A DNA stretch of 55,680 nucleotides from a virus (taxonomy: Duplodnaviria > Caudoviricetes), in IMG/VR virus record IMGVR_UViG_3300006483_000020, positions 1 through 55,680 of that record. One strand, written 5' to 3'. Below the pieces are notes generated by a model. That model was given only the letters and a program-made list of their open reading frames with translations. It had not been told where the DNA came from and ran no database searches. Below, one piece after another: positions 1 to 55,680 of the stretch. How positions within the stretch are numbered: position 1 is the first letter of the stretch; the number at the start of each line of letters is the position of its first letter. A program made the translations under genes and the position numbers.

Positions 1-1
1 A

Positions 2-145
2 AGAGTGCCAACAAGAGACATCAAAACTCCCTCTCTTCGTACCACTGCTGACAGGCTTAAGAAATACGGTTACTCATTCCATGTAACTGAAGCAGGACTT
101 GTGAACGAAACATTAATAACATGTGTAAAATCACCGAAATTATGA
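2..145 (+). CDS. 3' part of a small early protein (Cro-position gene), truncated by the window edge
   Basis: Open frame RVPTRDIKTPSLRTTADRLKKYGYSFHVTEAGLVNETLITCVKSPKL*. Its TGA (143-145) overlaps the ATG at 142. An ATG at 55677 behind the rightward promoter may be its start. Confidence 0.6.
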   Translation, partial: RVPTRDIKTPSLRTTADRLKKYGYSFHVTEAGLVNETLITCVKSPKL

Positions 146-798
146 AAACAAACCAAACACTAACCCGGCCAATGGGAGACTTCTACGTATATCAGCGGAC
201 AAGTGACGGTATGTTCAACGCCACTGAATTAATAAGTCAGTGGAACAAGTATAGTGGACAGCAAAAGCAAATGGTCCACTACACCGATAACAACTCAACA
301 GATGAATTTATTGAAGCCTTGTTATCAGAAGAAAATCTTAAAGAACGGAATTCCGTTCTTATCAAAACGAGAGGAAAACATGGCGGTACCTGGATGCATC
401 CTCTCCTATTCATTGATTTTGCCATGTGGCTAAACCCATCTTTTAAAATCAAGGTACTAAAATTTGTTTACGACCAGTTAATCCAATACAGAATTGAAGC
501 CGGAGACACTTATCGTGAAATGACTACACAGATCGCACGAATTTCTAAAAAATCAGATGTCCCGGTAAATATCGCTTCCATTGCTTCAGCACTAAATCAT
601 ATCGTTTACGGGAGGCACGAAAGAGATCTTCGCAACAAGGAAGCGGAAGAACAAAGCATGAGAGAACTTCTGAAACTTCAAATCAAGGTAACAGAGCTTA
701 TACGGGAAGGCTTCATCAAAACATACGATCAGCTTATCAACTACCTACGCAAATTATGGACCGATAAATACCAACCATTAGAACTGAAAGGAGCCTGA
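142..798 (+). CDS. KilA-N domain DNA-binding protein (antirepressor-like)
   Basis: KilA-N motifs QRTSDGMFNATEL and GGTWMHPLLFIDFAMWLNPSF. Start moved from 121 to 142 because of the ATGA overlap with the upstream ORF. Confidence 0.88.
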   Translation: MKTNQTLTRPMGDFYVYQRTSDGMFNATELISQWNKYSGQQKQMVHYTDNNSTDEFIEALLSEENLKERNSVLIKTRGKHGGTWMHPLLFIDFAMWLNPSFKIKVLKFVYDQLIQYRIEAGDTYREMTTQIARISKKSDVPVNIASIASALNHIVYGRHERDLRNKEAEEQSMRELLKLQIKVTELIREGFIKTYDQLINYLRKLWTDKYQPLELKGA

Positions 799-799
799 A

Positions 800-997
800 A
801 TGAAACAAGGAAAGGTTGAACCAATCAACAAGACATGGTTATCCGCAAGAGAAGTTAAGGCCTATTTGGATTGTTCTGATGAATTCCTTCAAATGTTGAG
901 AAATGATGCAGCTATCAGCTTTAGCAAAATAGGTGGCAAATACTTCTACAACCTCGCAAGCATAGAAAGGCTAATGGTGAAAAACAAAGTAGTATAA
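800..997 (+). CDS. Excisionase-like HTH (HTH_17/MerR-like) protein
   Basis: 65 aa with the pattern WLSAREVKAYLDCS...LRN...ISFSKIGGKYFY; early-operon position. Confidence 0.75.
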   Translation: MKQGKVEPINKTWLSAREVKAYLDCSDEFLQMLRNDAAISFSKIGGKYFYNLASIERLMVKNKVV

Positions 998-1016
998 CCA
1001 ATAAAAATCAAAAGTA

Positions 1017-1181
1017 ATGTACAGGTACAACACAAAAAACAAAATGGGCGGGCAGGAGATCTTCACAGGTACGTTCACAACCCAGGAACAAGCCGAAAGG
1101 TGGTACGCCAAGTATGCACGATTCTTTCTTGAACGAGGCAGAGAGTTAATTTTAGTACAAACCAATAAAGAAGAAAAGTAA
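1017..1181 (+). CDS. Hypothetical protein (54 aa)
   Basis: ATG after an A-rich leader; MYRYNTKNKMGGQEIF...; its TAA overlaps the next ATG. Below the ORF-track cut-off. Confidence 0.6.
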   Translation: MYRYNTKNKMGGQEIFTGTFTTQEQAERWYAKYARFFLERGRELILVQTNKEEK

Positions 1182-1420
1182 TGACAACGAAAAACAGCTA
1201 CGAAACAGTTCATGATACGGTGAACCGGACCATGACACACATCTTCCATCCGAGAATTCAATTGACTATTGATTTTAAAAACTTTGAATTGATCGTTGCA
1301 AAAGATGGAAAGGTGATCGACAGGATGAGCGTAAAGGGTGAATCCTTTTCCATTAGCGAGTACGAAGATATTATAACCACCGCTGAACAGGCAGCGGAGA
1401 CATTAAGGCTTTTCGGATAA
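1181..1420 (+). CDS. Hypothetical protein
   Basis: 79-aa ORF translationally coupled to the upstream ORF. Confidence 0.65.
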   Translation: MTTKNSYETVHDTVNRTMTHIFHPRIQLTIDFKNFELIVAKDGKVIDRMSVKGESFSISEYEDIITTAEQAAETLRLFG

Positions 1421-1467
1421 TTTATTATGATTTAGGAAACCGGTCGTCGTGAGACGGTCGGCAATAC

Positions 1468-1645
1468 GGAGAGGTGGCGGAATTGGTAGACGCATAAAGT
1501 ATGGGAAAGTGTAGTTCCTAATCCTAACTGCCAGCAAGAAATTGCGAATGAAATCTTAGGTAAGCGGAGAACGAAGTCAATTACTCCATAGTTGCAACAC
1601 TTTTGAATAGAAATATTCTTGCAGGTTCGACTCCTGCTCTCTCCA
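1468..1645 (+). ncRNA. tRNA-Leu-like RNA with the anticodon arm replaced by a ~110-nt structured insert
   Basis: Acceptor GGAGAGG/TCTCTCC plus A discriminator; D arm GCG-GAATTGGTAGA-CGC; variable arm GAATA-GAAA-TATTC; T arm GCAGG-TTCGACT-CCTGC; no 7-nt anticodon loop. Confidence 0.75.
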
Positions 1646-1655
1646 CTCAACAACA

Positions 1656-1667
1656 AGATCTTTGACA
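1656..1667 (+). promoter_or_regulatory. Putative boxA antitermination element
   Basis: AGATCTTTGACA resembles rrn/nut boxA (TGCTCTTTAACA-type), lies inside an untranslated RNA cluster and is followed by short hairpins. Confidence 0.45.
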
Positions 1668-1807
1668 TTATTACATACACCTACGGAAAAGGTAGGGAAC
1701 AGCCGGACAGGAACGGCAAAGATAGCACAATCCATTGTAGAAAGCAATGTAATCCTTGGGGTGGCCGGTTAACAAGACCCTGATATGTGCGGAGAAAGAA
1801 TAAATTA

Positions 1808-1918
1808 GGATGGGTGGCGGAATAGAGAACGCAAAAAACAGAGGTAAAATGTCAATCCTCTTTAAAAAATTGAGCAGGATATAGTCCTAATTGCAGGTAT
1901 CGAATCCTGCCCCATCCT
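1808..1918 (+). ncRNA. Second tRNA-like RNA with an aberrant (pseudoknot-like) anticodon domain
   Basis: Acceptor GGATGGG/CCCATCC; D arm GCG-GAATAGAGAA-CGC; variable hairpin AGGA-TATAG-TCCT; T arm GCAGG-TATCGAAT-CCTGC with an 8-nt loop. Confidence 0.65.
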
Positions 1919-2094
1919 CTCTATAAGCGCAACCGAAAAAATTGTTGGGAGTGATTCGAGGTTTTTGGCTGCTTTTTTAAGCCATTTACTGGACGTTAAA
2001 AAACTCCATTGCGCATTCAATTATCGAAAGCAGATAGTTGTTTTCCCAGGCGATTATTAATTAAAACGGATTATTTATTAAAAAATAGCCTGGA

Positions 2095-2470
2095 CGGTTT
2101 ACGATTGGACCGCAATCAATCGACAGGCAGGACCAACAGTATAAACAAATAAATCAATTCAAACCTGTCTGCCCGGTCAACTATTTGCGTATTGGTCGGG
2201 AACGATGCTTGACGATGCTATTTAAAAATTATGTAAGACAGCGGTTCGATCCCGCTCAGCTCCACGGAAACCTTGCCAGTTTCTGGGTAGTTAGACAATA
2301 CGATTTTCGTTGATGTAAACCTACCCATAGCACGGGGCTGATTGGTTTTGATTGCATAAAAGTATGATTAGCGGAGAGCCTCAAAGCCATAAACGGCAAA
2401 ACTATCTCAATGGTTCCCCAGTCGCTTAGAGCGGTTGCGTGAACGAGCAAGCAGGGAGCTAAATCCCTGC
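2095..2470 (+). ncRNA. ssrA: Circularly permuted (two-piece) tmRNA: acceptor piece ends at 2264, intervening segment 2265-2333, coding piece starts at 2334; outer ends approximate
   Basis: The 3' module GAC-AGCGG-TTCGATC-CCGCT-CAGCTCC-A (2237-2264) precedes the 5' module GGGGCTG-ATTGGTTTTGA (from 2334). The two form a 7-bp acceptor stem with G3.U70 and A73, plus helix TTGCATAA (2352-2359)/TTATGTAA (2229-2236). Tag frame 2395-2442 follows ATAAAC and reads GKTISMVPQSLRAVA*. Confidence 0.85.
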
Positions 2471-2474
2471 ACAC

Positions 2475-2546
2475 GCCTCTTTAGCATAACGGTTAGTGCA
2501 TCTGTTTTGTAATCAGATAGCGGCGGTTCGACTCCGTCAAGAGGCT
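2475..2546 (+). tRNA. tRNA-Thr(UGU), CCA not encoded
   Basis: Cloverleaf: acceptor GCCTCTT/AAGAGGC; anticodon arm TCTGT-TTTGTAA-TCAGA with one T.T mismatch; T arm GGCGG-TTCGACT-CCGTC. Confidence 0.9.
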
Positions 2547-2558
2547 CAAATTAAACAA

Positions 2559-2930
2559 ATGAATAATATGACTACAACAGGGATGATCGCTGATGCAATT
2601 TTAGCAATCAGAGACAACGCTTACTACTGTGGAGATTACAAACTTGTTGATTGTAACTACCGGATGGATATAACGGTAGACCATGACTTGAACGTGATAT
2701 TCAACCGTATCGAAAAGCGAAGATCAGTAAACGATTACAGGACGGTAAGCTTTATACCGGACGGATTCAACATGGAGGAACTTATCAGCTTCATCAAAAA
2801 ATACTCCATTATAAAAAAGGAGGAGATCGAGAGTGCTGAAGAACTGGATCGAATGATAGAGGAAGAGATTAAAAGCATTGAATACAATTTGAAGCAAATT
2901 AACTGGTCCGGCACAATGGCGGGATATTGA
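2559..2930 (+). CDS. Hypothetical protein
   Basis: ORF-track 2496..2930; start moved to the first ATG after the tRNA. Confidence 0.65.
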   Translation: MNNMTTTGMIADAILAIRDNAYYCGDYKLVDCNYRMDITVDHDLNVIFNRIEKRRSVNDYRTVSFIPDGFNMEELISFIKKYSIIKKEEIESAEELDRMIEEEIKSIEYNLKQINWSGTMAGY

Positions 2931-2953
2931 TAAACAAATAAATTATTCACATC

Positions 2954-3787
2954 ATGGAAATAAAAAATTCACCTTCAAATCAATTAAAATCCATGCTAAA
3001 TGGAGAAAACGTAAAGGCGAGATTTAATGAACTATTAGGGAAAAAGGCTCCCGGATTTATAAGCTCCCTTCTTTCAGTAGTTAACAATAATGAACTATTA
3101 AGGAAGGCAGAACCTCAATCGGTATTGAATTCTGCTGTCATTGCTGCCACTCTTGACTTGCCAATCAATCCAAACCTTGGGATGGCTGCAATCGTCCCAT
3201 ACAACGACAGGGGATCAAACAAATGCGTTGCGCAATTTCAGATAATGTACAAGGGGTTGGTTGAATTGTGCCAACGGAGCGGACAATTCGCTTCTCTCAT
3301 TGACGAAGTTGTGTACGAAGGACAGCTTATAAAGAAAAATAAGTTTACCGGAGAGTATGTATTTGAAGAAGATGCAAAAACCTCAAACAAGGTTATCGGA
3401 TACATGGCCTATTTCAAATTGATTAATGGGTTTGAGAAAACATCATACATGACAATTGATGAAATATCCCTACATGCAAAAAAATATTCCCAGGCATACA
3501 AAAAAGGATTTGGTGTGTGGAGGGATGATTTTGATTCGATGGCCCGGAAAACGGTCCTCAAGTTATTGCTTGGGAAATATGCTCCAAAATCGATTGAGAC
3601 AACGAAAGCAATCATGTTTGACCAGGCTTCCATTAACGGAAACATGATTGAAGAACACAGTGTCGTTGATGCGGAAATACAGTACGTGGATAACGAGGAA
3701 GATCCGGAACCGACTATTGAAGAAAAGAAGGAATTATTAAAAGAGAGAAAGAAATCCGATAATCCGATACAACCTACTTTATTATGA
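2954..3787 (+). CDS. recT: RecT-family single-strand annealing recombinase
   Basis: RecT motifs AATLDLPINPNLGMAAIVPY, AQFQIMYKGLVELCQRSGQ and WRDDFDSMARKTVLK. Confidence 0.92.
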   Translation: MEIKNSPSNQLKSMLNGENVKARFNELLGKKAPGFISSLLSVVNNNELLRKAEPQSVLNSAVIAATLDLPINPNLGMAAIVPYNDRGSNKCVAQFQIMYKGLVELCQRSGQFASLIDEVVYEGQLIKKNKFTGEYVFEEDAKTSNKVIGYMAYFKLINGFEKTSYMTIDEISLHAKKYSQAYKKGFGVWRDDFDSMARKTVLKLLLGKYAPKSIETTKAIMFDQASINGNMIEEHSVVDAEIQYVDNEEDPEPTIEEKKELLKERKKSDNPIQPTLL

Positions 3788-6687
3788 GTATATACAGAAA
3801 TTACTCTCCCGATCAGGTAGAAGATCTATTGTCTAACTACCTGATCGATTCCTGGTCGTACTCACGTGTATCAACCTTTGCACGTCAGGAGAAGGAGTTT
3901 GAAATGCGATACCTGTACAACGTGTATTCCAAATCATCGGCCACGTCAGTAGCAGGACAAGCATACCATAAGGCCCTTGAGCTTTATTTTGGCAAGATGG
4001 CAACCGGTGAAGCATGTGACATAATTGATATGCAGTTAATGGCAACAGATCATATAAACAGCCAACCTGCTGATTCATGGAAGATACAGAAAACAAGACC
4101 AACGGTACAAAGCTGCATTGATGCTGCGATTGAATCTTCGTATAAAGGGATTGAGAATTTTCTCAAACAAATTGAGATCTATACCGATGAAATTGAAAAA
4201 ATATTAGGTGTAGAGCTTTCCCTAACCGAATGGCTCACAGTTAACGGTGTAGATATCCCACTACCCTGCAATATGAAGATTGACCTTGTTGTCCTCACAA
4301 AAGATGGCAAGAGGGCTATTGTCGATCACAAGCTCCGGGGTGCCTTCACTCCGGAAGAAGAAATAAACTTCACTATTGGAAAACAGGCTATAACATACGC
4401 ACTTGGTTATGAAGCCCACTTTGACGAACCTATTGATGAAGTTTGGTTTGTTGAAAATAAAATATCCAAAAACAAGGATGGATCTCCACAGCTTGTTAAA
4501 AACAAAGTGATACTTGACAATGGAACGAGAAGGTTATATGAAGCAATGCTTTATGAACCGCTAAAACGGATGATTGAAGCAGTGTCTGATCCTGACCATG
4601 TGTATATTATCAATGATAACGACAGCTTCACCAGTAAGGCGGAACTGTATGAGTTTTGGGCTAATACCATGATCCAGGAGATCGAAGCATTCAACATCAG
4701 CGAGAAGAAAAAGCCATTGATGGAGAAGCGCAGACGAAAGATCAGGGATTCATCCCTCACTACCATAACACCTAACGTGGTTAGAAACTTTAAAAAATAC
4801 ACAGAACAATTTATCCCATACGATTTTACCAACAAAGACATGACAACTCAAGAGAAAATAGAACACGTATTACGGTCCTTCGGAATAGTTGCACAGGTGC
4901 AGCACACATTCGAAGGGTTTTCATCAAACACATACCTCCTTGAAATTGGAGCAGGTGTAGCAGTAACATCAATTATGCGATACCGGCTGGATATAGCCAA
5001 CGCACTCAATCAGCCTAACGTAAGGATTGGGAAGGAATTGACAGTGTATAACGGCAGATCCTATCTCTCCATTGAATCCGGGAAGAAAGCTACTGCTACC
5101 CTCATGTATGATTCTACTAAGCTTGTAGGCAAGAAGATTCCGTTAGGGATTGACAACCTTCAACAGACGATCTTTTGGGACCTGGACAATCAGTCTACCC
5201 CTCATATGCTTGTTTGCGGGGCCACCGGATGCTTATCGGCAGATACAAACATTTCCGTGCATATTCCACACTATAAAAGGAAAAACAAGATTAAAACCAT
5301 TGAAACCCTGTATAAAATACAAAACGGAAAACCAAGTGGGCAAACATGGCTTGTAAATAAGGATAAAAAGGAAATGCTTGTAAGATGCTTAGATGAATCT
5401 ACAGGTACTTTTACTTACACCCCTTTTGAGGTGGTTTATTCAGGCAAGAAACAATGTTTCTATATGACTACCGAAAATGGGAAGTCAATAGAATGCACCG
5501 CCGACCATCGTTTTTTAACCGAAGATGGGTGGCGCAAACTATCAGAACTAAAAAAAGGAGATTCTATTATGTACCGACCCTCCGTTAGAGAATATAACGG
5601 GAAGCAAAAACAGATTGCGCTGAAAGATGTTTTTGTAAAATTTCATCCAAGAAACAGAGTAAAAACCGTTGCTGACTCAGGAAAGCCTTATAAATATTTT
5701 CGAGTCCCATATCATCATTTTATATACGAAGCCAACCAGAACGGATTAACATTTGATGAATATAAAAACATACTTAATGATTACGATGGCAGAGATTTAT
5801 TTTTCGTACCTAAAGGCTATCAAATAGATCATATTGATGGGGATAGAAATAACAATGATCCATCAAACCTTCAAATGTTATCCATCAGCGATCATGCTAT
5901 AAAAACAGTAGGGACAGCAAATGGTGTTTTTGGGTATTTCCGTCCTGAAAAATGTAAAATCACGAGCATCATTCCAACTGAAATCAAAGACACATATGAC
6001 ATTTGCTGCATAGGTAATAATCACAATTTTATTGCCAACGGACTTATAGTTCACAATTCCGGAAAATCAGTCTGCATTAAGTCAACAATAAAATATGCGC
6101 TACAATCGGGAATAAACGATATCTACATCTTTGATCCAAAGTACGAATTCACTTCTTATGCCGGCAATGGTATCACAGTGGTTAACGATATATCCGATAT
6201 TGAAACACAGATGGGGCTGCTTGTGCTTGAAATGGAGGAAAGGGTAAGGTACGGATCATCACAAAAAACGTTAGTGATATTCGATGAATTCGCTGATGCA
6301 GTCGCCAACTCACGCAAAGGCAGTAGTCTAAACAACTACTCGATGGAAGTAATTGGATATTACAAAAACGGCAAGGAAAAGACAAAAAGAATCGTTACAA
6401 GCGTGGACAAATCACTGGAAGAAAACATGAGGGTCCTTCTTCAGAAGGGCAGATCATCCGGCTTCAGGATCCTGGCTGCTACGCAGAGAGCATCGGTAAA
6501 AGTAATTACAGGTGATGCAAAAGTAAACTTTCCGGTCCAGGTATGTTTCAGGGTGCCAAAGGATATTGACAGCATAGTTGTGATTGACGAGCCGGGGGCT
6601 GAATCATTAAACGGACGTGGTGATGGACTTATAAAATCACCTGAATACGGACAGGTGGTGAGATTCCAAGGGTTTTATACTGAATAG
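3784..6687 (+). CDS. PD-(D/E)XK exonuclease fused to an FtsK/SpoIIIE-type ATPase, intein-containing
   Basis: N-terminus SWSYSRVSTF...GQAYHKALE...KIDLV...IVDHK. C-terminus PHMLVCGATG|SGKS, IFDPK, VIFDEFAD, LAATQRAS and GAESLNGRGDGL. Confidence 0.85.
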   Translation: MSIYRNYSPDQVEDLLSNYLIDSWSYSRVSTFARQEKEFEMRYLYNVYSKSSATSVAGQAYHKALELYFGKMATGEACDIIDMQLMATDHINSQPADSWKIQKTRPTVQSCIDAAIESSYKGIENFLKQIEIYTDEIEKILGVELSLTEWLTVNGVDIPLPCNMKIDLVVLTKDGKRAIVDHKLRGAFTPEEEINFTIGKQAITYALGYEAHFDEPIDEVWFVENKISKNKDGSPQLVKNKVILDNGTRRLYEAMLYEPLKRMIEAVSDPDHVYIINDNDSFTSKAELYEFWANTMIQEIEAFNISEKKKPLMEKRRRKIRDSSLTTITPNVVRNFKKYTEQFIPYDFTNKDMTTQEKIEHVLRSFGIVAQVQHTFEGFSSNTYLLEIGAGVAVTSIMRYRLDIANALNQPNVRIGKELTVYNGRSYLSIESGKKATATLMYDSTKLVGKKIPLGIDNLQQTIFWDLDNQSTPHMLVCGATGCLSADTNISVHIPHYKRKNKIKTIETLYKIQNGKPSGQTWLVNKDKKEMLVRCLDESTGTFTYTPFEVVYSGKKQCFYMTTENGKSIECTADHRFLTEDGWRKLSELKKGDSIMYRPSVREYNGKQKQIALKDVFVKFHPRNRVKTVADSGKPYKYFRVPYHHFIYEANQNGLTFDEYKNILNDYDGRDLFFVPKGYQIDHIDGDRNNNDPSNLQMLSISDHAIKTVGTANGVFGYFRPEKCKITSIIPTEIKDTYDICCIGNNHNFIANGLIVHNSGKSVCIKSTIKYALQSGINDIYIFDPKYEFTSYAGNGITVVNDISDIETQMGLLVLEMEERVRYGSSQKTLVIFDEFADAVANSRKGSSLNNYSMEVIGYYKNGKEKTKRIVTSVDKSLEENMRVLLQKGRSSGFRILAATQRASVKVITGDAKVNFPVQVCFRVPKDIDSIVVIDEPGAESLNGRGDGLIKSPEYGQVVRFQGFYTE
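5230..6057 (+). mobile_element. Intein (276 aa) with HNH homing endonuclease, inserted in the Walker A motif
   Basis: Starts CLSADT; block B IECTADHRFLT; HNH core IDHIDGDRNNNDPSNL; ends HNFIANGLIVHN followed by Ser. Removal restores GATGSGKS. Confidence 0.93.
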
Positions 6688-6689
6688 AT

Positions 6690-6830
6690 ATGGCAACCAA
6701 AGAAGAAGCCTTCGCAAACAAAATAATAAGAGACATGCGAGAATCCGGATTAAGTTATGGGCAGATGCTCCAGGTAATCCGGTTGGCTAAAGAAAAATTT
6801 GACAGACTAAAAAAAGTAAACAGAAAATGA
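6690..6830 (+). CDS. Hypothetical protein (46 aa)
   Basis: MATKEEAFANKIIRDMRESGLSYGQMLQVIRLAKEKF...; fills the operon gap; ATGA overlap with the next ORF. Confidence 0.55.
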   Translation: MATKEEAFANKIIRDMRESGLSYGQMLQVIRLAKEKFDRLKKVNRK

Positions 6831-6964
6831 AAAATCAATGGCAAGCACGTTGGCACGACCAACGAATCGAGGCGATCAAACTTTCAGAACAAGGAAAGAA
6901 ATATTTGCAAACAATGAAAATAAAAAGAATCGACAGTAAAACAGAAATATTAATCAAGCCATGA
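6827..6964 (+). CDS. Hypothetical protein (45 aa)
   Basis: MKNQWQARWHDQRIEAIKLSEQG...; ATGA overlaps on both sides. Confidence 0.55.
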   Translation: MKNQWQARWHDQRIEAIKLSEQGKKYLQTMKIKRIDSKTEILIKP

Positions 6965-7170
6965 ATGTACTTGAAGCAATTGAATATTTGATCAACGAAC
7001 GAAAGGAACAGCGAAGGATACCACATTGCGCAGAATATCAGGAAGTGAAAAGGCTTGCAAATGTTTCTGACAGCGAACTTGACGAGGAAATTGAAAGGCT
7101 GAAAAAAGAGGGAAAGATCTCCTTAAAAATAAGACCAACGATAAACTCAACCACTTTTTATCTGGAATGA
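6961..7170 (+). CDS. Small winged-helix-like protein
   Basis: ELDEEIERLKKEGKISLKIRPTINSTTFY helix-plus-wing pattern. Confidence 0.55.
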   Translation: MNVLEAIEYLINERKEQRRIPHCAEYQEVKRLANVSDSELDEEIERLKKEGKISLKIRPTINSTTFYLE

Positions 7171-7232
7171 GTTTTCCAATTCGGACAACATTTTATAAAA
7201 TATAAATTTAAAAGTTGACAAAAAAGAAAATT

Positions 7233-7736
7233 ATGAAACAATGCGAAACGTGCGGAAGTAGTGATTTTATGGTCCGTGGAAAGAGCGTTTGCCTTAAATG
7301 CTTCACCGGGAAAAAGACAGGGAAAATTAATATCGGAATCGATTGCGGAGTTAAAACCGGGCTATCGGTGTGGAATTCTGAAAGCCAATTATTCGAAGAA
7401 ATATCAACATTGAAGATCCACCAGGCCATTGATACCGTATTGGAATATCATCGCCTTTATGGGAAAGACCTGTTTGTCCGTTTTGAAGATGCAAGAAAAC
7501 GCCAGTGGTTCGGTTCTACAGGCAAAGAAAAATTACAGGGTGCCGGATCGGTAAAGAGGGATTCCAAAATATGGGAAGATCTCCTAAAGGACAATAAAAT
7601 CAATTATGAAGCAGTTGCCCCAAAAAACAACGCTACAAAGCTAACGGATGAACAGTTCTACAATATAACGAAATACACAGGAAGAACTTCTGTTCATGGC
7701 CGGGATGCAGCCATGCTTGTTTTCGGGATTAAATAA
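7233..7736 (+). CDS. RuvC-like (RNase H fold) Holliday junction resolvase with a short N-terminal Cys4 motif
   Basis: IGIDCGVKTGLSVW, VRFED and HGRDAAML catalytic-type motifs; CETC...CLKC at the N-terminus. Confidence 0.7.
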   Translation: MKQCETCGSSDFMVRGKSVCLKCFTGKKTGKINIGIDCGVKTGLSVWNSESQLFEEISTLKIHQAIDTVLEYHRLYGKDLFVRFEDARKRQWFGSTGKEKLQGAGSVKRDSKIWEDLLKDNKINYEAVAPKNNATKLTDEQFYNITKYTGRTSVHGRDAAMLVFGIK

Positions 7737-7746
7737 ATAATTAATT

Positions 7747-8616
7747 ATGGATGGATGGATAATGCTCCACAGGAAATTAACTGAACATTGGATTTGGAGG
7801 GATGCAGAGAAATTAAAATGGTGGATTGATGTGTTGCTCACTGTAAACCACAACGACAGTACCGTTAATTTGGGGATGCAGCTATACGAGTGCAAGAGAG
7901 GACAATCCATCATGAGTTTGAGCAATTGGGCCAAGCGATGGGGAGTGTCAAAAGATCGTGCGAGGAACTTTTTCACCTTGCTCGCAAAAGACGGCATGAT
8001 TTCACACGAAAACATCGGAAAATCCACACGGATAACTGTATGTAATTATGAGAGTTACCAAGCACCTTTACACGATGGCTCACCTTCAACTCACTTTCAA
8101 CTCACCTCAAACTCACCTCAAACTCACCCAAACAATAAGAATAATAAGAATAATAATACTAAAGATACTAAAGTATCTACGTCAAATGAGCAAGCTCATT
8201 CAACACAGAATGACGGTATAGATTATAAAAATCTTATTGACTATTTCAATCAAAAGACTAACGGTGTTTTCCGTGAGGCGAGATATCCGATATCAGAAAA
8301 AAGAAAGGCCATGATAAGGGCAAGAATCCGGGAGCATGGAAAGGAAGCGTTTGCTGAAATGATCCATAAAGCTGTTAACAGTAATTTTTTGAAGGGAGAC
8401 AATAAGTCCGGCTTCGTTGCCAATTTTGACTGGATGATCCGACCAAACAATTTTCAAAAGATTATCGAGGGCAACTACAGCAACAACCAAACACATAATG
8501 ATAGCCTATTAACCTATGATCAGGTTACTATTATGGTTCACAAGGGAGAATTGACATTCGACCAAGTGGTGAAGGTACAGACAGAGGGTGGAAAAGTTTA
8601 CTGGAAAAGAAAATAA
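7747..8616 (+). CDS. Phage replication initiator / replisome organizer
   Basis: N-terminal GWIMLHRKL...RGQ...TRITVCNYESYQ; C-terminal ANFDWMIRPNNFQKIIEGNY; internal iterons. Confidence 0.85.
   Translation: MDGWIMLHRKLTEHWIWRDAEKLKWWIDVLLTVNHNDSTVNLGMQLYECKRGQSIMSLSNWAKRWGVSKDRARNFFTLLAKDGMISHENIGKSTRITVCNYESYQAPLHDGSPSTHFQLTSNSPQTHPNNKNNKNNNTKDTKVSTSNEQAHSTQNDGIDYKNLIDYFNQKTNGVFREARYPISEKRKAMIRARIREHGKEAFAEMIHKAVNSNFLKGDNKSGFVANFDWMIRPNNFQKIIEGNYSNNQTHNDSLLTYDQVTIMVHKGELTFDQVVKVQTEGGKVYWKRK
8079..8180 (+). repeat. Replication origin: five tandem 11-bp iterons plus an AT-rich tract
   Basis: CTCACCTTCAA, CTCACTTTCAA, CTCACCTCAAA, CTCACCTCAAA and CTCACCCAAAC (8079-8133), then AATAAGAATAATAAGAATAATAAT. 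Lambda O-like intragenic ori layout. Confidence 0.8.
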
Positions 8617-8658
8617 TTAGTACTAACCGTCGAAAGACAAATTAAACATTTCAAATTT

Positions 8659-9090
8659 ATGCAAAGAGAATTAGGTAAAGACATTCAAAGCAGAGAAGCA
8701 AGAATTGCTTTTCTCAGGGACAACTGTGATTCAGTAGAAAAAAAGAATTACATGAAACGGTTTACTCCGGATCAGTTACTGCTTATGAAAGAAAGGCTTT
8801 CGGAAACAGCTATCGACATTAACGACATTGAAAACGAGAAAAAAGAGGTGATGGCTGAATTTAAATCCAGGCTTGAACCACTTGTACAGGACAAAAAGAA
8901 TCTGTTGTCCGGCTTAAAAAACAAGGCAGATCTTGTTTCGGAAAGCTGCTACAAGTTTATTGACATCGAAACACGTGAAGTTGGATTTTACAACGAGGAT
9001 GGGGACCTGATAGAAAGCAGACCCGCATATGCTGATGAACTTCAGACTAACATCTTCCAGATCGGGAGAACAGGAACTGATAACATTTAA
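8659..9090 (+). CDS. Hypothetical coiled-coil protein
   Basis: 143-aa ORF with a good A-rich leader. Confidence 0.75.
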   Translation: MQRELGKDIQSREARIAFLRDNCDSVEKKNYMKRFTPDQLLLMKERLSETAIDINDIENEKKEVMAEFKSRLEPLVQDKKNLLSGLKNKADLVSESCYKFIDIETREVGFYNEDGDLIESRPAYADELQTNIFQIGRTGTDNI

Positions 9091-9094
9091 CGCC

Positions 9095-9253
9095 ATGTTT
9101 GATTCAACTAAATATCACGACAACGAAAAAGAGAGAGAGTGTGATACTTTTTCTCTCCACAACTCAACAAACCTTTCTAAAAAGAAAAGAAAAACGAGAA
9201 AGAACAGACGAAGAACAGCTTCGAAAATTAGAGTAGTAAACAGATACAAGTAA
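9095..9253 (+). CDS. Small basic hypothetical protein
   Basis: Fills the gap between two genes; K/R-rich C-terminus. Confidence 0.4.
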   Translation: MFDSTKYHDNEKERECDTFSLHNSTNLSKKKRKTRKNRRRTASKIRVVNRYK

Positions 9254-9269
9254 TTTTAAAAAAAACATT

Positions 9270-10013
9270 ATGGACAAAGAAAAATTTCAATTAAATTTTG
9301 CACCTGGGGTAGAAAGGGTCGAGGCTATCATTAGGGAAGTCAACGAAGTGAACGAACTACCAGTAAAAAGGCCAGTAATATTGGCTATACAGGGCACGAT
9401 AGGAGCTCCGCATGAATTCCTTGCAAGGAGGATTGACCAGTCAGATCAGATCAATCAGAAACGTTGTCATATCCTCATTGATCGTGAGAAGATCACCATC
9501 GCACTTGTGTACAACGAAAATGATGAGTACAATCGAGGAACCATAACCGGATCCTTACAGGTACACCCGAAATTCAAGGAGTTTGGAATCAATACCGGGA
9601 AAGTGTGGGCACCAACCGAGTTGGGAATGTTCTTTAAAATGAATCGTGCTTTCTTCACTACAAAGGAAGAAAACATGAAGTTGGTTCATGAGTTGATGAA
9701 TTTCACCGCTACTGTAAACAACAATCTGCAAAAAGCGGCAAATGAAAAAGGCGACAGGACTGACTATTTTAATCAGGTTGTAAATTCAAACCTTCCGAAA
9801 TCTTTCAATCTTGTGATTCCTATTTTCAAAGGATCGAAACCGGAAACAATTGAGGTGGAGACCTTTGCTCAAATCGATGGGCGAGATGTTGCATTTATGC
9901 TTATCTCTCCGGGGGCACAGGCAGTCATGGAGGAATTGAGGGATGCGGTAATTGACAAAGAAATCGATTTCATCAGGCAGCTATGTCCTGATATTGCAAT
10001 AATTGAACAGTAA
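9270..10013 (+). CDS. Hypothetical protein (possibly DUF2303/YfdQ-like)
   Basis: 247-aa ORF; the LPKSFNLVIPIFKG motif is reminiscent of that family. Family call tentative. Confidence 0.6.
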   Translation: MDKEKFQLNFAPGVERVEAIIREVNEVNELPVKRPVILAIQGTIGAPHEFLARRIDQSDQINQKRCHILIDREKITIALVYNENDEYNRGTITGSLQVHPKFKEFGINTGKVWAPTELGMFFKMNRAFFTTKEENMKLVHELMNFTATVNNNLQKAANEKGDRTDYFNQVVNSNLPKSFNLVIPIFKGSKPETIEVETFAQIDGRDVAFMLISPGAQAVMEELRDAVIDKEIDFIRQLCPDIAIIEQ

Positions 10014-10059
10014 TCCAACACAGGGAGGGGATATTCTCCTCCCATTATTAAAAATATAC

Positions 10060-10695
10060 ATGATAGACAAATTTATAGAACAGGTTTGCAGCGAGTTTAA
10101 TATCAGCCGGGAAACGTTAATTAGCGACAAGCGAAACAGGGATATCGTGGATCTTCGCTTCGTCTGCTTTTATGTTATCAGCATCAACAATCCCGGTATA
10201 ACAAGACGTGTGGTTGGAAGATATTTCAACAAAAATCATTCAACGGTGTATCATGGAATTCAGGAAATAGGCAATCTGAAAAACAGCGTTCCTTATTTCA
10301 AGGACCTTGTTGAGAAGGTGGATCGGATCTACAAGACACTTCTCATTCTTAGGAAAAAGAATTCTGAAGAATACAAAAAGCTGTTTGAGAGAAATATTGA
10401 AGGTAAGCGGGCCTATGTTGCCGGCAAAATAACCGGATTGGATTACGACAAGGCCGTTGAGATCTTTAATGAAGCTGAAAAAGAATTGTCCGAAAAAGGA
10501 TATGAGGTGATAAACCCGGTTAAGATTAGTCCTTTCTCGGAAAATAAGGAATGGCACGATTACATGTTTGAGTGCATCCCTGCGCTTATGACCTGTGAAG
10601 CTATTTACTTACTATCAAATTGGGGGCAAAGCCGGGGAGCCAGGATCGAGTACGCAATTGCCAGGGAAATGGGGATGGATATTTTTTTTCAATAG
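10060..10695 (+). CDS. DnaA C-terminal-like HTH fused to a DUF4406 (nucleoside deoxyribosyltransferase-like) domain
   Basis: IEQVCSEFNIS...VGRYFNKNHSTVYHG, then AYVAGKITG...VINP...CEAIYLLSNWGQSRGARIEYAIA. Confidence 0.8.
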   Translation: MIDKFIEQVCSEFNISRETLISDKRNRDIVDLRFVCFYVISINNPGITRRVVGRYFNKNHSTVYHGIQEIGNLKNSVPYFKDLVEKVDRIYKTLLILRKKNSEEYKKLFERNIEGKRAYVAGKITGLDYDKAVEIFNEAEKELSEKGYEVINPVKISPFSENKEWHDYMFECIPALMTCEAIYLLSNWGQSRGARIEYAIAREMGMDIFFQ

Positions 10696-10704
10696 TAAGA
10701 AACT

Positions 10705-10968
10705 ATGATACAAAACATTGGAGGGATCCTCTTTGCAACTTCTGATCGTGAGAGTGACAAATATATCGAAGTTCTTAGGGCTGAACATAATCTTGACAAG
10801 TACATACTTAAGATTGATAGAACATTACGCCCGCCAGAGTACAGATTATTTCTTGAACATGAAGAGCGTCAAGCTGATTCTTCATGGAGAACACTGAGAC
10901 ATAGATTATTTGAAACTTCTAAAATGTGGAAACTCGATAATTTTATCAAAACACATATTTCATTATGA
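10705..10968 (+). CDS. Hypothetical protein
   Basis: 87-aa ORF, coupled to its neighbours. Confidence 0.6.
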   Translation: MIQNIGGILFATSDRESDKYIEVLRAEHNLDKYILKIDRTLRPPEYRLFLEHEERQADSSWRTLRHRLFETSKMWKLDNFIKTHISL

Positions 10969-11501
10969 AACACAAAGTATTAAGCGTAAAACAACCTTGG
11001 GCATACCTATTGTGCGCAAGGGTGAAAGATATCGAAAACAGGACGTGGAAACTTCCTGAAAAATACAAGGGTGAGAGGATATTGATTCATGCGAGTGCAG
11101 CTAAAATGAAAAGTCTTCAAAAGATGTTGACTCTCGAACAGAAGGCAATAGTAGATAAAAAGCTCGGCTACGAGTATGATTGGGATAAAGTGTTTGCTAA
11201 ATCTGCTATCATAGGCTCCGTCCGCTTCGTGGACTGTGTAATTAACCATCCGAGTATTTGGGCAGAGAAAGAAGTGTTAGAAGATTGGACATCAAAAGAT
11301 ATACCCGGCAAATATAGCAAATCAGTCTATAACTGGGTCGTCGCTGACCCGATCTTGTTCGACAAACCTATTCTGAACGTGAAGGGTAAACTGGGCTTTT
11401 GGGATTACGATTTGCCGGAAGAGTACGAAACAGAATTAACAAAGCATTGGGATTATGACACGGGAAGAATTTCTAAAACTAGGTCTATTCAAACTGGATA
11501 A
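10965..11501 (+). CDS. ASCH domain protein
   Basis: VLSVKQPWAYLL...KDIENRTW...ILIHAS...AIIGSV...KGKLGFWDY. Confidence 0.9.
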   Translation: MKHKVLSVKQPWAYLLCARVKDIENRTWKLPEKYKGERILIHASAAKMKSLQKMLTLEQKAIVDKKLGYEYDWDKVFAKSAIIGSVRFVDCVINHPSIWAEKEVLEDWTSKDIPGKYSKSVYNWVVADPILFDKPILNVKGKLGFWDYDLPEEYETELTKHWDYDTGRISKTRSIQTG

Positions 11502-11817
11502 AGATGGCTTTATAATAGAAATGAACGAAGATGGGTTTGATTATCTAAATATGGTTAGGCATCCTGATAGGTTAAAGCACGCCTTTTGGAGCAATGAACC
11601 AAAAATAAATGGATTCTATCATCCCGACCATTTTTATATCAGATTTGCAGCAGGATTTAGCGGGTGGATGAATATTAGGGCTAATCCAAAAATAGATAAT
11701 GGGTGGTGGTACCAAGACGATAAATACTATACTTTCTACGATGAAAGCAAATATTCAAAACATATGACTTTCGGGGAATTGCTTGAGTTGATGAAAGAAT
11801 GTAATTGTAAAATTTGA
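11455..11817 (+). CDS. Hypothetical protein
   Basis: 120-aa ORF in the operon. Confidence 0.6.
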   Translation: MTREEFLKLGLFKLDKDGFIIEMNEDGFDYLNMVRHPDRLKHAFWSNEPKINGFYHPDHFYIRFAAGFSGWMNIRANPKIDNGWWYQDDKYYTFYDESKYSKHMTFGELLELMKECNCKI

Positions 11818-11827
11818 ACAGATAATC

Positions 11828-12130
11828 ATGACACAGAAAGAATACAAAGAAGCGGTTCGGAAAAAAGCAAAAAAGCTTGTAGGTGAATACTACAACTATG
11901 TATCTGGATGGACTTCAACTAACAAACCAGACGAAAAACCGAACGCACAATATGAGGGTGAGGAAAGGAAAATTGGTCGTGCTATACAATGCGCAAAAAT
12001 AGTCGCTCAGCAGATATTGGATTTAGATGTGGTGTGGTACAGAAAAAGGGCAATTGGAAAACCAGACTTTATCAGAGCCGAAATGACACGTGAGTTTTGG
12101 GAGGATGTTATGAAAGAATTGAATAAGTAA
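11828..12130 (+). CDS. Hypothetical protein
   Basis: 100-aa ORF in the operon. Confidence 0.6.
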   Translation: MTQKEYKEAVRKKAKKLVGEYYNYVSGWTSTNKPDEKPNAQYEGEERKIGRAIQCAKIVAQQILDLDVVWYRKRAIGKPDFIRAEMTREFWEDVMKELNK

Positions 12131-12187
12131 AGACATGAAGGGAAAAAGGGTTTATTTAAACAGGAAAGAAATTGAGGAGGATAGTTT

Positions 12188-12433
12188 ATGATGCTAAATA
12201 AAGACACTGCCCGCTGCGACAACGAGCGGTGCGAAAGGAAACTGAAATGTAAGAGGTATCTGGACTGTCTGCCTTGGGAAACGTACAGCTATAGTGATTT
12301 TAACGAGGTGGATTGCAAGGATTTTATTGAAAACGAACTAAAATACAAACAAAAACAAGCCCTGATTGACACGATGCGGGGTGATGAACAAATCGGGTTA
12401 TATGACGATAACCCAAAAAAATCACGGATATGA
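12188..12433 (+). CDS. Small Cys-rich hypothetical protein
   Basis: DTARCDNERCERKLKCKRY...C pattern. Confidence 0.6.
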   Translation: MMLNKDTARCDNERCERKLKCKRYLDCLPWETYSYSDFNEVDCKDFIENELKYKQKQALIDTMRGDEQIGLYDDNPKKSRI

Positions 12434-12473
12434 GCGATAACATAGTATTTACGAATGTTTTTTAAGGAAAATA

Positions 12474-12761
12474 ATGATAGACACTATTTGCAGGATATTC
12501 GGTGAAAATATCTTTGAAGGACGTAAAACAAAAGAGAGGGCCGACAAGAGGTTGGCAGCCTACACATTCCTTCGGAAAAAAAAGGAATTGAAGTATGAGG
12601 AAATAGGGCGCATGGTTGGCCGGGACCACACTACTATAATTTCAGGGGTTGACAGGTTTGAAGGATTGTTGAAAAATGGAGATAGGGGAGCCATGAGTGC
12701 GTGGAATAAACTTATGTCAGGTTATAATGACCGACAGGATCCACCAGGGGAACATAAATGA
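12474..12761 (+). CDS. Second DnaA C-terminal-like HTH protein
   Basis: YEEIGRMVGRDHTTIISG matches the DnaA domain IV signature. Confidence 0.75.
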   Translation: MIDTICRIFGENIFEGRKTKERADKRLAAYTFLRKKKELKYEEIGRMVGRDHTTIISGVDRFEGLLKNGDRGAMSAWNKLMSGYNDRQDPPGEHK

Positions 12762-12823
12762 GCGATTGCCCGGCTGCCGGGCATGGTATAGGGAAAAACA
12801 AAAGAAGCGCTTAAAACGAGAAT

Positions 12824-13060
12824 ATGACGTTTGAGGTAAGAAGAATTGTTGACGGTGTTGTATTCCATCGAGACGAGGATCGGATCATTGCCGACAGTTG
12901 GTACCAGGCAGAATTGATGCTGCTATCCGGTATAGAATCCGGAAAGTATGACAGTAGTTGCGTTATCTATGGAGAAATTATACAGGTGATAAAAATAGAT
13001 CCAAATGAGTTTTTAGGGATGTTGTATAATCTGCATAAGCAGGATTTTTGGAAGAATTGA
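12824..13060 (+). CDS. Hypothetical protein
   Basis: 78-aa ORF ending directly at a terminator. Confidence 0.6.
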   Translation: MTFEVRRIVDGVVFHRDEDRIIADSWYQAELMLLSGIESGKYDSSCVIYGEIIQVIKIDPNEFLGMLYNLHKQDFWKN

Positions 13061-13084
13061 GCCGGGGAGATCCCGGCTTTTTTT
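13060..13084 (+). terminator. Intrinsic terminator
   Basis: AGCCGGG-GAGAT-CCCGGCT followed by a T run. Confidence 0.85.
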
Positions 13085-13145
13085 GTTTATATCTATTCGC
13101 GTGTTATTGATATTATCTATATGCTTACAATTATCTTCCTTTTTC

Positions 13146-13177
13146 CTTGCATGTTTGATTTTATCCCTTTACATTTG
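13146..13177 (+). promoter_or_regulatory. Bacteroidota housekeeping-sigma promoter
   Basis: -7 box TACATTTG (13170-13177) with CTTG 20 nt upstream. Confidence 0.7.
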
Positions 13178-13226
13178 CGAACACTTAATTAATAACCGCC
13201 CATGCAAGGGTACAAAACAAAGAGAT

Positions 13227-13565
13227 ATGGAAGCAACAAGTAATCAGAAGTACGCAAACAAGATGTTGCACACTGACATTATCCCTTTCGAGGTGATAAG
13301 GCATAGAAAAGACAATTTGATCGAAGTAAGAGAGATGGATGCAGAGATCACGGAAGAATCAAAAAAGGATCTCGCTGCCTCATTCCGGCCTGGTGGATTT
13401 TTAGGACGCACCAACAACTCCCTGCAAAAGTGGAGCTACTCATCTAACGCTGAGAACCCAATCATCACCATCAGAAAACACAAAGACGGCCGCTGGTACG
13501 ACAAGTACGGCAACAGATATGTGCTGAGAAATGCACCCGAAAAGTTTTATGACTACAATTTTTAA
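13227..13565 (+). CDS. Hypothetical protein (112 aa)
   Basis: Start moved to MEATSNQK downstream of the promoter. Confidence 0.7.
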   Translation: MEATSNQKYANKMLHTDIIPFEVIRHRKDNLIEVREMDAEITEESKKDLAASFRPGGFLGRTNNSLQKWSYSSNAENPIITIRKHKDGRWYDKYGNRYVLRNAPEKFYDYNF

Positions 13566-13607
13566 TAAACCCGCTCCGGCTTCGGCCGGGACTAACACAG
13601 CAGAATT

Positions 13608-13805
13608 ATGGAAACTTACAAAATTTTCGTGAACACAGCAGGAAGATTTCAACCAGCCGAATATCTTCAAATCGGAGAGGTGGAAGCTAATTCTAAAAAA
13701 GAAGCTAAACAGAAAGCAGAAGAAGCTCGCAAAATGGGCGAAAGTGTAGATGGTGTAAATTTTTACTATAACATGGATAACGAAGGAAGATCATTCAAAA
13801 TTTAA
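13608..13805 (+). CDS. Hypothetical protein
   Basis: 65 aa with the EVEANSKKEAKQKA motif common in small phage proteins. Confidence 0.65.
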   Translation: METYKIFVNTAGRFQPAEYLQIGEVEANSKKEAKQKAEEARKMGESVDGVNFYYNMDNEGRSFKI

Positions 13806-13830
13806 ACGCAAACAATTAAAAAATAAAGCT

Positions 13831-14097
13831 ATGGACTACAAACAAATTTTATCAAGCAAGAAATACACCATTTCTAATATCGACGAGGCAATAAGCGAAT
13901 TAAGGAACGATATTAAAAGAGACATTGAAATATCGCTAAGTGATGCACGAACAGCTGAGAGGACAGGACATAATCTGATAGTCTTATCTGCGATGATGGA
14001 TGCACGGCTAATAATGAAAACGGTCGATTATACCGTTTACGAAAATGAGGGAAAGCCGACAGATTGGGTTTCCTGGAAAGAAGAAAATTCAATTTAA
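13831..14097 (+). CDS. Hypothetical protein
   Basis: 88 aa; A-rich leader. Confidence 0.65.
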   Translation: MDYKQILSSKKYTISNIDEAISELRNDIKRDIEISLSDARTAERTGHNLIVLSAMMDARLIMKTVDYTVYENEGKPTDWVSWKEENSI

Positions 14098-14167
14098 CAA
14101 TCACGGCTCACCGGAGCTGGACATGATCGGTGGGCTGACAAATTATTCACTTTTAAAAATTATGATT

Positions 14168-14425
14168 ATGAAAACAAAAATGTACAGATTCGACGCATTT
14201 TACAAAAATGAAGAAAAGAACAACCACATGCTTGATGCTAACGGGGAGATTGCAGCTACCGAAGTACGGTTCGACATTATAGCCGAATCGGAAGATAGGG
14301 CGTTAGAGCTCATCGAACAGGAAGGCGAAGATCCGGACGATTTTCGTCTTGAAAGGACGATCGGTGCAAAAGATCAGATGGGAAGATACTTTCCCGAGAG
14401 GATAAGAGACGCAAGGATATCTTAA
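14168..14425 (+). CDS. Acidic hypothetical protein
   Basis: Start moved to MKTKMYRF; 85 aa. Confidence 0.6.
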   Translation: MKTKMYRFDAFYKNEEKNNHMLDANGEIAATEVRFDIIAESEDRALELIEQEGEDPDDFRLERTIGAKDQMGRYFPERIRDARIS

Positions 14426-14435
14426 TTCATGAGTT

Positions 14436-14924
14436 ATGGAAACAGAAAAAAACGATAAATCAGTAAACACCAGGATCCCCACTTCAACGTGGAAATGGTT
14501 GATCAGTTACGGCAAAGCCGGCAGCACAATTAAAATGATCCTACGGGAAGTGGAGGAAGCAGATAAGGCAGGAATTCCCCCTCATAAGATCGCTGAAAGC
14601 TTACAAGAGCTTCAGATGATCCGAAGGCGTTCACAGGCTGAACTGAAAGGGGTGTTCACTCCTGAAGAGTGGTCCTTGATGGCCGACAGCCTGAACGGAA
14701 CAATGACAACTCCAGAATTCAGGTGCATTCCAGGAGCTTTAACTGCAAGCGTGGAAGATTCGGACCTATATGATGGCCTTGGCGCAAAATGGGAAGTGGA
14801 TACAAAGAAACTTATCTATAAGATTGAAGATTTAACCGCAGCCCAGGTGGATGCCGTTTTCACACGAATTGAAGCTTTCTGGAATGACGAGCACAGGGAT
14901 CTGGAACAATGGTCGAAATGGTAG
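14436..14924 (+). CDS. Hypothetical protein, possible ribbon-helix-helix N-terminus
   Basis: SVNTRIPTSTWKWL beta-helix pattern; last gene before the terminator. Confidence 0.6.
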   Translation: METEKNDKSVNTRIPTSTWKWLISYGKAGSTIKMILREVEEADKAGIPPHKIAESLQELQMIRRRSQAELKGVFTPEEWSLMADSLNGTMTTPEFRCIPGALTASVEDSDLYDGLGAKWEVDTKKLIYKIEDLTAAQVDAVFTRIEAFWNDEHRDLEQWSKW

Positions 14925-14944
14925 AGAAGAAAGATTTTAGGTTT

Positions 14945-14971
14945 AAGCCGGGAGTTGCCCCGGCTTTTTTT
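14945..14971 (+). terminator. Intrinsic terminator between convergent genes
   Basis: AAGCCGGG-AGTTGC-CCCGGCTT plus a T run. Confidence 0.85.
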
Positions 14972-14974
14972 ATG

Positions 14975-15328
14975 TCAAATATCATCATCTTCATCCTTGG
15001 CCTGGCCGGACAGCTTGGCCCATATAGCACTCTTGATATCCTTGTCTTTCTGTTCATCGTCATTCAGGGGACGAGGAACAAATAATTTAACAAGCTCTAT
15101 CTTCAGCTTTGCACGCTTGTCCATATCTTCTACTGCGTTGATGTCGTCGAATATTCCTTTGACGTAGCCAGGCTCGCAAACCTTTTCAGCGATAGCTTTC
15201 TTCACATCGTAGCTGACCTTATTCTTTGATCCCTTAGTTCGTCCGTAAGGGTTATTAGTGTGTCCTTTAGGAGGCCCGGGTTTTTTCCTCTCAACAACTT
15301 CCTTCTCTATGTTTTTTTTAACTGCCAT
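14975..15328 (-). CDS. Putative terminase small subunit
   Basis: GPPKGHTNNPYGRTKGSKNK motif typical of TerS-like N-termini; minus-strand TATATTTG promoter at 15354-15361. Confidence 0.55.
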   Translation of the reverse strand: MAVKKNIEKEVVERKKPGPPKGHTNNPYGRTKGSKNKVSYDVKKAIAEKVCEPGYVKGIFDDINAVEDMDKRAKLKIELVKLFVPRPLNDDEQKDKDIKSAIWAKLSGQAKDEDDDI

Positions 15329-15379
15329 AGCATTTGATAATTACAGATTTCTGCAAATATACATCCTATAATTTAATAT

Positions 15380-15416
15380 TAACAAACATAGTATTAAAAT
15401 CTATTCCGTTTATTTG
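15380..15416 (+). promoter_or_regulatory. Putative late promoter TAACAMAC-N24-ATTTG, copy 1
   Basis: Same motif and spacing at 35019, 38697 and 49144. Confidence 0.7.
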
Positions 15417-15440
15417 TCGATAATATAAAATGCAGACAAT

Positions 15441-16058
15441 ATGGATCCGATTACAATAGGTTTAGCAGCAGGGGGATTAGCATCATCCCTGTTTGGTGCT
15501 TTTAATGCCGGCCAGGAGCGCAGAAAGATGAAAAGCGAGATCGGCAAGATGGAAGCCGACAACAAGGCCTTGTACAATACCCAGGCATTAAGCGATTACA
15601 CGCAGCGTACAGATTCACAGAACGTTCTCCGGCAAATGCGTAACCAACTGGACAGGCAGACGAAGCGCACAGCTAATACGGCAGCCATCACAGGAGGAAC
15701 AGTAGAACAGACAGCAGTTGCGAAGGATTCCGCGAACAAGGCCCTTGCGGATGCGACAGCCAACATCGGAGCCATAGGCGCACAGTTTAAGGACAGGGTG
15801 ACGGACAGGTATGTCAATCGTAAAAACCATTTGTCCTATATGAAAATGAACATGATGGGTGATGCAGCCAAAGGATGGGAAAACTTCACGCAGTCAGGCT
15901 TAAATGTGGCATCAGGAGCGTTATCGTCAATGATTCCTTCTGTGCCAAATCAAACACCTGGGAACATTGGCAACGTCTCCACCCAGGCAACAGCTTCACC
16001 TGTTAAGAGTGTTGGCGGGATCATTCCGAAGTACAAGAAACCAAATCTTAACAAGTAA
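15441..16058 (+). CDS. Putative ejection/internal virion protein
   Basis: MDPITIGLAAGGLASSLFG N-terminus; Ala/Gly/Gln-rich helical; first of three genes of increasing size, as in podovirus ejection modules. Confidence 0.65.
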   Translation: MDPITIGLAAGGLASSLFGAFNAGQERRKMKSEIGKMEADNKALYNTQALSDYTQRTDSQNVLRQMRNQLDRQTKRTANTAAITGGTVEQTAVAKDSANKALADATANIGAIGAQFKDRVTDRYVNRKNHLSYMKMNMMGDAAKGWENFTQSGLNVASGALSSMIPSVPNQTPGNIGNVSTQATASPVKSVGGIIPKYKKPNLNK

Positions 16059-16061
16059 GCC

Positions 16062-17360
16062 ATGTCCATTTCAGTTAACTACATACTTCAAGAAGAAAAG
16101 CGCAAGAAACAGCAAGCGCAGACGGCCCCGGTACAAACTCCTGAGCAAGCCATCCCACAGCAGGGTGGTGTTGTGCCGAAGGAAGCAGTCGACAAAATGA
16201 CATCTTCCTACCTGAATTCATTCAATAACAGACAACAGGGTGCACCATCACAGGAACCGCAGTTTGATTACAGCAACAAACCGGAGAATTGGTCCGATGA
16301 TGAATACAGGGCTATCCGGCAGCTTTATTCGGATGATCAGATCCGGCAGTCATTATCACAACCCGATCCCAATACCTTCCTTGATGGTATATTCACCAAT
16401 ATAGTGAAAGAAAACCTTCCTAAGCCGGTAGAATATGACGAGAAGGCAATGAAAAGGCAAAGGGCTATTGCAGGTATAGGTGATGTGCTCGGATTGCTCT
16501 CACAGGCAATAGGAGGATCACAGGGGGCTATCAACCGCACACGTTCATTCGATGAAACGGCTTCCGGCCAGTTAAGCAAGAATCAACAGGCTGTTTACGA
16601 CAGGTACATGAAGGAAACGGATCAGTACAGCCGGGAAATCATCAATGCGAACATGAAGGATTACCTTACAGGGATGCAGGACTGGAAGCAGACACAGGCG
16701 AATATCTCAAAATCCCTGTCCGATTACAGGAAGTATCAGCTTGACCTCGCAAAACAGAACCAGGATGCAGCGTACAAGGCTTTCAACGCAAGAAATACGG
16801 AGAGAAGGACCACTGCGTATGAAAAAAACATGGAAGCGCAGATCGAGGACAGGAAAAGGCGCACAGGTATTGCAGCACAGAACGCAGCTAACTCAATGGC
16901 CAGGACTAACGCATATATCGAAAAACTGAAGAATCCGACAGCATCCGGGAAGGCAGATTATCAACTTGTCATTCCGGCAATGGAAGGAGATCGGGAAGCA
17001 ACTGCCGATAAATTCGGAAATCGTGTAAGAGTTTTCGGAATGAGCACCGGAGAAATGGACCAGTATTCAAGACAGGCACTCGCAGATAAGGAGTTCATGA
17101 AGAATAATCCACAGTTCAGATTAGCATTCGGACAAAAATATACAACAGATGATCGAAGAAACATTGCAGCAGCTTATTTGCAGGAATTGTACGGACAGAA
17201 GTTTTCAGGTCCGCAGCTTGATGCCAGGATTGGTGCAGAGAATCAGTTTTCAGGAACAGTACCGCAAATTGATTTGTCGGAACAGGAAGAAATTGAAGCT
17301 CCATACAATACTGAAATTGATGCGGAAGAATTAGATCAGATGTTTCAAATAGTTTATTAA
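16062..17360 (+). CDS. Putative ejection/internal virion protein
   Basis: 432 aa, Q/A-rich coiled coil with the Gly-rich segment AIAGIGDVLGLLSQAIGG. Confidence 0.6.
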   Translation: MSISVNYILQEEKRKKQQAQTAPVQTPEQAIPQQGGVVPKEAVDKMTSSYLNSFNNRQQGAPSQEPQFDYSNKPENWSDDEYRAIRQLYSDDQIRQSLSQPDPNTFLDGIFTNIVKENLPKPVEYDEKAMKRQRAIAGIGDVLGLLSQAIGGSQGAINRTRSFDETASGQLSKNQQAVYDRYMKETDQYSREIINANMKDYLTGMQDWKQTQANISKSLSDYRKYQLDLAKQNQDAAYKAFNARNTERRTTAYEKNMEAQIEDRKRRTGIAAQNAANSMARTNAYIEKLKNPTASGKADYQLVIPAMEGDREATADKFGNRVRVFGMSTGEMDQYSRQALADKEFMKNNPQFRLAFGQKYTTDDRRNIAAAYLQELYGQKFSGPQLDARIGAENQFSGTVPQIDLSEQEEIEAPYNTEIDAEELDQMFQIVY

Positions 17361-17369
17361 CAACAAGTT

Positions 17370-20300
17370 ATGCCACAAGATATATTATATTTCAATGATG
17401 GAAACGGAAACGTTAGACAAGTTCCGGCCAACAAGGTAGATACATTCAAGAAACACTTCCCAAAAGCATGGCAAGCTGAAGAATCGCAGTTGTCCTCAAT
17501 CGAGAGCCAAAAAGCTACGAAAAGCGAACAGGAAGGGAAAACAAAGATAACAGCCCCACAGGTCAATACAGTTGACATGAGCGCAATGGGTGGCGGTGTA
17601 TCTCTCACTGAAGGTAAACCGTTATCGGAAAGAGCATCGGATATTTATAATATTCACAAGGCTGATCCCGAAATATCTTTCCGGGCCAAGTACGGTGCGT
17701 ACAAGGAAGATCCATCGTTGTTCCGTGACACTGAAAATGATCCTTCGAGTACTCCGCTTACCTCCATCGCAAGCGAATTCCATAAAAAGAACAAGAAGCC
17801 TGGAGAAATGGAGAGCATTCAGGATTTCCTTACCAATACGGATCAAGGACGTGCGTTTGTCGATCTTGACAGTAAGAGGAATAAGTATTTTGCAGATCTT
17901 GACATTCAGTTAAATAAGGAAATTGAAAACCTGGAAAGCAGCATCCGGGAAAAAGCTACGGCAAGGCAAAAGCTCATTGAAAGACCTGTTCCCGGTACAA
18001 GGTATGGCGTTAATCCGCAATGGCTGTCAGCAGACGAAAGAGCGAGAATTGATGCAGCAAAAGCATTGGACGTTGAAGAAGCAGATAAGATAGCCACACA
18101 GGATGATCTTAACATCGCAGCACGGAACCTGGAAGAATTGAAGATGTTACGTGGAGCCGTCAAGGACAGAGATACGAATGCAGTTGCCCAATTCTTCAAT
18201 GAAGCCGGAAGAAGGCTTCCTAAATCCTTGTATAATATCGGCACGATGGGGTTTGGTGATGTCATAGAAGGACTTTCCCCAACCAAAGGCGGTAAGCTAT
18301 CAGCGCAATCGGAAAACCTTTTAAACCAGTACGCAGCACTTCACCAGGACGACAGGAGCATAGCGCAGGACATAGCACAGGGGGCCGTTGGATCTCTTGA
18401 ATTCATGGCGCAGTTTGCCGGTGCCGGCGGTGTTGTTGGTGGTATAGGAAAGAACATTCTGAAGCAGGGTGTGAAACAGGCAGCGACAAAAGGCCCGGGA
18501 AGGATGTTGAGGATCGCAGGGAAAGAAGTGTCTGAAACTCTCATGCAGACAGCTATCATGCCGTCAACAATCGCAATGGCTATCGAGAACAACGCACAGA
18601 ATCCGGGAAGCTTCCTTGATAGCTTTGCAAATGCCTATCTCTCCAACCTTGTTGAAGTAGGATCTGAACGTGTGGGTCAATTCATTCCAGGTCCTAAATT
18701 CAAACTCCCATCATCCGTACAGAAATTGCAGAAAGCCACAGGAATTGACGGTATGGTTGGTGAATTCCTGGAAGAACAGATAGCAACGGCAGGACATTCG
18801 GCTCTCGGAGACGGACAGGCAGAATGGAGCGATCTTATCGATCCAAGGCAACAACTCATTACAGCCGGTGTTGTTGGAATAATCCAATTACCTTACGCAT
18901 CCATCAACGCAGCAGGATACGCAGCCGGGAAGTTCAGGAACGTAAATCAGAAAAGATCGATCAATAAGGCGTTCACGCAGAACATGGAAGCGATGAATGC
19001 TGTTTTCGGCACAGACACCGAGCCAACGATAATGTGGCTTAACAACGCTATCGACCAGGCGCAGCAATCCGGTGAAGGAATTGCATCCCTCATGGCTTCA
19101 CTTGTCAATAAGGGAGAATTTGCCGAAGAACAGACAAATGCAATGTTAAACTACGGACTTTCCTATCTTGCTAAAAAAGGTTTGGAGACAGCAAAGGAAG
19201 AACAGATACAAAACGCACAGGCAGAAGCACAGCAACTCGCAGAACAGGCCGTAAACCCTGAAACAAACAGTATCATCCTGGCGACTGTTCCCGGAATGGA
19301 AGAACCTACACGAATACAGGGAGATGTTATCCTTCGTGAAGATGGATCCATCGATGCTTCCAAGTCGGGAGAGATCTATTACACCGATGCGGAAGGAAAA
19401 CGAAAGGTTATTGATCCCAGGTTTATTGAGATAGTCGAGAATGTTCCCGCAGAACAGGCCATTGAGGAGCTTTCAGCAATGAAGGCTGCCGATGTGGTAA
19501 ATCAACATGCTAATGATGAAGTGCGCCCATACGAAGCCGGAGAGCTTGTCAGATTCACTGCTGATGGAAATGTTTCGATGCTAGGACAGATCCAGGGTGC
19601 GGATGAAGCCGGGAATTACCAGGTTATCGTTGATGGAACACCTACACCTGTTATCGTAGAGCCAAGAATGATCATCAATGAGGACAATCTGCAAGGAGTT
19701 GACAACGGTGTTGTCGTTGACTACGCAGATGAAAAAGGAAACGTATTGACCGGTACCGTAGATGACATGAGTATCCGGGGTCATGGAGTTATCGTTATTG
19801 ATGGTAATGAAATACGTGTTGAAAATGTGATAGGAGTACATAGCGAAGAAGAAACACAAGCGCCTTCAACTATCATAACGTCAGAAAAAACACCCGAAAA
19901 TGAGGGTAGCACAATAGGGCAGACACCGCAAAATGTAACAGAAACGGCAGAAACGGAAGCAGAAAGTCAAAACGCTGCTGAAGTACAGGCTGTCCAGGAA
20001 TTTCCGAAAGACAAGGACGGAAACATTGATTACAGTAAGATAACAGACAATAACGCATACGTGGAAGCGTTGAGAAGCGAGTTTGGCGATGAAGCCTACA
20101 ATGTAGTCGATGATTACAGGAAAGCTGCTGAAAAGGCCCTGAAAAGCGTTGACAAGATAAACGATCCCATCAGGAAACGCAGGGAACAGGCACGCAGACA
20201 GGCCGAACTGGACAGGTGGAACAGCATGATTGAAGCCACACGTCCGAAAGCCAAGGCACCAACCTATGAGGAAGAATACAATCCAATACTGACAAAGAAT

Positions 20301-23300
20301 ACCCGTGAGCGTGAATCGCAAATGGGTGATTACCTTTCCTTGCGTGACTACCTGTTGAGAAACATAGGTACCGGGAAGCTCCGCTTCATGTGGAATAGCA
20401 GGGATGGAATAAAGGGATTGAAAGACGAGATCCTTTCTTCCAAGAATACGCAGATGGAGAGATTAAGGCGTATCGCATTCCTTGACAATAACGGATTCAC
20501 TCCTGAAACACTTGCCGAATTCATCAGCGACAACAACGGACAGGATATACCGGAGTTTTCAACGCTTGATGTGCAGGATATCAGGAACGAGATAAACGAC
20601 GTCCTCTTGTCGTTCGACACCCCGACTGACATGATTGAAGCTGCCGAGAAGCTTCGCAGGGATGACGTTAGCCTTGAAAGCTACATCGAACAGAATATTT
20701 CTCCCGATGATATAGCTAATTATGAAGCAAATGAAGCAAGCCAGGATGAATTATTATTAACTTTGCCGGAGCAGGAGGCACCGGACATTTCAGAACAAGA
20801 ATTAAACGAATATTATGGAACCGAAGGAAGAATTGAGAGTACTGAACGAACTGCTGACACAGAAAGCGGAATTCACGGAAGAGCAGAACAGGGAGGTCAA
20901 ATTCCTCTACAAGCTGCAAGTACTGGTATTGAAAAGACTGAAGAACGTGCAACCGGAGAACAAGGCACACGAGATAGCCTTGCAGAACCTGATCAGGAAA
21001 GAGCAGAACATGCCATTGCCGGATATGATAATCAGGAGGATAGAGCTACTGGAGCGGAACGCAAATACTCCGCAGGACAAATAATCAGCATTAATGGTGC
21101 TGATCACGTCATTTCAGAAGCCGGCACGTATGTTGGTACCAACGATCATTTCTATACCATTGAAAAAGACGGACAAACAGTTTACGAAGATATTACCCAG
21201 GATGAACTCGATAAGCTTGTAAGCGAAAAAACTACGACTGAACAACCATCCGTCCCTTCATACAACGGAGATATTGTCGATTATGCACGTAACGTTGTAA
21301 AGAACGAGGAAGTTAAACAGGAAGCAGCAAAAGTTGACACAAATCCGACCGATGCTCAAAAGGAATCCGGGAACTACAAAAAAGGACATGTTAACGTTCA
21401 GGGATTTGACATTACCATCGAGAACCCGAAAGGATCTGTACGTTCCGGAGTAGATGCCTCCGGAAAGAAGTGGAGCGTTGAAATGAAGAACCATTACGGC
21501 TATTTCAAACGCACGGAAGGGTATGATGGAGATCAGATCGATACGTTCATTGGCCCAAATCCTGAAAACAGCGCAATTTTCGTTGTTGACCAGGTTAATA
21601 ATAACAAGTCTTTTGACGAAAGCAAGGTTATGCTAGGTTTCAACTCTATTGATGAAGCCAGGGAAGCTTATTTGTCCAACTACGAAGCAGGATGGCAGGG
21701 GTTGGGGGCAATCACCGAAACAACGGTAGATGATTTCAAAAAGTGGTTGTATGATGGCGCAAAACAAAGGAAGGCGTTCAGCGAGTACAAAGAGAATAAG
21801 CCCGAATACGGAGCCAACAACAAGATCATCACCACAGACAGGTATAACGAACTGCGTGAGCAGATGCGCAAGAAGCTGAACAACCTTAACGTTGGTTTTG
21901 ATCCGGAAGTATTCTCCATCGGCGCACAGATGGCAATGTACCATATCGAATCCGGGGCCAACAAGTTTGCTGAATTCGCCAAGAGGATGGTTGACGACCT
22001 GGGCGATGCAATACGTCCGTACCTGAAAGCATCCTACGAAGGTGCAAGGGCCATGCCTGGAATGGAAGAACTTTCCAAAACGATGGATCCATATAACGAT
22101 GTGGTGGCCTTTGACGTGAATAAGAACTTTAATGTTCAATCTGAATACAAAGAACGAAAAGAGCAAATATCCAGGGAAATAGACGATCTTATAAAAATAA
22201 GGGATCAGAAATATCCAAACCCTGATATTGAGAGTCCAATGTCTCCCGAAGAAAAGGAATTGAACTCACGGATAAGTAAACTACAGAGCGACCGAAATCA
22301 ATTAGTTTTAAACAATAGAAAACAAAATGGACAAAAAGAAAGAAGCACAGAGACTATTGAAGCTGAAACAGAGACTATTGAAACAGCATCAGGAACTATC
22401 CGAAGTGAATCGGAAAATGTCGGAAATAATAAACAGCGAGCCGGCCAGGTAAAGGAAAAGGCAGCCGATCAGATCAGGAAAGTTGAAAGACTGCTTAACG
22501 AGATCGATCAGAAGCTTGCAAGCCTTAAGCTCTCCGATAAGGAATATTCAACCGAGGGTATAGCTGCGGATTATCCGATCAATGTACTTGCGAAAGGACC
22601 GATAAGGAAAGATGTTACCGCTTATGTGAAAGCAGTGGCAGCAATGACAGGACTGGATCATGACACGAACAGCAAGGGAAAGACGGAAGTTGTAAACATC
22701 AATATCGCACCGGCAGGGGGTAATGCAAGTTTTATCCTGTGGAGTAAGGCTAATCCGGAATATGGGGTTTATGTTTCCATTCCTTATGATCCCGATGTTA
22801 ACTCCGGAGGGTATTACGACAATTACAAAGTAAGAGATAATCATATCCTTTGGCGTGTAACAACGAAACAGAACAAGTGGAGAGGTTTATACAACCAGTG
22901 GTTGAAAGTTGATGCTACGGCCCAGGAGATGGCAGAAACAATCCTTAAGGGTCTTGATCAACACTTGAGATCCATCGGATTGCAGGAAGAAGTAAAGCCG
23001 GTAATAAACAACATGCCGGATGCAGAGAAGAATAAAAAAGTAAAGAAAAAAACTTCCAAAAGCGACATTCCATCATTATTTGATATTTTCGATGAAAATA
23101 ATTACGATAATGTATCTGATATTCAGAATAATTCATTAACTTTGGATGAAGGTAATGAAGAAGTTAAACCAGTTAACAGCAACCAAAATGACGAGCCGAG
23201 AAGAAGAAACGAAGAAACGGACAGTAGCCTGGGAACAGGAACACGGCAAGAAGTTGGAAGAACTGAACAGGGAGGAATGGATCGAAGCGGTATCGCAGAT

Positions 23301-26300
23301 AATGGCCCTGACAGAAGCGGAAGCGGAAGAATACCTGGATCACCTGATCATGCAGAAAAACTTCAGCTAAGAAATACCAACAATAACCGTAACGAGAGAG
23401 GCAAAGACTACTCTCCAAAATCCCCCAAAGCCCGGTTTAATGCAAATATAACCGCTATCAAGCTCATGCGAAAGCTGAATGATAGCGGAATAACTGTGCC
23501 CACTAAAGAGCAGATGGAAACCCTGCGCATGTATAGCGGATGGGGTGGCCTGGGTACATTCTTCGACAATGATACCACGGAAAATCAAACCCTAAGAACT
23601 TTATTAAGCGATGAAGAATATCAAAACGCAAGCGATAGCGTGAGATCAGCATACTATACTCCTGCGGACGTGATTGATTCTTTATGGGATATTGCCGAAC
23701 GGTTAGGATTCAAAGGCGGTAAGGTGCTTGAAAGTAGTGCAGGGATAGGCTCTATCATCGGATCAATGCCACAGAATATAAGCGACCGTTCCACTATCGA
23801 GGGCGTAGAGATTGATTCAGTAAGCGGGGAGATCCTTAAGCTGTTGTATCCTGATGCGAAAATACATGTACAGGGTTTTGAGAATACCAATATCCGAAAC
23901 GGAAGTGTTGACCTTGCAATCACAAATGTTCCCTTTGTTACCGGTCTCAATGTGTATGATCCGGTAGATAAGGACCTATCCAGGAAATTCAAGAACATTC
24001 ACGATTTTGTAATAGCAAAGAACATACGAAAACTCAAAGAGGGAGGAATAGGAATATTCATCACTACCAAAGGAACGCTTGACAGCAGCAAAAAACTGCG
24101 TGAGTGGATTGTTTCCAACGGATCCGCTGACGTTATAGGTGCTTTCAGGCTGAACAATGAAACCTTTGAGGGTACAGGTGTTACAAGCGATATTATTGTC
24201 GTTCGCAAGAGAGTTGCCGGAAAGGTCCATGACGGAGCAATAAATGTGATTGAAACAACAATTGAAAGAAGCTCGGAATATGAAACTGATGATGCAAAAT
24301 GGGTAAGGAATAAAGGTTATGTTCGTGAAGTAAAGGAGGTAGATCTTATCTACAACAAATACTTTGCCGACAATCCTCAATTCATGGGTGGTGAAATGGC
24401 TTTCGGATTCGAGCACGGAGACACATACCGTCCCGCTTCGATCAGCTTATACCCAAAAAAAGGTATAAACCAGAATGAAAGACTTTACGAATGGGTAAAA
24501 CAGTTTGATCCGCTAAAGGATGAAGTACCGGTAGATGATAAACAAAAGGTCCGCGAACTGGAAGAAACCTCAATAAAAGAGGGGCAGTTGTTCATTGATA
24601 GCAAAGGAAACATAGCGATATCCTCACGTGGATTGGCTGAAGATCCCGGAATAAACAGCAACAAGGTTAAAGGCCGTCCGAAAACCGAAGTACTGAAAGA
24701 CTACAACTCCATCAAGGAGTCCGTTGATGCGCTTTTGAAATATCAGATAGACAGCCCGGATGATAGCGGACTTAAACCTCACCTTGACAAGCTGAATAAG
24801 GCTTATGATGATTTTGTTTCCAAGTACGGACAACTCAATAATAACACATCAATATCATGGCTTCGCAAGGATGTTGATTTTCCTGCGATTGCAGCACTCG
24901 AAAAGTATAAGGAACATAAGTCTATCGATGGGAAGAAGACAATAAATGTAAACAAGACACTTGTATTCAAGCAAAGGGTTATCGGATATAAATCAAAGCC
25001 GGTTCCGAAAAACATCAAGGATGCTGTTGTCGCAAGTGTTTACGAGTATAATGATATAAACATACCTTACATTTCTGAAGCACTCTCCATTTCAGAGGAT
25101 AATGTAAGAGAACAGATCTTAAGTGAAGGACTAGGGTTCTCAAATCCACAGACAGGGGCAATAGAAATCCGGCACCGTTACCTTAGCGGGAACGTTAGGG
25201 AGAAGCTTAGAATTGCCAAAGACAGCAACGTTAACGGTGAGTACGATGCAAACATCATGGAGCTTGAGAAAGTTGTTCCAATGGATATCCCGGCACACCT
25301 GATCGACATGACAATAGGGTCCACATGGGTTCCTCCGTCCATTTTTGAACAATACTTCATGGACAGGTACGGTGTCAGATTAAAACTACACCAGACAGAA
25401 GGAGCATGGGTCATTACCCCAGGAAGCAAGGGAGGGCAATACAACGACAAGAACAGGCAGTTGGGTGTTTATAGCGAAATGTTCCAGGAGACGATATTTG
25501 GCGATGAGCTCGCTTATGCAGCCATGAATAACCGCAACGTTGTATTCAAGAAGATAAGAAAGAACTACGATGGATCACAGGAAACGATCACGGATAAGGA
25601 AGCATCGGCAACAGCAACAAGAAGGATATCGGAGATCAAGGCTGACTTTACGGACTGGTCGCAGGAATTGTTGACTTCAAATGAGGAGATTGCTGAAAAG
25701 ATAATGAAAACCTACAATGACAAATTTAACGCCATTGTTCCCATGTCAATCGATGAAAAGTTTATTCCGGAAAAATTCGATGGAGCAGCTACATTCATCA
25801 ACCTTTATCCGCATCAGCTTAAATCAGCAGTCAGAGCCACAATGCAGCCACTATTTCTGGCGCATGAGGTAGGTACCGGGAAAACCTTCACAATCATATC
25901 CGCAGCAATGGAAATGAGACGTGTGGGTACCGCAAAAAAACCAATGATCGTTGTCCAGAATGCAACGATAGGGCAGTTTGTGGCAGAAGCAAAGACCTTA
26001 TACCCGAATGCCAAGATCCTGGCCTTATCCGACAGCGACAGGGATAAGAAGGGCCGGTTGGCTTTCTATGCAAACATAAAGTACAATGATTGGGATATGG
26101 TTATTATCCCGCAGAGCACGTTTGACATGATCCCGGACAGCCCGGAACGGCAACGAACTTTCATTGAGGAAAAGATAGACGAGAAAATAAGGGTTATAGA
26201 GGCAATGAGGGATGTTGACACAGACGGCAGAATTGTTAAACAGATGGAGGATCAGCTTGAAGATCTATATGATGAGCTTGCAGGAAGATCTTCAAAGAAG

Positions 26301-29300
26301 AAAAAGAAAAGCGCAGATAGAAGCATAGCTGTAGATAACGCAGGGGCCAGGGCAAAGGAACAGCTTGACCGCAGGACGGATGATGTGCAGTACTTTGATG
26401 ATCTCGGAGTGGATGCGTTGCTCGTTGATGAAGCTCACGCATACAAGAAGTTGGGTTATGAAACAACGATGGCCAGGGGCGTTAAGGGAATCGACACAAG
26501 CCGGAGCAAGAGAGCAGCAGGATTGTATATTAAATCCAGGGCAATACTTGAAAAGAGTGGATGGAAGAATTTCGTTCTTGCTACCGGAACGCCAATCACA
26601 AATACAGCAGCAGAGTTGTGGACGTTTATGAGGTTCTTGTTACCGAAAGATACGCTTATCGAAAATGACATGTATTATTTCGATGATTTCGCAAAGAACT
26701 TCGGGAGTATAGATCAGATGCTCGAATTCGCTACAAGCGGTAAATACAAGGAGAACACTCGTTTTGCAAAGTATATCAACCTGGCCGAGCTTGTTCGTAT
26801 ATGGGCATCGGTCAGCGACACCGTTCTTACGAAGGAAGCCGGATACATCAACGATAAGGTACCTGTAATGGAAACAGGACAGGCACAAGACGTTTACCTT
26901 GAACAGTCGGATACTCTTGTCGATGTAATGAGAGCCGTAAGGAAAAAGCTTGAGGAATTTGACAAGATGTCGGGTAAGGAAAAGAAGCAATTTAGTTATA
27001 TCCCCATTGTAATGTACGGCATAGCCAAGAGAGCCGCAATAGATACAAGACTGATTGACAAGAATTCCCCCGATGAGCCACTAAGCAAGACAAACAAAAC
27101 AGTTGACGAAGTTTTGAAGTCATTGAAAGATACCAAATCCTACAACGGGACAGTTGCTGTATTCTGTGATAACCAAAACCGGAAAGACGATGGAGTTGTA
27201 ACGTTCAACATATTTGAGGATATAAAGCAGAAGTTGATCGACAAGGGTGTTCCCGAAAACCAAATCATCATCATGAAAAGCGGAATGAATATCAAGCAGA
27301 AACAGAAGATATTCGCAGACGTGAATGAGGGGGTTGCACGTGTGATCATGGGAAGCACAGAAACATTGGGTACCGGTGTGAACATACAGGAAAGACTTCA
27401 CACTTTAATCCATATGGACGCTCCGGATCTTCCAATGCAGTACACACAGAGAATGGGGCGTATATTGAGACAGGGCAATCTGCATAAGGAATGGAATAAA
27501 CCTGTTCGTGTGCTCCGTTTTGGTGTTGTCGATTCTCTTGACGTCACAGCTTATCAAAGGTTGCAAACCAAGTCCAATATCATTGATAGTGTGATGGACG
27601 GAAAAACAATCATGGCAAATGCAATGGAGAATAGGAGTATCGAGGAATCCTCCGAATCAGGGTTCGGGAATACCGTTGCACAGCTTTCAGGAAGCCAGTA
27701 CGCATTATTGAAAAACCATGCCGAGAAAGAGCTTCAAAAACTTTTAAGCAAGCGTAAACAGCACGAATACGACCAGATCTACATTTCAAACCAGGTCCGC
27801 AGGAATGAGGGTATTATAAGGGCCAATGAATCCATAATAAAGGATGCAAAGGATCGCCTTTCAAAGATTAAATCGTTCTTCCCGGAAGGAAAGCCAAAAA
27901 GCCTTAGTATAGCAGGAAATAAGATTGAAGGAAAGATTTCCATTGAAGAAGCATTAAAAGAATACGTTAACAAGCCGGTTAACGAGTTTGTTGAGAATGC
28001 ACGGAAAAATACCTCATACAAAACAAGCATCCTTCCGTTTGAAGTTAAGGCCGACAATGTTGTCTTTACTGTTAATGTAAAGATCACACGTGATTCAGCT
28101 TACGATGAAAAGGCAAAAGGGTTGAGAATATCCATGCGGAGAAACATATCGTACAGCTCCGAACAGCTAAACATGGAGGAAATACCAGTTTCCGGAGCCT
28201 ATGCACGTGAAGCGATAAACGATATTCTTGAAAATGTCATACCTGGAAAGGACGATAGCGAGAGAATAGAGTATGTGGAAAGATCTTCGAACAGGTTAAG
28301 GGCAGAAAACGTGTCGATGAATGCCAGGAAAGGCAAGAAGTTTGAACTGGAGGATGATCTTCGTGAAGCTGAAAAAAAGGTAGAGGAATATGCCGTTTTG
28401 ATGCAGAAGGAACTTGAGGAAAAAGAAAAGAAATACAATGAGAGGGGATCCGGTAAGGACGTTGATATTGAATCCATTGAATTAGAGGACGAGGAGATAG
28501 AATCGGACGAAACAGACACAGGCTATAGAGAGGATAAAGTCAAACTTCGCCTGGATGATGAATCCGATTTGGAGGAAACATTGCCCGAAAAGATCACTGT
28601 TGACGGAATAGAAAGATCCACCATCAATAGTGATGGTAAACGTATTGCACCGACAAGAGAAGGCATTATTAACTTTTGGCGGTGGTTCGGCAATTCAAAG
28701 GTGGTGGACAAACAGGGCAGGCCAATAGTCGTTTATCATGGCACAAAAAATATATTTGATGCTTTCGATGAATCAACTAATAAATACACCGGATTTTATT
28801 TCACCAATGATCCTGAATTGGCTGATAGCTTTGCAGGTGGGAATGATGCTGATCCTTATAATGGAACAGGAAATATAATGCCTGTTTATTTAAGACTTGA
28901 AAATCCTGTAATTGAAGATTTTGAAAACGATTCATGGGATGGGATGGAAAAGGTTATCAAAAAAGTGAAAGCATCCAACCATGATGGATATATAGGCAAA
29001 AACGTTTATGATGTAGAATTTATAGCTAATCAATATGTAGCTTTCAGCCCGGAACAGATCAAATCAGCTATCGGCAATACCGGCTCTTTTGATCCTGCGA
29101 ACAACGATATTCGCTTCCGTATGGTTGACGAATCCGGCTTTTACTCCACCGTTGAAGACGCTTTGGAGAATATCAGACAGGAGAAAGGCACACCTGAACA
29201 GTTCAAAGCCATGTTGCTCAAAAACGGAGCAAAACAGGCTGAACTGGACTGGATGGGATGGGATGATTTTGCAAGCGACATTAATGTCGTGAGCAAATCC

Positions 29301-32300
29301 GACATTCAGGACTGGATCAACCAAAACCGGATCGAGATTAAGGAAGCTCAGAAGGGAAATAGAATCAAGGAAATAAACGAAGAGTTTGAAAAAAAGAAAG
29401 ATGACTGGGTTTATAATGTTGCTTATGATGCTTACAAGAATGGTGCTGACAGAAACAAAGCTCTCTTTCATGCTGAAAATATCAGGAACGCTGTTTCTTC
29501 GAGGGATAAAGATCAGATTAATGAAACAGCAGATGACTGGAATTATTTAAGCAAATACAACAATCCGGATGAAATAGACCTTAATGAAATTCATGATATA
29601 GAAGAAGATCATATGTATCAGCAAGATTCATTTGCTGAAGAAACAAAATTCTCTCAATATACTCTCCCCGGTGGAAAGAACTACAAGGAATTGCTGCTGA
29701 CGATGCCTATCAGGGTTAAGGCCATAGATGAAGTTACGGAATTACCTTCTGGTTATGAATATATAAAAGATGGAACAAAGTGGGGGGTTATTCCCGTTGA
29801 ACAAGTACATGCAAGGCCATTCTCAGGATTACACGACACAAAGGAAGCTGCAATGAAATCTGCAATCGAAAAGATTAATCGGATGTCAGTACAGAAAGCT
29901 GAAGAAAATGCCTATAAAGATACTTTCAAATCCTCCCACTTCGAAGAATCAAACATTCTTGCTCACGTCCGTTTCAATGAAAGGGAGGTAAATGGTGAAC
30001 GTGTCTTGTTCCTGGAAGAAATTCAATCAGATTGGGCGCAGAAAGGGAAGAAGGAAGGGTTTAAACGAGATAATGTTATTCAGGCAGAAAAATCTTATGA
30101 AGAAGCAAAGGCCAAACTTGATGAAATTAATAACGAGTTGGAAGATGTTATTAAGCAAGCGCAGGATATTGGACTTCCTGTCGGTGCAAGCAGTTCAGAA
30201 TGGAGAAGTTTCACATTAGGTAATTTCAAAAATGAAGAAGTTTATCGGATTGAATATAAGTTGGAATCTGTAAGGAACAGCAGGGAATGGGATGAATACA
30301 AGTCTATGCTTGATGAAATAGCAGATAAGCAAAGAAAAATAGGCGAGAAAAGGTTATTATTAATAAAAGAAGCTAATGAGCAGGAAGAAATAGTAGAAGA
30401 AAGAAAAGAAAACATTGATAGGGAGAAAAGTTGGGGTGAATTACACGGTGTTCCCGACATGCCTTTCAAGAAAACAGATCAATGGGTAAACCTGGCACTC
30501 CGCAGGATGATGCGTTACGCAGCCGAGAACGGTTTTGATCGCATTGCCTGGACCACAGGAGAGCAACAAGCAAACAGATATGACCTTAGCAATCAGATTG
30601 ATGAAATTGAAGTGTCAAATGCAGGAAAGGACGAAGGATACAGGATTTACTTTAAAAAGGGTGATTATGTCCATAACTCTAAAATAGTTACTGAAAGCGA
30701 ACTTCCTGATTTTGTAGGTAAAGATTTGGCAGGTAAAATAGTTGCCGATAATATACCTGAATTCAAATCGAAAACATACTCCGGCCTTGATCTTAAAGTT
30801 GGCGGTGAAGGGATGAAAGCGTTTTACGACAATATTGTTCCAAAAGCAGCTAAGAAATTAGGGAAGCCATTTGGAGCAGAGGTAGAAGCAATTGAAATAC
30901 CTAAAATCGGAACACAACAATCCATTCCGGTAACTGATCTTATGAAAAAGACAGCGTTACAGGGAATGCCGATGTTTAGAAAATCCGAAGGAAAGGAAAA
31001 GCCGACATTCAAGGGAGATATTGCTAAATTCGCCAGTGAAATGGCAGAGTGGAGCAAGGATATTAGCGACAGTGATTACAATGATGGATTGCAGAGGATC
31101 ATTGAGTTAGCTAAAGCCTATGACGAAGCGTATTCTCCACAGTTGAAATTGTGGGCTGCATACGATCTTGTAGATGAAATAGACCAGGTATTTTCAGGTG
31201 GTGAATTCAAAACGGTGGCCTTGTCGAGTAGAAGTGCAATGATTAATTCGATGCGTAGTCATGGGTTAAGTGAGGATCAGGCCAACAAGCTTGAGAAAAG
31301 CAAAGCTAAGGTAATGGGGGCCTATTACGCAAGTAAAGTATTTATCAATATTGCAGAAAATAAAACAGGTGCGGATATTATAGGCACATGGATCCACGAA
31401 AACGCTCATGATTTTAACAAGAATAATTGGGATAAAGTCGTATCTTTGGAAAGTAAAATAGATGAATCAGTTATCGATAACTATTTGCCCGGAAGCTATA
31501 AAAATGATGATAAGGCAGACAAGATTGATGAACTTGTTTCATTCGTTGCCGATGAAGTCATGTTTGGCAATGATGTTTACGATTTTGGCGATGCGCAAAA
31601 CGATGTAATTGATTTAGTTGAACAATATTTAAACAAAATAACCTATGGACGAATTAGTAAAAGTCGTATTGACAGATGGCGAAGGGGATCAGCAAATGAG
31701 AATACACTTGCAGATAACCAAGGAAGCGGAGCAAAGAGCTATCGAACTGATGCAGTCAGAACCAAAACCGATAAGCAAGCAGAGACATTGCGACCTGGTA
31801 CTTCAGGCAGCGGAGGAATTTCCAGTAAAGGAGTAAGGCTAAAATCAATTTCCGATGTGGCAGACAGTGTTAACTCAAAAATGTCTGAAATACTTCGGAA
31901 GGAATACGATGTAAAATACAATCAATTCTTTACCCGCTTCAGGGAAGCGTGGGAAGATACCCATTTGCCGGTTAAGAATTTCCTGGACCTGTTACGAAAA
32001 AATAATGTTGAAGTAGCAGAGTACAACGATTTTTACAAACAGGCTACCCACCTCCAGGGGAAAAATGATGCGCAGTTAAAAATCTTCAAAGACACGTATC
32101 AGCATCCCATCACCCTTGCCATAAATGCAATTGAGCAAAAAGGTTTCTCATACCGGGATATCGAAAACTATGTGTTTTCCAAGCATGGTATAGAGAGGAA
32201 TGAATACATGCTTAAGCAGGAAGCAAAGGAAGAGGTTGATAAAATGGCAATAAATGTGCGCAATAAAAGAATGCAGTCCAATTCGTATCTGAAAGCAATC

Positions 32301-35021
32301 GAAAGCAACGACCAGGACAAGATCAACGAAGCCAAGAAAGAGGTTGATAAATTTGTCGATGATTTCATTTACGGCCTATCTCAAAAAGAAGCAAACATAT
32401 GGCTCGCAAGGAGGAAAATGGATTTAAATACCATGATAAGCAATGGAACTATTGACAGCGACAAGTATGACGAGTTGTTAGATAAAGCCAATAACAAGCA
32501 GAAAAAACTAATAAAAGGCATGCTCTCAATAAGAGAGGATGAGCTTGAAGGAAAGGACTACGCAGGTATCACAGCTCTGGAAGAAGAATTAGGAGAAACT
32601 GCTCAAGCGTATATTGATAAATTCGAGGACGAAGCCGGTAATAAAATCATCAGCGATTTGTGGACCGCAATCAATAAAGCCACAAAATGGACGTTGACAA
32701 AACAGTATCAGACCGGCATGATGAACAAGGACACCTACGATGAACTTACAAGCCGTTACAAGTATTACGTTCCGTTAAGAGGGCACGACAAGGAAACGGC
32801 AGAAGATCGATGGGATTATACACCTGACATGGGTACGTACTTTACTGCCCCTCTTTTGAAAGCAACAGGAAGGCGATCAAGAGCCGAAAGCCCATTTGCC
32901 TACATTGCTCAAATGGCCCATTCTGCAATCACCCAAGGGAACAAGAACACACTGAAACAGGCAATCCTTCGACTTGCACAGAAAGAGAATGGAAATTTAA
33001 TGTCTGCTACCAGGACATGGAAGGTTAATGTAGGAACCGAGGAAAATCCCATTTGGGAAAGACAGAGCGCACCGTACAGCGAAGATCTTGAAACTTACCT
33101 GAACAACCAACGTGCGTTTGAAGAAAGGATGCAGGAGCTCAAGAACGAAGGCATGGCGTTCCAGGGCAGGACAAAACTTAATATCGGGGATCTGTTCATA
33201 AAGCCAAAGCAAGCCGAGCAGCACGAAATACAAGTATTCCAGAACGGTATAAGTCATACTGTTTACATAAATGCTAATCCTGCAATAGCAAGAGCGATAA
33301 ACGGAGCGAACAGGAAAGACATTGCGCAGAACCTTGGATTTTTGGCCAACGTGACGAGAAACATGGCAGCCAACTTTACTACCAGGAACCCATTGTTTAT
33401 CATGACCAACCTTTCACGTGACTACATATTTGCATCGACAATGATACTTGCGAAGGAAACGCCCAAGTATGAAGCGATGTTCCAGGGAAACCTGATTAAA
33501 TCGCTGTCAGCGTTACAAAGGTATGAAAGAGGGAAGGTTGATCTAAACAATCAATCGGACAAGTATTTGTATGAATACCTTGTGAACGGTGGTAAAACAG
33601 GATTCTCTCATATCTTTGAACTCAATCGTGTAGCCAAATCCCTGGAGAGGGAAGCGAAAAAGGGAGGTGAAAAGAACTGGAAAGACCATAGCCGGGCAAT
33701 AATTGACGTTATCGACACATTCAACGAGGTGGCCGAAAACATGACAAGGCTTTCCGTTTATATTACTTCACGTCAAAACGGAAGAAGCATAGCAACCTCA
33801 GTGAATGATGCAAAAAACATTACCGTTAACTTCAATCAGAAAGGTGCGGGATCGAGTGTTGCCAAGAACTCTTTTGAGCGGTTTATTTTAGACATGGCCG
33901 GATGGGTAAGACCTTTATATCTGTTCACCAATGCAGCTATCCAGGCATTGAGCAACGTTGTTAAAGTAACAGCCAAGCATCCTGCAAAGATGGCAAGCAT
34001 AGTAGCTTCATACTCTTTATTGGGATTCATATCCCCCCTGCTTGCTCAATTGTTAGGTGGTGATGATGGAGAGGAAGCATATCTGAAATTGACCGATTGG
34101 GAAAGACAAAACAACTGGTGTATCCTTCTTCCAAACGGATCATTCCTTAAAATACCGCTTCCTCACGAATTGAGGGTATTCCACAGGTTGGGTGATAATA
34201 TTTATCAGTCCGTTGTAGGCAAACAGGATATTCTGCAAACATTGTTAGACACGATGTTTTCAATATCCGATCTTCTTCCCATTAATCCGATGGGTGCAGC
34301 AAACTCAAGTTGGGCCGACTTGTTGCCCGATGTTATCCGTCCGTTTGCTCAAATGGTTACAAACAAAAACTTCATGGGATCACGGATCTACAACGAATGG
34401 GCAAATGAAAACATGCCCGGGTACCTGAAGGCCAGGACAAACAAGAAAGGTGAGTACTACGCACCCAATTTCATGGTTGACTGGTTTAGATACATTGACC
34501 ACATAACCGGTGGAGACAGCGTTAAGAAAGGCGTTATCAGCTTGAATCCAGACATAGTTAACCACCTATTAAGAGGTTATTTTGGTGGACTATACACTCT
34601 TTCAGAGCAGGGAGTAGGTATAGCAAGCGAAGCATATAATTTCACGCAGTCAGGTGAATTCAATATGAAGATCCGGGAAACTCCATTAAAAACATTCTAC
34701 GCTGATAAAAACGACCTTCGTATAGAATCAAGCGGATTGTCGAGCAAATACTATGAAGTATCTGAAAAGGTGAACGAAGCAAGGAGACGGAATAAAGGGT
34801 ACTTTGAAAAAGTGCAGGAAGGCGACATGAGCATTGAAGATTACTCACGCAGGGTACAGGATATGAACATGGAGAATGTGAATTTCCTTTACGACAAGAT
34901 AAGGGAAATTAAAAGGATTGAACAGGATCTGAAAGAAATGGATCCCGAACAACAGAAAGAAGCTGAACAGATGATATTCAACCTAAAAAAAGAGGTTGTT
35001 GATATGAATAATTTACATTAA
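17370..35021 (+). CDS. Giant polyvalent DarB-like virion protein (iPPase-like, N6-adenine MTase, SNF2 helicase, ADP-ribosyltransferase-like, HExxH peptidase-like, LPD38-like C-terminus)
   Basis: Motifs and approximate positions: PTDAQKESGNYKKGH...YGYF...DGDQID (21345); YSGWGG, VLESSAGIG and NVPF (23530-23935); AHEVGTGKT (25860); DEAH (26427); QRMGRILRQGN (27447); WFGNSKVVD...VVYHGT...GFYFT (28680); HENAH (31395); LKIPLPHE...NKNFMGSRI (34150-34390). Confidence 0.9.
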   Translation: MPQDILYFNDGNGNVRQVPANKVDTFKKHFPKAWQAEESQLSSIESQKATKSEQEGKTKITAPQVNTVDMSAMGGGVSLTEGKPLSERASDIYNIHKADPEISFRAKYGAYKEDPSLFRDTENDPSSTPLTSIASEFHKKNKKPGEMESIQDFLTNTDQGRAFVDLDSKRNKYFADLDIQLNKEIENLESSIREKATARQKLIERPVPGTRYGVNPQWLSADERARIDAAKALDVEEADKIATQDDLNIAARNLEELKMLRGAVKDRDTNAVAQFFNEAGRRLPKSLYNIGTMGFGDVIEGLSPTKGGKLSAQSENLLNQYAALHQDDRSIAQDIAQGAVGSLEFMAQFAGAGGVVGGIGKNILKQGVKQAATKGPGRMLRIAGKEVSETLMQTAIMPSTIAMAIENNAQNPGSFLDSFANAYLSNLVEVGSERVGQFIPGPKFKLPSSVQKLQKATGIDGMVGEFLEEQIATAGHSALGDGQAEWSDLIDPRQQLITAGVVGIIQLPYASINAAGYAAGKFRNVNQKRSINKAFTQNMEAMNAVFGTDTEPTIMWLNNAIDQAQQSGEGIASLMASLVNKGEFAEEQTNAMLNYGLSYLAKKGLETAKEEQIQNAQAEAQQLAEQAVNPETNSIILATVPGMEEPTRIQGDVILREDGSIDASKSGEIYYTDAEGKRKVIDPRFIEIVENVPAEQAIEELSAMKAADVVNQHANDEVRPYEAGELVRFTADGNVSMLGQIQGADEAGNYQVIVDGTPTPVIVEPRMIINEDNLQGVDNGVVVDYADEKGNVLTGTVDDMSIRGHGVIVIDGNEIRVENVIGVHSEEETQAPSTIITSEKTPENEGSTIGQTPQNVTETAETEAESQNAAEVQAVQEFPKDKDGNIDYSKITDNNAYVEALRSEFGDEAYNVVDDYRKAAEKALKSVDKINDPIRKRREQARRQAELDRWNSMIEATRPKAKAPTYEEEYNPILTKNTRERESQMGDYLSLRDYLLRNIGTGKLRFMWNSRDGIKGLKDEILSSKNTQMERLRRIAFLDNNGFTPETLAEFISDNNGQDIPEFSTLDVQDIRNEINDVLLSFDTPTDMIEAAEKLRRDDVSLESYIEQNISPDDIANYEANEASQDELLLTLPEQEAPDISEQELNEYYGTEGRIESTERTADTESGIHGRAEQGGQIPLQAASTGIEKTEERATGEQGTRDSLAEPDQERAEHAIAGYDNQEDRATGAERKYSAGQIISINGADHVISEAGTYVGTNDHFYTIEKDGQTVYEDITQDELDKLVSEKTTTEQPSVPSYNGDIVDYARNVVKNEEVKQEAAKVDTNPTDAQKESGNYKKGHVNVQGFDITIENPKGSVRSGVDASGKKWSVEMKNHYGYFKRTEGYDGDQIDTFIGPNPENSAIFVVDQVNNNKSFDESKVMLGFNSIDEAREAYLSNYEAGWQGLGAITETTVDDFKKWLYDGAKQRKAFSEYKENKPEYGANNKIITTDRYNELREQMRKKLNNLNVGFDPEVFSIGAQMAMYHIESGANKFAEFAKRMVDDLGDAIRPYLKASYEGARAMPGMEELSKTMDPYNDVVAFDVNKNFNVQSEYKERKEQISREIDDLIKIRDQKYPNPDIESPMSPEEKELNSRISKLQSDRNQLVLNNRKQNGQKERSTETIEAETETIETASGTIRSESENVGNNKQRAGQVKEKAADQIRKVERLLNEIDQKLASLKLSDKEYSTEGIAADYPINVLAKGPIRKDVTAYVKAVAAMTGLDHDTNSKGKTEVVNINIAPAGGNASFILWSKANPEYGVYVSIPYDPDVNSGGYYDNYKVRDNHILWRVTTKQNKWRGLYNQWLKVDATAQEMAETILKGLDQHLRSIGLQEEVKPVINNMPDAEKNKKVKKKTSKSDIPSLFDIFDENNYDNVSDIQNNSLTLDEGNEEVKPVNSNQNDEPRRRNEETDSSLGTGTRQEVGRTEQGGMDRSGIADNGPDRSGSGRIPGSPDHAEKLQLRNTNNNRNERGKDYSPKSPKARFNANITAIKLMRKLNDSGITVPTKEQMETLRMYSGWGGLGTFFDNDTTENQTLRTLLSDEEYQNASDSVRSAYYTPADVIDSLWDIAERLGFKGGKVLESSAGIGSIIGSMPQNISDRSTIEGVEIDSVSGEILKLLYPDAKIHVQGFENTNIRNGSVDLAITNVPFVTGLNVYDPVDKDLSRKFKNIHDFVIAKNIRKLKEGGIGIFITTKGTLDSSKKLREWIVSNGSADVIGAFRLNNETFEGTGVTSDIIVVRKRVAGKVHDGAINVIETTIERSSEYETDDAKWVRNKGYVREVKEVDLIYNKYFADNPQFMGGEMAFGFEHGDTYRPASISLYPKKGINQNERLYEWVKQFDPLKDEVPVDDKQKVRELEETSIKEGQLFIDSKGNIAISSRGLAEDPGINSNKVKGRPKTEVLKDYNSIKESVDALLKYQIDSPDDSGLKPHLDKLNKAYDDFVSKYGQLNNNTSISWLRKDVDFPAIAALEKYKEHKSIDGKKTINVNKTLVFKQRVIGYKSKPVPKNIKDAVVASVYEYNDINIPYISEALSISEDNVREQILSEGLGFSNPQTGAIEIRHRYLSGNVREKLRIAKDSNVNGEYDANIMELEKVVPMDIPAHLIDMTIGSTWVPPSIFEQYFMDRYGVRLKLHQTEGAWVITPGSKGGQYNDKNRQLGVYSEMFQETIFGDELAYAAMNNRNVVFKKIRKNYDGSQETITDKEASATATRRISEIKADFTDWSQELLTSNEEIAEKIMKTYNDKFNAIVPMSIDEKFIPEKFDGAATFINLYPHQLKSAVRATMQPLFLAHEVGTGKTFTIISAAMEMRRVGTAKKPMIVVQNATIGQFVAEAKTLYPNAKILALSDSDRDKKGRLAFYANIKYNDWDMVIIPQSTFDMIPDSPERQRTFIEEKIDEKIRVIEAMRDVDTDGRIVKQMEDQLEDLYDELAGRSSKKKKKSADRSIAVDNAGARAKEQLDRRTDDVQYFDDLGVDALLVDEAHAYKKLGYETTMARGVKGIDTSRSKRAAGLYIKSRAILEKSGWKNFVLATGTPITNTAAELWTFMRFLLPKDTLIENDMYYFDDFAKNFGSIDQMLEFATSGKYKENTRFAKYINLAELVRIWASVSDTVLTKEAGYINDKVPVMETGQAQDVYLEQSDTLVDVMRAVRKKLEEFDKMSGKEKKQFSYIPIVMYGIAKRAAIDTRLIDKNSPDEPLSKTNKTVDEVLKSLKDTKSYNGTVAVFCDNQNRKDDGVVTFNIFEDIKQKLIDKGVPENQIIIMKSGMNIKQKQKIFADVNEGVARVIMGSTETLGTGVNIQERLHTLIHMDAPDLPMQYTQRMGRILRQGNLHKEWNKPVRVLRFGVVDSLDVTAYQRLQTKSNIIDSVMDGKTIMANAMENRSIEESSESGFGNTVAQLSGSQYALLKNHAEKELQKLLSKRKQHEYDQIYISNQVRRNEGIIRANESIIKDAKDRLSKIKSFFPEGKPKSLSIAGNKIEGKISIEEALKEYVNKPVNEFVENARKNTSYKTSILPFEVKADNVVFTVNVKITRDSAYDEKAKGLRISMRRNISYSSEQLNMEEIPVSGAYAREAINDILENVIPGKDDSERIEYVERSSNRLRAENVSMNARKGKKFELEDDLREAEKKVEEYAVLMQKELEEKEKKYNERGSGKDVDIESIELEDEEIESDETDTGYREDKVKLRLDDESDLEETLPEKITVDGIERSTINSDGKRIAPTREGIINFWRWFGNSKVVDKQGRPIVVYHGTKNIFDAFDESTNKYTGFYFTNDPELADSFAGGNDADPYNGTGNIMPVYLRLENPVIEDFENDSWDGMEKVIKKVKASNHDGYIGKNVYDVEFIANQYVAFSPEQIKSAIGNTGSFDPANNDIRFRMVDESGFYSTVEDALENIRQEKGTPEQFKAMLLKNGAKQAELDWMGWDDFASDINVVSKSDIQDWINQNRIEIKEAQKGNRIKEINEEFEKKKDDWVYNVAYDAYKNGADRNKALFHAENIRNAVSSRDKDQINETADDWNYLSKYNNPDEIDLNEIHDIEEDHMYQQDSFAEETKFSQYTLPGGKNYKELLLTMPIRVKAIDEVTELPSGYEYIKDGTKWGVIPVEQVHARPFSGLHDTKEAAMKSAIEKINRMSVQKAEENAYKDTFKSSHFEESNILAHVRFNEREVNGERVLFLEEIQSDWAQKGKKEGFKRDNVIQAEKSYEEAKAKLDEINNELEDVIKQAQDIGLPVGASSSEWRSFTLGNFKNEEVYRIEYKLESVRNSREWDEYKSMLDEIADKQRKIGEKRLLLIKEANEQEEIVEERKENIDREKSWGELHGVPDMPFKKTDQWVNLALRRMMRYAAENGFDRIAWTTGEQQANRYDLSNQIDEIEVSNAGKDEGYRIYFKKGDYVHNSKIVTESELPDFVGKDLAGKIVADNIPEFKSKTYSGLDLKVGGEGMKAFYDNIVPKAAKKLGKPFGAEVEAIEIPKIGTQQSIPVTDLMKKTALQGMPMFRKSEGKEKPTFKGDIAKFASEMAEWSKDISDSDYNDGLQRIIELAKAYDEAYSPQLKLWAAYDLVDEIDQVFSGGEFKTVALSSRSAMINSMRSHGLSEDQANKLEKSKAKVMGAYYASKVFINIAENKTGADIIGTWIHENAHDFNKNNWDKVVSLESKIDESVIDNYLPGSYKNDDKADKIDELVSFVADEVMFGNDVYDFGDAQNDVIDLVEQYLNKITYGRISKSRIDRWRRGSANENTLADNQGSGAKSYRTDAVRTKTDKQAETLRPGTSGSGGISSKGVRLKSISDVADSVNSKMSEILRKEYDVKYNQFFTRFREAWEDTHLPVKNFLDLLRKNNVEVAEYNDFYKQATHLQGKNDAQLKIFKDTYQHPITLAINAIEQKGFSYRDIENYVFSKHGIERNEYMLKQEAKEEVDKMAINVRNKRMQSNSYLKAIESNDQDKINEAKKEVDKFVDDFIYGLSQKEANIWLARRKMDLNTMISNGTIDSDKYDELLDKANNKQKKLIKGMLSIREDELEGKDYAGITALEEELGETAQAYIDKFEDEAGNKIISDLWTAINKATKWTLTKQYQTGMMNKDTYDELTSRYKYYVPLRGHDKETAEDRWDYTPDMGTYFTAPLLKATGRRSRAESPFAYIAQMAHSAITQGNKNTLKQAILRLAQKENGNLMSATRTWKVNVGTEENPIWERQSAPYSEDLETYLNNQRAFEERMQELKNEGMAFQGRTKLNIGDLFIKPKQAEQHEIQVFQNGISHTVYINANPAIARAINGANRKDIAQNLGFLANVTRNMAANFTTRNPLFIMTNLSRDYIFASTMILAKETPKYEAMFQGNLIKSLSALQRYERGKVDLNNQSDKYLYEYLVNGGKTGFSHIFELNRVAKSLEREAKKGGEKNWKDHSRAIIDVIDTFNEVAENMTRLSVYITSRQNGRSIATSVNDAKNITVNFNQKGAGSSVAKNSFERFILDMAGWVRPLYLFTNAAIQALSNVVKVTAKHPAKMASIVASYSLLGFISPLLAQLLGGDDGEEAYLKLTDWERQNNWCILLPNGSFLKIPLPHELRVFHRLGDNIYQSVVGKQDILQTLLDTMFSISDLLPINPMGAANSSWADLLPDVIRPFAQMVTNKNFMGSRIYNEWANENMPGYLKARTNKKGEYYAPNFMVDWFRYIDHITGGDSVKKGVISLNPDIVNHLLRGYFGGLYTLSEQGVGIASEAYNFTQSGEFNMKIRETPLKTFYADKNDLRIESSGLSSKYYEVSEKVNEARRRNKGYFEKVQEGDMSIEDYSRRVQDMNMENVNFLYDKIREIKRIEQDLKEMDPEQQKEAEQMIFNLKKEVVDMNNLH
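20815..21084 (+). CDS. Candidate nested (+1 frame) helical protein, 89 aa
   Basis: TAACTTTG promoter box at 20758-20765; AT-rich leader; amphipathic E/K/L-rich product; the host frame here is a low-complexity linker. Confidence 0.6.
   Translation: MEPKEELRVLNELLTQKAEFTEEQNREVKFLYKLQVLVLKRLKNVQPENKAHEIALQNLIRKEQNMPLPDMIIRRIELLERNANTPQDK
22327..22452 (+). CDS. Candidate nested (+1 frame) coiled-coil peptide, 41 aa
   Basis: MDKKKEAQRLLKLKQRLLKQHQELSEVNRKMSEIINSEPAR after an A-rich leader; no consensus promoter seen. Confidence 0.45.
   Translation: MDKKKEAQRLLKLKQRLLKQHQELSEVNRKMSEIINSEPAR
23188..23370 (+). CDS. Candidate nested (+1 frame) acidic helical protein, 60 aa
   Basis: TAACTTTG at 23137-23144; MTSREEETKKRTVAWEQEHGKKLEELNREEWIEAVSQIMALTEAEAEEYLDHL...; directly precedes the MTase domain. 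Confidence 0.65.
   Translation: MTSREEETKKRTVAWEQEHGKKLEELNREEWIEAVSQIMALTEAEAEEYLDHLIMQKNFS
31645..31836 (+). CDS. Candidate nested (+1 frame) protein, 63 aa
   Basis: AT-rich leader; TATCTTTG at 31441-31448, about 200 nt upstream; the host frame is an R/G/S-rich linker. Confidence 0.5.
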   Translation: MDELVKVVLTDGEGDQQMRIHLQITKEAEQRAIELMQSEPKPISKQRHCDLVLQAAEEFPVKE

Positions 35022-35055
35022 CAAACGTAACGAAATAATTTAATTGTTTCATTTG
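35019..35055 (+). promoter_or_regulatory. Putative late promoter, copy 2
   Basis: TAACAAAC-N24-ATTTG before the portal gene. Confidence 0.65.
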
Positions 35056-35062
35056 CTTAATT

Positions 35063-37027
35063 ATGGCACGAGAAAGGATTGTAAATATTAAAGTCGCAAA
35101 AAAATACTTCCCCAATAAGGCGGTAATCGATACTGTACGTGATGCACGGAACGAGTATAATGAAAGGCATGACGTACTTGCCGATGCGTTCTCTTCTTGG
35201 AACTCATTGGAGGATCTTCGCATAAAGGAAAAGCGACACGAAAGATATGTGTTCGGTGATCAGTGGGGCGACAGGATCGTAAAGAATGGTGTCGCCATGA
35301 CCGAGAAAACCAACATACTATTACAAGGGAATGTACCCCTTCAGAACAACCGTATCAGAAATATCGTCAGGACCGTTGTAGGGCAATTCCAAAACAATCA
35401 GACAGAGCCGGTTTGCGTTTCCAGGGAGAGGGACGAGCAGGAAATGGGTGAAACCATGTCAAACACCATCCAGTACGTTTATCAAAATAATAAGATGTGG
35501 GGCCTGGATTCTCTGGCCTTGTACAATCTTTTGATTTCAGGCATCCCGGCATTCCGCAGCGAATGGGGAAGGCGTGACGACAGGTGGGACGTGTGGACCG
35601 ATATAGTCGACCTGGAACGTTTTATCATCGACAACAACATGAAGGATCCGAGAGGGCACGATTGTCGCCTTGTGGGAGCCTTGTGGGATATGGGGCTTAA
35701 TGATGTTCTTTCCAAGTTTGCAACCAATGAAGAAGAAAGAGACAAGATCCTTGATATCTACAATCACGTGGGTATGGCAAGCGTTTTCCAGGAATTCACT
35801 TCACGATACACGGACAAGAGGGATGAGCTTAATTTCTTTGTTCCCGAAAATAACCAGTGCCGGGTTATAGAAGTGTGGAGAAAAGAAAGCAAGGAGCGTC
35901 TCGAATGTTGGGATACCAGGAGTGGCGATTATTTCAAAGTTGAACTTGAAGATATAAACAGGATCCGTTGGGAAAATCAGAAAAGGATTTCAAATTACAT
36001 TGATCAAGGCCTGGAAGAAGAAGATTATCGTCTTATAAAGACACGTTGGTTCGTTGATAATTACTGGTATTACTATTTCCTTTCTCCGATGGGTGATGTA
36101 TTGAAGGAAGGCGAAACACCCTATTGGCACAAATCGCATCCGTTTTCATTCAAGATGTATCCACAATACAATGGTAAAGTGTATCCGTTTGTCGGTGATT
36201 TCATTGATCAGCAGAGATTTATCAACAGATACATGATGTTGTACGATTTTATCATCCGCAATTCGGCAAAAGGTGTTCTTGTAGCACCAAGGGAATTGTT
36301 GCAGGAATACACCCAGGAAATGATCAGGGATGAATGGACAAGGGTTGACGGTGTTATCCTGTATAACTCAAAAGCCCTGAATAATTTACCAAACGCAAAG
36401 ATCGAACAGATCAAAAACGCATCCGTACCGGTTGGAATTACGGAAATGATCGCCATGCAGACAAAGATGTTGGAAGAAGTGTCCGGTGTGTCGGGAGCTT
36501 TGCAGGGACAGGCCCCCAAGTCGGGAACACCTTCCTCGCTCTACTTGCAACAGTCGCAAAATTCATCATCATCGCTTACCGAGATCTTTGAATCGTTCCG
36601 GGAGTTAAGGGAATCGAGAGACTGGAAAAATCTTAAACTCGTCCAACAATATTACACAAGCGAAAGAAACATAAATATCAATGGAGGAAATGGAAGATCA
36701 AAAACGATCACATACAATCCTTCAAAGGTTCGTGATATTGAGTTTGATTTAAGCATTACTGAAAGTACTTCAACGGCAGCGTACAGGCAGGTGATAAATG
36801 ACATGCTGCTTCAATTCTGGCAAGCCGGGGCAATCAACCTCAAACAGATGTTGGAGAACGGAGCGTTCCCATTTGCGGACAAGCTGCTTCAGTCTATCGA
36901 ATCGGACAACAAGCAAGCGCAGGAGGAAGCGATGCAGCAGGGTATAGATCCACAAGCTGCTGAACAGGTATATGCACAAGCAAATCCACAAGCAATTGAA
37001 ATGATACAGAAAGGGTTATCAAAATGA
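35063..37027 (+). CDS. Portal protein (P22-like)
   Basis: 654 aa; YVFGDQW...NRIRNIVRTVVG...IDQQRFIN...EVSGVSGALQG pattern of podovirus portals; Q-rich tail. Confidence 0.8.
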   Translation: MARERIVNIKVAKKYFPNKAVIDTVRDARNEYNERHDVLADAFSSWNSLEDLRIKEKRHERYVFGDQWGDRIVKNGVAMTEKTNILLQGNVPLQNNRIRNIVRTVVGQFQNNQTEPVCVSRERDEQEMGETMSNTIQYVYQNNKMWGLDSLALYNLLISGIPAFRSEWGRRDDRWDVWTDIVDLERFIIDNNMKDPRGHDCRLVGALWDMGLNDVLSKFATNEEERDKILDIYNHVGMASVFQEFTSRYTDKRDELNFFVPENNQCRVIEVWRKESKERLECWDTRSGDYFKVELEDINRIRWENQKRISNYIDQGLEEEDYRLIKTRWFVDNYWYYYFLSPMGDVLKEGETPYWHKSHPFSFKMYPQYNGKVYPFVGDFIDQQRFINRYMMLYDFIIRNSAKGVLVAPRELLQEYTQEMIRDEWTRVDGVILYNSKALNNLPNAKIEQIKNASVPVGITEMIAMQTKMLEEVSGVSGALQGQAPKSGTPSSLYLQQSQNSSSSLTEIFESFRELRESRDWKNLKLVQQYYTSERNININGGNGRSKTITYNPSKVRDIEFDLSITESTSTAAYRQVINDMLLQFWQAGAINLKQMLENGAFPFADKLLQSIESDNKQAQEEAMQQGIDPQAAEQVYAQANPQAIEMIQKGLSK

Positions 37028-37530
37028 GCATAATTGTACCATACATATTTACGCACGATCACATACTGGAGGCGGTAAAGCAGGAATCATCACTATATGC
37101 AGTGAGAAAGACAACTGAAGAAGGGGATAGCTTGTTTGAGCAATTCGTTTTTGATGAAGATTATTTTCGCAAGTTCAGGGAATTGTTTTTCGATGCCCAG
37201 GCAATGGTTATTGACCGGTATGGTGCGTACATGCAATACACAACCGATGATGAAGGCGCATATCTTTTTGAGGAATCCGATTTCTCCAAAGACAGGGATT
37301 TCAACTTCTCCTTGCTCATGCCTAACGATTACAACCAGTTTTACAACAAGCACGTGAGCATTAAGACAAGGGAGTTTATTGTTTCGTATATCATGTACCG
37401 TTGGTTGGAAACAAAATCACCGCAGGAAGCTGCATTGTATAAGGACCGCTCCGATAATTCGCTTATGGATGGCCGGGCGTACCTGGAGAAAAGAATTGCG
37501 AGAACAAGGACAGGAGGTAATTTCTTTTGA
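37024..37530 (+). CDS. Hypothetical virion protein
   Basis: 168 aa, coupled to the portal gene. Confidence 0.65.
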   Translation: MSIIVPYIFTHDHILEAVKQESSLYAVRKTTEEGDSLFEQFVFDEDYFRKFRELFFDAQAMVIDRYGAYMQYTTDDEGAYLFEESDFSKDRDFNFSLLMPNDYNQFYNKHVSIKTREFIVSYIMYRWLETKSPQEAALYKDRSDNSLMDGRAYLEKRIARTRTGGNFF

Positions 37531-37533
37531 ATT

Positions 37534-38061
37534 TTAGTCATAGCATTTACCATGCTTCCGGGAAGGGTGTTTGCGAAAATACCCTTTTCTTTTTATAAGA
37601 AAGAACAATGCTCCCAAAATGAAAGAGACAGCGTGTACCATGAACGAGCTTCCGCTATTAAAAAACGACATACCCAACATGAATGCTATTGCAAAGAAAA
37701 ATAACGCCTTCTGTTCATTTGTGGCCGAATTGAAGATTACAACAATTGTCTCCATCCCGAATATGGCATAAATCATCCCGGAGGATCCTACCGTTGGAAT
37801 ATCCCGGATGGCAGCAAAGGAAGCTATTACTGATATAAGGTAAATCACTGTAAATAACATTATCGGACGAACAAACCTTTCCATGGATCGGAACGCAGTT
37901 ATGAATACAAGTGTGTTGATTACAAGGTGTGTTATGCTTGCATGTTGAAAGGAGAATGTAAGGTGTGTCCACAACGAAGACGTGGCAGTGAACCCCAACT
38001 CTTTACCGAAAAGGATGAACACTGCCACATACACAAGTGAGATTACGTACTTAAGAGCCAT
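37534..38061 (-). CDS. Rhomboid family intramembrane serine protease
   Basis: Multiple TM helices; HASITHLVIN (HxxxxHxxxN), catalytic GSSG and a C-terminal His in FMVHAVSFILG. Confidence 0.88.
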   Translation of the reverse strand: MALKYVISLVYVAVFILFGKELGFTATSSLWTHLTFSFQHASITHLVINTLVFITAFRSMERFVRPIMLFTVIYLISVIASFAAIRDIPTVGSSGMIYAIFGMETIVVIFNSATNEQKALFFFAIAFMLGMSFFNSGSSFMVHAVSFILGALFFLIKRKGYFRKHPSRKHGKCYD

Positions 38062-38200
38062 TTTGTCTTTTCCATTCCCTTAATGCTTCAGACAGAGGCA
38101 CCGACCGCCTTACTGAATCTTCGACTTCATTATCCGTAACGGTTTTCCCCTTATGGAAGATACCTGTCAATCGTGTGTAAATCTTTTTAATCCATTTCAT
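38051..38200 (-). CDS. Hypothetical protein (49 aa)
   Basis: MKWIKKIYTRLTGIFHKGKTV...; overlaps both neighbours. Confidence 0.5.
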   Translation of the reverse strand: MKWIKKIYTRLTGIFHKGKTVTDNEVEDSVRRSVPLSEALREWKRQNGS

Positions 38201-38589
38201 CATTGCTTATTCATTAATTTGTAGTATAAAATCATTGCATAATCTTTGTCAAGGTAGAAACGTGGTGCTTTTTGCTTGCTGATTTGTCTTGCGTACCAGG
38301 ATAACGGTTTTTCGCCTGTTTCAAAAAGGAGAACTTTGTACCGTTTGTAAATTTCATCGTGCTTATCCCTGATGTGTTGGAATTTTGACCATTTATGCCG
38401 GTCAGTATTTATCTCCCAGATCAGTCTCTTTATGTGATACTCACTCATGAAAAACGAACTGCATGACGTATTTTCAGCTAACGAGGCAATGTCTTTTGTT
38501 GACATATAACCATTTGCTTCGCTACGGATCTTCTCACAAGCAGCGTAAAACTCCATGTTTTTCTCTCTCTTGAGGTATAGTCTTGCCAT
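38200..38589 (-). CDS. Putative DNA-binding regulator (candidate late activator)
   Basis: Basic 129-aa protein with two similar halves ending CSSFFMS and APRFYLD; divergent from the head operon. Function inferred. Confidence 0.5.
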   Translation of the reverse strand: MARLYLKREKNMEFYAACEKIRSEANGYMSTKDIASLAENTSCSSFFMSEYHIKRLIWEINTDRHKWSKFQHIRDKHDEIYKRYKVLLFETGEKPLSWYARQISKQKAPRFYLDKDYAMILYYKLMNKQ

Positions 38590-38696
38590 ATTATCACCAA
38601 GGATTTAGAACGATATAACTCAAAGTAACAAACATTTACCAAAATATAAAATAAAAACAGCAAATACATATCCACAAAGTGGCTTTAAATTTATTC

Positions 38697-38733
38697 TAAC
38701 ACACGACAAATCAATACTAAAACCCTTTATTTG
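38697..38733 (+). promoter_or_regulatory. Putative late promoter, copy 3
   Basis: TAACACAC-N24-ATTTG before the scaffold and capsid genes. Confidence 0.7.
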
Positions 38734-38765
38734 TGTAAAATAAACGCGCTATAATAAGTTTAAAG

Positions 38766-39560
38766 ATGTATAAACAACTATTACAAAACAATCCGCAGGA
38801 CGAGCCAACAGTGCCGGAACAACCTGTACGTGGCCGAAGCGCAATGCTTAACCGGTGGAGGGAATCAAATCCCGACTTTGAAGGAGATCCGGAGGATGAT
38901 GATCTTTACGATTACGCATTAAGCCAGTCTGACGAGTACAAAAGTAAGTACGACAAGCAAAATGAGGTCAATTCTGCCCTTGCCGGTAGAATCTCCGAAG
39001 ATCCCAGGTTAGGTGCGCTTATAGCCGGAATAATGGAAACGGACGAATCCGGGAAACGGAGAAATCCCGCTTATGTGATTGCCAAGCTTTACGGAAAAGA
39101 CTTCATGGAAGATGAAGAATCGATGTCTGCTCTTGAAGATGGATATGCAGAATACCTGGAAGGAGTGAAAAGAACAGAAGCTGATGGAAAGAAAGCCCAG
39201 GAGAATTTCCTTGAATCCATGAAACGAGTTGACACATACGCCCAGGCTAACGGTTTATCCGAAGAAAGTGTAGAGGAATTGAGGTATGCACTTGTTCAGG
39301 CAGCAGATGATATGATAAGCGGTAATTTCTCCGACACCTTCATTGAAACGGTAGCAAAGGGCCTTTCTCACGATGCAGACGTGCAGGAAGCAGCCGACAC
39401 CGGATATGTGGAAGGGAAGAATGAGAAAATATCCATGAAGTTCGGTAAAAACGAAGCGGATATGCCCGCAATGGGAACGGCAACAAAGAGCCCAAGGGAA
39501 GTAAAGAAGAAAGAGCCGGAAAGAAAATCATTCTTTGATGATATGAAACCAGTTGATTAA
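38766..39560 (+). CDS. Putative capsid scaffolding protein
   Basis: Acidic helical 264-aa protein immediately upstream of the capsid gene. Confidence 0.65.
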   Translation: MYKQLLQNNPQDEPTVPEQPVRGRSAMLNRWRESNPDFEGDPEDDDLYDYALSQSDEYKSKYDKQNEVNSALAGRISEDPRLGALIAGIMETDESGKRRNPAYVIAKLYGKDFMEDEESMSALEDGYAEYLEGVKRTEADGKKAQENFLESMKRVDTYAQANGLSEESVEELRYALVQAADDMISGNFSDTFIETVAKGLSHDADVQEAADTGYVEGKNEKISMKFGKNEADMPAMGTATKSPREVKKKEPERKSFFDDMKPVD

Positions 39561-39582
39561 TAACATAATTTTTTGAATAGAG

Positions 39583-41220
39583 ATGAAGAAGTTTTTTAAC
39601 AAAATCGAAGGAAGCGGACTGTTTATGTTCCTGCTTGTAGCGTTACTTGCCGTATTCGGTATTGCAGACGCTGGTGTTGTGACAGCCGATGTGGTTAACC
39701 CTGCCGGCGGTGGTGCGGTTGAAGTAGGAGCAGGCAGTGATGTCTCTCGTACCATGAGTGATGAGGAATCTGTTAATCTTATCTTAGACCAGATTGATAA
39801 AAAGGTAACCAAGATCAGGCCCTATGATGTGGTTCTTGACACGATTGCCAGGAATATTAAAGACGTAAAAAATAGTTCAGGACAGGTTGTAAGACATTAT
39901 GCCATTGACACCATCGACACTACGGCTACCGTTACGACTGCCGTTTCAGCCGGTGACACCCAGGTTGAACTTAAAACTTCAAACAAAGACATCTTTGCTT
40001 CCGAGCAAACGATCAATGTTAACGGAATCCCCGGTTATCTTGCCGATGGTGTTACCCAGGATCCGGACAATGATTTGCAGTTGTATGTTGTAGGTAAATC
40101 GGCTTCCGGTAATCCTCTTGTTGTTACTTATAACGGATCGGGATCAGGAAATGCGACTATTCCCGCCATTGCAATTGACACCGTTTTAACTCGTTTTGGA
40201 CGTGCAGCAGCAGAAAGCCAAATTTCAACCGATGCTTATAGTGGTGTACCTACTGACTTTGAACAATTCTTGCAGAAGTTCATTGCCCAGGTTGAAGTAA
40301 CCGATATTTTCAAAAAGGCAGACAAGGAAGTGGAATGGAACTTTAGCGATGCTGAAGAAGAAGCCATTTTCGACATGAAGCGTACACAGAATTTCTCATT
40401 ATGGAAAGGTGTTAAAGGTCGCAAGAAAGTCAAAAACGCCCATACCACAAAAGCGGAAGATGTATTTTGGACCGGTGGTATATGGAATCAGGCAGGCAAG
40501 GATTTCAGTTTTGACGGAGTAATTACCGCCCAAAAAATGACCGATCTGATGCGCACTGCATTTACCGGTACTAATTCGGGCAAACGTAAACTGTTCATCG
40601 TTGGTAGCGGGCTGCTTACCAGTCTTGAAAATCTTTACTTGCAAGGTGCAAGCGGAGGATATACGGCCAACGTATCGGTAGGGGAGCGCAAAGCTGCTTA
40701 CGGTATCGAGTTTACGGAATATATCAGCAAGTTTGGCGTACTGCTCGTTACTCACGATCAATCGCTTGATGATTTGGGTATGAACAATAGCGGATTTATC
40801 CTGGATCCTGATTTCTTGAGAAAATGGACCATGGGATGGAGGGTTACCAACTTTGATTTGAGAAAATCGGCACAATCCGATAGTGATGCACGTGGATTGA
40901 TGGAGATCTGCGGACTTGTCTTGAAGAATCCGAAAGCTCACGTTAGAGTTGAGAAAGGTATTGTTCCTGTTCCGGTTACTGCCGTTGCCTTGAACAAATC
41001 AACCACATCCATAGCTGTTGGTGCAACAGAAACACTTGTTGCAACTATCACTCCTTCCAACGCAACCAATAAGACAGTAGTTTGGTCGTCCGCTACACCT
41101 GCCGTTGCTACCGTTGATGCAACTGGTAAAGTAACAGGTGTTTCTGCCGGAAGTGCCGTAATTACTGTAACTACTGACGATGGAGGTGAAACTGATACTT
41201 GTACCGTAACCGTAGCTTGA
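39583..41220 (+). CDS. Major capsid protein with N-terminal hydrophobic segment and C-terminal Ig-like (Big_2) domain
   Basis: Position and size. Central QFLQKFIAQVEVT...EEAIFDMKR...TGGIW is an HK97-fold-like pattern. C-terminal VPVTAVALNK...ATITPSNATNKTVVWSS is Big_2. Confidence 0.75.
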   Translation: MKKFFNKIEGSGLFMFLLVALLAVFGIADAGVVTADVVNPAGGGAVEVGAGSDVSRTMSDEESVNLILDQIDKKVTKIRPYDVVLDTIARNIKDVKNSSGQVVRHYAIDTIDTTATVTTAVSAGDTQVELKTSNKDIFASEQTINVNGIPGYLADGVTQDPDNDLQLYVVGKSASGNPLVVTYNGSGSGNATIPAIAIDTVLTRFGRAAAESQISTDAYSGVPTDFEQFLQKFIAQVEVTDIFKKADKEVEWNFSDAEEEAIFDMKRTQNFSLWKGVKGRKKVKNAHTTKAEDVFWTGGIWNQAGKDFSFDGVITAQKMTDLMRTAFTGTNSGKRKLFIVGSGLLTSLENLYLQGASGGYTANVSVGERKAAYGIEFTEYISKFGVLLVTHDQSLDDLGMNNSGFILDPDFLRKWTMGWRVTNFDLRKSAQSDSDARGLMEICGLVLKNPKAHVRVEKGIVPVPVTAVALNKSTTSIAVGATETLVATITPSNATNKTVVWSSATPAVATVDATGKVTGVSAGSAVITVTTDDGGETDTCTVTVA

Positions 41221-41221
41221 T

Positions 41222-41623
41222 ATGAGGTCATATAAGAAATACAAATCAACATCTGGCATAGAATATAATTTCTATGTCAGAGTTGACGGTAAAGATCATT
41301 TTGTTTCGCTTAACGGACCGGGAACGATGCTTATTGTCGATGATCCAAAGGTAGCTAACGCTATCGAGAGAAGTAGGCAATTTACAAGCGGAAAGATCGC
41401 CCTTGTGTCGGTTGTAGGAAATATGGAAGCACCATCCCCCACCCCTGTAAAAGAAGTGAAACCAGTGGCAGCGGATCATTCTTATCCAGAAGTGAAGAAT
41501 ATGGGCGATGCCGTAGAGGTGTTAATCTCCAAATACGGTGTAAAGGAATCGGATATTGCGAGGAAGGCACAGGTTTTGGCTAAGGCTGATGAACTTGGCG
41601 TTATCTTCCCTAATTACAAGTAG
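41222..41623 (+). CDS. Hypothetical protein
   Basis: 133 aa, directly after the capsid gene. Confidence 0.7.
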   Translation: MRSYKKYKSTSGIEYNFYVRVDGKDHFVSLNGPGTMLIVDDPKVANAIERSRQFTSGKIALVSVVGNMEAPSPTPVKEVKPVAADHSYPEVKNMGDAVEVLISKYGVKESDIARKAQVLAKADELGVIFPNYK

Positions 41624-41651
41624 TTTTCTTTTCTTAATATACTTTTTAAAT

Positions 41652-41693
41652 AAAAGGCTGTTGGTGGTCAGTAATGCTGCTGACAGCCTTTTT
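41652..41693 (+). terminator. Intrinsic terminator after the capsid operon
   Basis: AAAAGGCTGTTGGTGG...CTGCTGACAGCCTTTTT hairpin. Confidence 0.75.
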
Positions 41694-41709
41694 ACATAAA
41701 ACAATAGCA

Positions 41710-42378
41710 ATGACAAAGCAAGAGTTTATAGCACATGTCCTGGAGGTACTAAATGAAGCTGATCACAGTATAGGAACGCAAATGATGATAGGATCCGATT
41801 TGTCAAAGGTTAGCGTGTATGTGGAAGATCTGTACCCTGATGCGTGGAGAAGGGCATTAAAACTGCTTCCTTTGTCATGGTTTGAAACAAAATCTTTTGC
41901 ATCATCCACAAAAGTAGTGGATGCTCCGGACGGAACAGGTTTTGTTGTTCTCCCGGATGATTTTCTTTTGTTATCGAGTTTTAAAATGAGAGGGTGGAAA
42001 AAACCATGTCTTACAGCAGAGGAAGAAACGCCTGTCATAAATTCGATACAAGCCAATGAATACACAAGAGGAACGCCTAGAAGACCTGTATGTGTATTGA
42101 GATTTACAATCATCACAGAGAGGGATGGAGACGTTTTTACGGATGTTCATAAAAAAGCATTATACTATTACTCGCTTCCCAAAACGGCAGATGCAAGCAC
42201 TCATTATATCGAGCAAGCCCTGTATATCCCCAACGTAAAAGTTATGCCGGAAAATTTTGAATTTAACGAAAATCTTATCGAGCCGTTAACTTACCTGTGC
42301 GCAAGTACGGTTCTTACTTCATTTGAAAAAAATGATGCAGCAAAAAGCCTTGACAACAAAGTAATTGAAATGATTTAA
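41710..42378 (+). CDS. Putative head-tail adaptor
   Basis: MTKQEFIAHVLEVLNE...VVLPDDFLLL...EPLTYLCAS adaptor-like pattern. Confidence 0.55.
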   Translation: MTKQEFIAHVLEVLNEADHSIGTQMMIGSDLSKVSVYVEDLYPDAWRRALKLLPLSWFETKSFASSTKVVDAPDGTGFVVLPDDFLLLSSFKMRGWKKPCLTAEEETPVINSIQANEYTRGTPRRPVCVLRFTIITERDGDVFTDVHKKALYYYSLPKTADASTHYIEQALYIPNVKVMPENFEFNENLIEPLTYLCASTVLTSFEKNDAAKSLDNKVIEMI

Positions 42379-42379
42379 C

Positions 42380-43156
42380 ATGGAAGAAACTATTATCATA
42401 TCAGACCTGAACAAGATACCCATATTGAAGTATCTGAAGGAGCCGGCCAAAGATCTCCCGGAAGTGTATCAACGCTATCCGAACGGAGGTGAATATGGGT
42501 GGTTTTTGTGGGTTAACGATGAGCGTGCAATGTTTTATTGGGATACGGACGTTGAAAGATGGAAAATACTTACACCCACCAACGCAAAACACTTTGTTGA
42601 AACTCCGGAACTAATGGAGGATGGCGATTCATTGATTTACGACATAAATACCGGTGGATTTAAAGTGTTTTCATTACGAAAGGCCCTTAGCTTGTCTATC
42701 CGAAAAACATATGACACAAAAGCTGAAATGGAAGCTGATCTAAATCCTTTTGATGATAGTACGCTTCTTCCGCTTGAATACGGCCAGGTTGTCGCAGTGA
42801 GAAATGATCCGATGGACGTGAATAATGGAGTTTACCGTTACACTGATCCTGGATGGGACTTTGTGTTTAGTTATGGGGAAAGCCTGATCTACATAAAAGA
42901 GAATTTTTCCTCTCTCAAGATTGCACGTATTTACGATTCTCTCGCAATCATGCAAGCAGACTTAACTCCAACCAACGTAAATACCGGGGATCCCTTACTG
43001 AAAGGTGAACTTGTCTCTATATCTAATCCAATGGATGAAGCGGATCCTGACAACGGAAAAGTTTACGCATGGAATACAACAGGATGGTCCTACATGGGAA
43101 CGCTTAACAATTTGATAGCAATGGAATTTACCAATAACTATTTTGATACATTATAA
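42380..43156 (+). CDS. Putative tail fibre base/adaptor with two internal repeats
   Basis: Repeats LSIRKTYDTKAEMEAD...GQVV...NNGVYRY...GW and LKIARIYDSLAIMQAD...GELV...DNGKVYAW...GW. Confidence 0.55.
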   Translation: MEETIIISDLNKIPILKYLKEPAKDLPEVYQRYPNGGEYGWFLWVNDERAMFYWDTDVERWKILTPTNAKHFVETPELMEDGDSLIYDINTGGFKVFSLRKALSLSIRKTYDTKAEMEADLNPFDDSTLLPLEYGQVVAVRNDPMDVNNGVYRYTDPGWDFVFSYGESLIYIKENFSSLKIARIYDSLAIMQADLTPTNVNTGDPLLKGELVSISNPMDEADPDNGKVYAWNTTGWSYMGTLNNLIAMEFTNNYFDTL

Positions 43157-43158
43157 CT

Positions 43159-44859
43159 ATGTCAGTAATAAGATTAATAGATAGCTACACAAGAGAAAAC
43201 GTAACATACGAAGAAACATATGTATGGCACGATGGAACACAGATGGATGATTCAAAAGTGGATAATGTTATTTATAGAAAAAAGGGCGGTAAATATTATG
43301 TCGATTGTGGATTTCAATCGGGAAGCCCAATCAATATTAAAAGATTTGGAGTAATTGGCAATGGTGTATTAGATGATACTATTGCTCTAAATAAAGCCTT
43401 ATCTAATCCGTTTAAGATCGCCATATTATTCCCATCTGGGTGTGTCGCATATACTACGTCCCAAGTATCAATATCATCGAATAAAAGATTATATGGTGGT
43501 GGAGAAATTACAACTGGAAACAACAATATACATCACGCATTGGTGCTTAGCAATGCTAATAATGTCATAGTAGAAGACATTAAAATATCAGCGAAAAATG
43601 GTGAAAATGGATTTGACGGAGCAATAGTAATAAAAAATACCTGTGAAAATATAACTATCAGAAAATGTGTTATTGATAACATTGGCTTATTTAAGTCTCA
43701 ATCAGACATATTAGGCACGCCGGCAGGTCATGGTATATGGACTATGGACGGTGGAACGTTTGAATTAGCCAATAAAAATATTACTATTGAAAACAACGAA
43801 ATAACCAACATAAAGGGTGATGGCAACACACGTGGAGATTTTATATCAGCTATTGGGTGTGATGGGCTAAGAATACTTAACAACTCCATGGATACATGCC
43901 AACGCCAAGGAATTGCCATTGAAAACAGAGTTAAAAACTTCTTGATAGATGGGAATACTATCAAGAACCCTGGTTCTTGCGGAATAGATATAGAAGGATT
44001 TGGATCGGATTTGAATACAAGACACATACGTGAAGGAATCATAACAAAAAATAGAATTGAAAATTATGGAATGAGGCTTCCAGAAACAATAGGAGGGCAA
44101 GATTATGCCGTTGATTTTCATGATTACGTTGAGAAAATAACCTTCTCCAATAATATTTGTATTTCGGGAAGTAAAGGTAAATCACACGTATATGCAATAA
44201 ATTCAGCTCAATATTTAACTATTTCTGATAATAAATTCATTGGTTCAGTTTCAGGACCAGCATGTCTTATGTATAGTGGTTCATCTTCAGATTATTGGAA
44301 AATAAGCAACAATGAATTTATAGGATTAACAGGTTCCTGCTTACAGACATATAAAGGGATAGGATGTGAATTTTCAAACAACAAATGTTATTCAACATCA
44401 GGCACAGGTGCTCTTATAAATAATCCAATAGGAATAAGAATTTTCGATAATTTATTTAAAGGATTCTCAAGAGGCGTTTTTATTAACACTACAGAAGCTA
44501 ATACATATTTTGTGATTAACAATAATTACATTGAATGTATAGATATAGGCGTTGAGCTAAAAGCATTATCATTTAATATAAACTATTCAGAGCTAACAAA
44601 TAATTATTTGAAAGGGAATAGTACAGCTGGGAGTGTAGCTATAAAAATAACAAAAGAATTTGCTTCTATTGTGTTAAAAATATTTAATAACAACTTATAT
44701 GGATACACCTCTACCATAAGTGGCTCAATTGATGTGACTACTCCATACAGTAATACGGTAGTCAGTACCGGAAGTATCTCGTCTCCATATCAGGGTATGG
44801 TAGCGTATTTTTTAAATACTAACAAGGTTATGCAATACAATAACTCCGCATGGGTTTAA
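43159..44859 (+). CDS. Tailspike / beta-helix depolymerase (pectate lyase-like)
   Basis: INIKRFGVIGNGVLDDTIALNKAL...ILFPSG motif followed by many parallel beta-helix repeats (ITIENNEI, LRILNNSM). Confidence 0.85.
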   Translation: MSVIRLIDSYTRENVTYEETYVWHDGTQMDDSKVDNVIYRKKGGKYYVDCGFQSGSPINIKRFGVIGNGVLDDTIALNKALSNPFKIAILFPSGCVAYTTSQVSISSNKRLYGGGEITTGNNNIHHALVLSNANNVIVEDIKISAKNGENGFDGAIVIKNTCENITIRKCVIDNIGLFKSQSDILGTPAGHGIWTMDGGTFELANKNITIENNEITNIKGDGNTRGDFISAIGCDGLRILNNSMDTCQRQGIAIENRVKNFLIDGNTIKNPGSCGIDIEGFGSDLNTRHIREGIITKNRIENYGMRLPETIGGQDYAVDFHDYVEKITFSNNICISGSKGKSHVYAINSAQYLTISDNKFIGSVSGPACLMYSGSSSDYWKISNNEFIGLTGSCLQTYKGIGCEFSNNKCYSTSGTGALINNPIGIRIFDNLFKGFSRGVFINTTEANTYFVINNNYIECIDIGVELKALSFNINYSELTNNYLKGNSTAGSVAIKITKEFASIVLKIFNNNLYGYTSTISGSIDVTTPYSNTVVSTGSISSPYQGMVAYFLNTNKVMQYNNSAWV

Positions 44860-44874
44860 ATATTTTACTTCATC

Positions 44875-45069
44875 ATGACTTTGTACGTACACTTCACAAG
44901 TTTATCCTGTTTCGACAAACTATACAGAGAAAGAATTGAACTTCAGGATATTATTGATAGATCAACTGGAATAAAATGGATGATCAAAAAAGGGGCAGAC
45001 ATTGAATTTATTGAGAAAACACTAAAGGATGAAAATATTAAATATGATATAGCGAATGGAAAAGGATAG
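44875..45069 (+). CDS. Hypothetical protein
   Basis: 64-aa ORF overlapping the next gene. Confidence 0.55.
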   Translation: MTLYVHFTSLSCFDKLYRERIELQDIIDRSTGIKWMIKKGADIEFIEKTLKDENIKYDIANGKG

Positions 45070-45649
45070 CACATATGTAGTACAGGCAGAGAGAATAACA
45101 ACTTCTGACACTATTTACTATCAGATCAATCGTAAAGATTTAAAGACCTTGTACGAACAGGCTTTCGGGGATATGATCAATGAAAAATCAGCAAAAGATC
45201 ACGTTACCCTGACCGTTACATATGCGCCCCTGGTCTTGATATTTACCCTGTTAATAACGTTGGTTAATTTAAGGTGGAACAAAGCATACCACAGGATAAA
45301 GGATAAAGAACAAGTTGCAGATCTTAGCGAGGAAGACAAGGAAGCTATTAAAAAACTGGATCTCCAATACTACAACATACCTGGCAGGATATTCTTCTAC
45401 CTTGTCGTATGGAGTGTATCAGCAATATTCGATACCCTATTTGTATTGAATGATATTTTCGATGTTCCATGGGCTGCAATAATGGCTTCAATATTCACAA
45501 TAACAAAAGTCATTACAAGGCTTGTTGGAGGGAGCACACTGATGGGGATCAATGACAATGATCTTATGGAGAATTATTCGGAGTACATACGAAAGATGCT
45601 TGTTGACAGCATCGCAGACAAAATCAAAAACATAATTAAAGAGAAATAA
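45056..45649 (+). CDS. Putative holin
   Basis: About three TM segments, charged C-terminus, upstream of the endolysin. Confidence 0.55.
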   Translation: MEKDSTYVVQAERITTSDTIYYQINRKDLKTLYEQAFGDMINEKSAKDHVTLTVTYAPLVLIFTLLITLVNLRWNKAYHRIKDKEQVADLSEEDKEAIKKLDLQYYNIPGRIFFYLVVWSVSAIFDTLFVLNDIFDVPWAAIMASIFTITKVITRLVGGSTLMGINDNDLMENYSEYIRKMLVDSIADKIKNIIKEK

Positions 45650-45650
45650 T

Positions 45651-45887
45651 ATGAGAAGGAGTTTACTTTTAATTGGATTATTATTAATACTTAGTTGCGG
45701 AATGCTAACGACCAGCCAATCAACTATACGTAATAAATACACTGTTCCAGGTTCATTTATTTCACCAGGATTAAGCTATATCCCTGAATGCGTAAATAAA
45801 CAGGACGAGTGTTACCCTATCGAGGTAATACAGATTGTTGATGAAAAAGGTGAGATTGTCGCAGTAAAAGTAATAAGCAAGAAATGA
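45651..45887 (+). CDS. Small lipoprotein in the lysis cassette
   Basis: MRRSLLLIGLLLILSC lipobox. Confidence 0.6.
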   Translation: MRRSLLLIGLLLILSCGMLTTSQSTIRNKYTVPGSFISPGLSYIPECVNKQDECYPIEVIQIVDEKGEIVAVKVISKK

Positions 45888-46459
45888 CGAAGTTGCAGCG
45901 ATTATCCATAAAGTACGAAGCTTGCCGGATAGGAGTAGAAGCGGAAGCCCTGGCTGCATTCATCGAGGTTGAGAGTGGCGGGAAAGGGTTCGATGATGCA
46001 ACCGGGAAGCTGATTCTCCAATTCGAGCCGGCCTGGTTTAAGAAAAAAGCCCCTTACGCCCCTTCCGGGAAGTGGAGCTTAAACGGTGTTGAAAGACAAA
46101 CAGCAGAATGGGTCGCTTTCAATGATGCTTATTCAAAGGATCCAATAGCTGCGATGGAGAGCACAAGCATAGGCTTAGGGCAGGTAATGGGTTTTAACTG
46201 GAAGCGTCTGGGTTACATATCGGTTGGTGAAATGTGGGACGATGCAAAAGAAGGAGAGGACCGACAGATCTTTCAGATGGCAGAGTTTATCCGGACAGAT
46301 GCTACACTCATGGGCGCATTGAAAAGGAAGGATTGGCATACGGTAGCAGTCAGATACAACGGATCGGGCTACATGAAGATAGCGGAAAAGTATGGCCGGG
46401 AGCCTTACAATATTTCAATGAGGAAGCATTATCTGAAATATATGAATCAGAAATTATGA
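45884..46459 (+). CDS. Endolysin, N-acetylmuramidase (DUF3380-type)
   Basis: AFIEVESGG...ILQFEPAWF...STSIGLGQVMGFNW...RYNGSGY. Confidence 0.9.
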   Translation: MTKLQRLSIKYEACRIGVEAEALAAFIEVESGGKGFDDATGKLILQFEPAWFKKKAPYAPSGKWSLNGVERQTAEWVAFNDAYSKDPIAAMESTSIGLGQVMGFNWKRLGYISVGEMWDDAKEGEDRQIFQMAEFIRTDATLMGALKRKDWHTVAVRYNGSGYMKIAEKYGREPYNISMRKHYLKYMNQKL

Positions 46460-47031
46460 AAGCAAACAAGAAAAATATTATTTGGGCAATTATCCTTACG
46501 TCTGTTCTGATCATTTTTCTTGCTACCGGATGCAAACCTAAACAGATCATTCAGGAAAGGACCATAACAAAGGTGGACAGCTCAGCAGTTATCTCTCTCA
46601 AGTCGGATCTTCAGAAAAAGACAACAGAAGTTGAAATGCTCAAGAGCGATTTAGAGCGCACAAGAGACGAGAACTCACGATTGCAGGAGGAAGTGTCGAA
46701 GCACGAAGTCGAGTACGACACAAGCGGGCCAGTGAATCCACAGACAGGAAAGCCACCGGTTAAGAAAGAGACAACCACAGTCAGCAAAAGCATGTTAGAA
46801 AGGACCGTAAAAGATTACGAAATTAAGATCGCGGAGTACAAAAAAGAGGCCGCGGCTCTCACAATAAGAAACAAAAACCTTGAATATGAGGTTAATCAGC
46901 TTCGTGATGAAAACAGAGAGTTAAAGGAAAAAATTGTTCCGACCACCGGTTTTAATTTCCGGTTATTCTTTTACGGTGTGGCCGCCGGAATAATTGCGGT
47001 CATAGCTATATTGTTGTTTATAAAAAAATAA
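46456..47031 (+). CDS. Putative unimolecular spanin
   Basis: N-terminal signal with lipobox LATGC, coiled-coil middle and C-terminal TM helix. Start moved from 46234. Confidence 0.7.
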   Translation: MKANKKNIIWAIILTSVLIIFLATGCKPKQIIQERTITKVDSSAVISLKSDLQKKTTEVEMLKSDLERTRDENSRLQEEVSKHEVEYDTSGPVNPQTGKPPVKKETTTVSKSMLERTVKDYEIKIAEYKKEAAALTIRNKNLEYEVNQLRDENRELKEKIVPTTGFNFRLFFYGVAAGIIAVIAILLFIKK

Positions 47032-49140
47032 ATGATACCCAGGAATGTCAAAGACATTTTAATTGAAAACGCCAAGCGGACAGAAAAGATCAATGAAGAA
47101 TATGATCCGGTAACTGGCAGGGGTTGTTATGGCGATAGGGTGCATCTGGAAATATTGGATGCACCTTATCCATTAATATACATTCCTAAAAAGATGCTGA
47201 AAAATCCAATGATTAAACAGCTATCTAAACTTAAATCCATTGAAAAGCTATACAAACATTATAAATTAGAATTCGATAACGAGGAACTTCAAAGATGTTG
47301 GGTTGATATTTGCGAGATACGGATAAGCTACGATCCTGAATATTATTTCCGCATGTATGAGACGATAGAGGACGGTCTTACCGGAGAACTTATCCCCTTT
47401 ATAATGAACAGGGCGCAGCGAAAATTCCACCATACTGTAATGGAGGATCTTGAAGCCGGAAATCCCATAAGGATAATAACATTAAAAGCCCGGCAGCATG
47501 GTATTTCAACATATATACAGATGCTTTTCTCCTGGATCCAAAAGGTCAAGAAGAGAAGATGGAACAGCGTAGTGTGTGCTCACGTGAACGATGCTGCCAA
47601 GAACATACGAAGCATGTACACACGATCGATGGAGACGATGATTCCAATAGGTGGCATCCGGTATGAGATAAGTAACTTCGATCAGACATTAAACATTAAA
47701 GAAATAAAGGAAAGAGGGTGCCGTATTACGATTGGATCTGCCGAAAAGCCTGATAGTGTCCGTTCCCAAAATCCTAAACTGGCCCATTTTTCGGAGGTTG
47801 CATTTTATCCCGATACCGACAAGAAGAAAACAAGCTCACTGCTTTCCTCAATCATAGGTACAATGAAACTTGTGCCTTGGACCGCTGTGTTCTATGAGAG
47901 TACGGCCAATGGGTTAGGAGACTACTTTGAAACAGAATACAGCCGGGCAAAGAAAGGTGAGAGCGCATACACGCCTGTATTCCTGCCCTGGTTTTATAAC
48001 CCAAATTACAGCGAACCTATTATTAAAAGCTATTTTGGTTTTTCCGGGAAAAGGATAAAAGGGAATATCGAGAAGTTTATCGGTACGATAAATGAATACG
48101 AATGGGCGTTGTTTGACAACAATGAGGAAGTTACCCTGGAGAAAATAAACTGGTACCGGGCCAAGGCCGGTGAAATGAGTTCGGTAAGTGAAATGAAACA
48201 AGAGTTCCCATCGGATGATATTGAAGCGTTCCAGGATTCAGGAAAACCGGTGTTCCGTTCCGAGGACATAGAAGCCCTAAGAAGCGAGTGCCGTCCACCT
48301 GCATCCATTGGCACCCTTGAAGCGGATGAATTGCCACAGATCGCAAATATCGAGCCTGGTAAGCGTGATGGAATAATGAAGAACATACGCTTCATTGAAG
48401 ATCCGGAAGCGATGCAAGCATACGGCAGCAGTGACGTTAAGCTGAAATTAAGAAAAACGCAAAACAGGCTGATGGTTTGGAGACATCCATCATCGCTAAA
48501 TGTGAGAGACAGATATGTAGTCGTTTTCGATCCGCAGAAAGGGATATCGGACAAGGCAGATTGGGGCGTTATTACCGTTTTTGACCGTTTACCGCTGATT
48601 GATGGAGAAAAACCGGAGGTCGTGGCACAGTTCCGGGGGCACATCGATAAGGATATTTCAATATGGATAGCCGTACAGATAGCTACATATTACAATGAAG
48701 CACTTTTAGTCGTTGAGAGTAACACATACGACAGCGATATAAAAGATGATGATGCTGAATTGATCTTCGAAACAATAAAAATGCACTATCCCAACCTTTA
48801 TACCAGGACACCAGCCGACAAGGTAAGAGAAGGTTATCCGGTAAAATGGGGATTCAACACCAACAGATCCACTAAGCCGATGATCATTTCTAACTTTATT
48901 TCAGTTATCCGAGAAGGCGGTTATGTTGAGCGTGACGAAGAAGCATTAAACGAAGCCAGGACGTATGAGCAGAAGGAAAACGGATCATACGGAGCCAAGG
49001 AAGGCCGACACGATGATATTATCATGACAAGGATGATAGGGATCTACGTTGTTTACACCCTTCCGTTACCAGTGATTGTGGATGAAAATGATCAGCCAAA
49101 TAACAGGAGTAGACGAGCTTCCGGAATGAGCGATATTTAA
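47032..49140 (+). CDS. Terminase large subunit
   Basis: Walker A region LKARQHGIST; AHFSEVAFY; YESTANG; nuclease domain VVVFDP...VVESN...HDDIIM. Confidence 0.92.
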   Translation: MIPRNVKDILIENAKRTEKINEEYDPVTGRGCYGDRVHLEILDAPYPLIYIPKKMLKNPMIKQLSKLKSIEKLYKHYKLEFDNEELQRCWVDICEIRISYDPEYYFRMYETIEDGLTGELIPFIMNRAQRKFHHTVMEDLEAGNPIRIITLKARQHGISTYIQMLFSWIQKVKKRRWNSVVCAHVNDAAKNIRSMYTRSMETMIPIGGIRYEISNFDQTLNIKEIKERGCRITIGSAEKPDSVRSQNPKLAHFSEVAFYPDTDKKKTSSLLSSIIGTMKLVPWTAVFYESTANGLGDYFETEYSRAKKGESAYTPVFLPWFYNPNYSEPIIKSYFGFSGKRIKGNIEKFIGTINEYEWALFDNNEEVTLEKINWYRAKAGEMSSVSEMKQEFPSDDIEAFQDSGKPVFRSEDIEALRSECRPPASIGTLEADELPQIANIEPGKRDGIMKNIRFIEDPEAMQAYGSSDVKLKLRKTQNRLMVWRHPSSLNVRDRYVVVFDPQKGISDKADWGVITVFDRLPLIDGEKPEVVAQFRGHIDKDISIWIAVQIATYYNEALLVVESNTYDSDIKDDDAELIFETIKMHYPNLYTRTPADKVREGYPVKWGFNTNRSTKPMIISNFISVIREGGYVERDEEALNEARTYEQKENGSYGAKEGRHDDIIMTRMIGIYVVYTLPLPVIVDENDQPNNRSRRASGMSDI

Positions 49141-49143
49141 TTC

Positions 49144-49180
49144 TAACACACATCGTTTATTCTTAATGCCCATATATTTG
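49144..49180 (+). promoter_or_regulatory. Putative late promoter, copy 4
   Basis: TAACACAC-N24-ATTTG; here the -7 box is the full consensus TATATTTG. Confidence 0.7.
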
Positions 49181-49197
49181 TAAAAAAAGTATATCGT

Positions 49198-49575
49198 ATG
49201 TTTAAAGAAATCAAATCAGACCTGGTAGAAATAAGCGAATACATTCATGATGCTTACACCGTTGTTGTTTCCAGTATAAAAATACGCCTTTTGATCTTTA
49301 TGTCTGACTTGCTTCAGAAGGTGCACAACCGGAGATTCTTCCTCTCCATCATCGTAAAGCCAAACGGAGAGAGGTTAAAGATATTCGATAAATACATGTT
49401 TAATGATTACAAGAGAAAGGGATGGATGCCAAAGAGAATGACAACCCTTGAACTTGAACAGAAGTGTTTTTATGCTACGCCATTGAGCAGGAATAATAAT
49501 GTAACGAAAGAAGCCCGGAAAAAGGCAACCAAACAGTATATACAGTATTCAAAACTAATACGGAAAGTTATTTGA
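49198..49575 (+). CDS. Basic hypothetical protein
   Basis: 125 aa with its own promoter and terminator. Confidence 0.7.
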   Translation: MFKEIKSDLVEISEYIHDAYTVVVSSIKIRLLIFMSDLLQKVHNRRFFLSIIVKPNGERLKIFDKYMFNDYKRKGWMPKRMTTLELEQKCFYATPLSRNNNVTKEARKKATKQYIQYSKLIRKVI

Positions 49576-49604
49576 AGTTTTTTCATACATGAATTTTTAG
49601 TCTT

Positions 49605-49640
49605 ACTGCCCAAATCCGTGAGGACAAGGGCGGTTTTTTT
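49605..49640 (+). terminator. Intrinsic terminator
   Basis: ACTGCCC...TCC-GTGA-GGA...GGGCGGT plus a T run, between convergent genes. Confidence 0.7.
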
Positions 49641-52224
49641 ATCTCATCTTTTCATTGTTGTAGTTTTTGTCAACTTCGAACTCGATATACTCAATTTGAC
49701 TTTCTTCGTCAATGGTTCCAGTAAGCAGGAAAAGGTATTGCCGGTATGTCTCCCTGGCGAGTAGTCCGAGATCGAAGTCCTTGTAGTTCTCCCCGGCACC
49801 GAACGTGACCCCTTTTATCGGAGTGAAGTGAACACCATCGATCGAATGGTAAGCCGCCACAGACATGTTGTTCACGTTGTACATGAGCGCACGAAGGAAG
49901 ATCCTCTCCAGTTTCTTAATATCTGTTGTCTCAAATTGAATTGGCCTGGTGAGGAAGCGTACATTCGCTGCATCACCATTTGATTGGGAAATATCAATAA
50001 GATTACCTGAAGTGATGTAGTAAATATCCGGGAAGGTATTTTGAACTACCTGCCCCACCAGGTTTGTTGACAGGTAGAATGATTTTGTTTCATAGTCATA
50101 CACGTAGTTGTATAAATACCCTGATGCAGATATTATCAGCTCATCATCGTATGGATTGTAAACCATATTTGTGCATGACTCCAGGAACTTGCGGAAAGAT
50201 ACCGAAGGATATGAGATAGCCGGATCTGTGATACCTGTGAGATCAATGTTTATAATATCATCATCCTCACGCAACACCTGGGATAAACTTTCTGTTTTGT
50301 AATTGCTGATCTGCATCAACCCTCTCTTAGTTATGAATACTACCCCATAGGGAGTTGCACCTATAACGCTTGAAATTGGAGGCTCCAAGTATGTAGGAGC
50401 CTGCACAGATGAATGTACCGTCTCAGCATCCTGCCCGGCCATAGTAAAAACACCATCGGTAGTAAAGACGAACACCGGATACATACCATAGTTCCTATCC
50501 GAAACGTTCATGATTATACTTGATTCGGAAAGGATCTCTCCGGATCCGACAACATAAGTATTAATGGAAGGAAACATAAATGGATTATCTACTTCAGATA
50601 CTTTTATCTTGTTTTTCTCAAACAAAGTAACCGGTAACATAGCGGTTACCGGTGTTCGAGTATTTGTTCCGGTTTGCTTGATTGGAAGAAGATTGTCATT
50701 AACAAAAAATGAAATGTTCAAGTATGGATGCGGTTCTAATGTAGCCGAAAACACTTCTCCCCACACTCCTGATGATGATTTGTATATTCTCATTCTCTTT
50801 GCCCTGGTATCTGGATAAGACAAATACGCCTGAAAGAAAGGTTCGGGAGCTACACCAAAATAATCCATGTATTGAGAATAAACATACTGTGTTTTATTAT
50901 CAACGAGCAATTCGACTTCTATTATTGTTGGATCTGATCCTGATCCAGATAGAGCAGTCCCATTATAATTCGTTGTCCATTGGAAATGCTGCGTATTAAA
51001 TCCTTTAAAAAATGTAGTCTGCACCTGTGATAAACGCAACCTGTTATTATAAATCATCGAAGAATTTGATCCGTAATCGTGATGTGAAAACTGATCGTTA
51101 GCCATCAATTCCTGATAAATAAGGTTTTCCAGTTTGGTAATATCTGTTTGTGAAGTTGGAATGATGTACGGAGTAAGAGGGTTCACCCAATCGCCAATTC
51201 GCAAACTTTTTATGAAATAAAACTTTGATTCAATAGCCACATTCTTCAATCCATCCTTGTCAAGTGATTCAAAAATTCTACTTTCAGGACCTGATCCACC
51301 TGCGTCTGTTGCCGTCTTGAATTCTTTCAGTATTCTATCTTCTGTCAAATTTTCAATATTGGATAATCCAAGGGGTGCTGATAAGAATATATCAATCGAG
51401 GTTATTATATCCTTCCATGGCTCAATATCATAGGTGTCAATCGATATTCCTATATTGTACCCTGTCACTTTTACATAGGATGTTGTATTAATCTGCAATG
51501 GTCCAATAACGTTAAACTTTATCTTTTTCAAATCCAAAATAGAGCTGGCCGGCAAAACGAGAAGCGGGGAAGAATGATTTACGAGTGTACCATCATACAG
51601 TCTGAACGCATAGCGGAGCAGGTGAGCATCAAACAGCATTATCCCGACACCATCAACAGGAACGCCACCGACAATACCTCCATTGACAATAATATCAGTA
51701 GCTTTATATACCAGTCCTTTTGTGAGGCTCATAACTTCAGACCAATCAACAGAAGATCCATATTCTTCCTGGTATGTCCTTGATACCGTTGTTTCGTTAT
51801 ACGCCCCGATGCTAAGATTTGGAAGTTCCGGGATCTCCCCAAGAAAAGTATAGCTGCCATTCTTATACAGTGCGTAGTATATTGTACTGTCGGTTATGAA
51901 TGAGAGAGTGTTCCCTATCTGCTGAACGCTGTTTATTTTACCTGTAACATATCCGCTTCCAATTGGAGTGGGTGATATTTTTATGTTTGAAAATATTTCT
52001 GAAGAAGATACGCCTACTTTAACGCCAATCCAGTTTTCATAAGCATTACCCTTGTGCACAAACACTATATCGTAATCGTCCGTTAACGCCTGTACTATTT
52101 TACGTGGTGGAACAGGTTTATAATATCCTCTTTCCGGACGAAGGTTGACAATGCTCTTGCATTCTCCATCCTGATGGTTTGACTGCGATGTTACGCCTGT
52201 AATTGCAATTTTTATTCGTGCCAT
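49639..52224 (-). CDS. Putative tail nozzle / stabilization protein
   Basis: About 860 aa, beta-rich; N-terminal DGECKSIVNLRP and KIKVSEVDNPFMFP patterns of podovirus tail tubular B-like proteins. Start moved to MARIKI. Confidence 0.6.
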   Translation of the reverse strand: MARIKIAITGVTSQSNHQDGECKSIVNLRPERGYYKPVPPRKIVQALTDDYDIVFVHKGNAYENWIGVKVGVSSSEIFSNIKISPTPIGSGYVTGKINSVQQIGNTLSFITDSTIYYALYKNGSYTFLGEIPELPNLSIGAYNETTVSRTYQEEYGSSVDWSEVMSLTKGLVYKATDIIVNGGIVGGVPVDGVGIMLFDAHLLRYAFRLYDGTLVNHSSPLLVLPASSILDLKKIKFNVIGPLQINTTSYVKVTGYNIGISIDTYDIEPWKDIITSIDIFLSAPLGLSNIENLTEDRILKEFKTATDAGGSGPESRIFESLDKDGLKNVAIESKFYFIKSLRIGDWVNPLTPYIIPTSQTDITKLENLIYQELMANDQFSHHDYGSNSSMIYNNRLRLSQVQTTFFKGFNTQHFQWTTNYNGTALSGSGSDPTIIEVELLVDNKTQYVYSQYMDYFGVAPEPFFQAYLSYPDTRAKRMRIYKSSSGVWGEVFSATLEPHPYLNISFFVNDNLLPIKQTGTNTRTPVTAMLPVTLFEKNKIKVSEVDNPFMFPSINTYVVGSGEILSESSIIMNVSDRNYGMYPVFVFTTDGVFTMAGQDAETVHSSVQAPTYLEPPISSVIGATPYGVVFITKRGLMQISNYKTESLSQVLREDDDIINIDLTGITDPAISYPSVSFRKFLESCTNMVYNPYDDELIISASGYLYNYVYDYETKSFYLSTNLVGQVVQNTFPDIYYITSGNLIDISQSNGDAANVRFLTRPIQFETTDIKKLERIFLRALMYNVNNMSVAAYHSIDGVHFTPIKGVTFGAGENYKDFDLGLLARETYRQYLFLLTGTIDEESQIEYIEFEVDKNYNNEKMR

Positions 52225-52270
52225 AATGATCTGTTTTAATCTACAAGTGTAGGGAAACAAATCATTTATC

Positions 52271-53473
52271 TCATTGTTTTATATTAAATTGTGTGATTGC
52301 ATCAATAACCTTCCTGTTTGCCTTATCGATCTTGTCCCGGTTCCGGTTTATGTATATGGCTGTTGTGGGGTTTGTTGTTGAATGTCCAAGTGCCTGGCTG
52401 ATAACTTCATCTGAAACACCCAATTCGGCAGCAAGCGTGGCCCAGGTATGCCTGGCCCAATAGATTGAAAGTTCCGGGAACAGTGGTTGATACTCCTTCT
52501 TCCCTTTTTTATTCACAAACTTAACCGGCCCTATTGTCTTGAGCATCTTGTTTAACTTTGAATTGAAGGACCTGTAATCTGAAAATCTTTCTTTTACGTC
52601 AATAAGATATTCGGATCCACTGTTTCTGTTAATTATCTCCATCGCTTCCGGTTCCACCTTAATAGAATACAGCTTATTTGTCTTGCTTCGGTGATACTCT
52701 ATTCTCCCCTTGCGTATTTCCTTTATCTCTACCAGGTCGGCAAGGTTGATTCCGCACAAGTATATCGTCAAGAAGAAATAATCCCTGTAACGGATCATGT
52801 GTGGCTCACAGTCGAACAATAACAAGGTGTGAAGATCTTTAATTGAAAGGGATCTTTTTTCCGTTTCCTCCTTCTTTATACTGTATTTCCGAAAAGGGTA
52901 AACCTGGGTGTACTCGCATTCGATTGCATAATTGTTCACCGCCCGGATATTCCGCATGTGCAATGCGATGGTGTTAACAGACATTTGCAGCCTTCGAAGG
53001 TAGTTTTCAAAACTCTTCAACCATTTTATGCTCAAATCATCTATTGGGATATTCATACCTCCATCTGCAATTTTATCTCTTGTTTGCAGATATGAATCAA
53101 TCGTATTCTTTTTTGTCTTGCTGCCAATATGCTCATTAAGCACATCGATAAGGGTAATGTCGCTGCCCTGCTTCCCTGACAATTCATCCTTTATTAGCTG
53201 CTTAAGCCTTGCATTTGAAGGATTGATATTCCTGCGCTCCAAATCCATTATAAGCATGTTAATTTGATTTACCTTGTTGTGCAGCGCAGAGTTTTTAGTT
53301 CTGTAATTCGGTTCATCCCTGGTTACCTGGCCATCAATCCAGTTATCTTCATTGCAGCTAATCCCTGTTGATATTAGAAAATCCTTACCCATATTGGTAA
53401 TTCCAATCTTGACAGGGCATGATTCGTCCATCTTGCTGGAACGTGTGTCTAGATAAAGTCTTATGTAAATCAT
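52271..53473 (-). CDS. int: Tyrosine recombinase (phage integrase) with arm-binding and SAM-like domains
   Basis: LYLDTR N-terminal arm domain; YLCGINLADL; YHRSKT; YWARHTWAT; ALGHS; TAIY. Confidence 0.93.
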   Translation of the reverse strand: MIYIRLYLDTRSSKMDESCPVKIGITNMGKDFLISTGISCNEDNWIDGQVTRDEPNYRTKNSALHNKVNQINMLIMDLERRNINPSNARLKQLIKDELSGKQGSDITLIDVLNEHIGSKTKKNTIDSYLQTRDKIADGGMNIPIDDLSIKWLKSFENYLRRLQMSVNTIALHMRNIRAVNNYAIECEYTQVYPFRKYSIKKEETEKRSLSIKDLHTLLLFDCEPHMIRYRDYFFLTIYLCGINLADLVEIKEIRKGRIEYHRSKTNKLYSIKVEPEAMEIINRNSGSEYLIDVKERFSDYRSFNSKLNKMLKTIGPVKFVNKKGKKEYQPLFPELSIYWARHTWATLAAELGVSDEVISQALGHSTTNPTTAIYINRNRDKIDKANRKVIDAITQFNIKQ

Positions 53474-53486
53474 ATCACTTAAATTT

Positions 53487-53520
53487 CATTTGCAGATCAT
53501 TTGCAGATCATTTGCAGATC
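53487..53520 (+). repeat. Integrase arm-type sites: three tandem CATTTGCAGAT
   Basis: Three perfect 11-bp copies; related CACTTGCAGAC and CAGTTGCAGAT on the other side of the core. Confidence 0.75.
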
Positions 53521-53584
53521 TAAACGGCAAAAAACGGTTAAAAACAGACATTATTAACCAAAAAAACACCACGAAAACACACAA

Positions 53585-53618
53585 AAATAGGCTGTAAGTA
53601 ACACCTAACAGCCTATTT
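53585..53618 (-). terminator. Hairpin downstream of the tRNA 3' fragment (replacement terminator)
   Basis: AAATAGGCTGT...ACAGCCTATTT inverted repeat, with a T run on the minus strand. Confidence 0.65.
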
Positions 53619-53627
53619 ATCAACTTT

Positions 53628-53671
53628 GTAGCGAGAGGGGGGCATGATCCCCCGACCTCATGATTATGAAT
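53628..53671 (-). other. attP core: 3' half of a tRNA with CAT anticodon (Met or Ile2)
   Basis: Reverse complement ATTCATAATCATGAGGTCGGGGGATCATGCCCCCCTCTCGCTAC gives the anticodon loop, T arm and acceptor 3' strand. The 5' half is absent. Adjacent to the integrase. Confidence 0.85.
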
Positions 53672-53729
53672 AGTAAATCTATCCTCGCTATCAGTTTATA
53701 AATAAATTAGTTAAGTGATGTCGGAAAAT

Positions 53730-53751
53730 CACTTGCAGACCAGTTGCAGAT
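53730..53751 (+). repeat. Integrase arm-type sites, second arm (two copies)
   Basis: CACTTGCAGAC and CAGTTGCAGAT. Confidence 0.7.
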
Positions 53752-53753
53752 AT

Positions 53754-53963
53754 TCAGAAATTTTTAACCGCTTTCCGAACGTTCCTGGCATGTTTTGCTC
53801 CGGCAAATTTTTCAAATTTACCAATCCATTCTTCCGTAACATCTGCGACATTTACTCCCGGATCAAACCGAACAACTTCATGCTCAGTCTCCAGGTAGCT
53901 CAACAAAGCCTTGTCGCTTTTGTTGCTACCTGCATATGATTTTACCAATTCAGCGAGAAGCAT
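53754..53963 (-). CDS. Small protein resembling part of an integrase SAM-like domain
   Basis: VNVADVTEEWIGKFEKF compared with IPIDDLSIKWLKSFENY in the integrase. Confidence 0.5.
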   Translation of the reverse strand: MLLAELVKSYAGSNKSDKALLSYLETEHEVVRFDPGVNVADVTEEWIGKFEKFAGAKHARNVRKAVKNF

Positions 53964-54174
53964 CGTATATATCCTCCCCATTAACAACAACAGGTATTTC
54001 CCTGCTTCCTACCTGGTAAACCTCCTTTTTCCACTTATCAAATACGGTCCCATCTGACATTTTAATGTATCTTCCGTTTATTGCAAATAAATATCCAATA
54101 ATTAGAATAAATATTATGCAAGTGACAATAAATACATACGAGATTAATGAATAGTCTTTATTAGTAAATTTCAT
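53950..54174 (-). CDS. Small membrane protein
   Basis: One TM helix followed by NGRYIKMSDGTVFDKWK. Confidence 0.65.
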   Translation of the reverse strand: MKFTNKDYSLISYVFIVTCIIFILIIGYLFAINGRYIKMSDGTVFDKWKKEVYQVGSREIPVVVNGEDIYDASR

Positions 54175-54362
54175 TTTTTTGAAAATATAGATGTCAATAA
54201 AATAATCAAATAATAAAATATGCCGATTACGCAGACAACTCCTAAATTTACAATATTCTTACTCCCTCCACTCTCTTGTTTGCCAAAAACTATTAATATA
54301 ATAACAAGAATAACAACACAAGCAATAAGTCCTAATAAGGATCTTTTTACATTAGGTTTCAT
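54171..54362 (-). CDS. Small two-TM membrane protein
   Basis: Two hydrophobic helices; coupled to the next gene. Confidence 0.6.
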   Translation of the reverse strand: MKPNVKRSLLGLIACVVILVIILIVFGKQESGGSKNIVNLGVVCVIGIFYYLIILLTSIFSKK

Positions 54363-54380
54363 ATTTTCATTTGTATAAAA

Positions 54381-54710
54381 TTAAAACATTCCTCCTATCC
54401 ACCATATTATAGGGATTCCCAAAACGCCTAAAATAGAGACAATTGTTGCCGAGACGCCTTTAATTAAGGATGAAATTATACCGATAATAATAAAAAACGC
54501 AATTATTACTCCAAGCATCCACCACCAATTAAAATGAATAGATAGTGAGACTACTCTTATTAATCCTACAATTATACCAATTACTCCAACCCATTGAATG
54601 ACATTCTTTGTAATAACACTTGATCCTTTGAACCCAACAGCAGTATTTATATTAAACCCGGACCAGACTAACATGGCTACTGCAAGCCAAAATAGATGAT
54701 TTGACAACAT
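54381..54710 (-). CDS. Four-TM membrane protein (possible superinfection exclusion)
   Basis: Almost entirely hydrophobic; directly downstream of CI. Confidence 0.65.
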   Translation of the reverse strand: MLSNHLFWLAVAMLVWSGFNINTAVGFKGSSVITKNVIQWVGVIGIIVGLIRVVSLSIHFNWWWMLGVIIAFFIIIGIISSLIKGVSATIVSILGVLGIPIIWWIGGMF

Positions 54711-54715
54711 TCTAA

Positions 54716-55399
54716 TTATTTTACGGTATTATATCTAATGCTTATTTTTACAAGCGCTATAGCCTGGATAAGAGATATAGGTATATCCAATGGCTCATGA
54801 TAGGTATTATAACTTACAAGCTTAACATGTTCCTCTTTTTCCGAACGTGTTACGTATTTCACATTAACATATTCGTCTCCATCCCATTTCCATGAAAGAG
54901 CATACATTTCGCCATAAATAATGTACTGTAGCTCGCTCAATTCTTTATATACAATAATATCTCCTGCTTTTAAAATTGGGTACATTGAATCACCCCGGAC
55001 AAACATTGCACCATCAACAGCCGGCATGTTTGGAACCCAGATCATCCCAATAATGTTCTGTTTTTTATTTTCAAACAGCGTTTTCAAATTAGCAGCAGCG
55101 TCAATGTCATATAAAGGAACAGGTTTGTCCTGAAGCTTTTCTTTAATTTTTGGTGAATAAATCTGTTTAACCTCTTTTTCTGGCTGCTTCAACATCTCAC
55201 CATCACCGGTAATAAGCCAGTCAAGATTTAAATCTTTGAATGTATCTGATAATTTAACTAGCACACTTATATTATTCATTCCCCGATTTGCCCAGTTGCT
55301 AACAGTATTTGGTTGCTCCCCCAATAACTGTGCAAACTTTTCATTATTGCCTTCACAATAATATTCTCGAACCTGTTTAATTCTATATTTTATATCCAT
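54716..55399 (-). CDS. cI: CI-like repressor (HTH plus S24 peptidase)
   Basis: FAQLLGEQPNTVSNW HTH; LNLDWLITGDGEM; VRGDSMYP catalytic Ser; VNVKY Lys. Confidence 0.93.
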   Translation of the reverse strand: MDIKYRIKQVREYYCEGNNEKFAQLLGEQPNTVSNWANRGMNNISVLVKLSDTFKDLNLDWLITGDGEMLKQPEKEVKQIYSPKIKEKLQDKPVPLYDIDAAANLKTLFENKKQNIIGMIWVPNMPAVDGAMFVRGDSMYPILKAGDIIVYKELSELQYIIYGEMYALSWKWDGDEYVNVKYVTRSEKEEHVKLVSYNTYHEPLDIPISLIQAIALVKISIRYNTVK

Positions 55400-55400
55400 A

Positions 55401-55608
55401 ATTCACAGTTTTGTGTATACTTGTACATCTTTCACACCTTATAATATTTCCTGCATAGAGGTAAATATAAAGTCCTTAAATTTCATGTTATGTTTATTTA
55501 TTTGTTAATCAGATAAATAATAAAAACCTTATTTATAATGAGTTTAAAATACACATTTTAGTGTATTTTAATTGCTATTTAATTTCTACAATACACAATT
55601 TTGTGTAT
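55401..55608. promoter_or_regulatory. Three palindromic operators, ATACAC-N6-GTGTAT
   Basis: ATTCACAGTTTTGTGTAT (55401-55418), ATACACATTTTAGTGTAT (55549-55566) and ATACACAATTTTGTGTAT (55591-55608). Confidence 0.8.
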
Positions 55609-55613
55609 ATTTG
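55606..55613 (+). promoter_or_regulatory. Rightward early promoter, -7 box
   Basis: TATATTTG consensus overlapping the third operator. Confidence 0.75.
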
Positions 55614-55662
55614 CATCGTGTTAAGCATCGAGCAACACAACAGTATAAATTTAATCAGACAA

Positions 55663-55670
55663 CAAATATA
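55663..55670 (-). promoter_or_regulatory. Leftward (cI) promoter, -7 box
   Basis: CAAATATA reads TATATTTG on the minus strand and faces the rightward promoter. Confidence 0.5.
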
Positions 55671-55680
55671 TAAATTATGT

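Follow-up and report, generated by a model that had tools for sequence, protein, structure and literature searches.

A giant polyvalent gene of a Bacteroidota-type phage probably carries small +1-frame protein genes at its inter-module linkers

Does a giant phage gene hide smaller genes in the linkers between its domains? The window (the whole stretch of DNA that we analysed, 55,680 nucleotides) contains an ORF of 17.7 kb on the + strand (17370-35021, 5,883 amino acids), followed by the portal gene from 35063. The initial annotation had proposed that four small ORFs are overprinted on its linkers. The giant protein has Pfam matches to InPase (1.9e-58), ART-PolyVal (6.5e-23), and LPD38 (1.3e-27), and also to SNF2-rel_dom, ResIII, and Helicase_C; a match to LPD14 falls below the Pfam cut-off, and an N6-methylase-like module lies after position 23370. 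With so many unrelated conflict-type domains, LPD families among them, in one phage polypeptide, it belongs to the polyvalent proteins, known from phages and conjugative elements, via InPase, ART-PolyVal, LPD38, and the SNF2 helicase (Iyer et al., 2017, PMC5512222). The terms "overlap," "frameshift," "linker," and "low-complexity" are absent from the main text of that paper, and the concept as described there does not include nested genes, whereas the giant gene here seems to carry them. The record of a related Bacteroides phage contains a DarB-like annotation.

All four ORFs exist on the + strand as had been claimed, wholly within the giant gene and in another frame. They are o1 (20815-21084, 89 amino acids, in the linker before the InPase domain), o2 (22327-22452, 41 amino acids, K/Q/L-rich), o3 (23188-23370, 60 amino acids), and o4 (31645-31836, 63 amino acids, between a HExxH-containing region and the C-terminal part that bears LPD38). 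Their start coordinates are 1 mod 3 and that of the giant ORF is 0 mod 3, which places all four in the +1 frame. The third was listed as 23146-23370 (74 amino acids), and 23188 is an internal in-frame ATG of that ORF. The description of the host frame as a G/R/T/S-rich linker also held: over the four ORFs, G+R+S+T make up 0.37-0.51 of the residues, versus 0.22 in the rest of the giant protein, and the hydrophobic share is 0.11-0.15, versus 0.31. The 13 most GRST-rich 60-residue windows of the whole giant protein all lie at o4, o3, or o1.

The mere openness of the +1 frame is within chance. Compared with synonymous-codon shuffles (n = 500), the giant gene has no excess of +1 ATG ORFs of at least 40 amino acids (14 versus 13.98 ± 2.92), and its longest +1 ORF is not unusual (89 versus 95.2 ± 20.3). 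Given the host amino-acid sequence, the probability that the +1 frame is open is 0.10-0.26 across the ORFs. What does exceed chance is that ORF, composition, and codon usage coincide. By codon usage, the four ORFs top the 47 alternative-frame open stretches, and o1, o3, and o4 are the only places where the alternative frame outscores the host frame.

One check that the initial annotation had suggested was frame-specific conservation in homologous giant genes. We slid 292 windows of 60 amino acids along the giant gene and compared all three frames with every fetched locus. In only 6 windows, which cover 23130-23429 and 31590-31889, did the +1 frame score above the host frame, and the +2 frame was never the best in any of the 292. 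On both sides of o3 and o4, conserved domains continue in the same host frame. In control clusters, pairwise differences peak at the wobble position of the host frame (e.g., 0.041/0.426/0.108). We also counted, on minimum-spanning-tree edges of at most 25% divergence, the changes that are synonymous in the alternative frame and nonsynonymous in the host frame, and the reverse; in six control clusters the share of the former was 0.10-0.25.

For o3, the +1 peptide finds matches in 22 of the 80 metagenome loci (E between 1e-7 and 1e-11), versus none for the host-frame linker. Compared with its counterpart in L079, it keeps 29/75 residues in the +1 frame and 15/75 in the host frame, with 47/31/32 differences (of 75) at host codon positions 1/2/3. 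Among 73 hits to the o3 family, 71 are nested, always in the host+1 frame; the host ORF is open across 71 of the 73 copies, and the small frame is open in all 71 nested copies. The ATG and the stop are retained in the copies that we inspected (14 distinct ORFs from 22 loci). Family-wide, pairwise differences by position (0.401/0.370/0.534) are largest at the +1 wobble, and changes that are synonymous in the nested frame and nonsynonymous in the host frame outnumber the reverse by 100 to 23 (expected share 0.45, p 1e-16). In-frame ATGs also occur at 23146 and 23155, but Met1 of a free-standing protein (G322) aligns to the Met at 23188 (E 5.5e-17). This free-standing form is a single occurrence, 42 nt after a type III-like restriction-modification (methylase/helicase-nuclease) operon, and we found 95 database clusters of the o3 type.

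For o4, the +1 frame aligns without gaps to two relatives (L007 and L008) at 52% identity. Identity with L007 is 32/63 in the +1 frame versus 14/63 in the host frame, with 44, 21, and 17 differences (of 63) at the first, second, and third host codon positions. The start and the stop of o4 are retained in relatives as well. L007 and L008 differ from each other at 3 residues in the +1 frame and at 8 in the host frame. Family-wide, differences of 0.245/0.177/0.490 are again largest at the +1 wobble, and the two classes of substitution stand at 5 versus 0. An HMM built from free-standing and database-called members has its sole match among the window's 951 open stretches at 31642-31833 (E 6e-22). 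Free-standing copies were found in 5 places in 4 of 170 genomes, where the other frames are closed. By eye, the o4 product gave the impression of a ribbon-helix-helix or antitoxin-like DNA binder, but sequence searches did not support this: 13 members had no Pfam match at E ≤ 0.01, and there was no PDB-sequence match at E < 1.

These comparisons show that purifying selection acts on the +1 frame at 23188-23370 and 31645-31836, where the giant frame is kept open but can otherwise vary. The window's own copies were compared with relatives at about 50-57% nucleotide identity, and from these relatives we infer that selection may also act on the branch of the window itself. In the window, the o3 and o4 stretches are the sole matches to profiles built from the free-standing forms, and both products belong to families that are also found as ordinary free-standing genes in bacterial genomes; the families have no Pfam, PHROG, or PDB-sequence match. 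As judged from sequence, then, at least these two of the four ORFs are genuine conserved protein genes, invisible to standard annotation. The best explanation, which we consider quite probable, is that the window comes from a temperate tailed phage of a Bacteroidota-type host whose giant polyvalent gene carries small protein genes, nested in the +1 frame, exactly at the inter-module linkers. At o3 and o4, the G/R/S/T-rich "linker" arises because the gene for an E/K/L-rich helical protein is read one base early. The small genes would be the older reading; the giant gene would have extended its own frame across them, and a swallowed gene would now act as its linker. The free-standing copies are few and could be secondary escapes rather than ancestors.

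The claim that hidden genes shape the linker thus stands for o3 and o4, but for o1 and o2 we found nothing alignable in either frame, neither in the fetched loci nor in further homologue searches, and they remain candidates. It is quite possible, if somewhat short of an even chance, that these two (and not o3 or o4) are chance open frames in a purine-rich, T-poor linker that has few stops in any frame and yields an E/K/L-rich +1 reading by composition. The probability of an open +1 frame given the host protein is 0.22 for o1 and 0.26 for o2, the global synonymous-shuffle null is satisfied, and neither has a homologue in any search (for o2, no match among 1.84 billion representatives). Also, the clusters at the equivalent linkers of relatives have no +1 preference (62 versus 62 for c30, equivalent to o1; 72 versus 89 for c15, equivalent to o2). 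The weakest of the four is o2, which is of low complexity, and another open stretch, 28729-28875, has a higher alternative-frame codon score. On the other hand, o1 and o2 resemble o3 and o4 in codon usage, start context, and composition. When the 47 stretches are ordered by alternative-minus-host codon score, they take 3rd and 4th place, right behind o3 and o4. The window's real genes score 0.07-0.27 per codon; o1 reaches 0.176 in the +1 frame, more than any of the 70 controls from alternative frames of other genes (maximum 0.088), and o2 scores 0.099. The ATGs of o1 and o2 lie 3 and 5 codons past the preceding +1 stop, versus at most 5 codons in 7 of 43 controls, and the composition of the host frame over them is like that over the validated nested genes. 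Finally, o2 matches c15 with an hhalign probability of 75% (P 2.5e-5).

How would the nested genes be expressed? The initial annotation proposed internal promoters, on the basis of TAnnTTTG-type boxes before three of the ORFs. The boxes are indeed there: TAACTTTG lies 50 nt before the ATG of o1 (20758-20765, where it reads L-T-L in the host frame) and 44-51 nt before ATG 23188 (23137-23144, where its TAA is the stop at which the open +1 stretch of o3 begins), and TATCTTTG lies 197 nt before the ATG of o4 (31441-31448), all on the + strand. Nevertheless, the promoter reading was not supported. Taking the Bacteroidota promoter as −33 TTTG / −7 TAnnTTTG, we found 48 occurrences of TANNTTTG (TAnnTTTG) in the window, versus 52.97 ± 7.62 expected, and no TTTG upstream of either TAACTTTG box in the sequence inspected. 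In relatives, a count of 15/36 boxes stems from a few lineages; among non-redundant starts of embedded ORFs, 3 of 46 have the motif upstream, versus 1.4 expected. The boxes are neither enriched in the window nor conserved in relatives.

The translation starts are more informative. In Flavobacterium johnsoniae, the initiation region is A-rich from −14 to −11, with A at −3 and −6, little structure, and no Shine-Dalgarno sequence (as described in PMC6847099). The nested starts show this signature. Across 31 non-redundant starts of the embedded families, the stretch from −20 to −1 contains 51% A and 14% G, versus 29% and 28% for 3,000 control +1 ATGs; A reaches 71-81% at −14 to −12 and 77% at −3. 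Compared with shuffles, the start regions have no excess of folding (z −0.03 to 0.86). We ranked the 280 alternative-frame ATGs of the giant gene by a start-context score trained without the window, and those of the four ORFs came 1st, 8th (o2), 16th, and 23rd (o1). The best of all 280 is o4 (31625-31644, + strand, with A at −14, −13, and −12). The region before ATG 23188 (23168-23187, + strand, with A at −13, −12, −6, and −3) scores above the contexts of 23146 and 23155. In all four ORFs, the first ATG comes 1-5 codons after a +1-frame stop (1-4 codons in most relatives), and the context is A-rich and of the Bacteroidota type; we propose that the small proteins would be translated by independent initiation at their own ATGs on the mRNA of the giant gene.

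If instead the conserved +1 frames were remnants of small genes that were swallowed in a gene fusion and are no longer expressed, their conservation would reflect the past. Free-standing homologues exist, and the window's o4 departs from its family at several nearly invariant positions (R48, T49, F52, and M56; alignment A5), both of which favour this reading. We consider it improbable because the recent differences among nested o3-family copies favour changes that are synonymous in the +1 frame, because every nested copy is open and the inspected ones keep ATG and stop, and because an A-rich context of the initiation type is retained. Another possibility is programmed +1 ribosomal frameshifting, which would yield truncated isoforms of the giant protein that end in an o3 or o4 domain, not separate proteins. 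Frameshift isoforms are common in phage structural genes, and the small ORFs do lie on the same strand, in the +1 frame, and within one long mRNA. This seems very improbable because the +1 stop is so near the ATG that there is almost no room for a shift site, and because the conserved ATG corresponds to Met1 of the free-standing homologues. Conservation of an RNA structure or a DNA site within the gene has nothing specific in its favour and is most improbable, as the variation has a three-base periodicity in the +1 phase, amino-acid replacements are conservative, protein-coding homologues stand free in unrelated DNA contexts, and the start regions fold like shuffles.

Returning to independently initiated nested genes, do they travel with the neighbouring domains as modules, as had been suggested? 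For the o3 type this was borne out. The o3 product, a conserved acidic protein, is encoded immediately 5' of the methylase module, and an o3-type ORF is directly 5' of that module in 72 of 80 homologous giant genes, which were picked by the helicase alone; the 72 comprise two clusters, c8 (21) and c11 (51), that are joined only by hhalign (probability 85%). The small products may act with the adjoining module, perhaps as the inhibitors, antitoxins, or chaperones that the initial annotation had suggested, and the o3 type would be tied to methylase-helicase modules. More tentatively, and with rather less than even confidence, we suggest that linkers in this widespread family of giant polyvalent genes are as a rule functional out-of-frame small genes: the giant gene would have grown by reading through resident genes that are still expressed from their own starts as module-specific partners (such as the o3 type with methylase-helicase (anti-)restriction modules), and several unrelated nested families would fill the same slots across lineages, always in the +1 frame.

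Our literature search found no paper that describes such nested genes in a giant phage gene. The closest parallel is the lambda spanin pair Rz/Rz1, in which a small gene (Rz1, in the +1 frame) likewise lies wholly within a larger gene on the same strand and is often missed by gene callers. Of 528 two-component spanin systems reported in PMC6139136, 182 are embedded, 228 overlapped, and 118 separated. Here, by contrast, a multi-domain gene of 17.7 kb houses several nested genes that come from unrelated families and occupy one inter-domain linker each. Constraint acts on the nested frame, with the host frame as passenger, and the nested genes lack membrane and lipoprotein signals and have no known connection with lysis.

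Overprinting is also known from phiX174 (B/K/E) and from many accessory proteins of RNA viruses, where the novel frame is usually a small accessory protein born inside an older gene. There, as here, one stretch of DNA gives two proteins in different frames, and one reading is compositionally odd and disorder-prone. In our case, homologues of the small proteins also stand free, and it is the large gene that yields the odd, low-complexity reading, as its linker; the direction would therefore be reversed. Nor is there an obvious pressure to compress the genome in a phage of 55 kb.

If the pattern holds, a hidden set of small co-inherited proteins accompanies the giant polyvalent anti-defence proteins, and models of how the giant proteins act, mature, and are regulated are incomplete. 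It would also be a clean natural case in which the reading of a large gene is the passenger and a small gene carries the constraint, and it suggests a route for gene fusion in which the swallowed gene serves as linker. Gene callers forbid fully nested genes. Together, the o3 and o4 families comprise roughly 100 clusters at 90% identity in public data, yet Pfam and PHROG have no family for either, and copies inside intact giant genes in effect go unannotated. For such nested genes, ORF-length tests on a single genome are powerless, and it is frame-specific conservation, codon usage, and start context that are informative.

The virus record carries genes for RecT, a portal, a terminase, an Ig-domain structural protein, and an integrase, and its ORF at 17370-35021 (+) encodes a protein of 5883 aa. 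This giant protein is a polyvalent protein, because Pfam identifies InPase, ART-PolyVal, LPD38, SNF2-rel_dom/ResIII, and Helicase_C matches within it. (A homologue in a related Bacteroides phage record is labelled 'DarB-like antirestriction'.) The initial annotation proposed that four small genes are hidden in the +1 frame of the giant gene, over stretches where the giant protein's own frame (the host frame) turns into linker. As an observation, this is confirmed. The four ORFs (o1, 20815-21084; o2, 22327-22452; o3, 23188-23370; o4, 31645-31836) are present and are all +1 relative to the giant gene, except that the o3 ORF opens at an ATG at 23146 and the ATG at 23188 is internal and in frame. 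Over the four ORFs, the G/R/S/T content of the giant frame is 0.37-0.51 versus 0.22 elsewhere, and its hydrophobic content is 0.11-0.15 versus 0.31 elsewhere. The hydrophobic content of the +1 peptides is normal (0.27-0.34). The 13 most GRST-rich windows of 60 aa in the giant protein are all located at three of these ORFs.

The length of these ORFs is not unusual. The giant gene has 14 +1 ATG ORFs of at least 40 aa, versus 13.98 ± 2.92 in 500 synonymous-codon shuffles; its longest +1 ORF is 89, versus 95.2 ± 20.3 in the same shuffles, and block-wise shuffles gave +1 ORFs that were longer still. Given the host amino-acid sequence, the probability of an open +1 frame is 0.10-0.26 for the four ORFs and 0.01-0.035 for four longer control stretches. 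A test of ORF length on one genome is powerless here, even for o3 and o4, which prove to be real.

Relatives of the giant gene are more informative for o3 and o4. Segments of the giant protein retrieved 10 loci, the helicase segment alone retrieved 80 metagenome loci (with 10-kb flanks), and the o3 profile retrieved 48 viral contigs; loci from bacterial genomes were added to these. Close DNA relatives were absent from the GenBank phages, where blastn of the region gave only short InPase-type matches, and tblastn of GenBank phage records with o3, o4, and P0019 gave no match. Windows of 60 residues from the giant gene, 292 in all, were each searched in the three forward frames against every fetched locus. 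The +1 frame outdid the host frame in 6 of them, exclusively at 23130-23429 and 31590-31889, and the +2 frame was best in none. Conservation across homologous giant genes is thus frame-specific at o3 and o4; around o1 and o2, none of the three frames had a match in these loci. The claim of hidden genes stands for o3 and o4, which have both frame conservation and free-standing homologues; o1 and o2, for which no search found a homologue, are candidates.

Of the 80 metagenome loci, 22 are matched by the +1 peptide of o3 (E 1e-7 to 1e-11) and 0 by the host-frame linker peptide over o3. Every one of the 22 matches is shifted ahead by one frame relative to either the helicase frame or the local host frame. 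One relative (L079) shares 29/75 residues in the +1 frame versus 15/75 in the host frame, and the differences number 47/31/32 at host codon positions 1/2/3. Homologous ORFs keep the ATG, mostly 1-4 codons past a +1 stop, and their stop position is unchanged. A profile search with o3 led to 95 clusters of 52-91 aa, and the subfamily that is 60-78% identical to the window begins at the Met equivalent to 23188. Searching all loci with an HMM yielded 73 matches to the o3 family. In 71 of these, the small ORF is nested in a large ORF, at host+1; the remaining two are a single place in a bacterial genome (G322) where the gene is free-standing. There (L107:3160-10120), a 60-aa o3-like gene lies 42 nt past a helicase-endonuclease gene (ResIII + RE_endonuc), which is preceded by genes for a Schlafen/AlbA_2 protein and an N6_N4 methylase. 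This gene set resembles a type III restriction-modification set. Searched against the window, the G322 protein matches 23140-23367 alone (E 5.5e-17), with its Met1 aligned on the Met at 23188. The o3 profile was found in 1 of 401 genomes in a sample of the order and in 0 of 401 in a sample of the phylum.

The initial annotation also expected such genes to travel with neighbouring domains as modules, and for the o3 type they do. A second cluster of alternative-frame open stretches, c11, lies at o3's linker and aligns to o3 with an hhalign probability of 85%. Among the 80 loci picked by helicase, 21 have the o3 family itself (cluster c8) and 51 have c11, and therefore an o3-type nested ORF lies just before the methylase module in 72 of 80. 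The functional lead for the o3 type is linkage only, to this methylase-helicase module and, in G322, to the end of a methylase/helicase-nuclease operon. This linkage fits a putative role as a partner or regulator of methylase-helicase modules. (In one locus, L088:4092-7448, the host frame that surrounds the o3-type ORF stops at 7448 and the helicase is in another frame; either the giant gene is split there, or the assembly has a frameshift.)

The o4 peptide has an ungapped alignment to two relatives, L007 and L008, in their +1 frame (52% identical, 68% positive, E 1e-14), and the host-frame linker over o4, searched alone, has no match in the fetched giant-protein loci. Over 189 nt, amino-acid identity to the relatives is 32/63 in the +1 frame versus 14/63 in the host frame. 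The differences number 44/21/17 at host codon positions 1/2/3 and are therefore located on the +1 wobble. L007 and L008, which are 96% identical over o4, differ from each other at 3 residues in +1 and at 8 in the host frame: five changes are synonymous in the nested frame and nonsynonymous in the host frame, none is the reverse, and three are nonsynonymous in both. In both lineages, o4 starts with an ATG one codon past a +1 stop, and the stop shifts by one codon. A profile search led to two protein clusters, of 67 aa and 65 aa; the latter has 16 members, some of them annotated as 'hypothetical protein' in Dysgonamonadaceae MAGs. Free-standing o4 homologues occur at 5 places in 4 of 170 Dysgonamonadaceae genomes, with the other frames closed and the flanks non-coding. 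Their neighbours include transposases, an integrase, and an AbiEii fragment, and no gene resembling the giant protein was found around them. The o4 profile was found in 0 of 401 genomes in the sample of the order. Conversely, an HMM from which the nested copies were left out has a sole match among the 951 open stretches of the window, at 31642-31833 (E 6e-22). A ribbon-helix-helix (RHH) or strand-helix-helix DNA-binder fold for o4 was a by-eye impression that no analysis supports.

As a control, we screened every +1 or +2 open stretch of at least 45 codons within host ORFs of at least 1500 aa, in 143 loci that include the window and some overlapping cuts of one contig. This gave 4877 stretches in 446 clusters, of which 199 (121 in +1 and 78 in +2) have at least four members. 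For each cluster, identity in the alternative and host frames was compared over identical bases. Ordinary clusters have an alternative-frame identity of about 50-75% versus 70-99% in the host frame. Alternative-frame identity equals or exceeds host-frame identity in nine clusters, all in +1: c8 (69 loci; 48.4 versus 28.2), c11 (51 loci; 59.9 versus 43.3), c136, which is o4 (51.6 versus 22.6), c15 (62.1 versus 55.2), c82 (83.0 versus 78.7), c24, c178, c183, and, from one pair only, c185. Codon-position profiles, in which the differences in control clusters peak at the host wobble, bear out c8, c11, c24, c136, c178, and c183; c82 is not confirmed by its profile. Changes that are synonymous in the alternative frame and nonsynonymous in the host frame outnumber the reverse in c8 (100 versus 23, p 1e-16), c11 (109 versus 62, p 1e-8), and c24 (39 versus 22, p 0.004). 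In six control clusters, the alternative-synonymous share is 0.10-0.25.

Homologous giant genes also hold nested +1 families that have no counterpart in the window, namely c24/c178 (a single family; hhalign 97.5%), c183, and the o3-like c11, and in each the +1 frame is more conserved than the host frame. (Examples of these ORFs are L111:2754-2957, L062:4386-4619, L030:4131-4364, and L026:6957-7235.) In the loci checked, several of them precede the InPase match by a few hundred nt, a position that corresponds to o1's linker in the window. A general rule behind nested genes in giant-gene linkers is plausible.

For o1 and o2, searches of the fetched loci in all frames, of proteins, and of viral contigs found no homologue: o1 had no match in the homologous-protein search and no relative in viral contigs, o2 had 0 matches among 1.84 billion representatives, and o1 aligned to seven clusters of relatives with hhalign probabilities of at most 2%. 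The evidence for them is indirect. By a score trained on the 26 other genes of the window, the +1 frames score 0.219 (o3), 0.18 (o4), 0.176 (o1), and 0.099 (o2), where the window's real genes range over 0.07-0.27, 70 controls taken from alternative frames of other genes have at most 0.088, and one further stretch of the giant gene has 0.137. Ranked by alternative-minus-host score among 47 alternative-frame open stretches, the top four are o4, o3, o1, and o2, in that order. The alternative frame exceeds the host frame in 6 of 583 sliding windows, of which four are at o3 and one each at o1 and o4. Also, the first ATG is within 5 codons of the preceding stop in all four ORFs versus 7 of 43 controls. 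At the equivalent linker in relatives, c15 aligns to o2 (hhalign probability 75%, P 2.5e-5), but both are low-complexity, and c15 has no frame preference (72 alternative-synonymous changes versus 89 reverse, not significant). At o1's linker position, coordinate comparison places c30, in L029 only, 243 nt before the InPase match versus 183 nt for o1, and it has no frame preference either (62 versus 62, not significant). It is roughly a toss-up whether o1 is a real nested gene, and o2 is somewhat less likely to be one. In a contig from run X4, 26 other letters stand in place of 22135-22325 (an in-frame net change of −165 nt; within 22134-22327), and likeness resumes exactly at o2's ATG, with A kept at −3, −6, −12, and −13 of the swapped leader. 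As a single low-depth metagenome contig at 85% likeness, this is no more than a hint. Among the 40 listed of 714 variant places between the window and contigs of four sequencing runs, which include relatives 94-99% identical to it, none is within o2-o4.

How might the nested genes be expressed? The initial annotation invoked internal promoters with TAnnTTTG boxes. The octamer boxes do lie where it placed them, but the window has 48 copies of TANNTTTG versus 52.97 ± 7.62 expected, and a box lies upstream of nested ORFs in 3 of 46 non-redundant regions of relatives versus 1.4 expected, so that conserved internal promoters of this type are not supported. No TTTG was seen upstream of the boxes in the sequence inspected. 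A box precedes o3 homologues in 15 of 36 upstream regions, and those 15 come from a few lineages. The TAACTTTG/TACCTTTG boxes translate to L-[TP]-L in the host frame, and the boxes might instead mark this motif. Right before the o3-type ORF (23090-23145 in the window, and in relatives), the host frame often has a short D-L-F or L-F-D type motif (...PSLFDIFDE... in the window, GATTTGTTTG in many relatives). Both may be motifs of the host protein, such as processing sites, rather than promoter elements.

A clear translation signal is present at the starts themselves. Upstream of 31 non-redundant start codons from the validated families, A makes up 51% and G 14% of positions −20 to −1, versus 29% and 28% in 3000 control +1 ATGs, and A reaches 71-81% at −14 to −12, 77% at −3, and 74% at −5. 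An A-rich initiation region, with A across −14 to −11, is reported for a member of the Bacteroidetes without Shine-Dalgarno pairing, where positive determinants of initiation are A residues at −12, −13, −3, and −6 (PMC6847099). The A-rich region of the nested starts matches this initiation region. With a matrix built leaving the window out, the 280 alternative-frame ATGs of the giant gene were ranked: 31645 (o4) is 1st, 22327 (o2) 8th, 23188 (o3) 16th, and 20815 (o1) 23rd, and the other o3 ATGs, 23155 and 23146, are 67th and 224th. The start regions have hardly any structure, with folding energies over 60 nt of −0.5 to −4.5 kcal/mol, as in shuffles. Because the promoter boxes are unsupported and the starts have a clear translation signal, we favor internal initiation: the small proteins would be made from the giant gene's mRNA.

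For the four peptides and their family members, Pfam and PHROGs had nothing at or near threshold, PDB sequence profiles had no match for the o3 or o4 families, and the ESM Atlas homologues of the nested families are in unnamed clusters only (0.75-0.80). Nested phage genes are known, as for lambda Rz1 within Rz, and spanin pairs can be embedded, overlapped, or separated (PMC6139136); Rz1 is likewise a small gene nested in a larger phage gene. We found no description in the literature of nested genes in polyvalent proteins, although supplementary files outside the search may hold relevant annotations. The main text of the founding polyvalent-protein paper has no 'overlap', 'frameshift', 'linker', or 'low-complexity' (PMC5512222), and no title among the papers listed for overlapping or embedded genes of DarB or antirestriction was relevant.

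Two other features of the giant gene deserve mention. Its longest non-host ORF is antisense (21633-22166 (−), 177 aa, in an open stretch of 210 codons) and has a codon score of 0.064, which is unremarkable among antisense stretches. Also, within 28550-29130, position 28550 is linked directly to 29121, and 28559 to 29130, in contigs from two sequencing runs that belong to different studies. The missing 570 nt (190 codons) take out most of the ART-PolyVal domain in frame, which looks like presence or absence of a module among close relatives.
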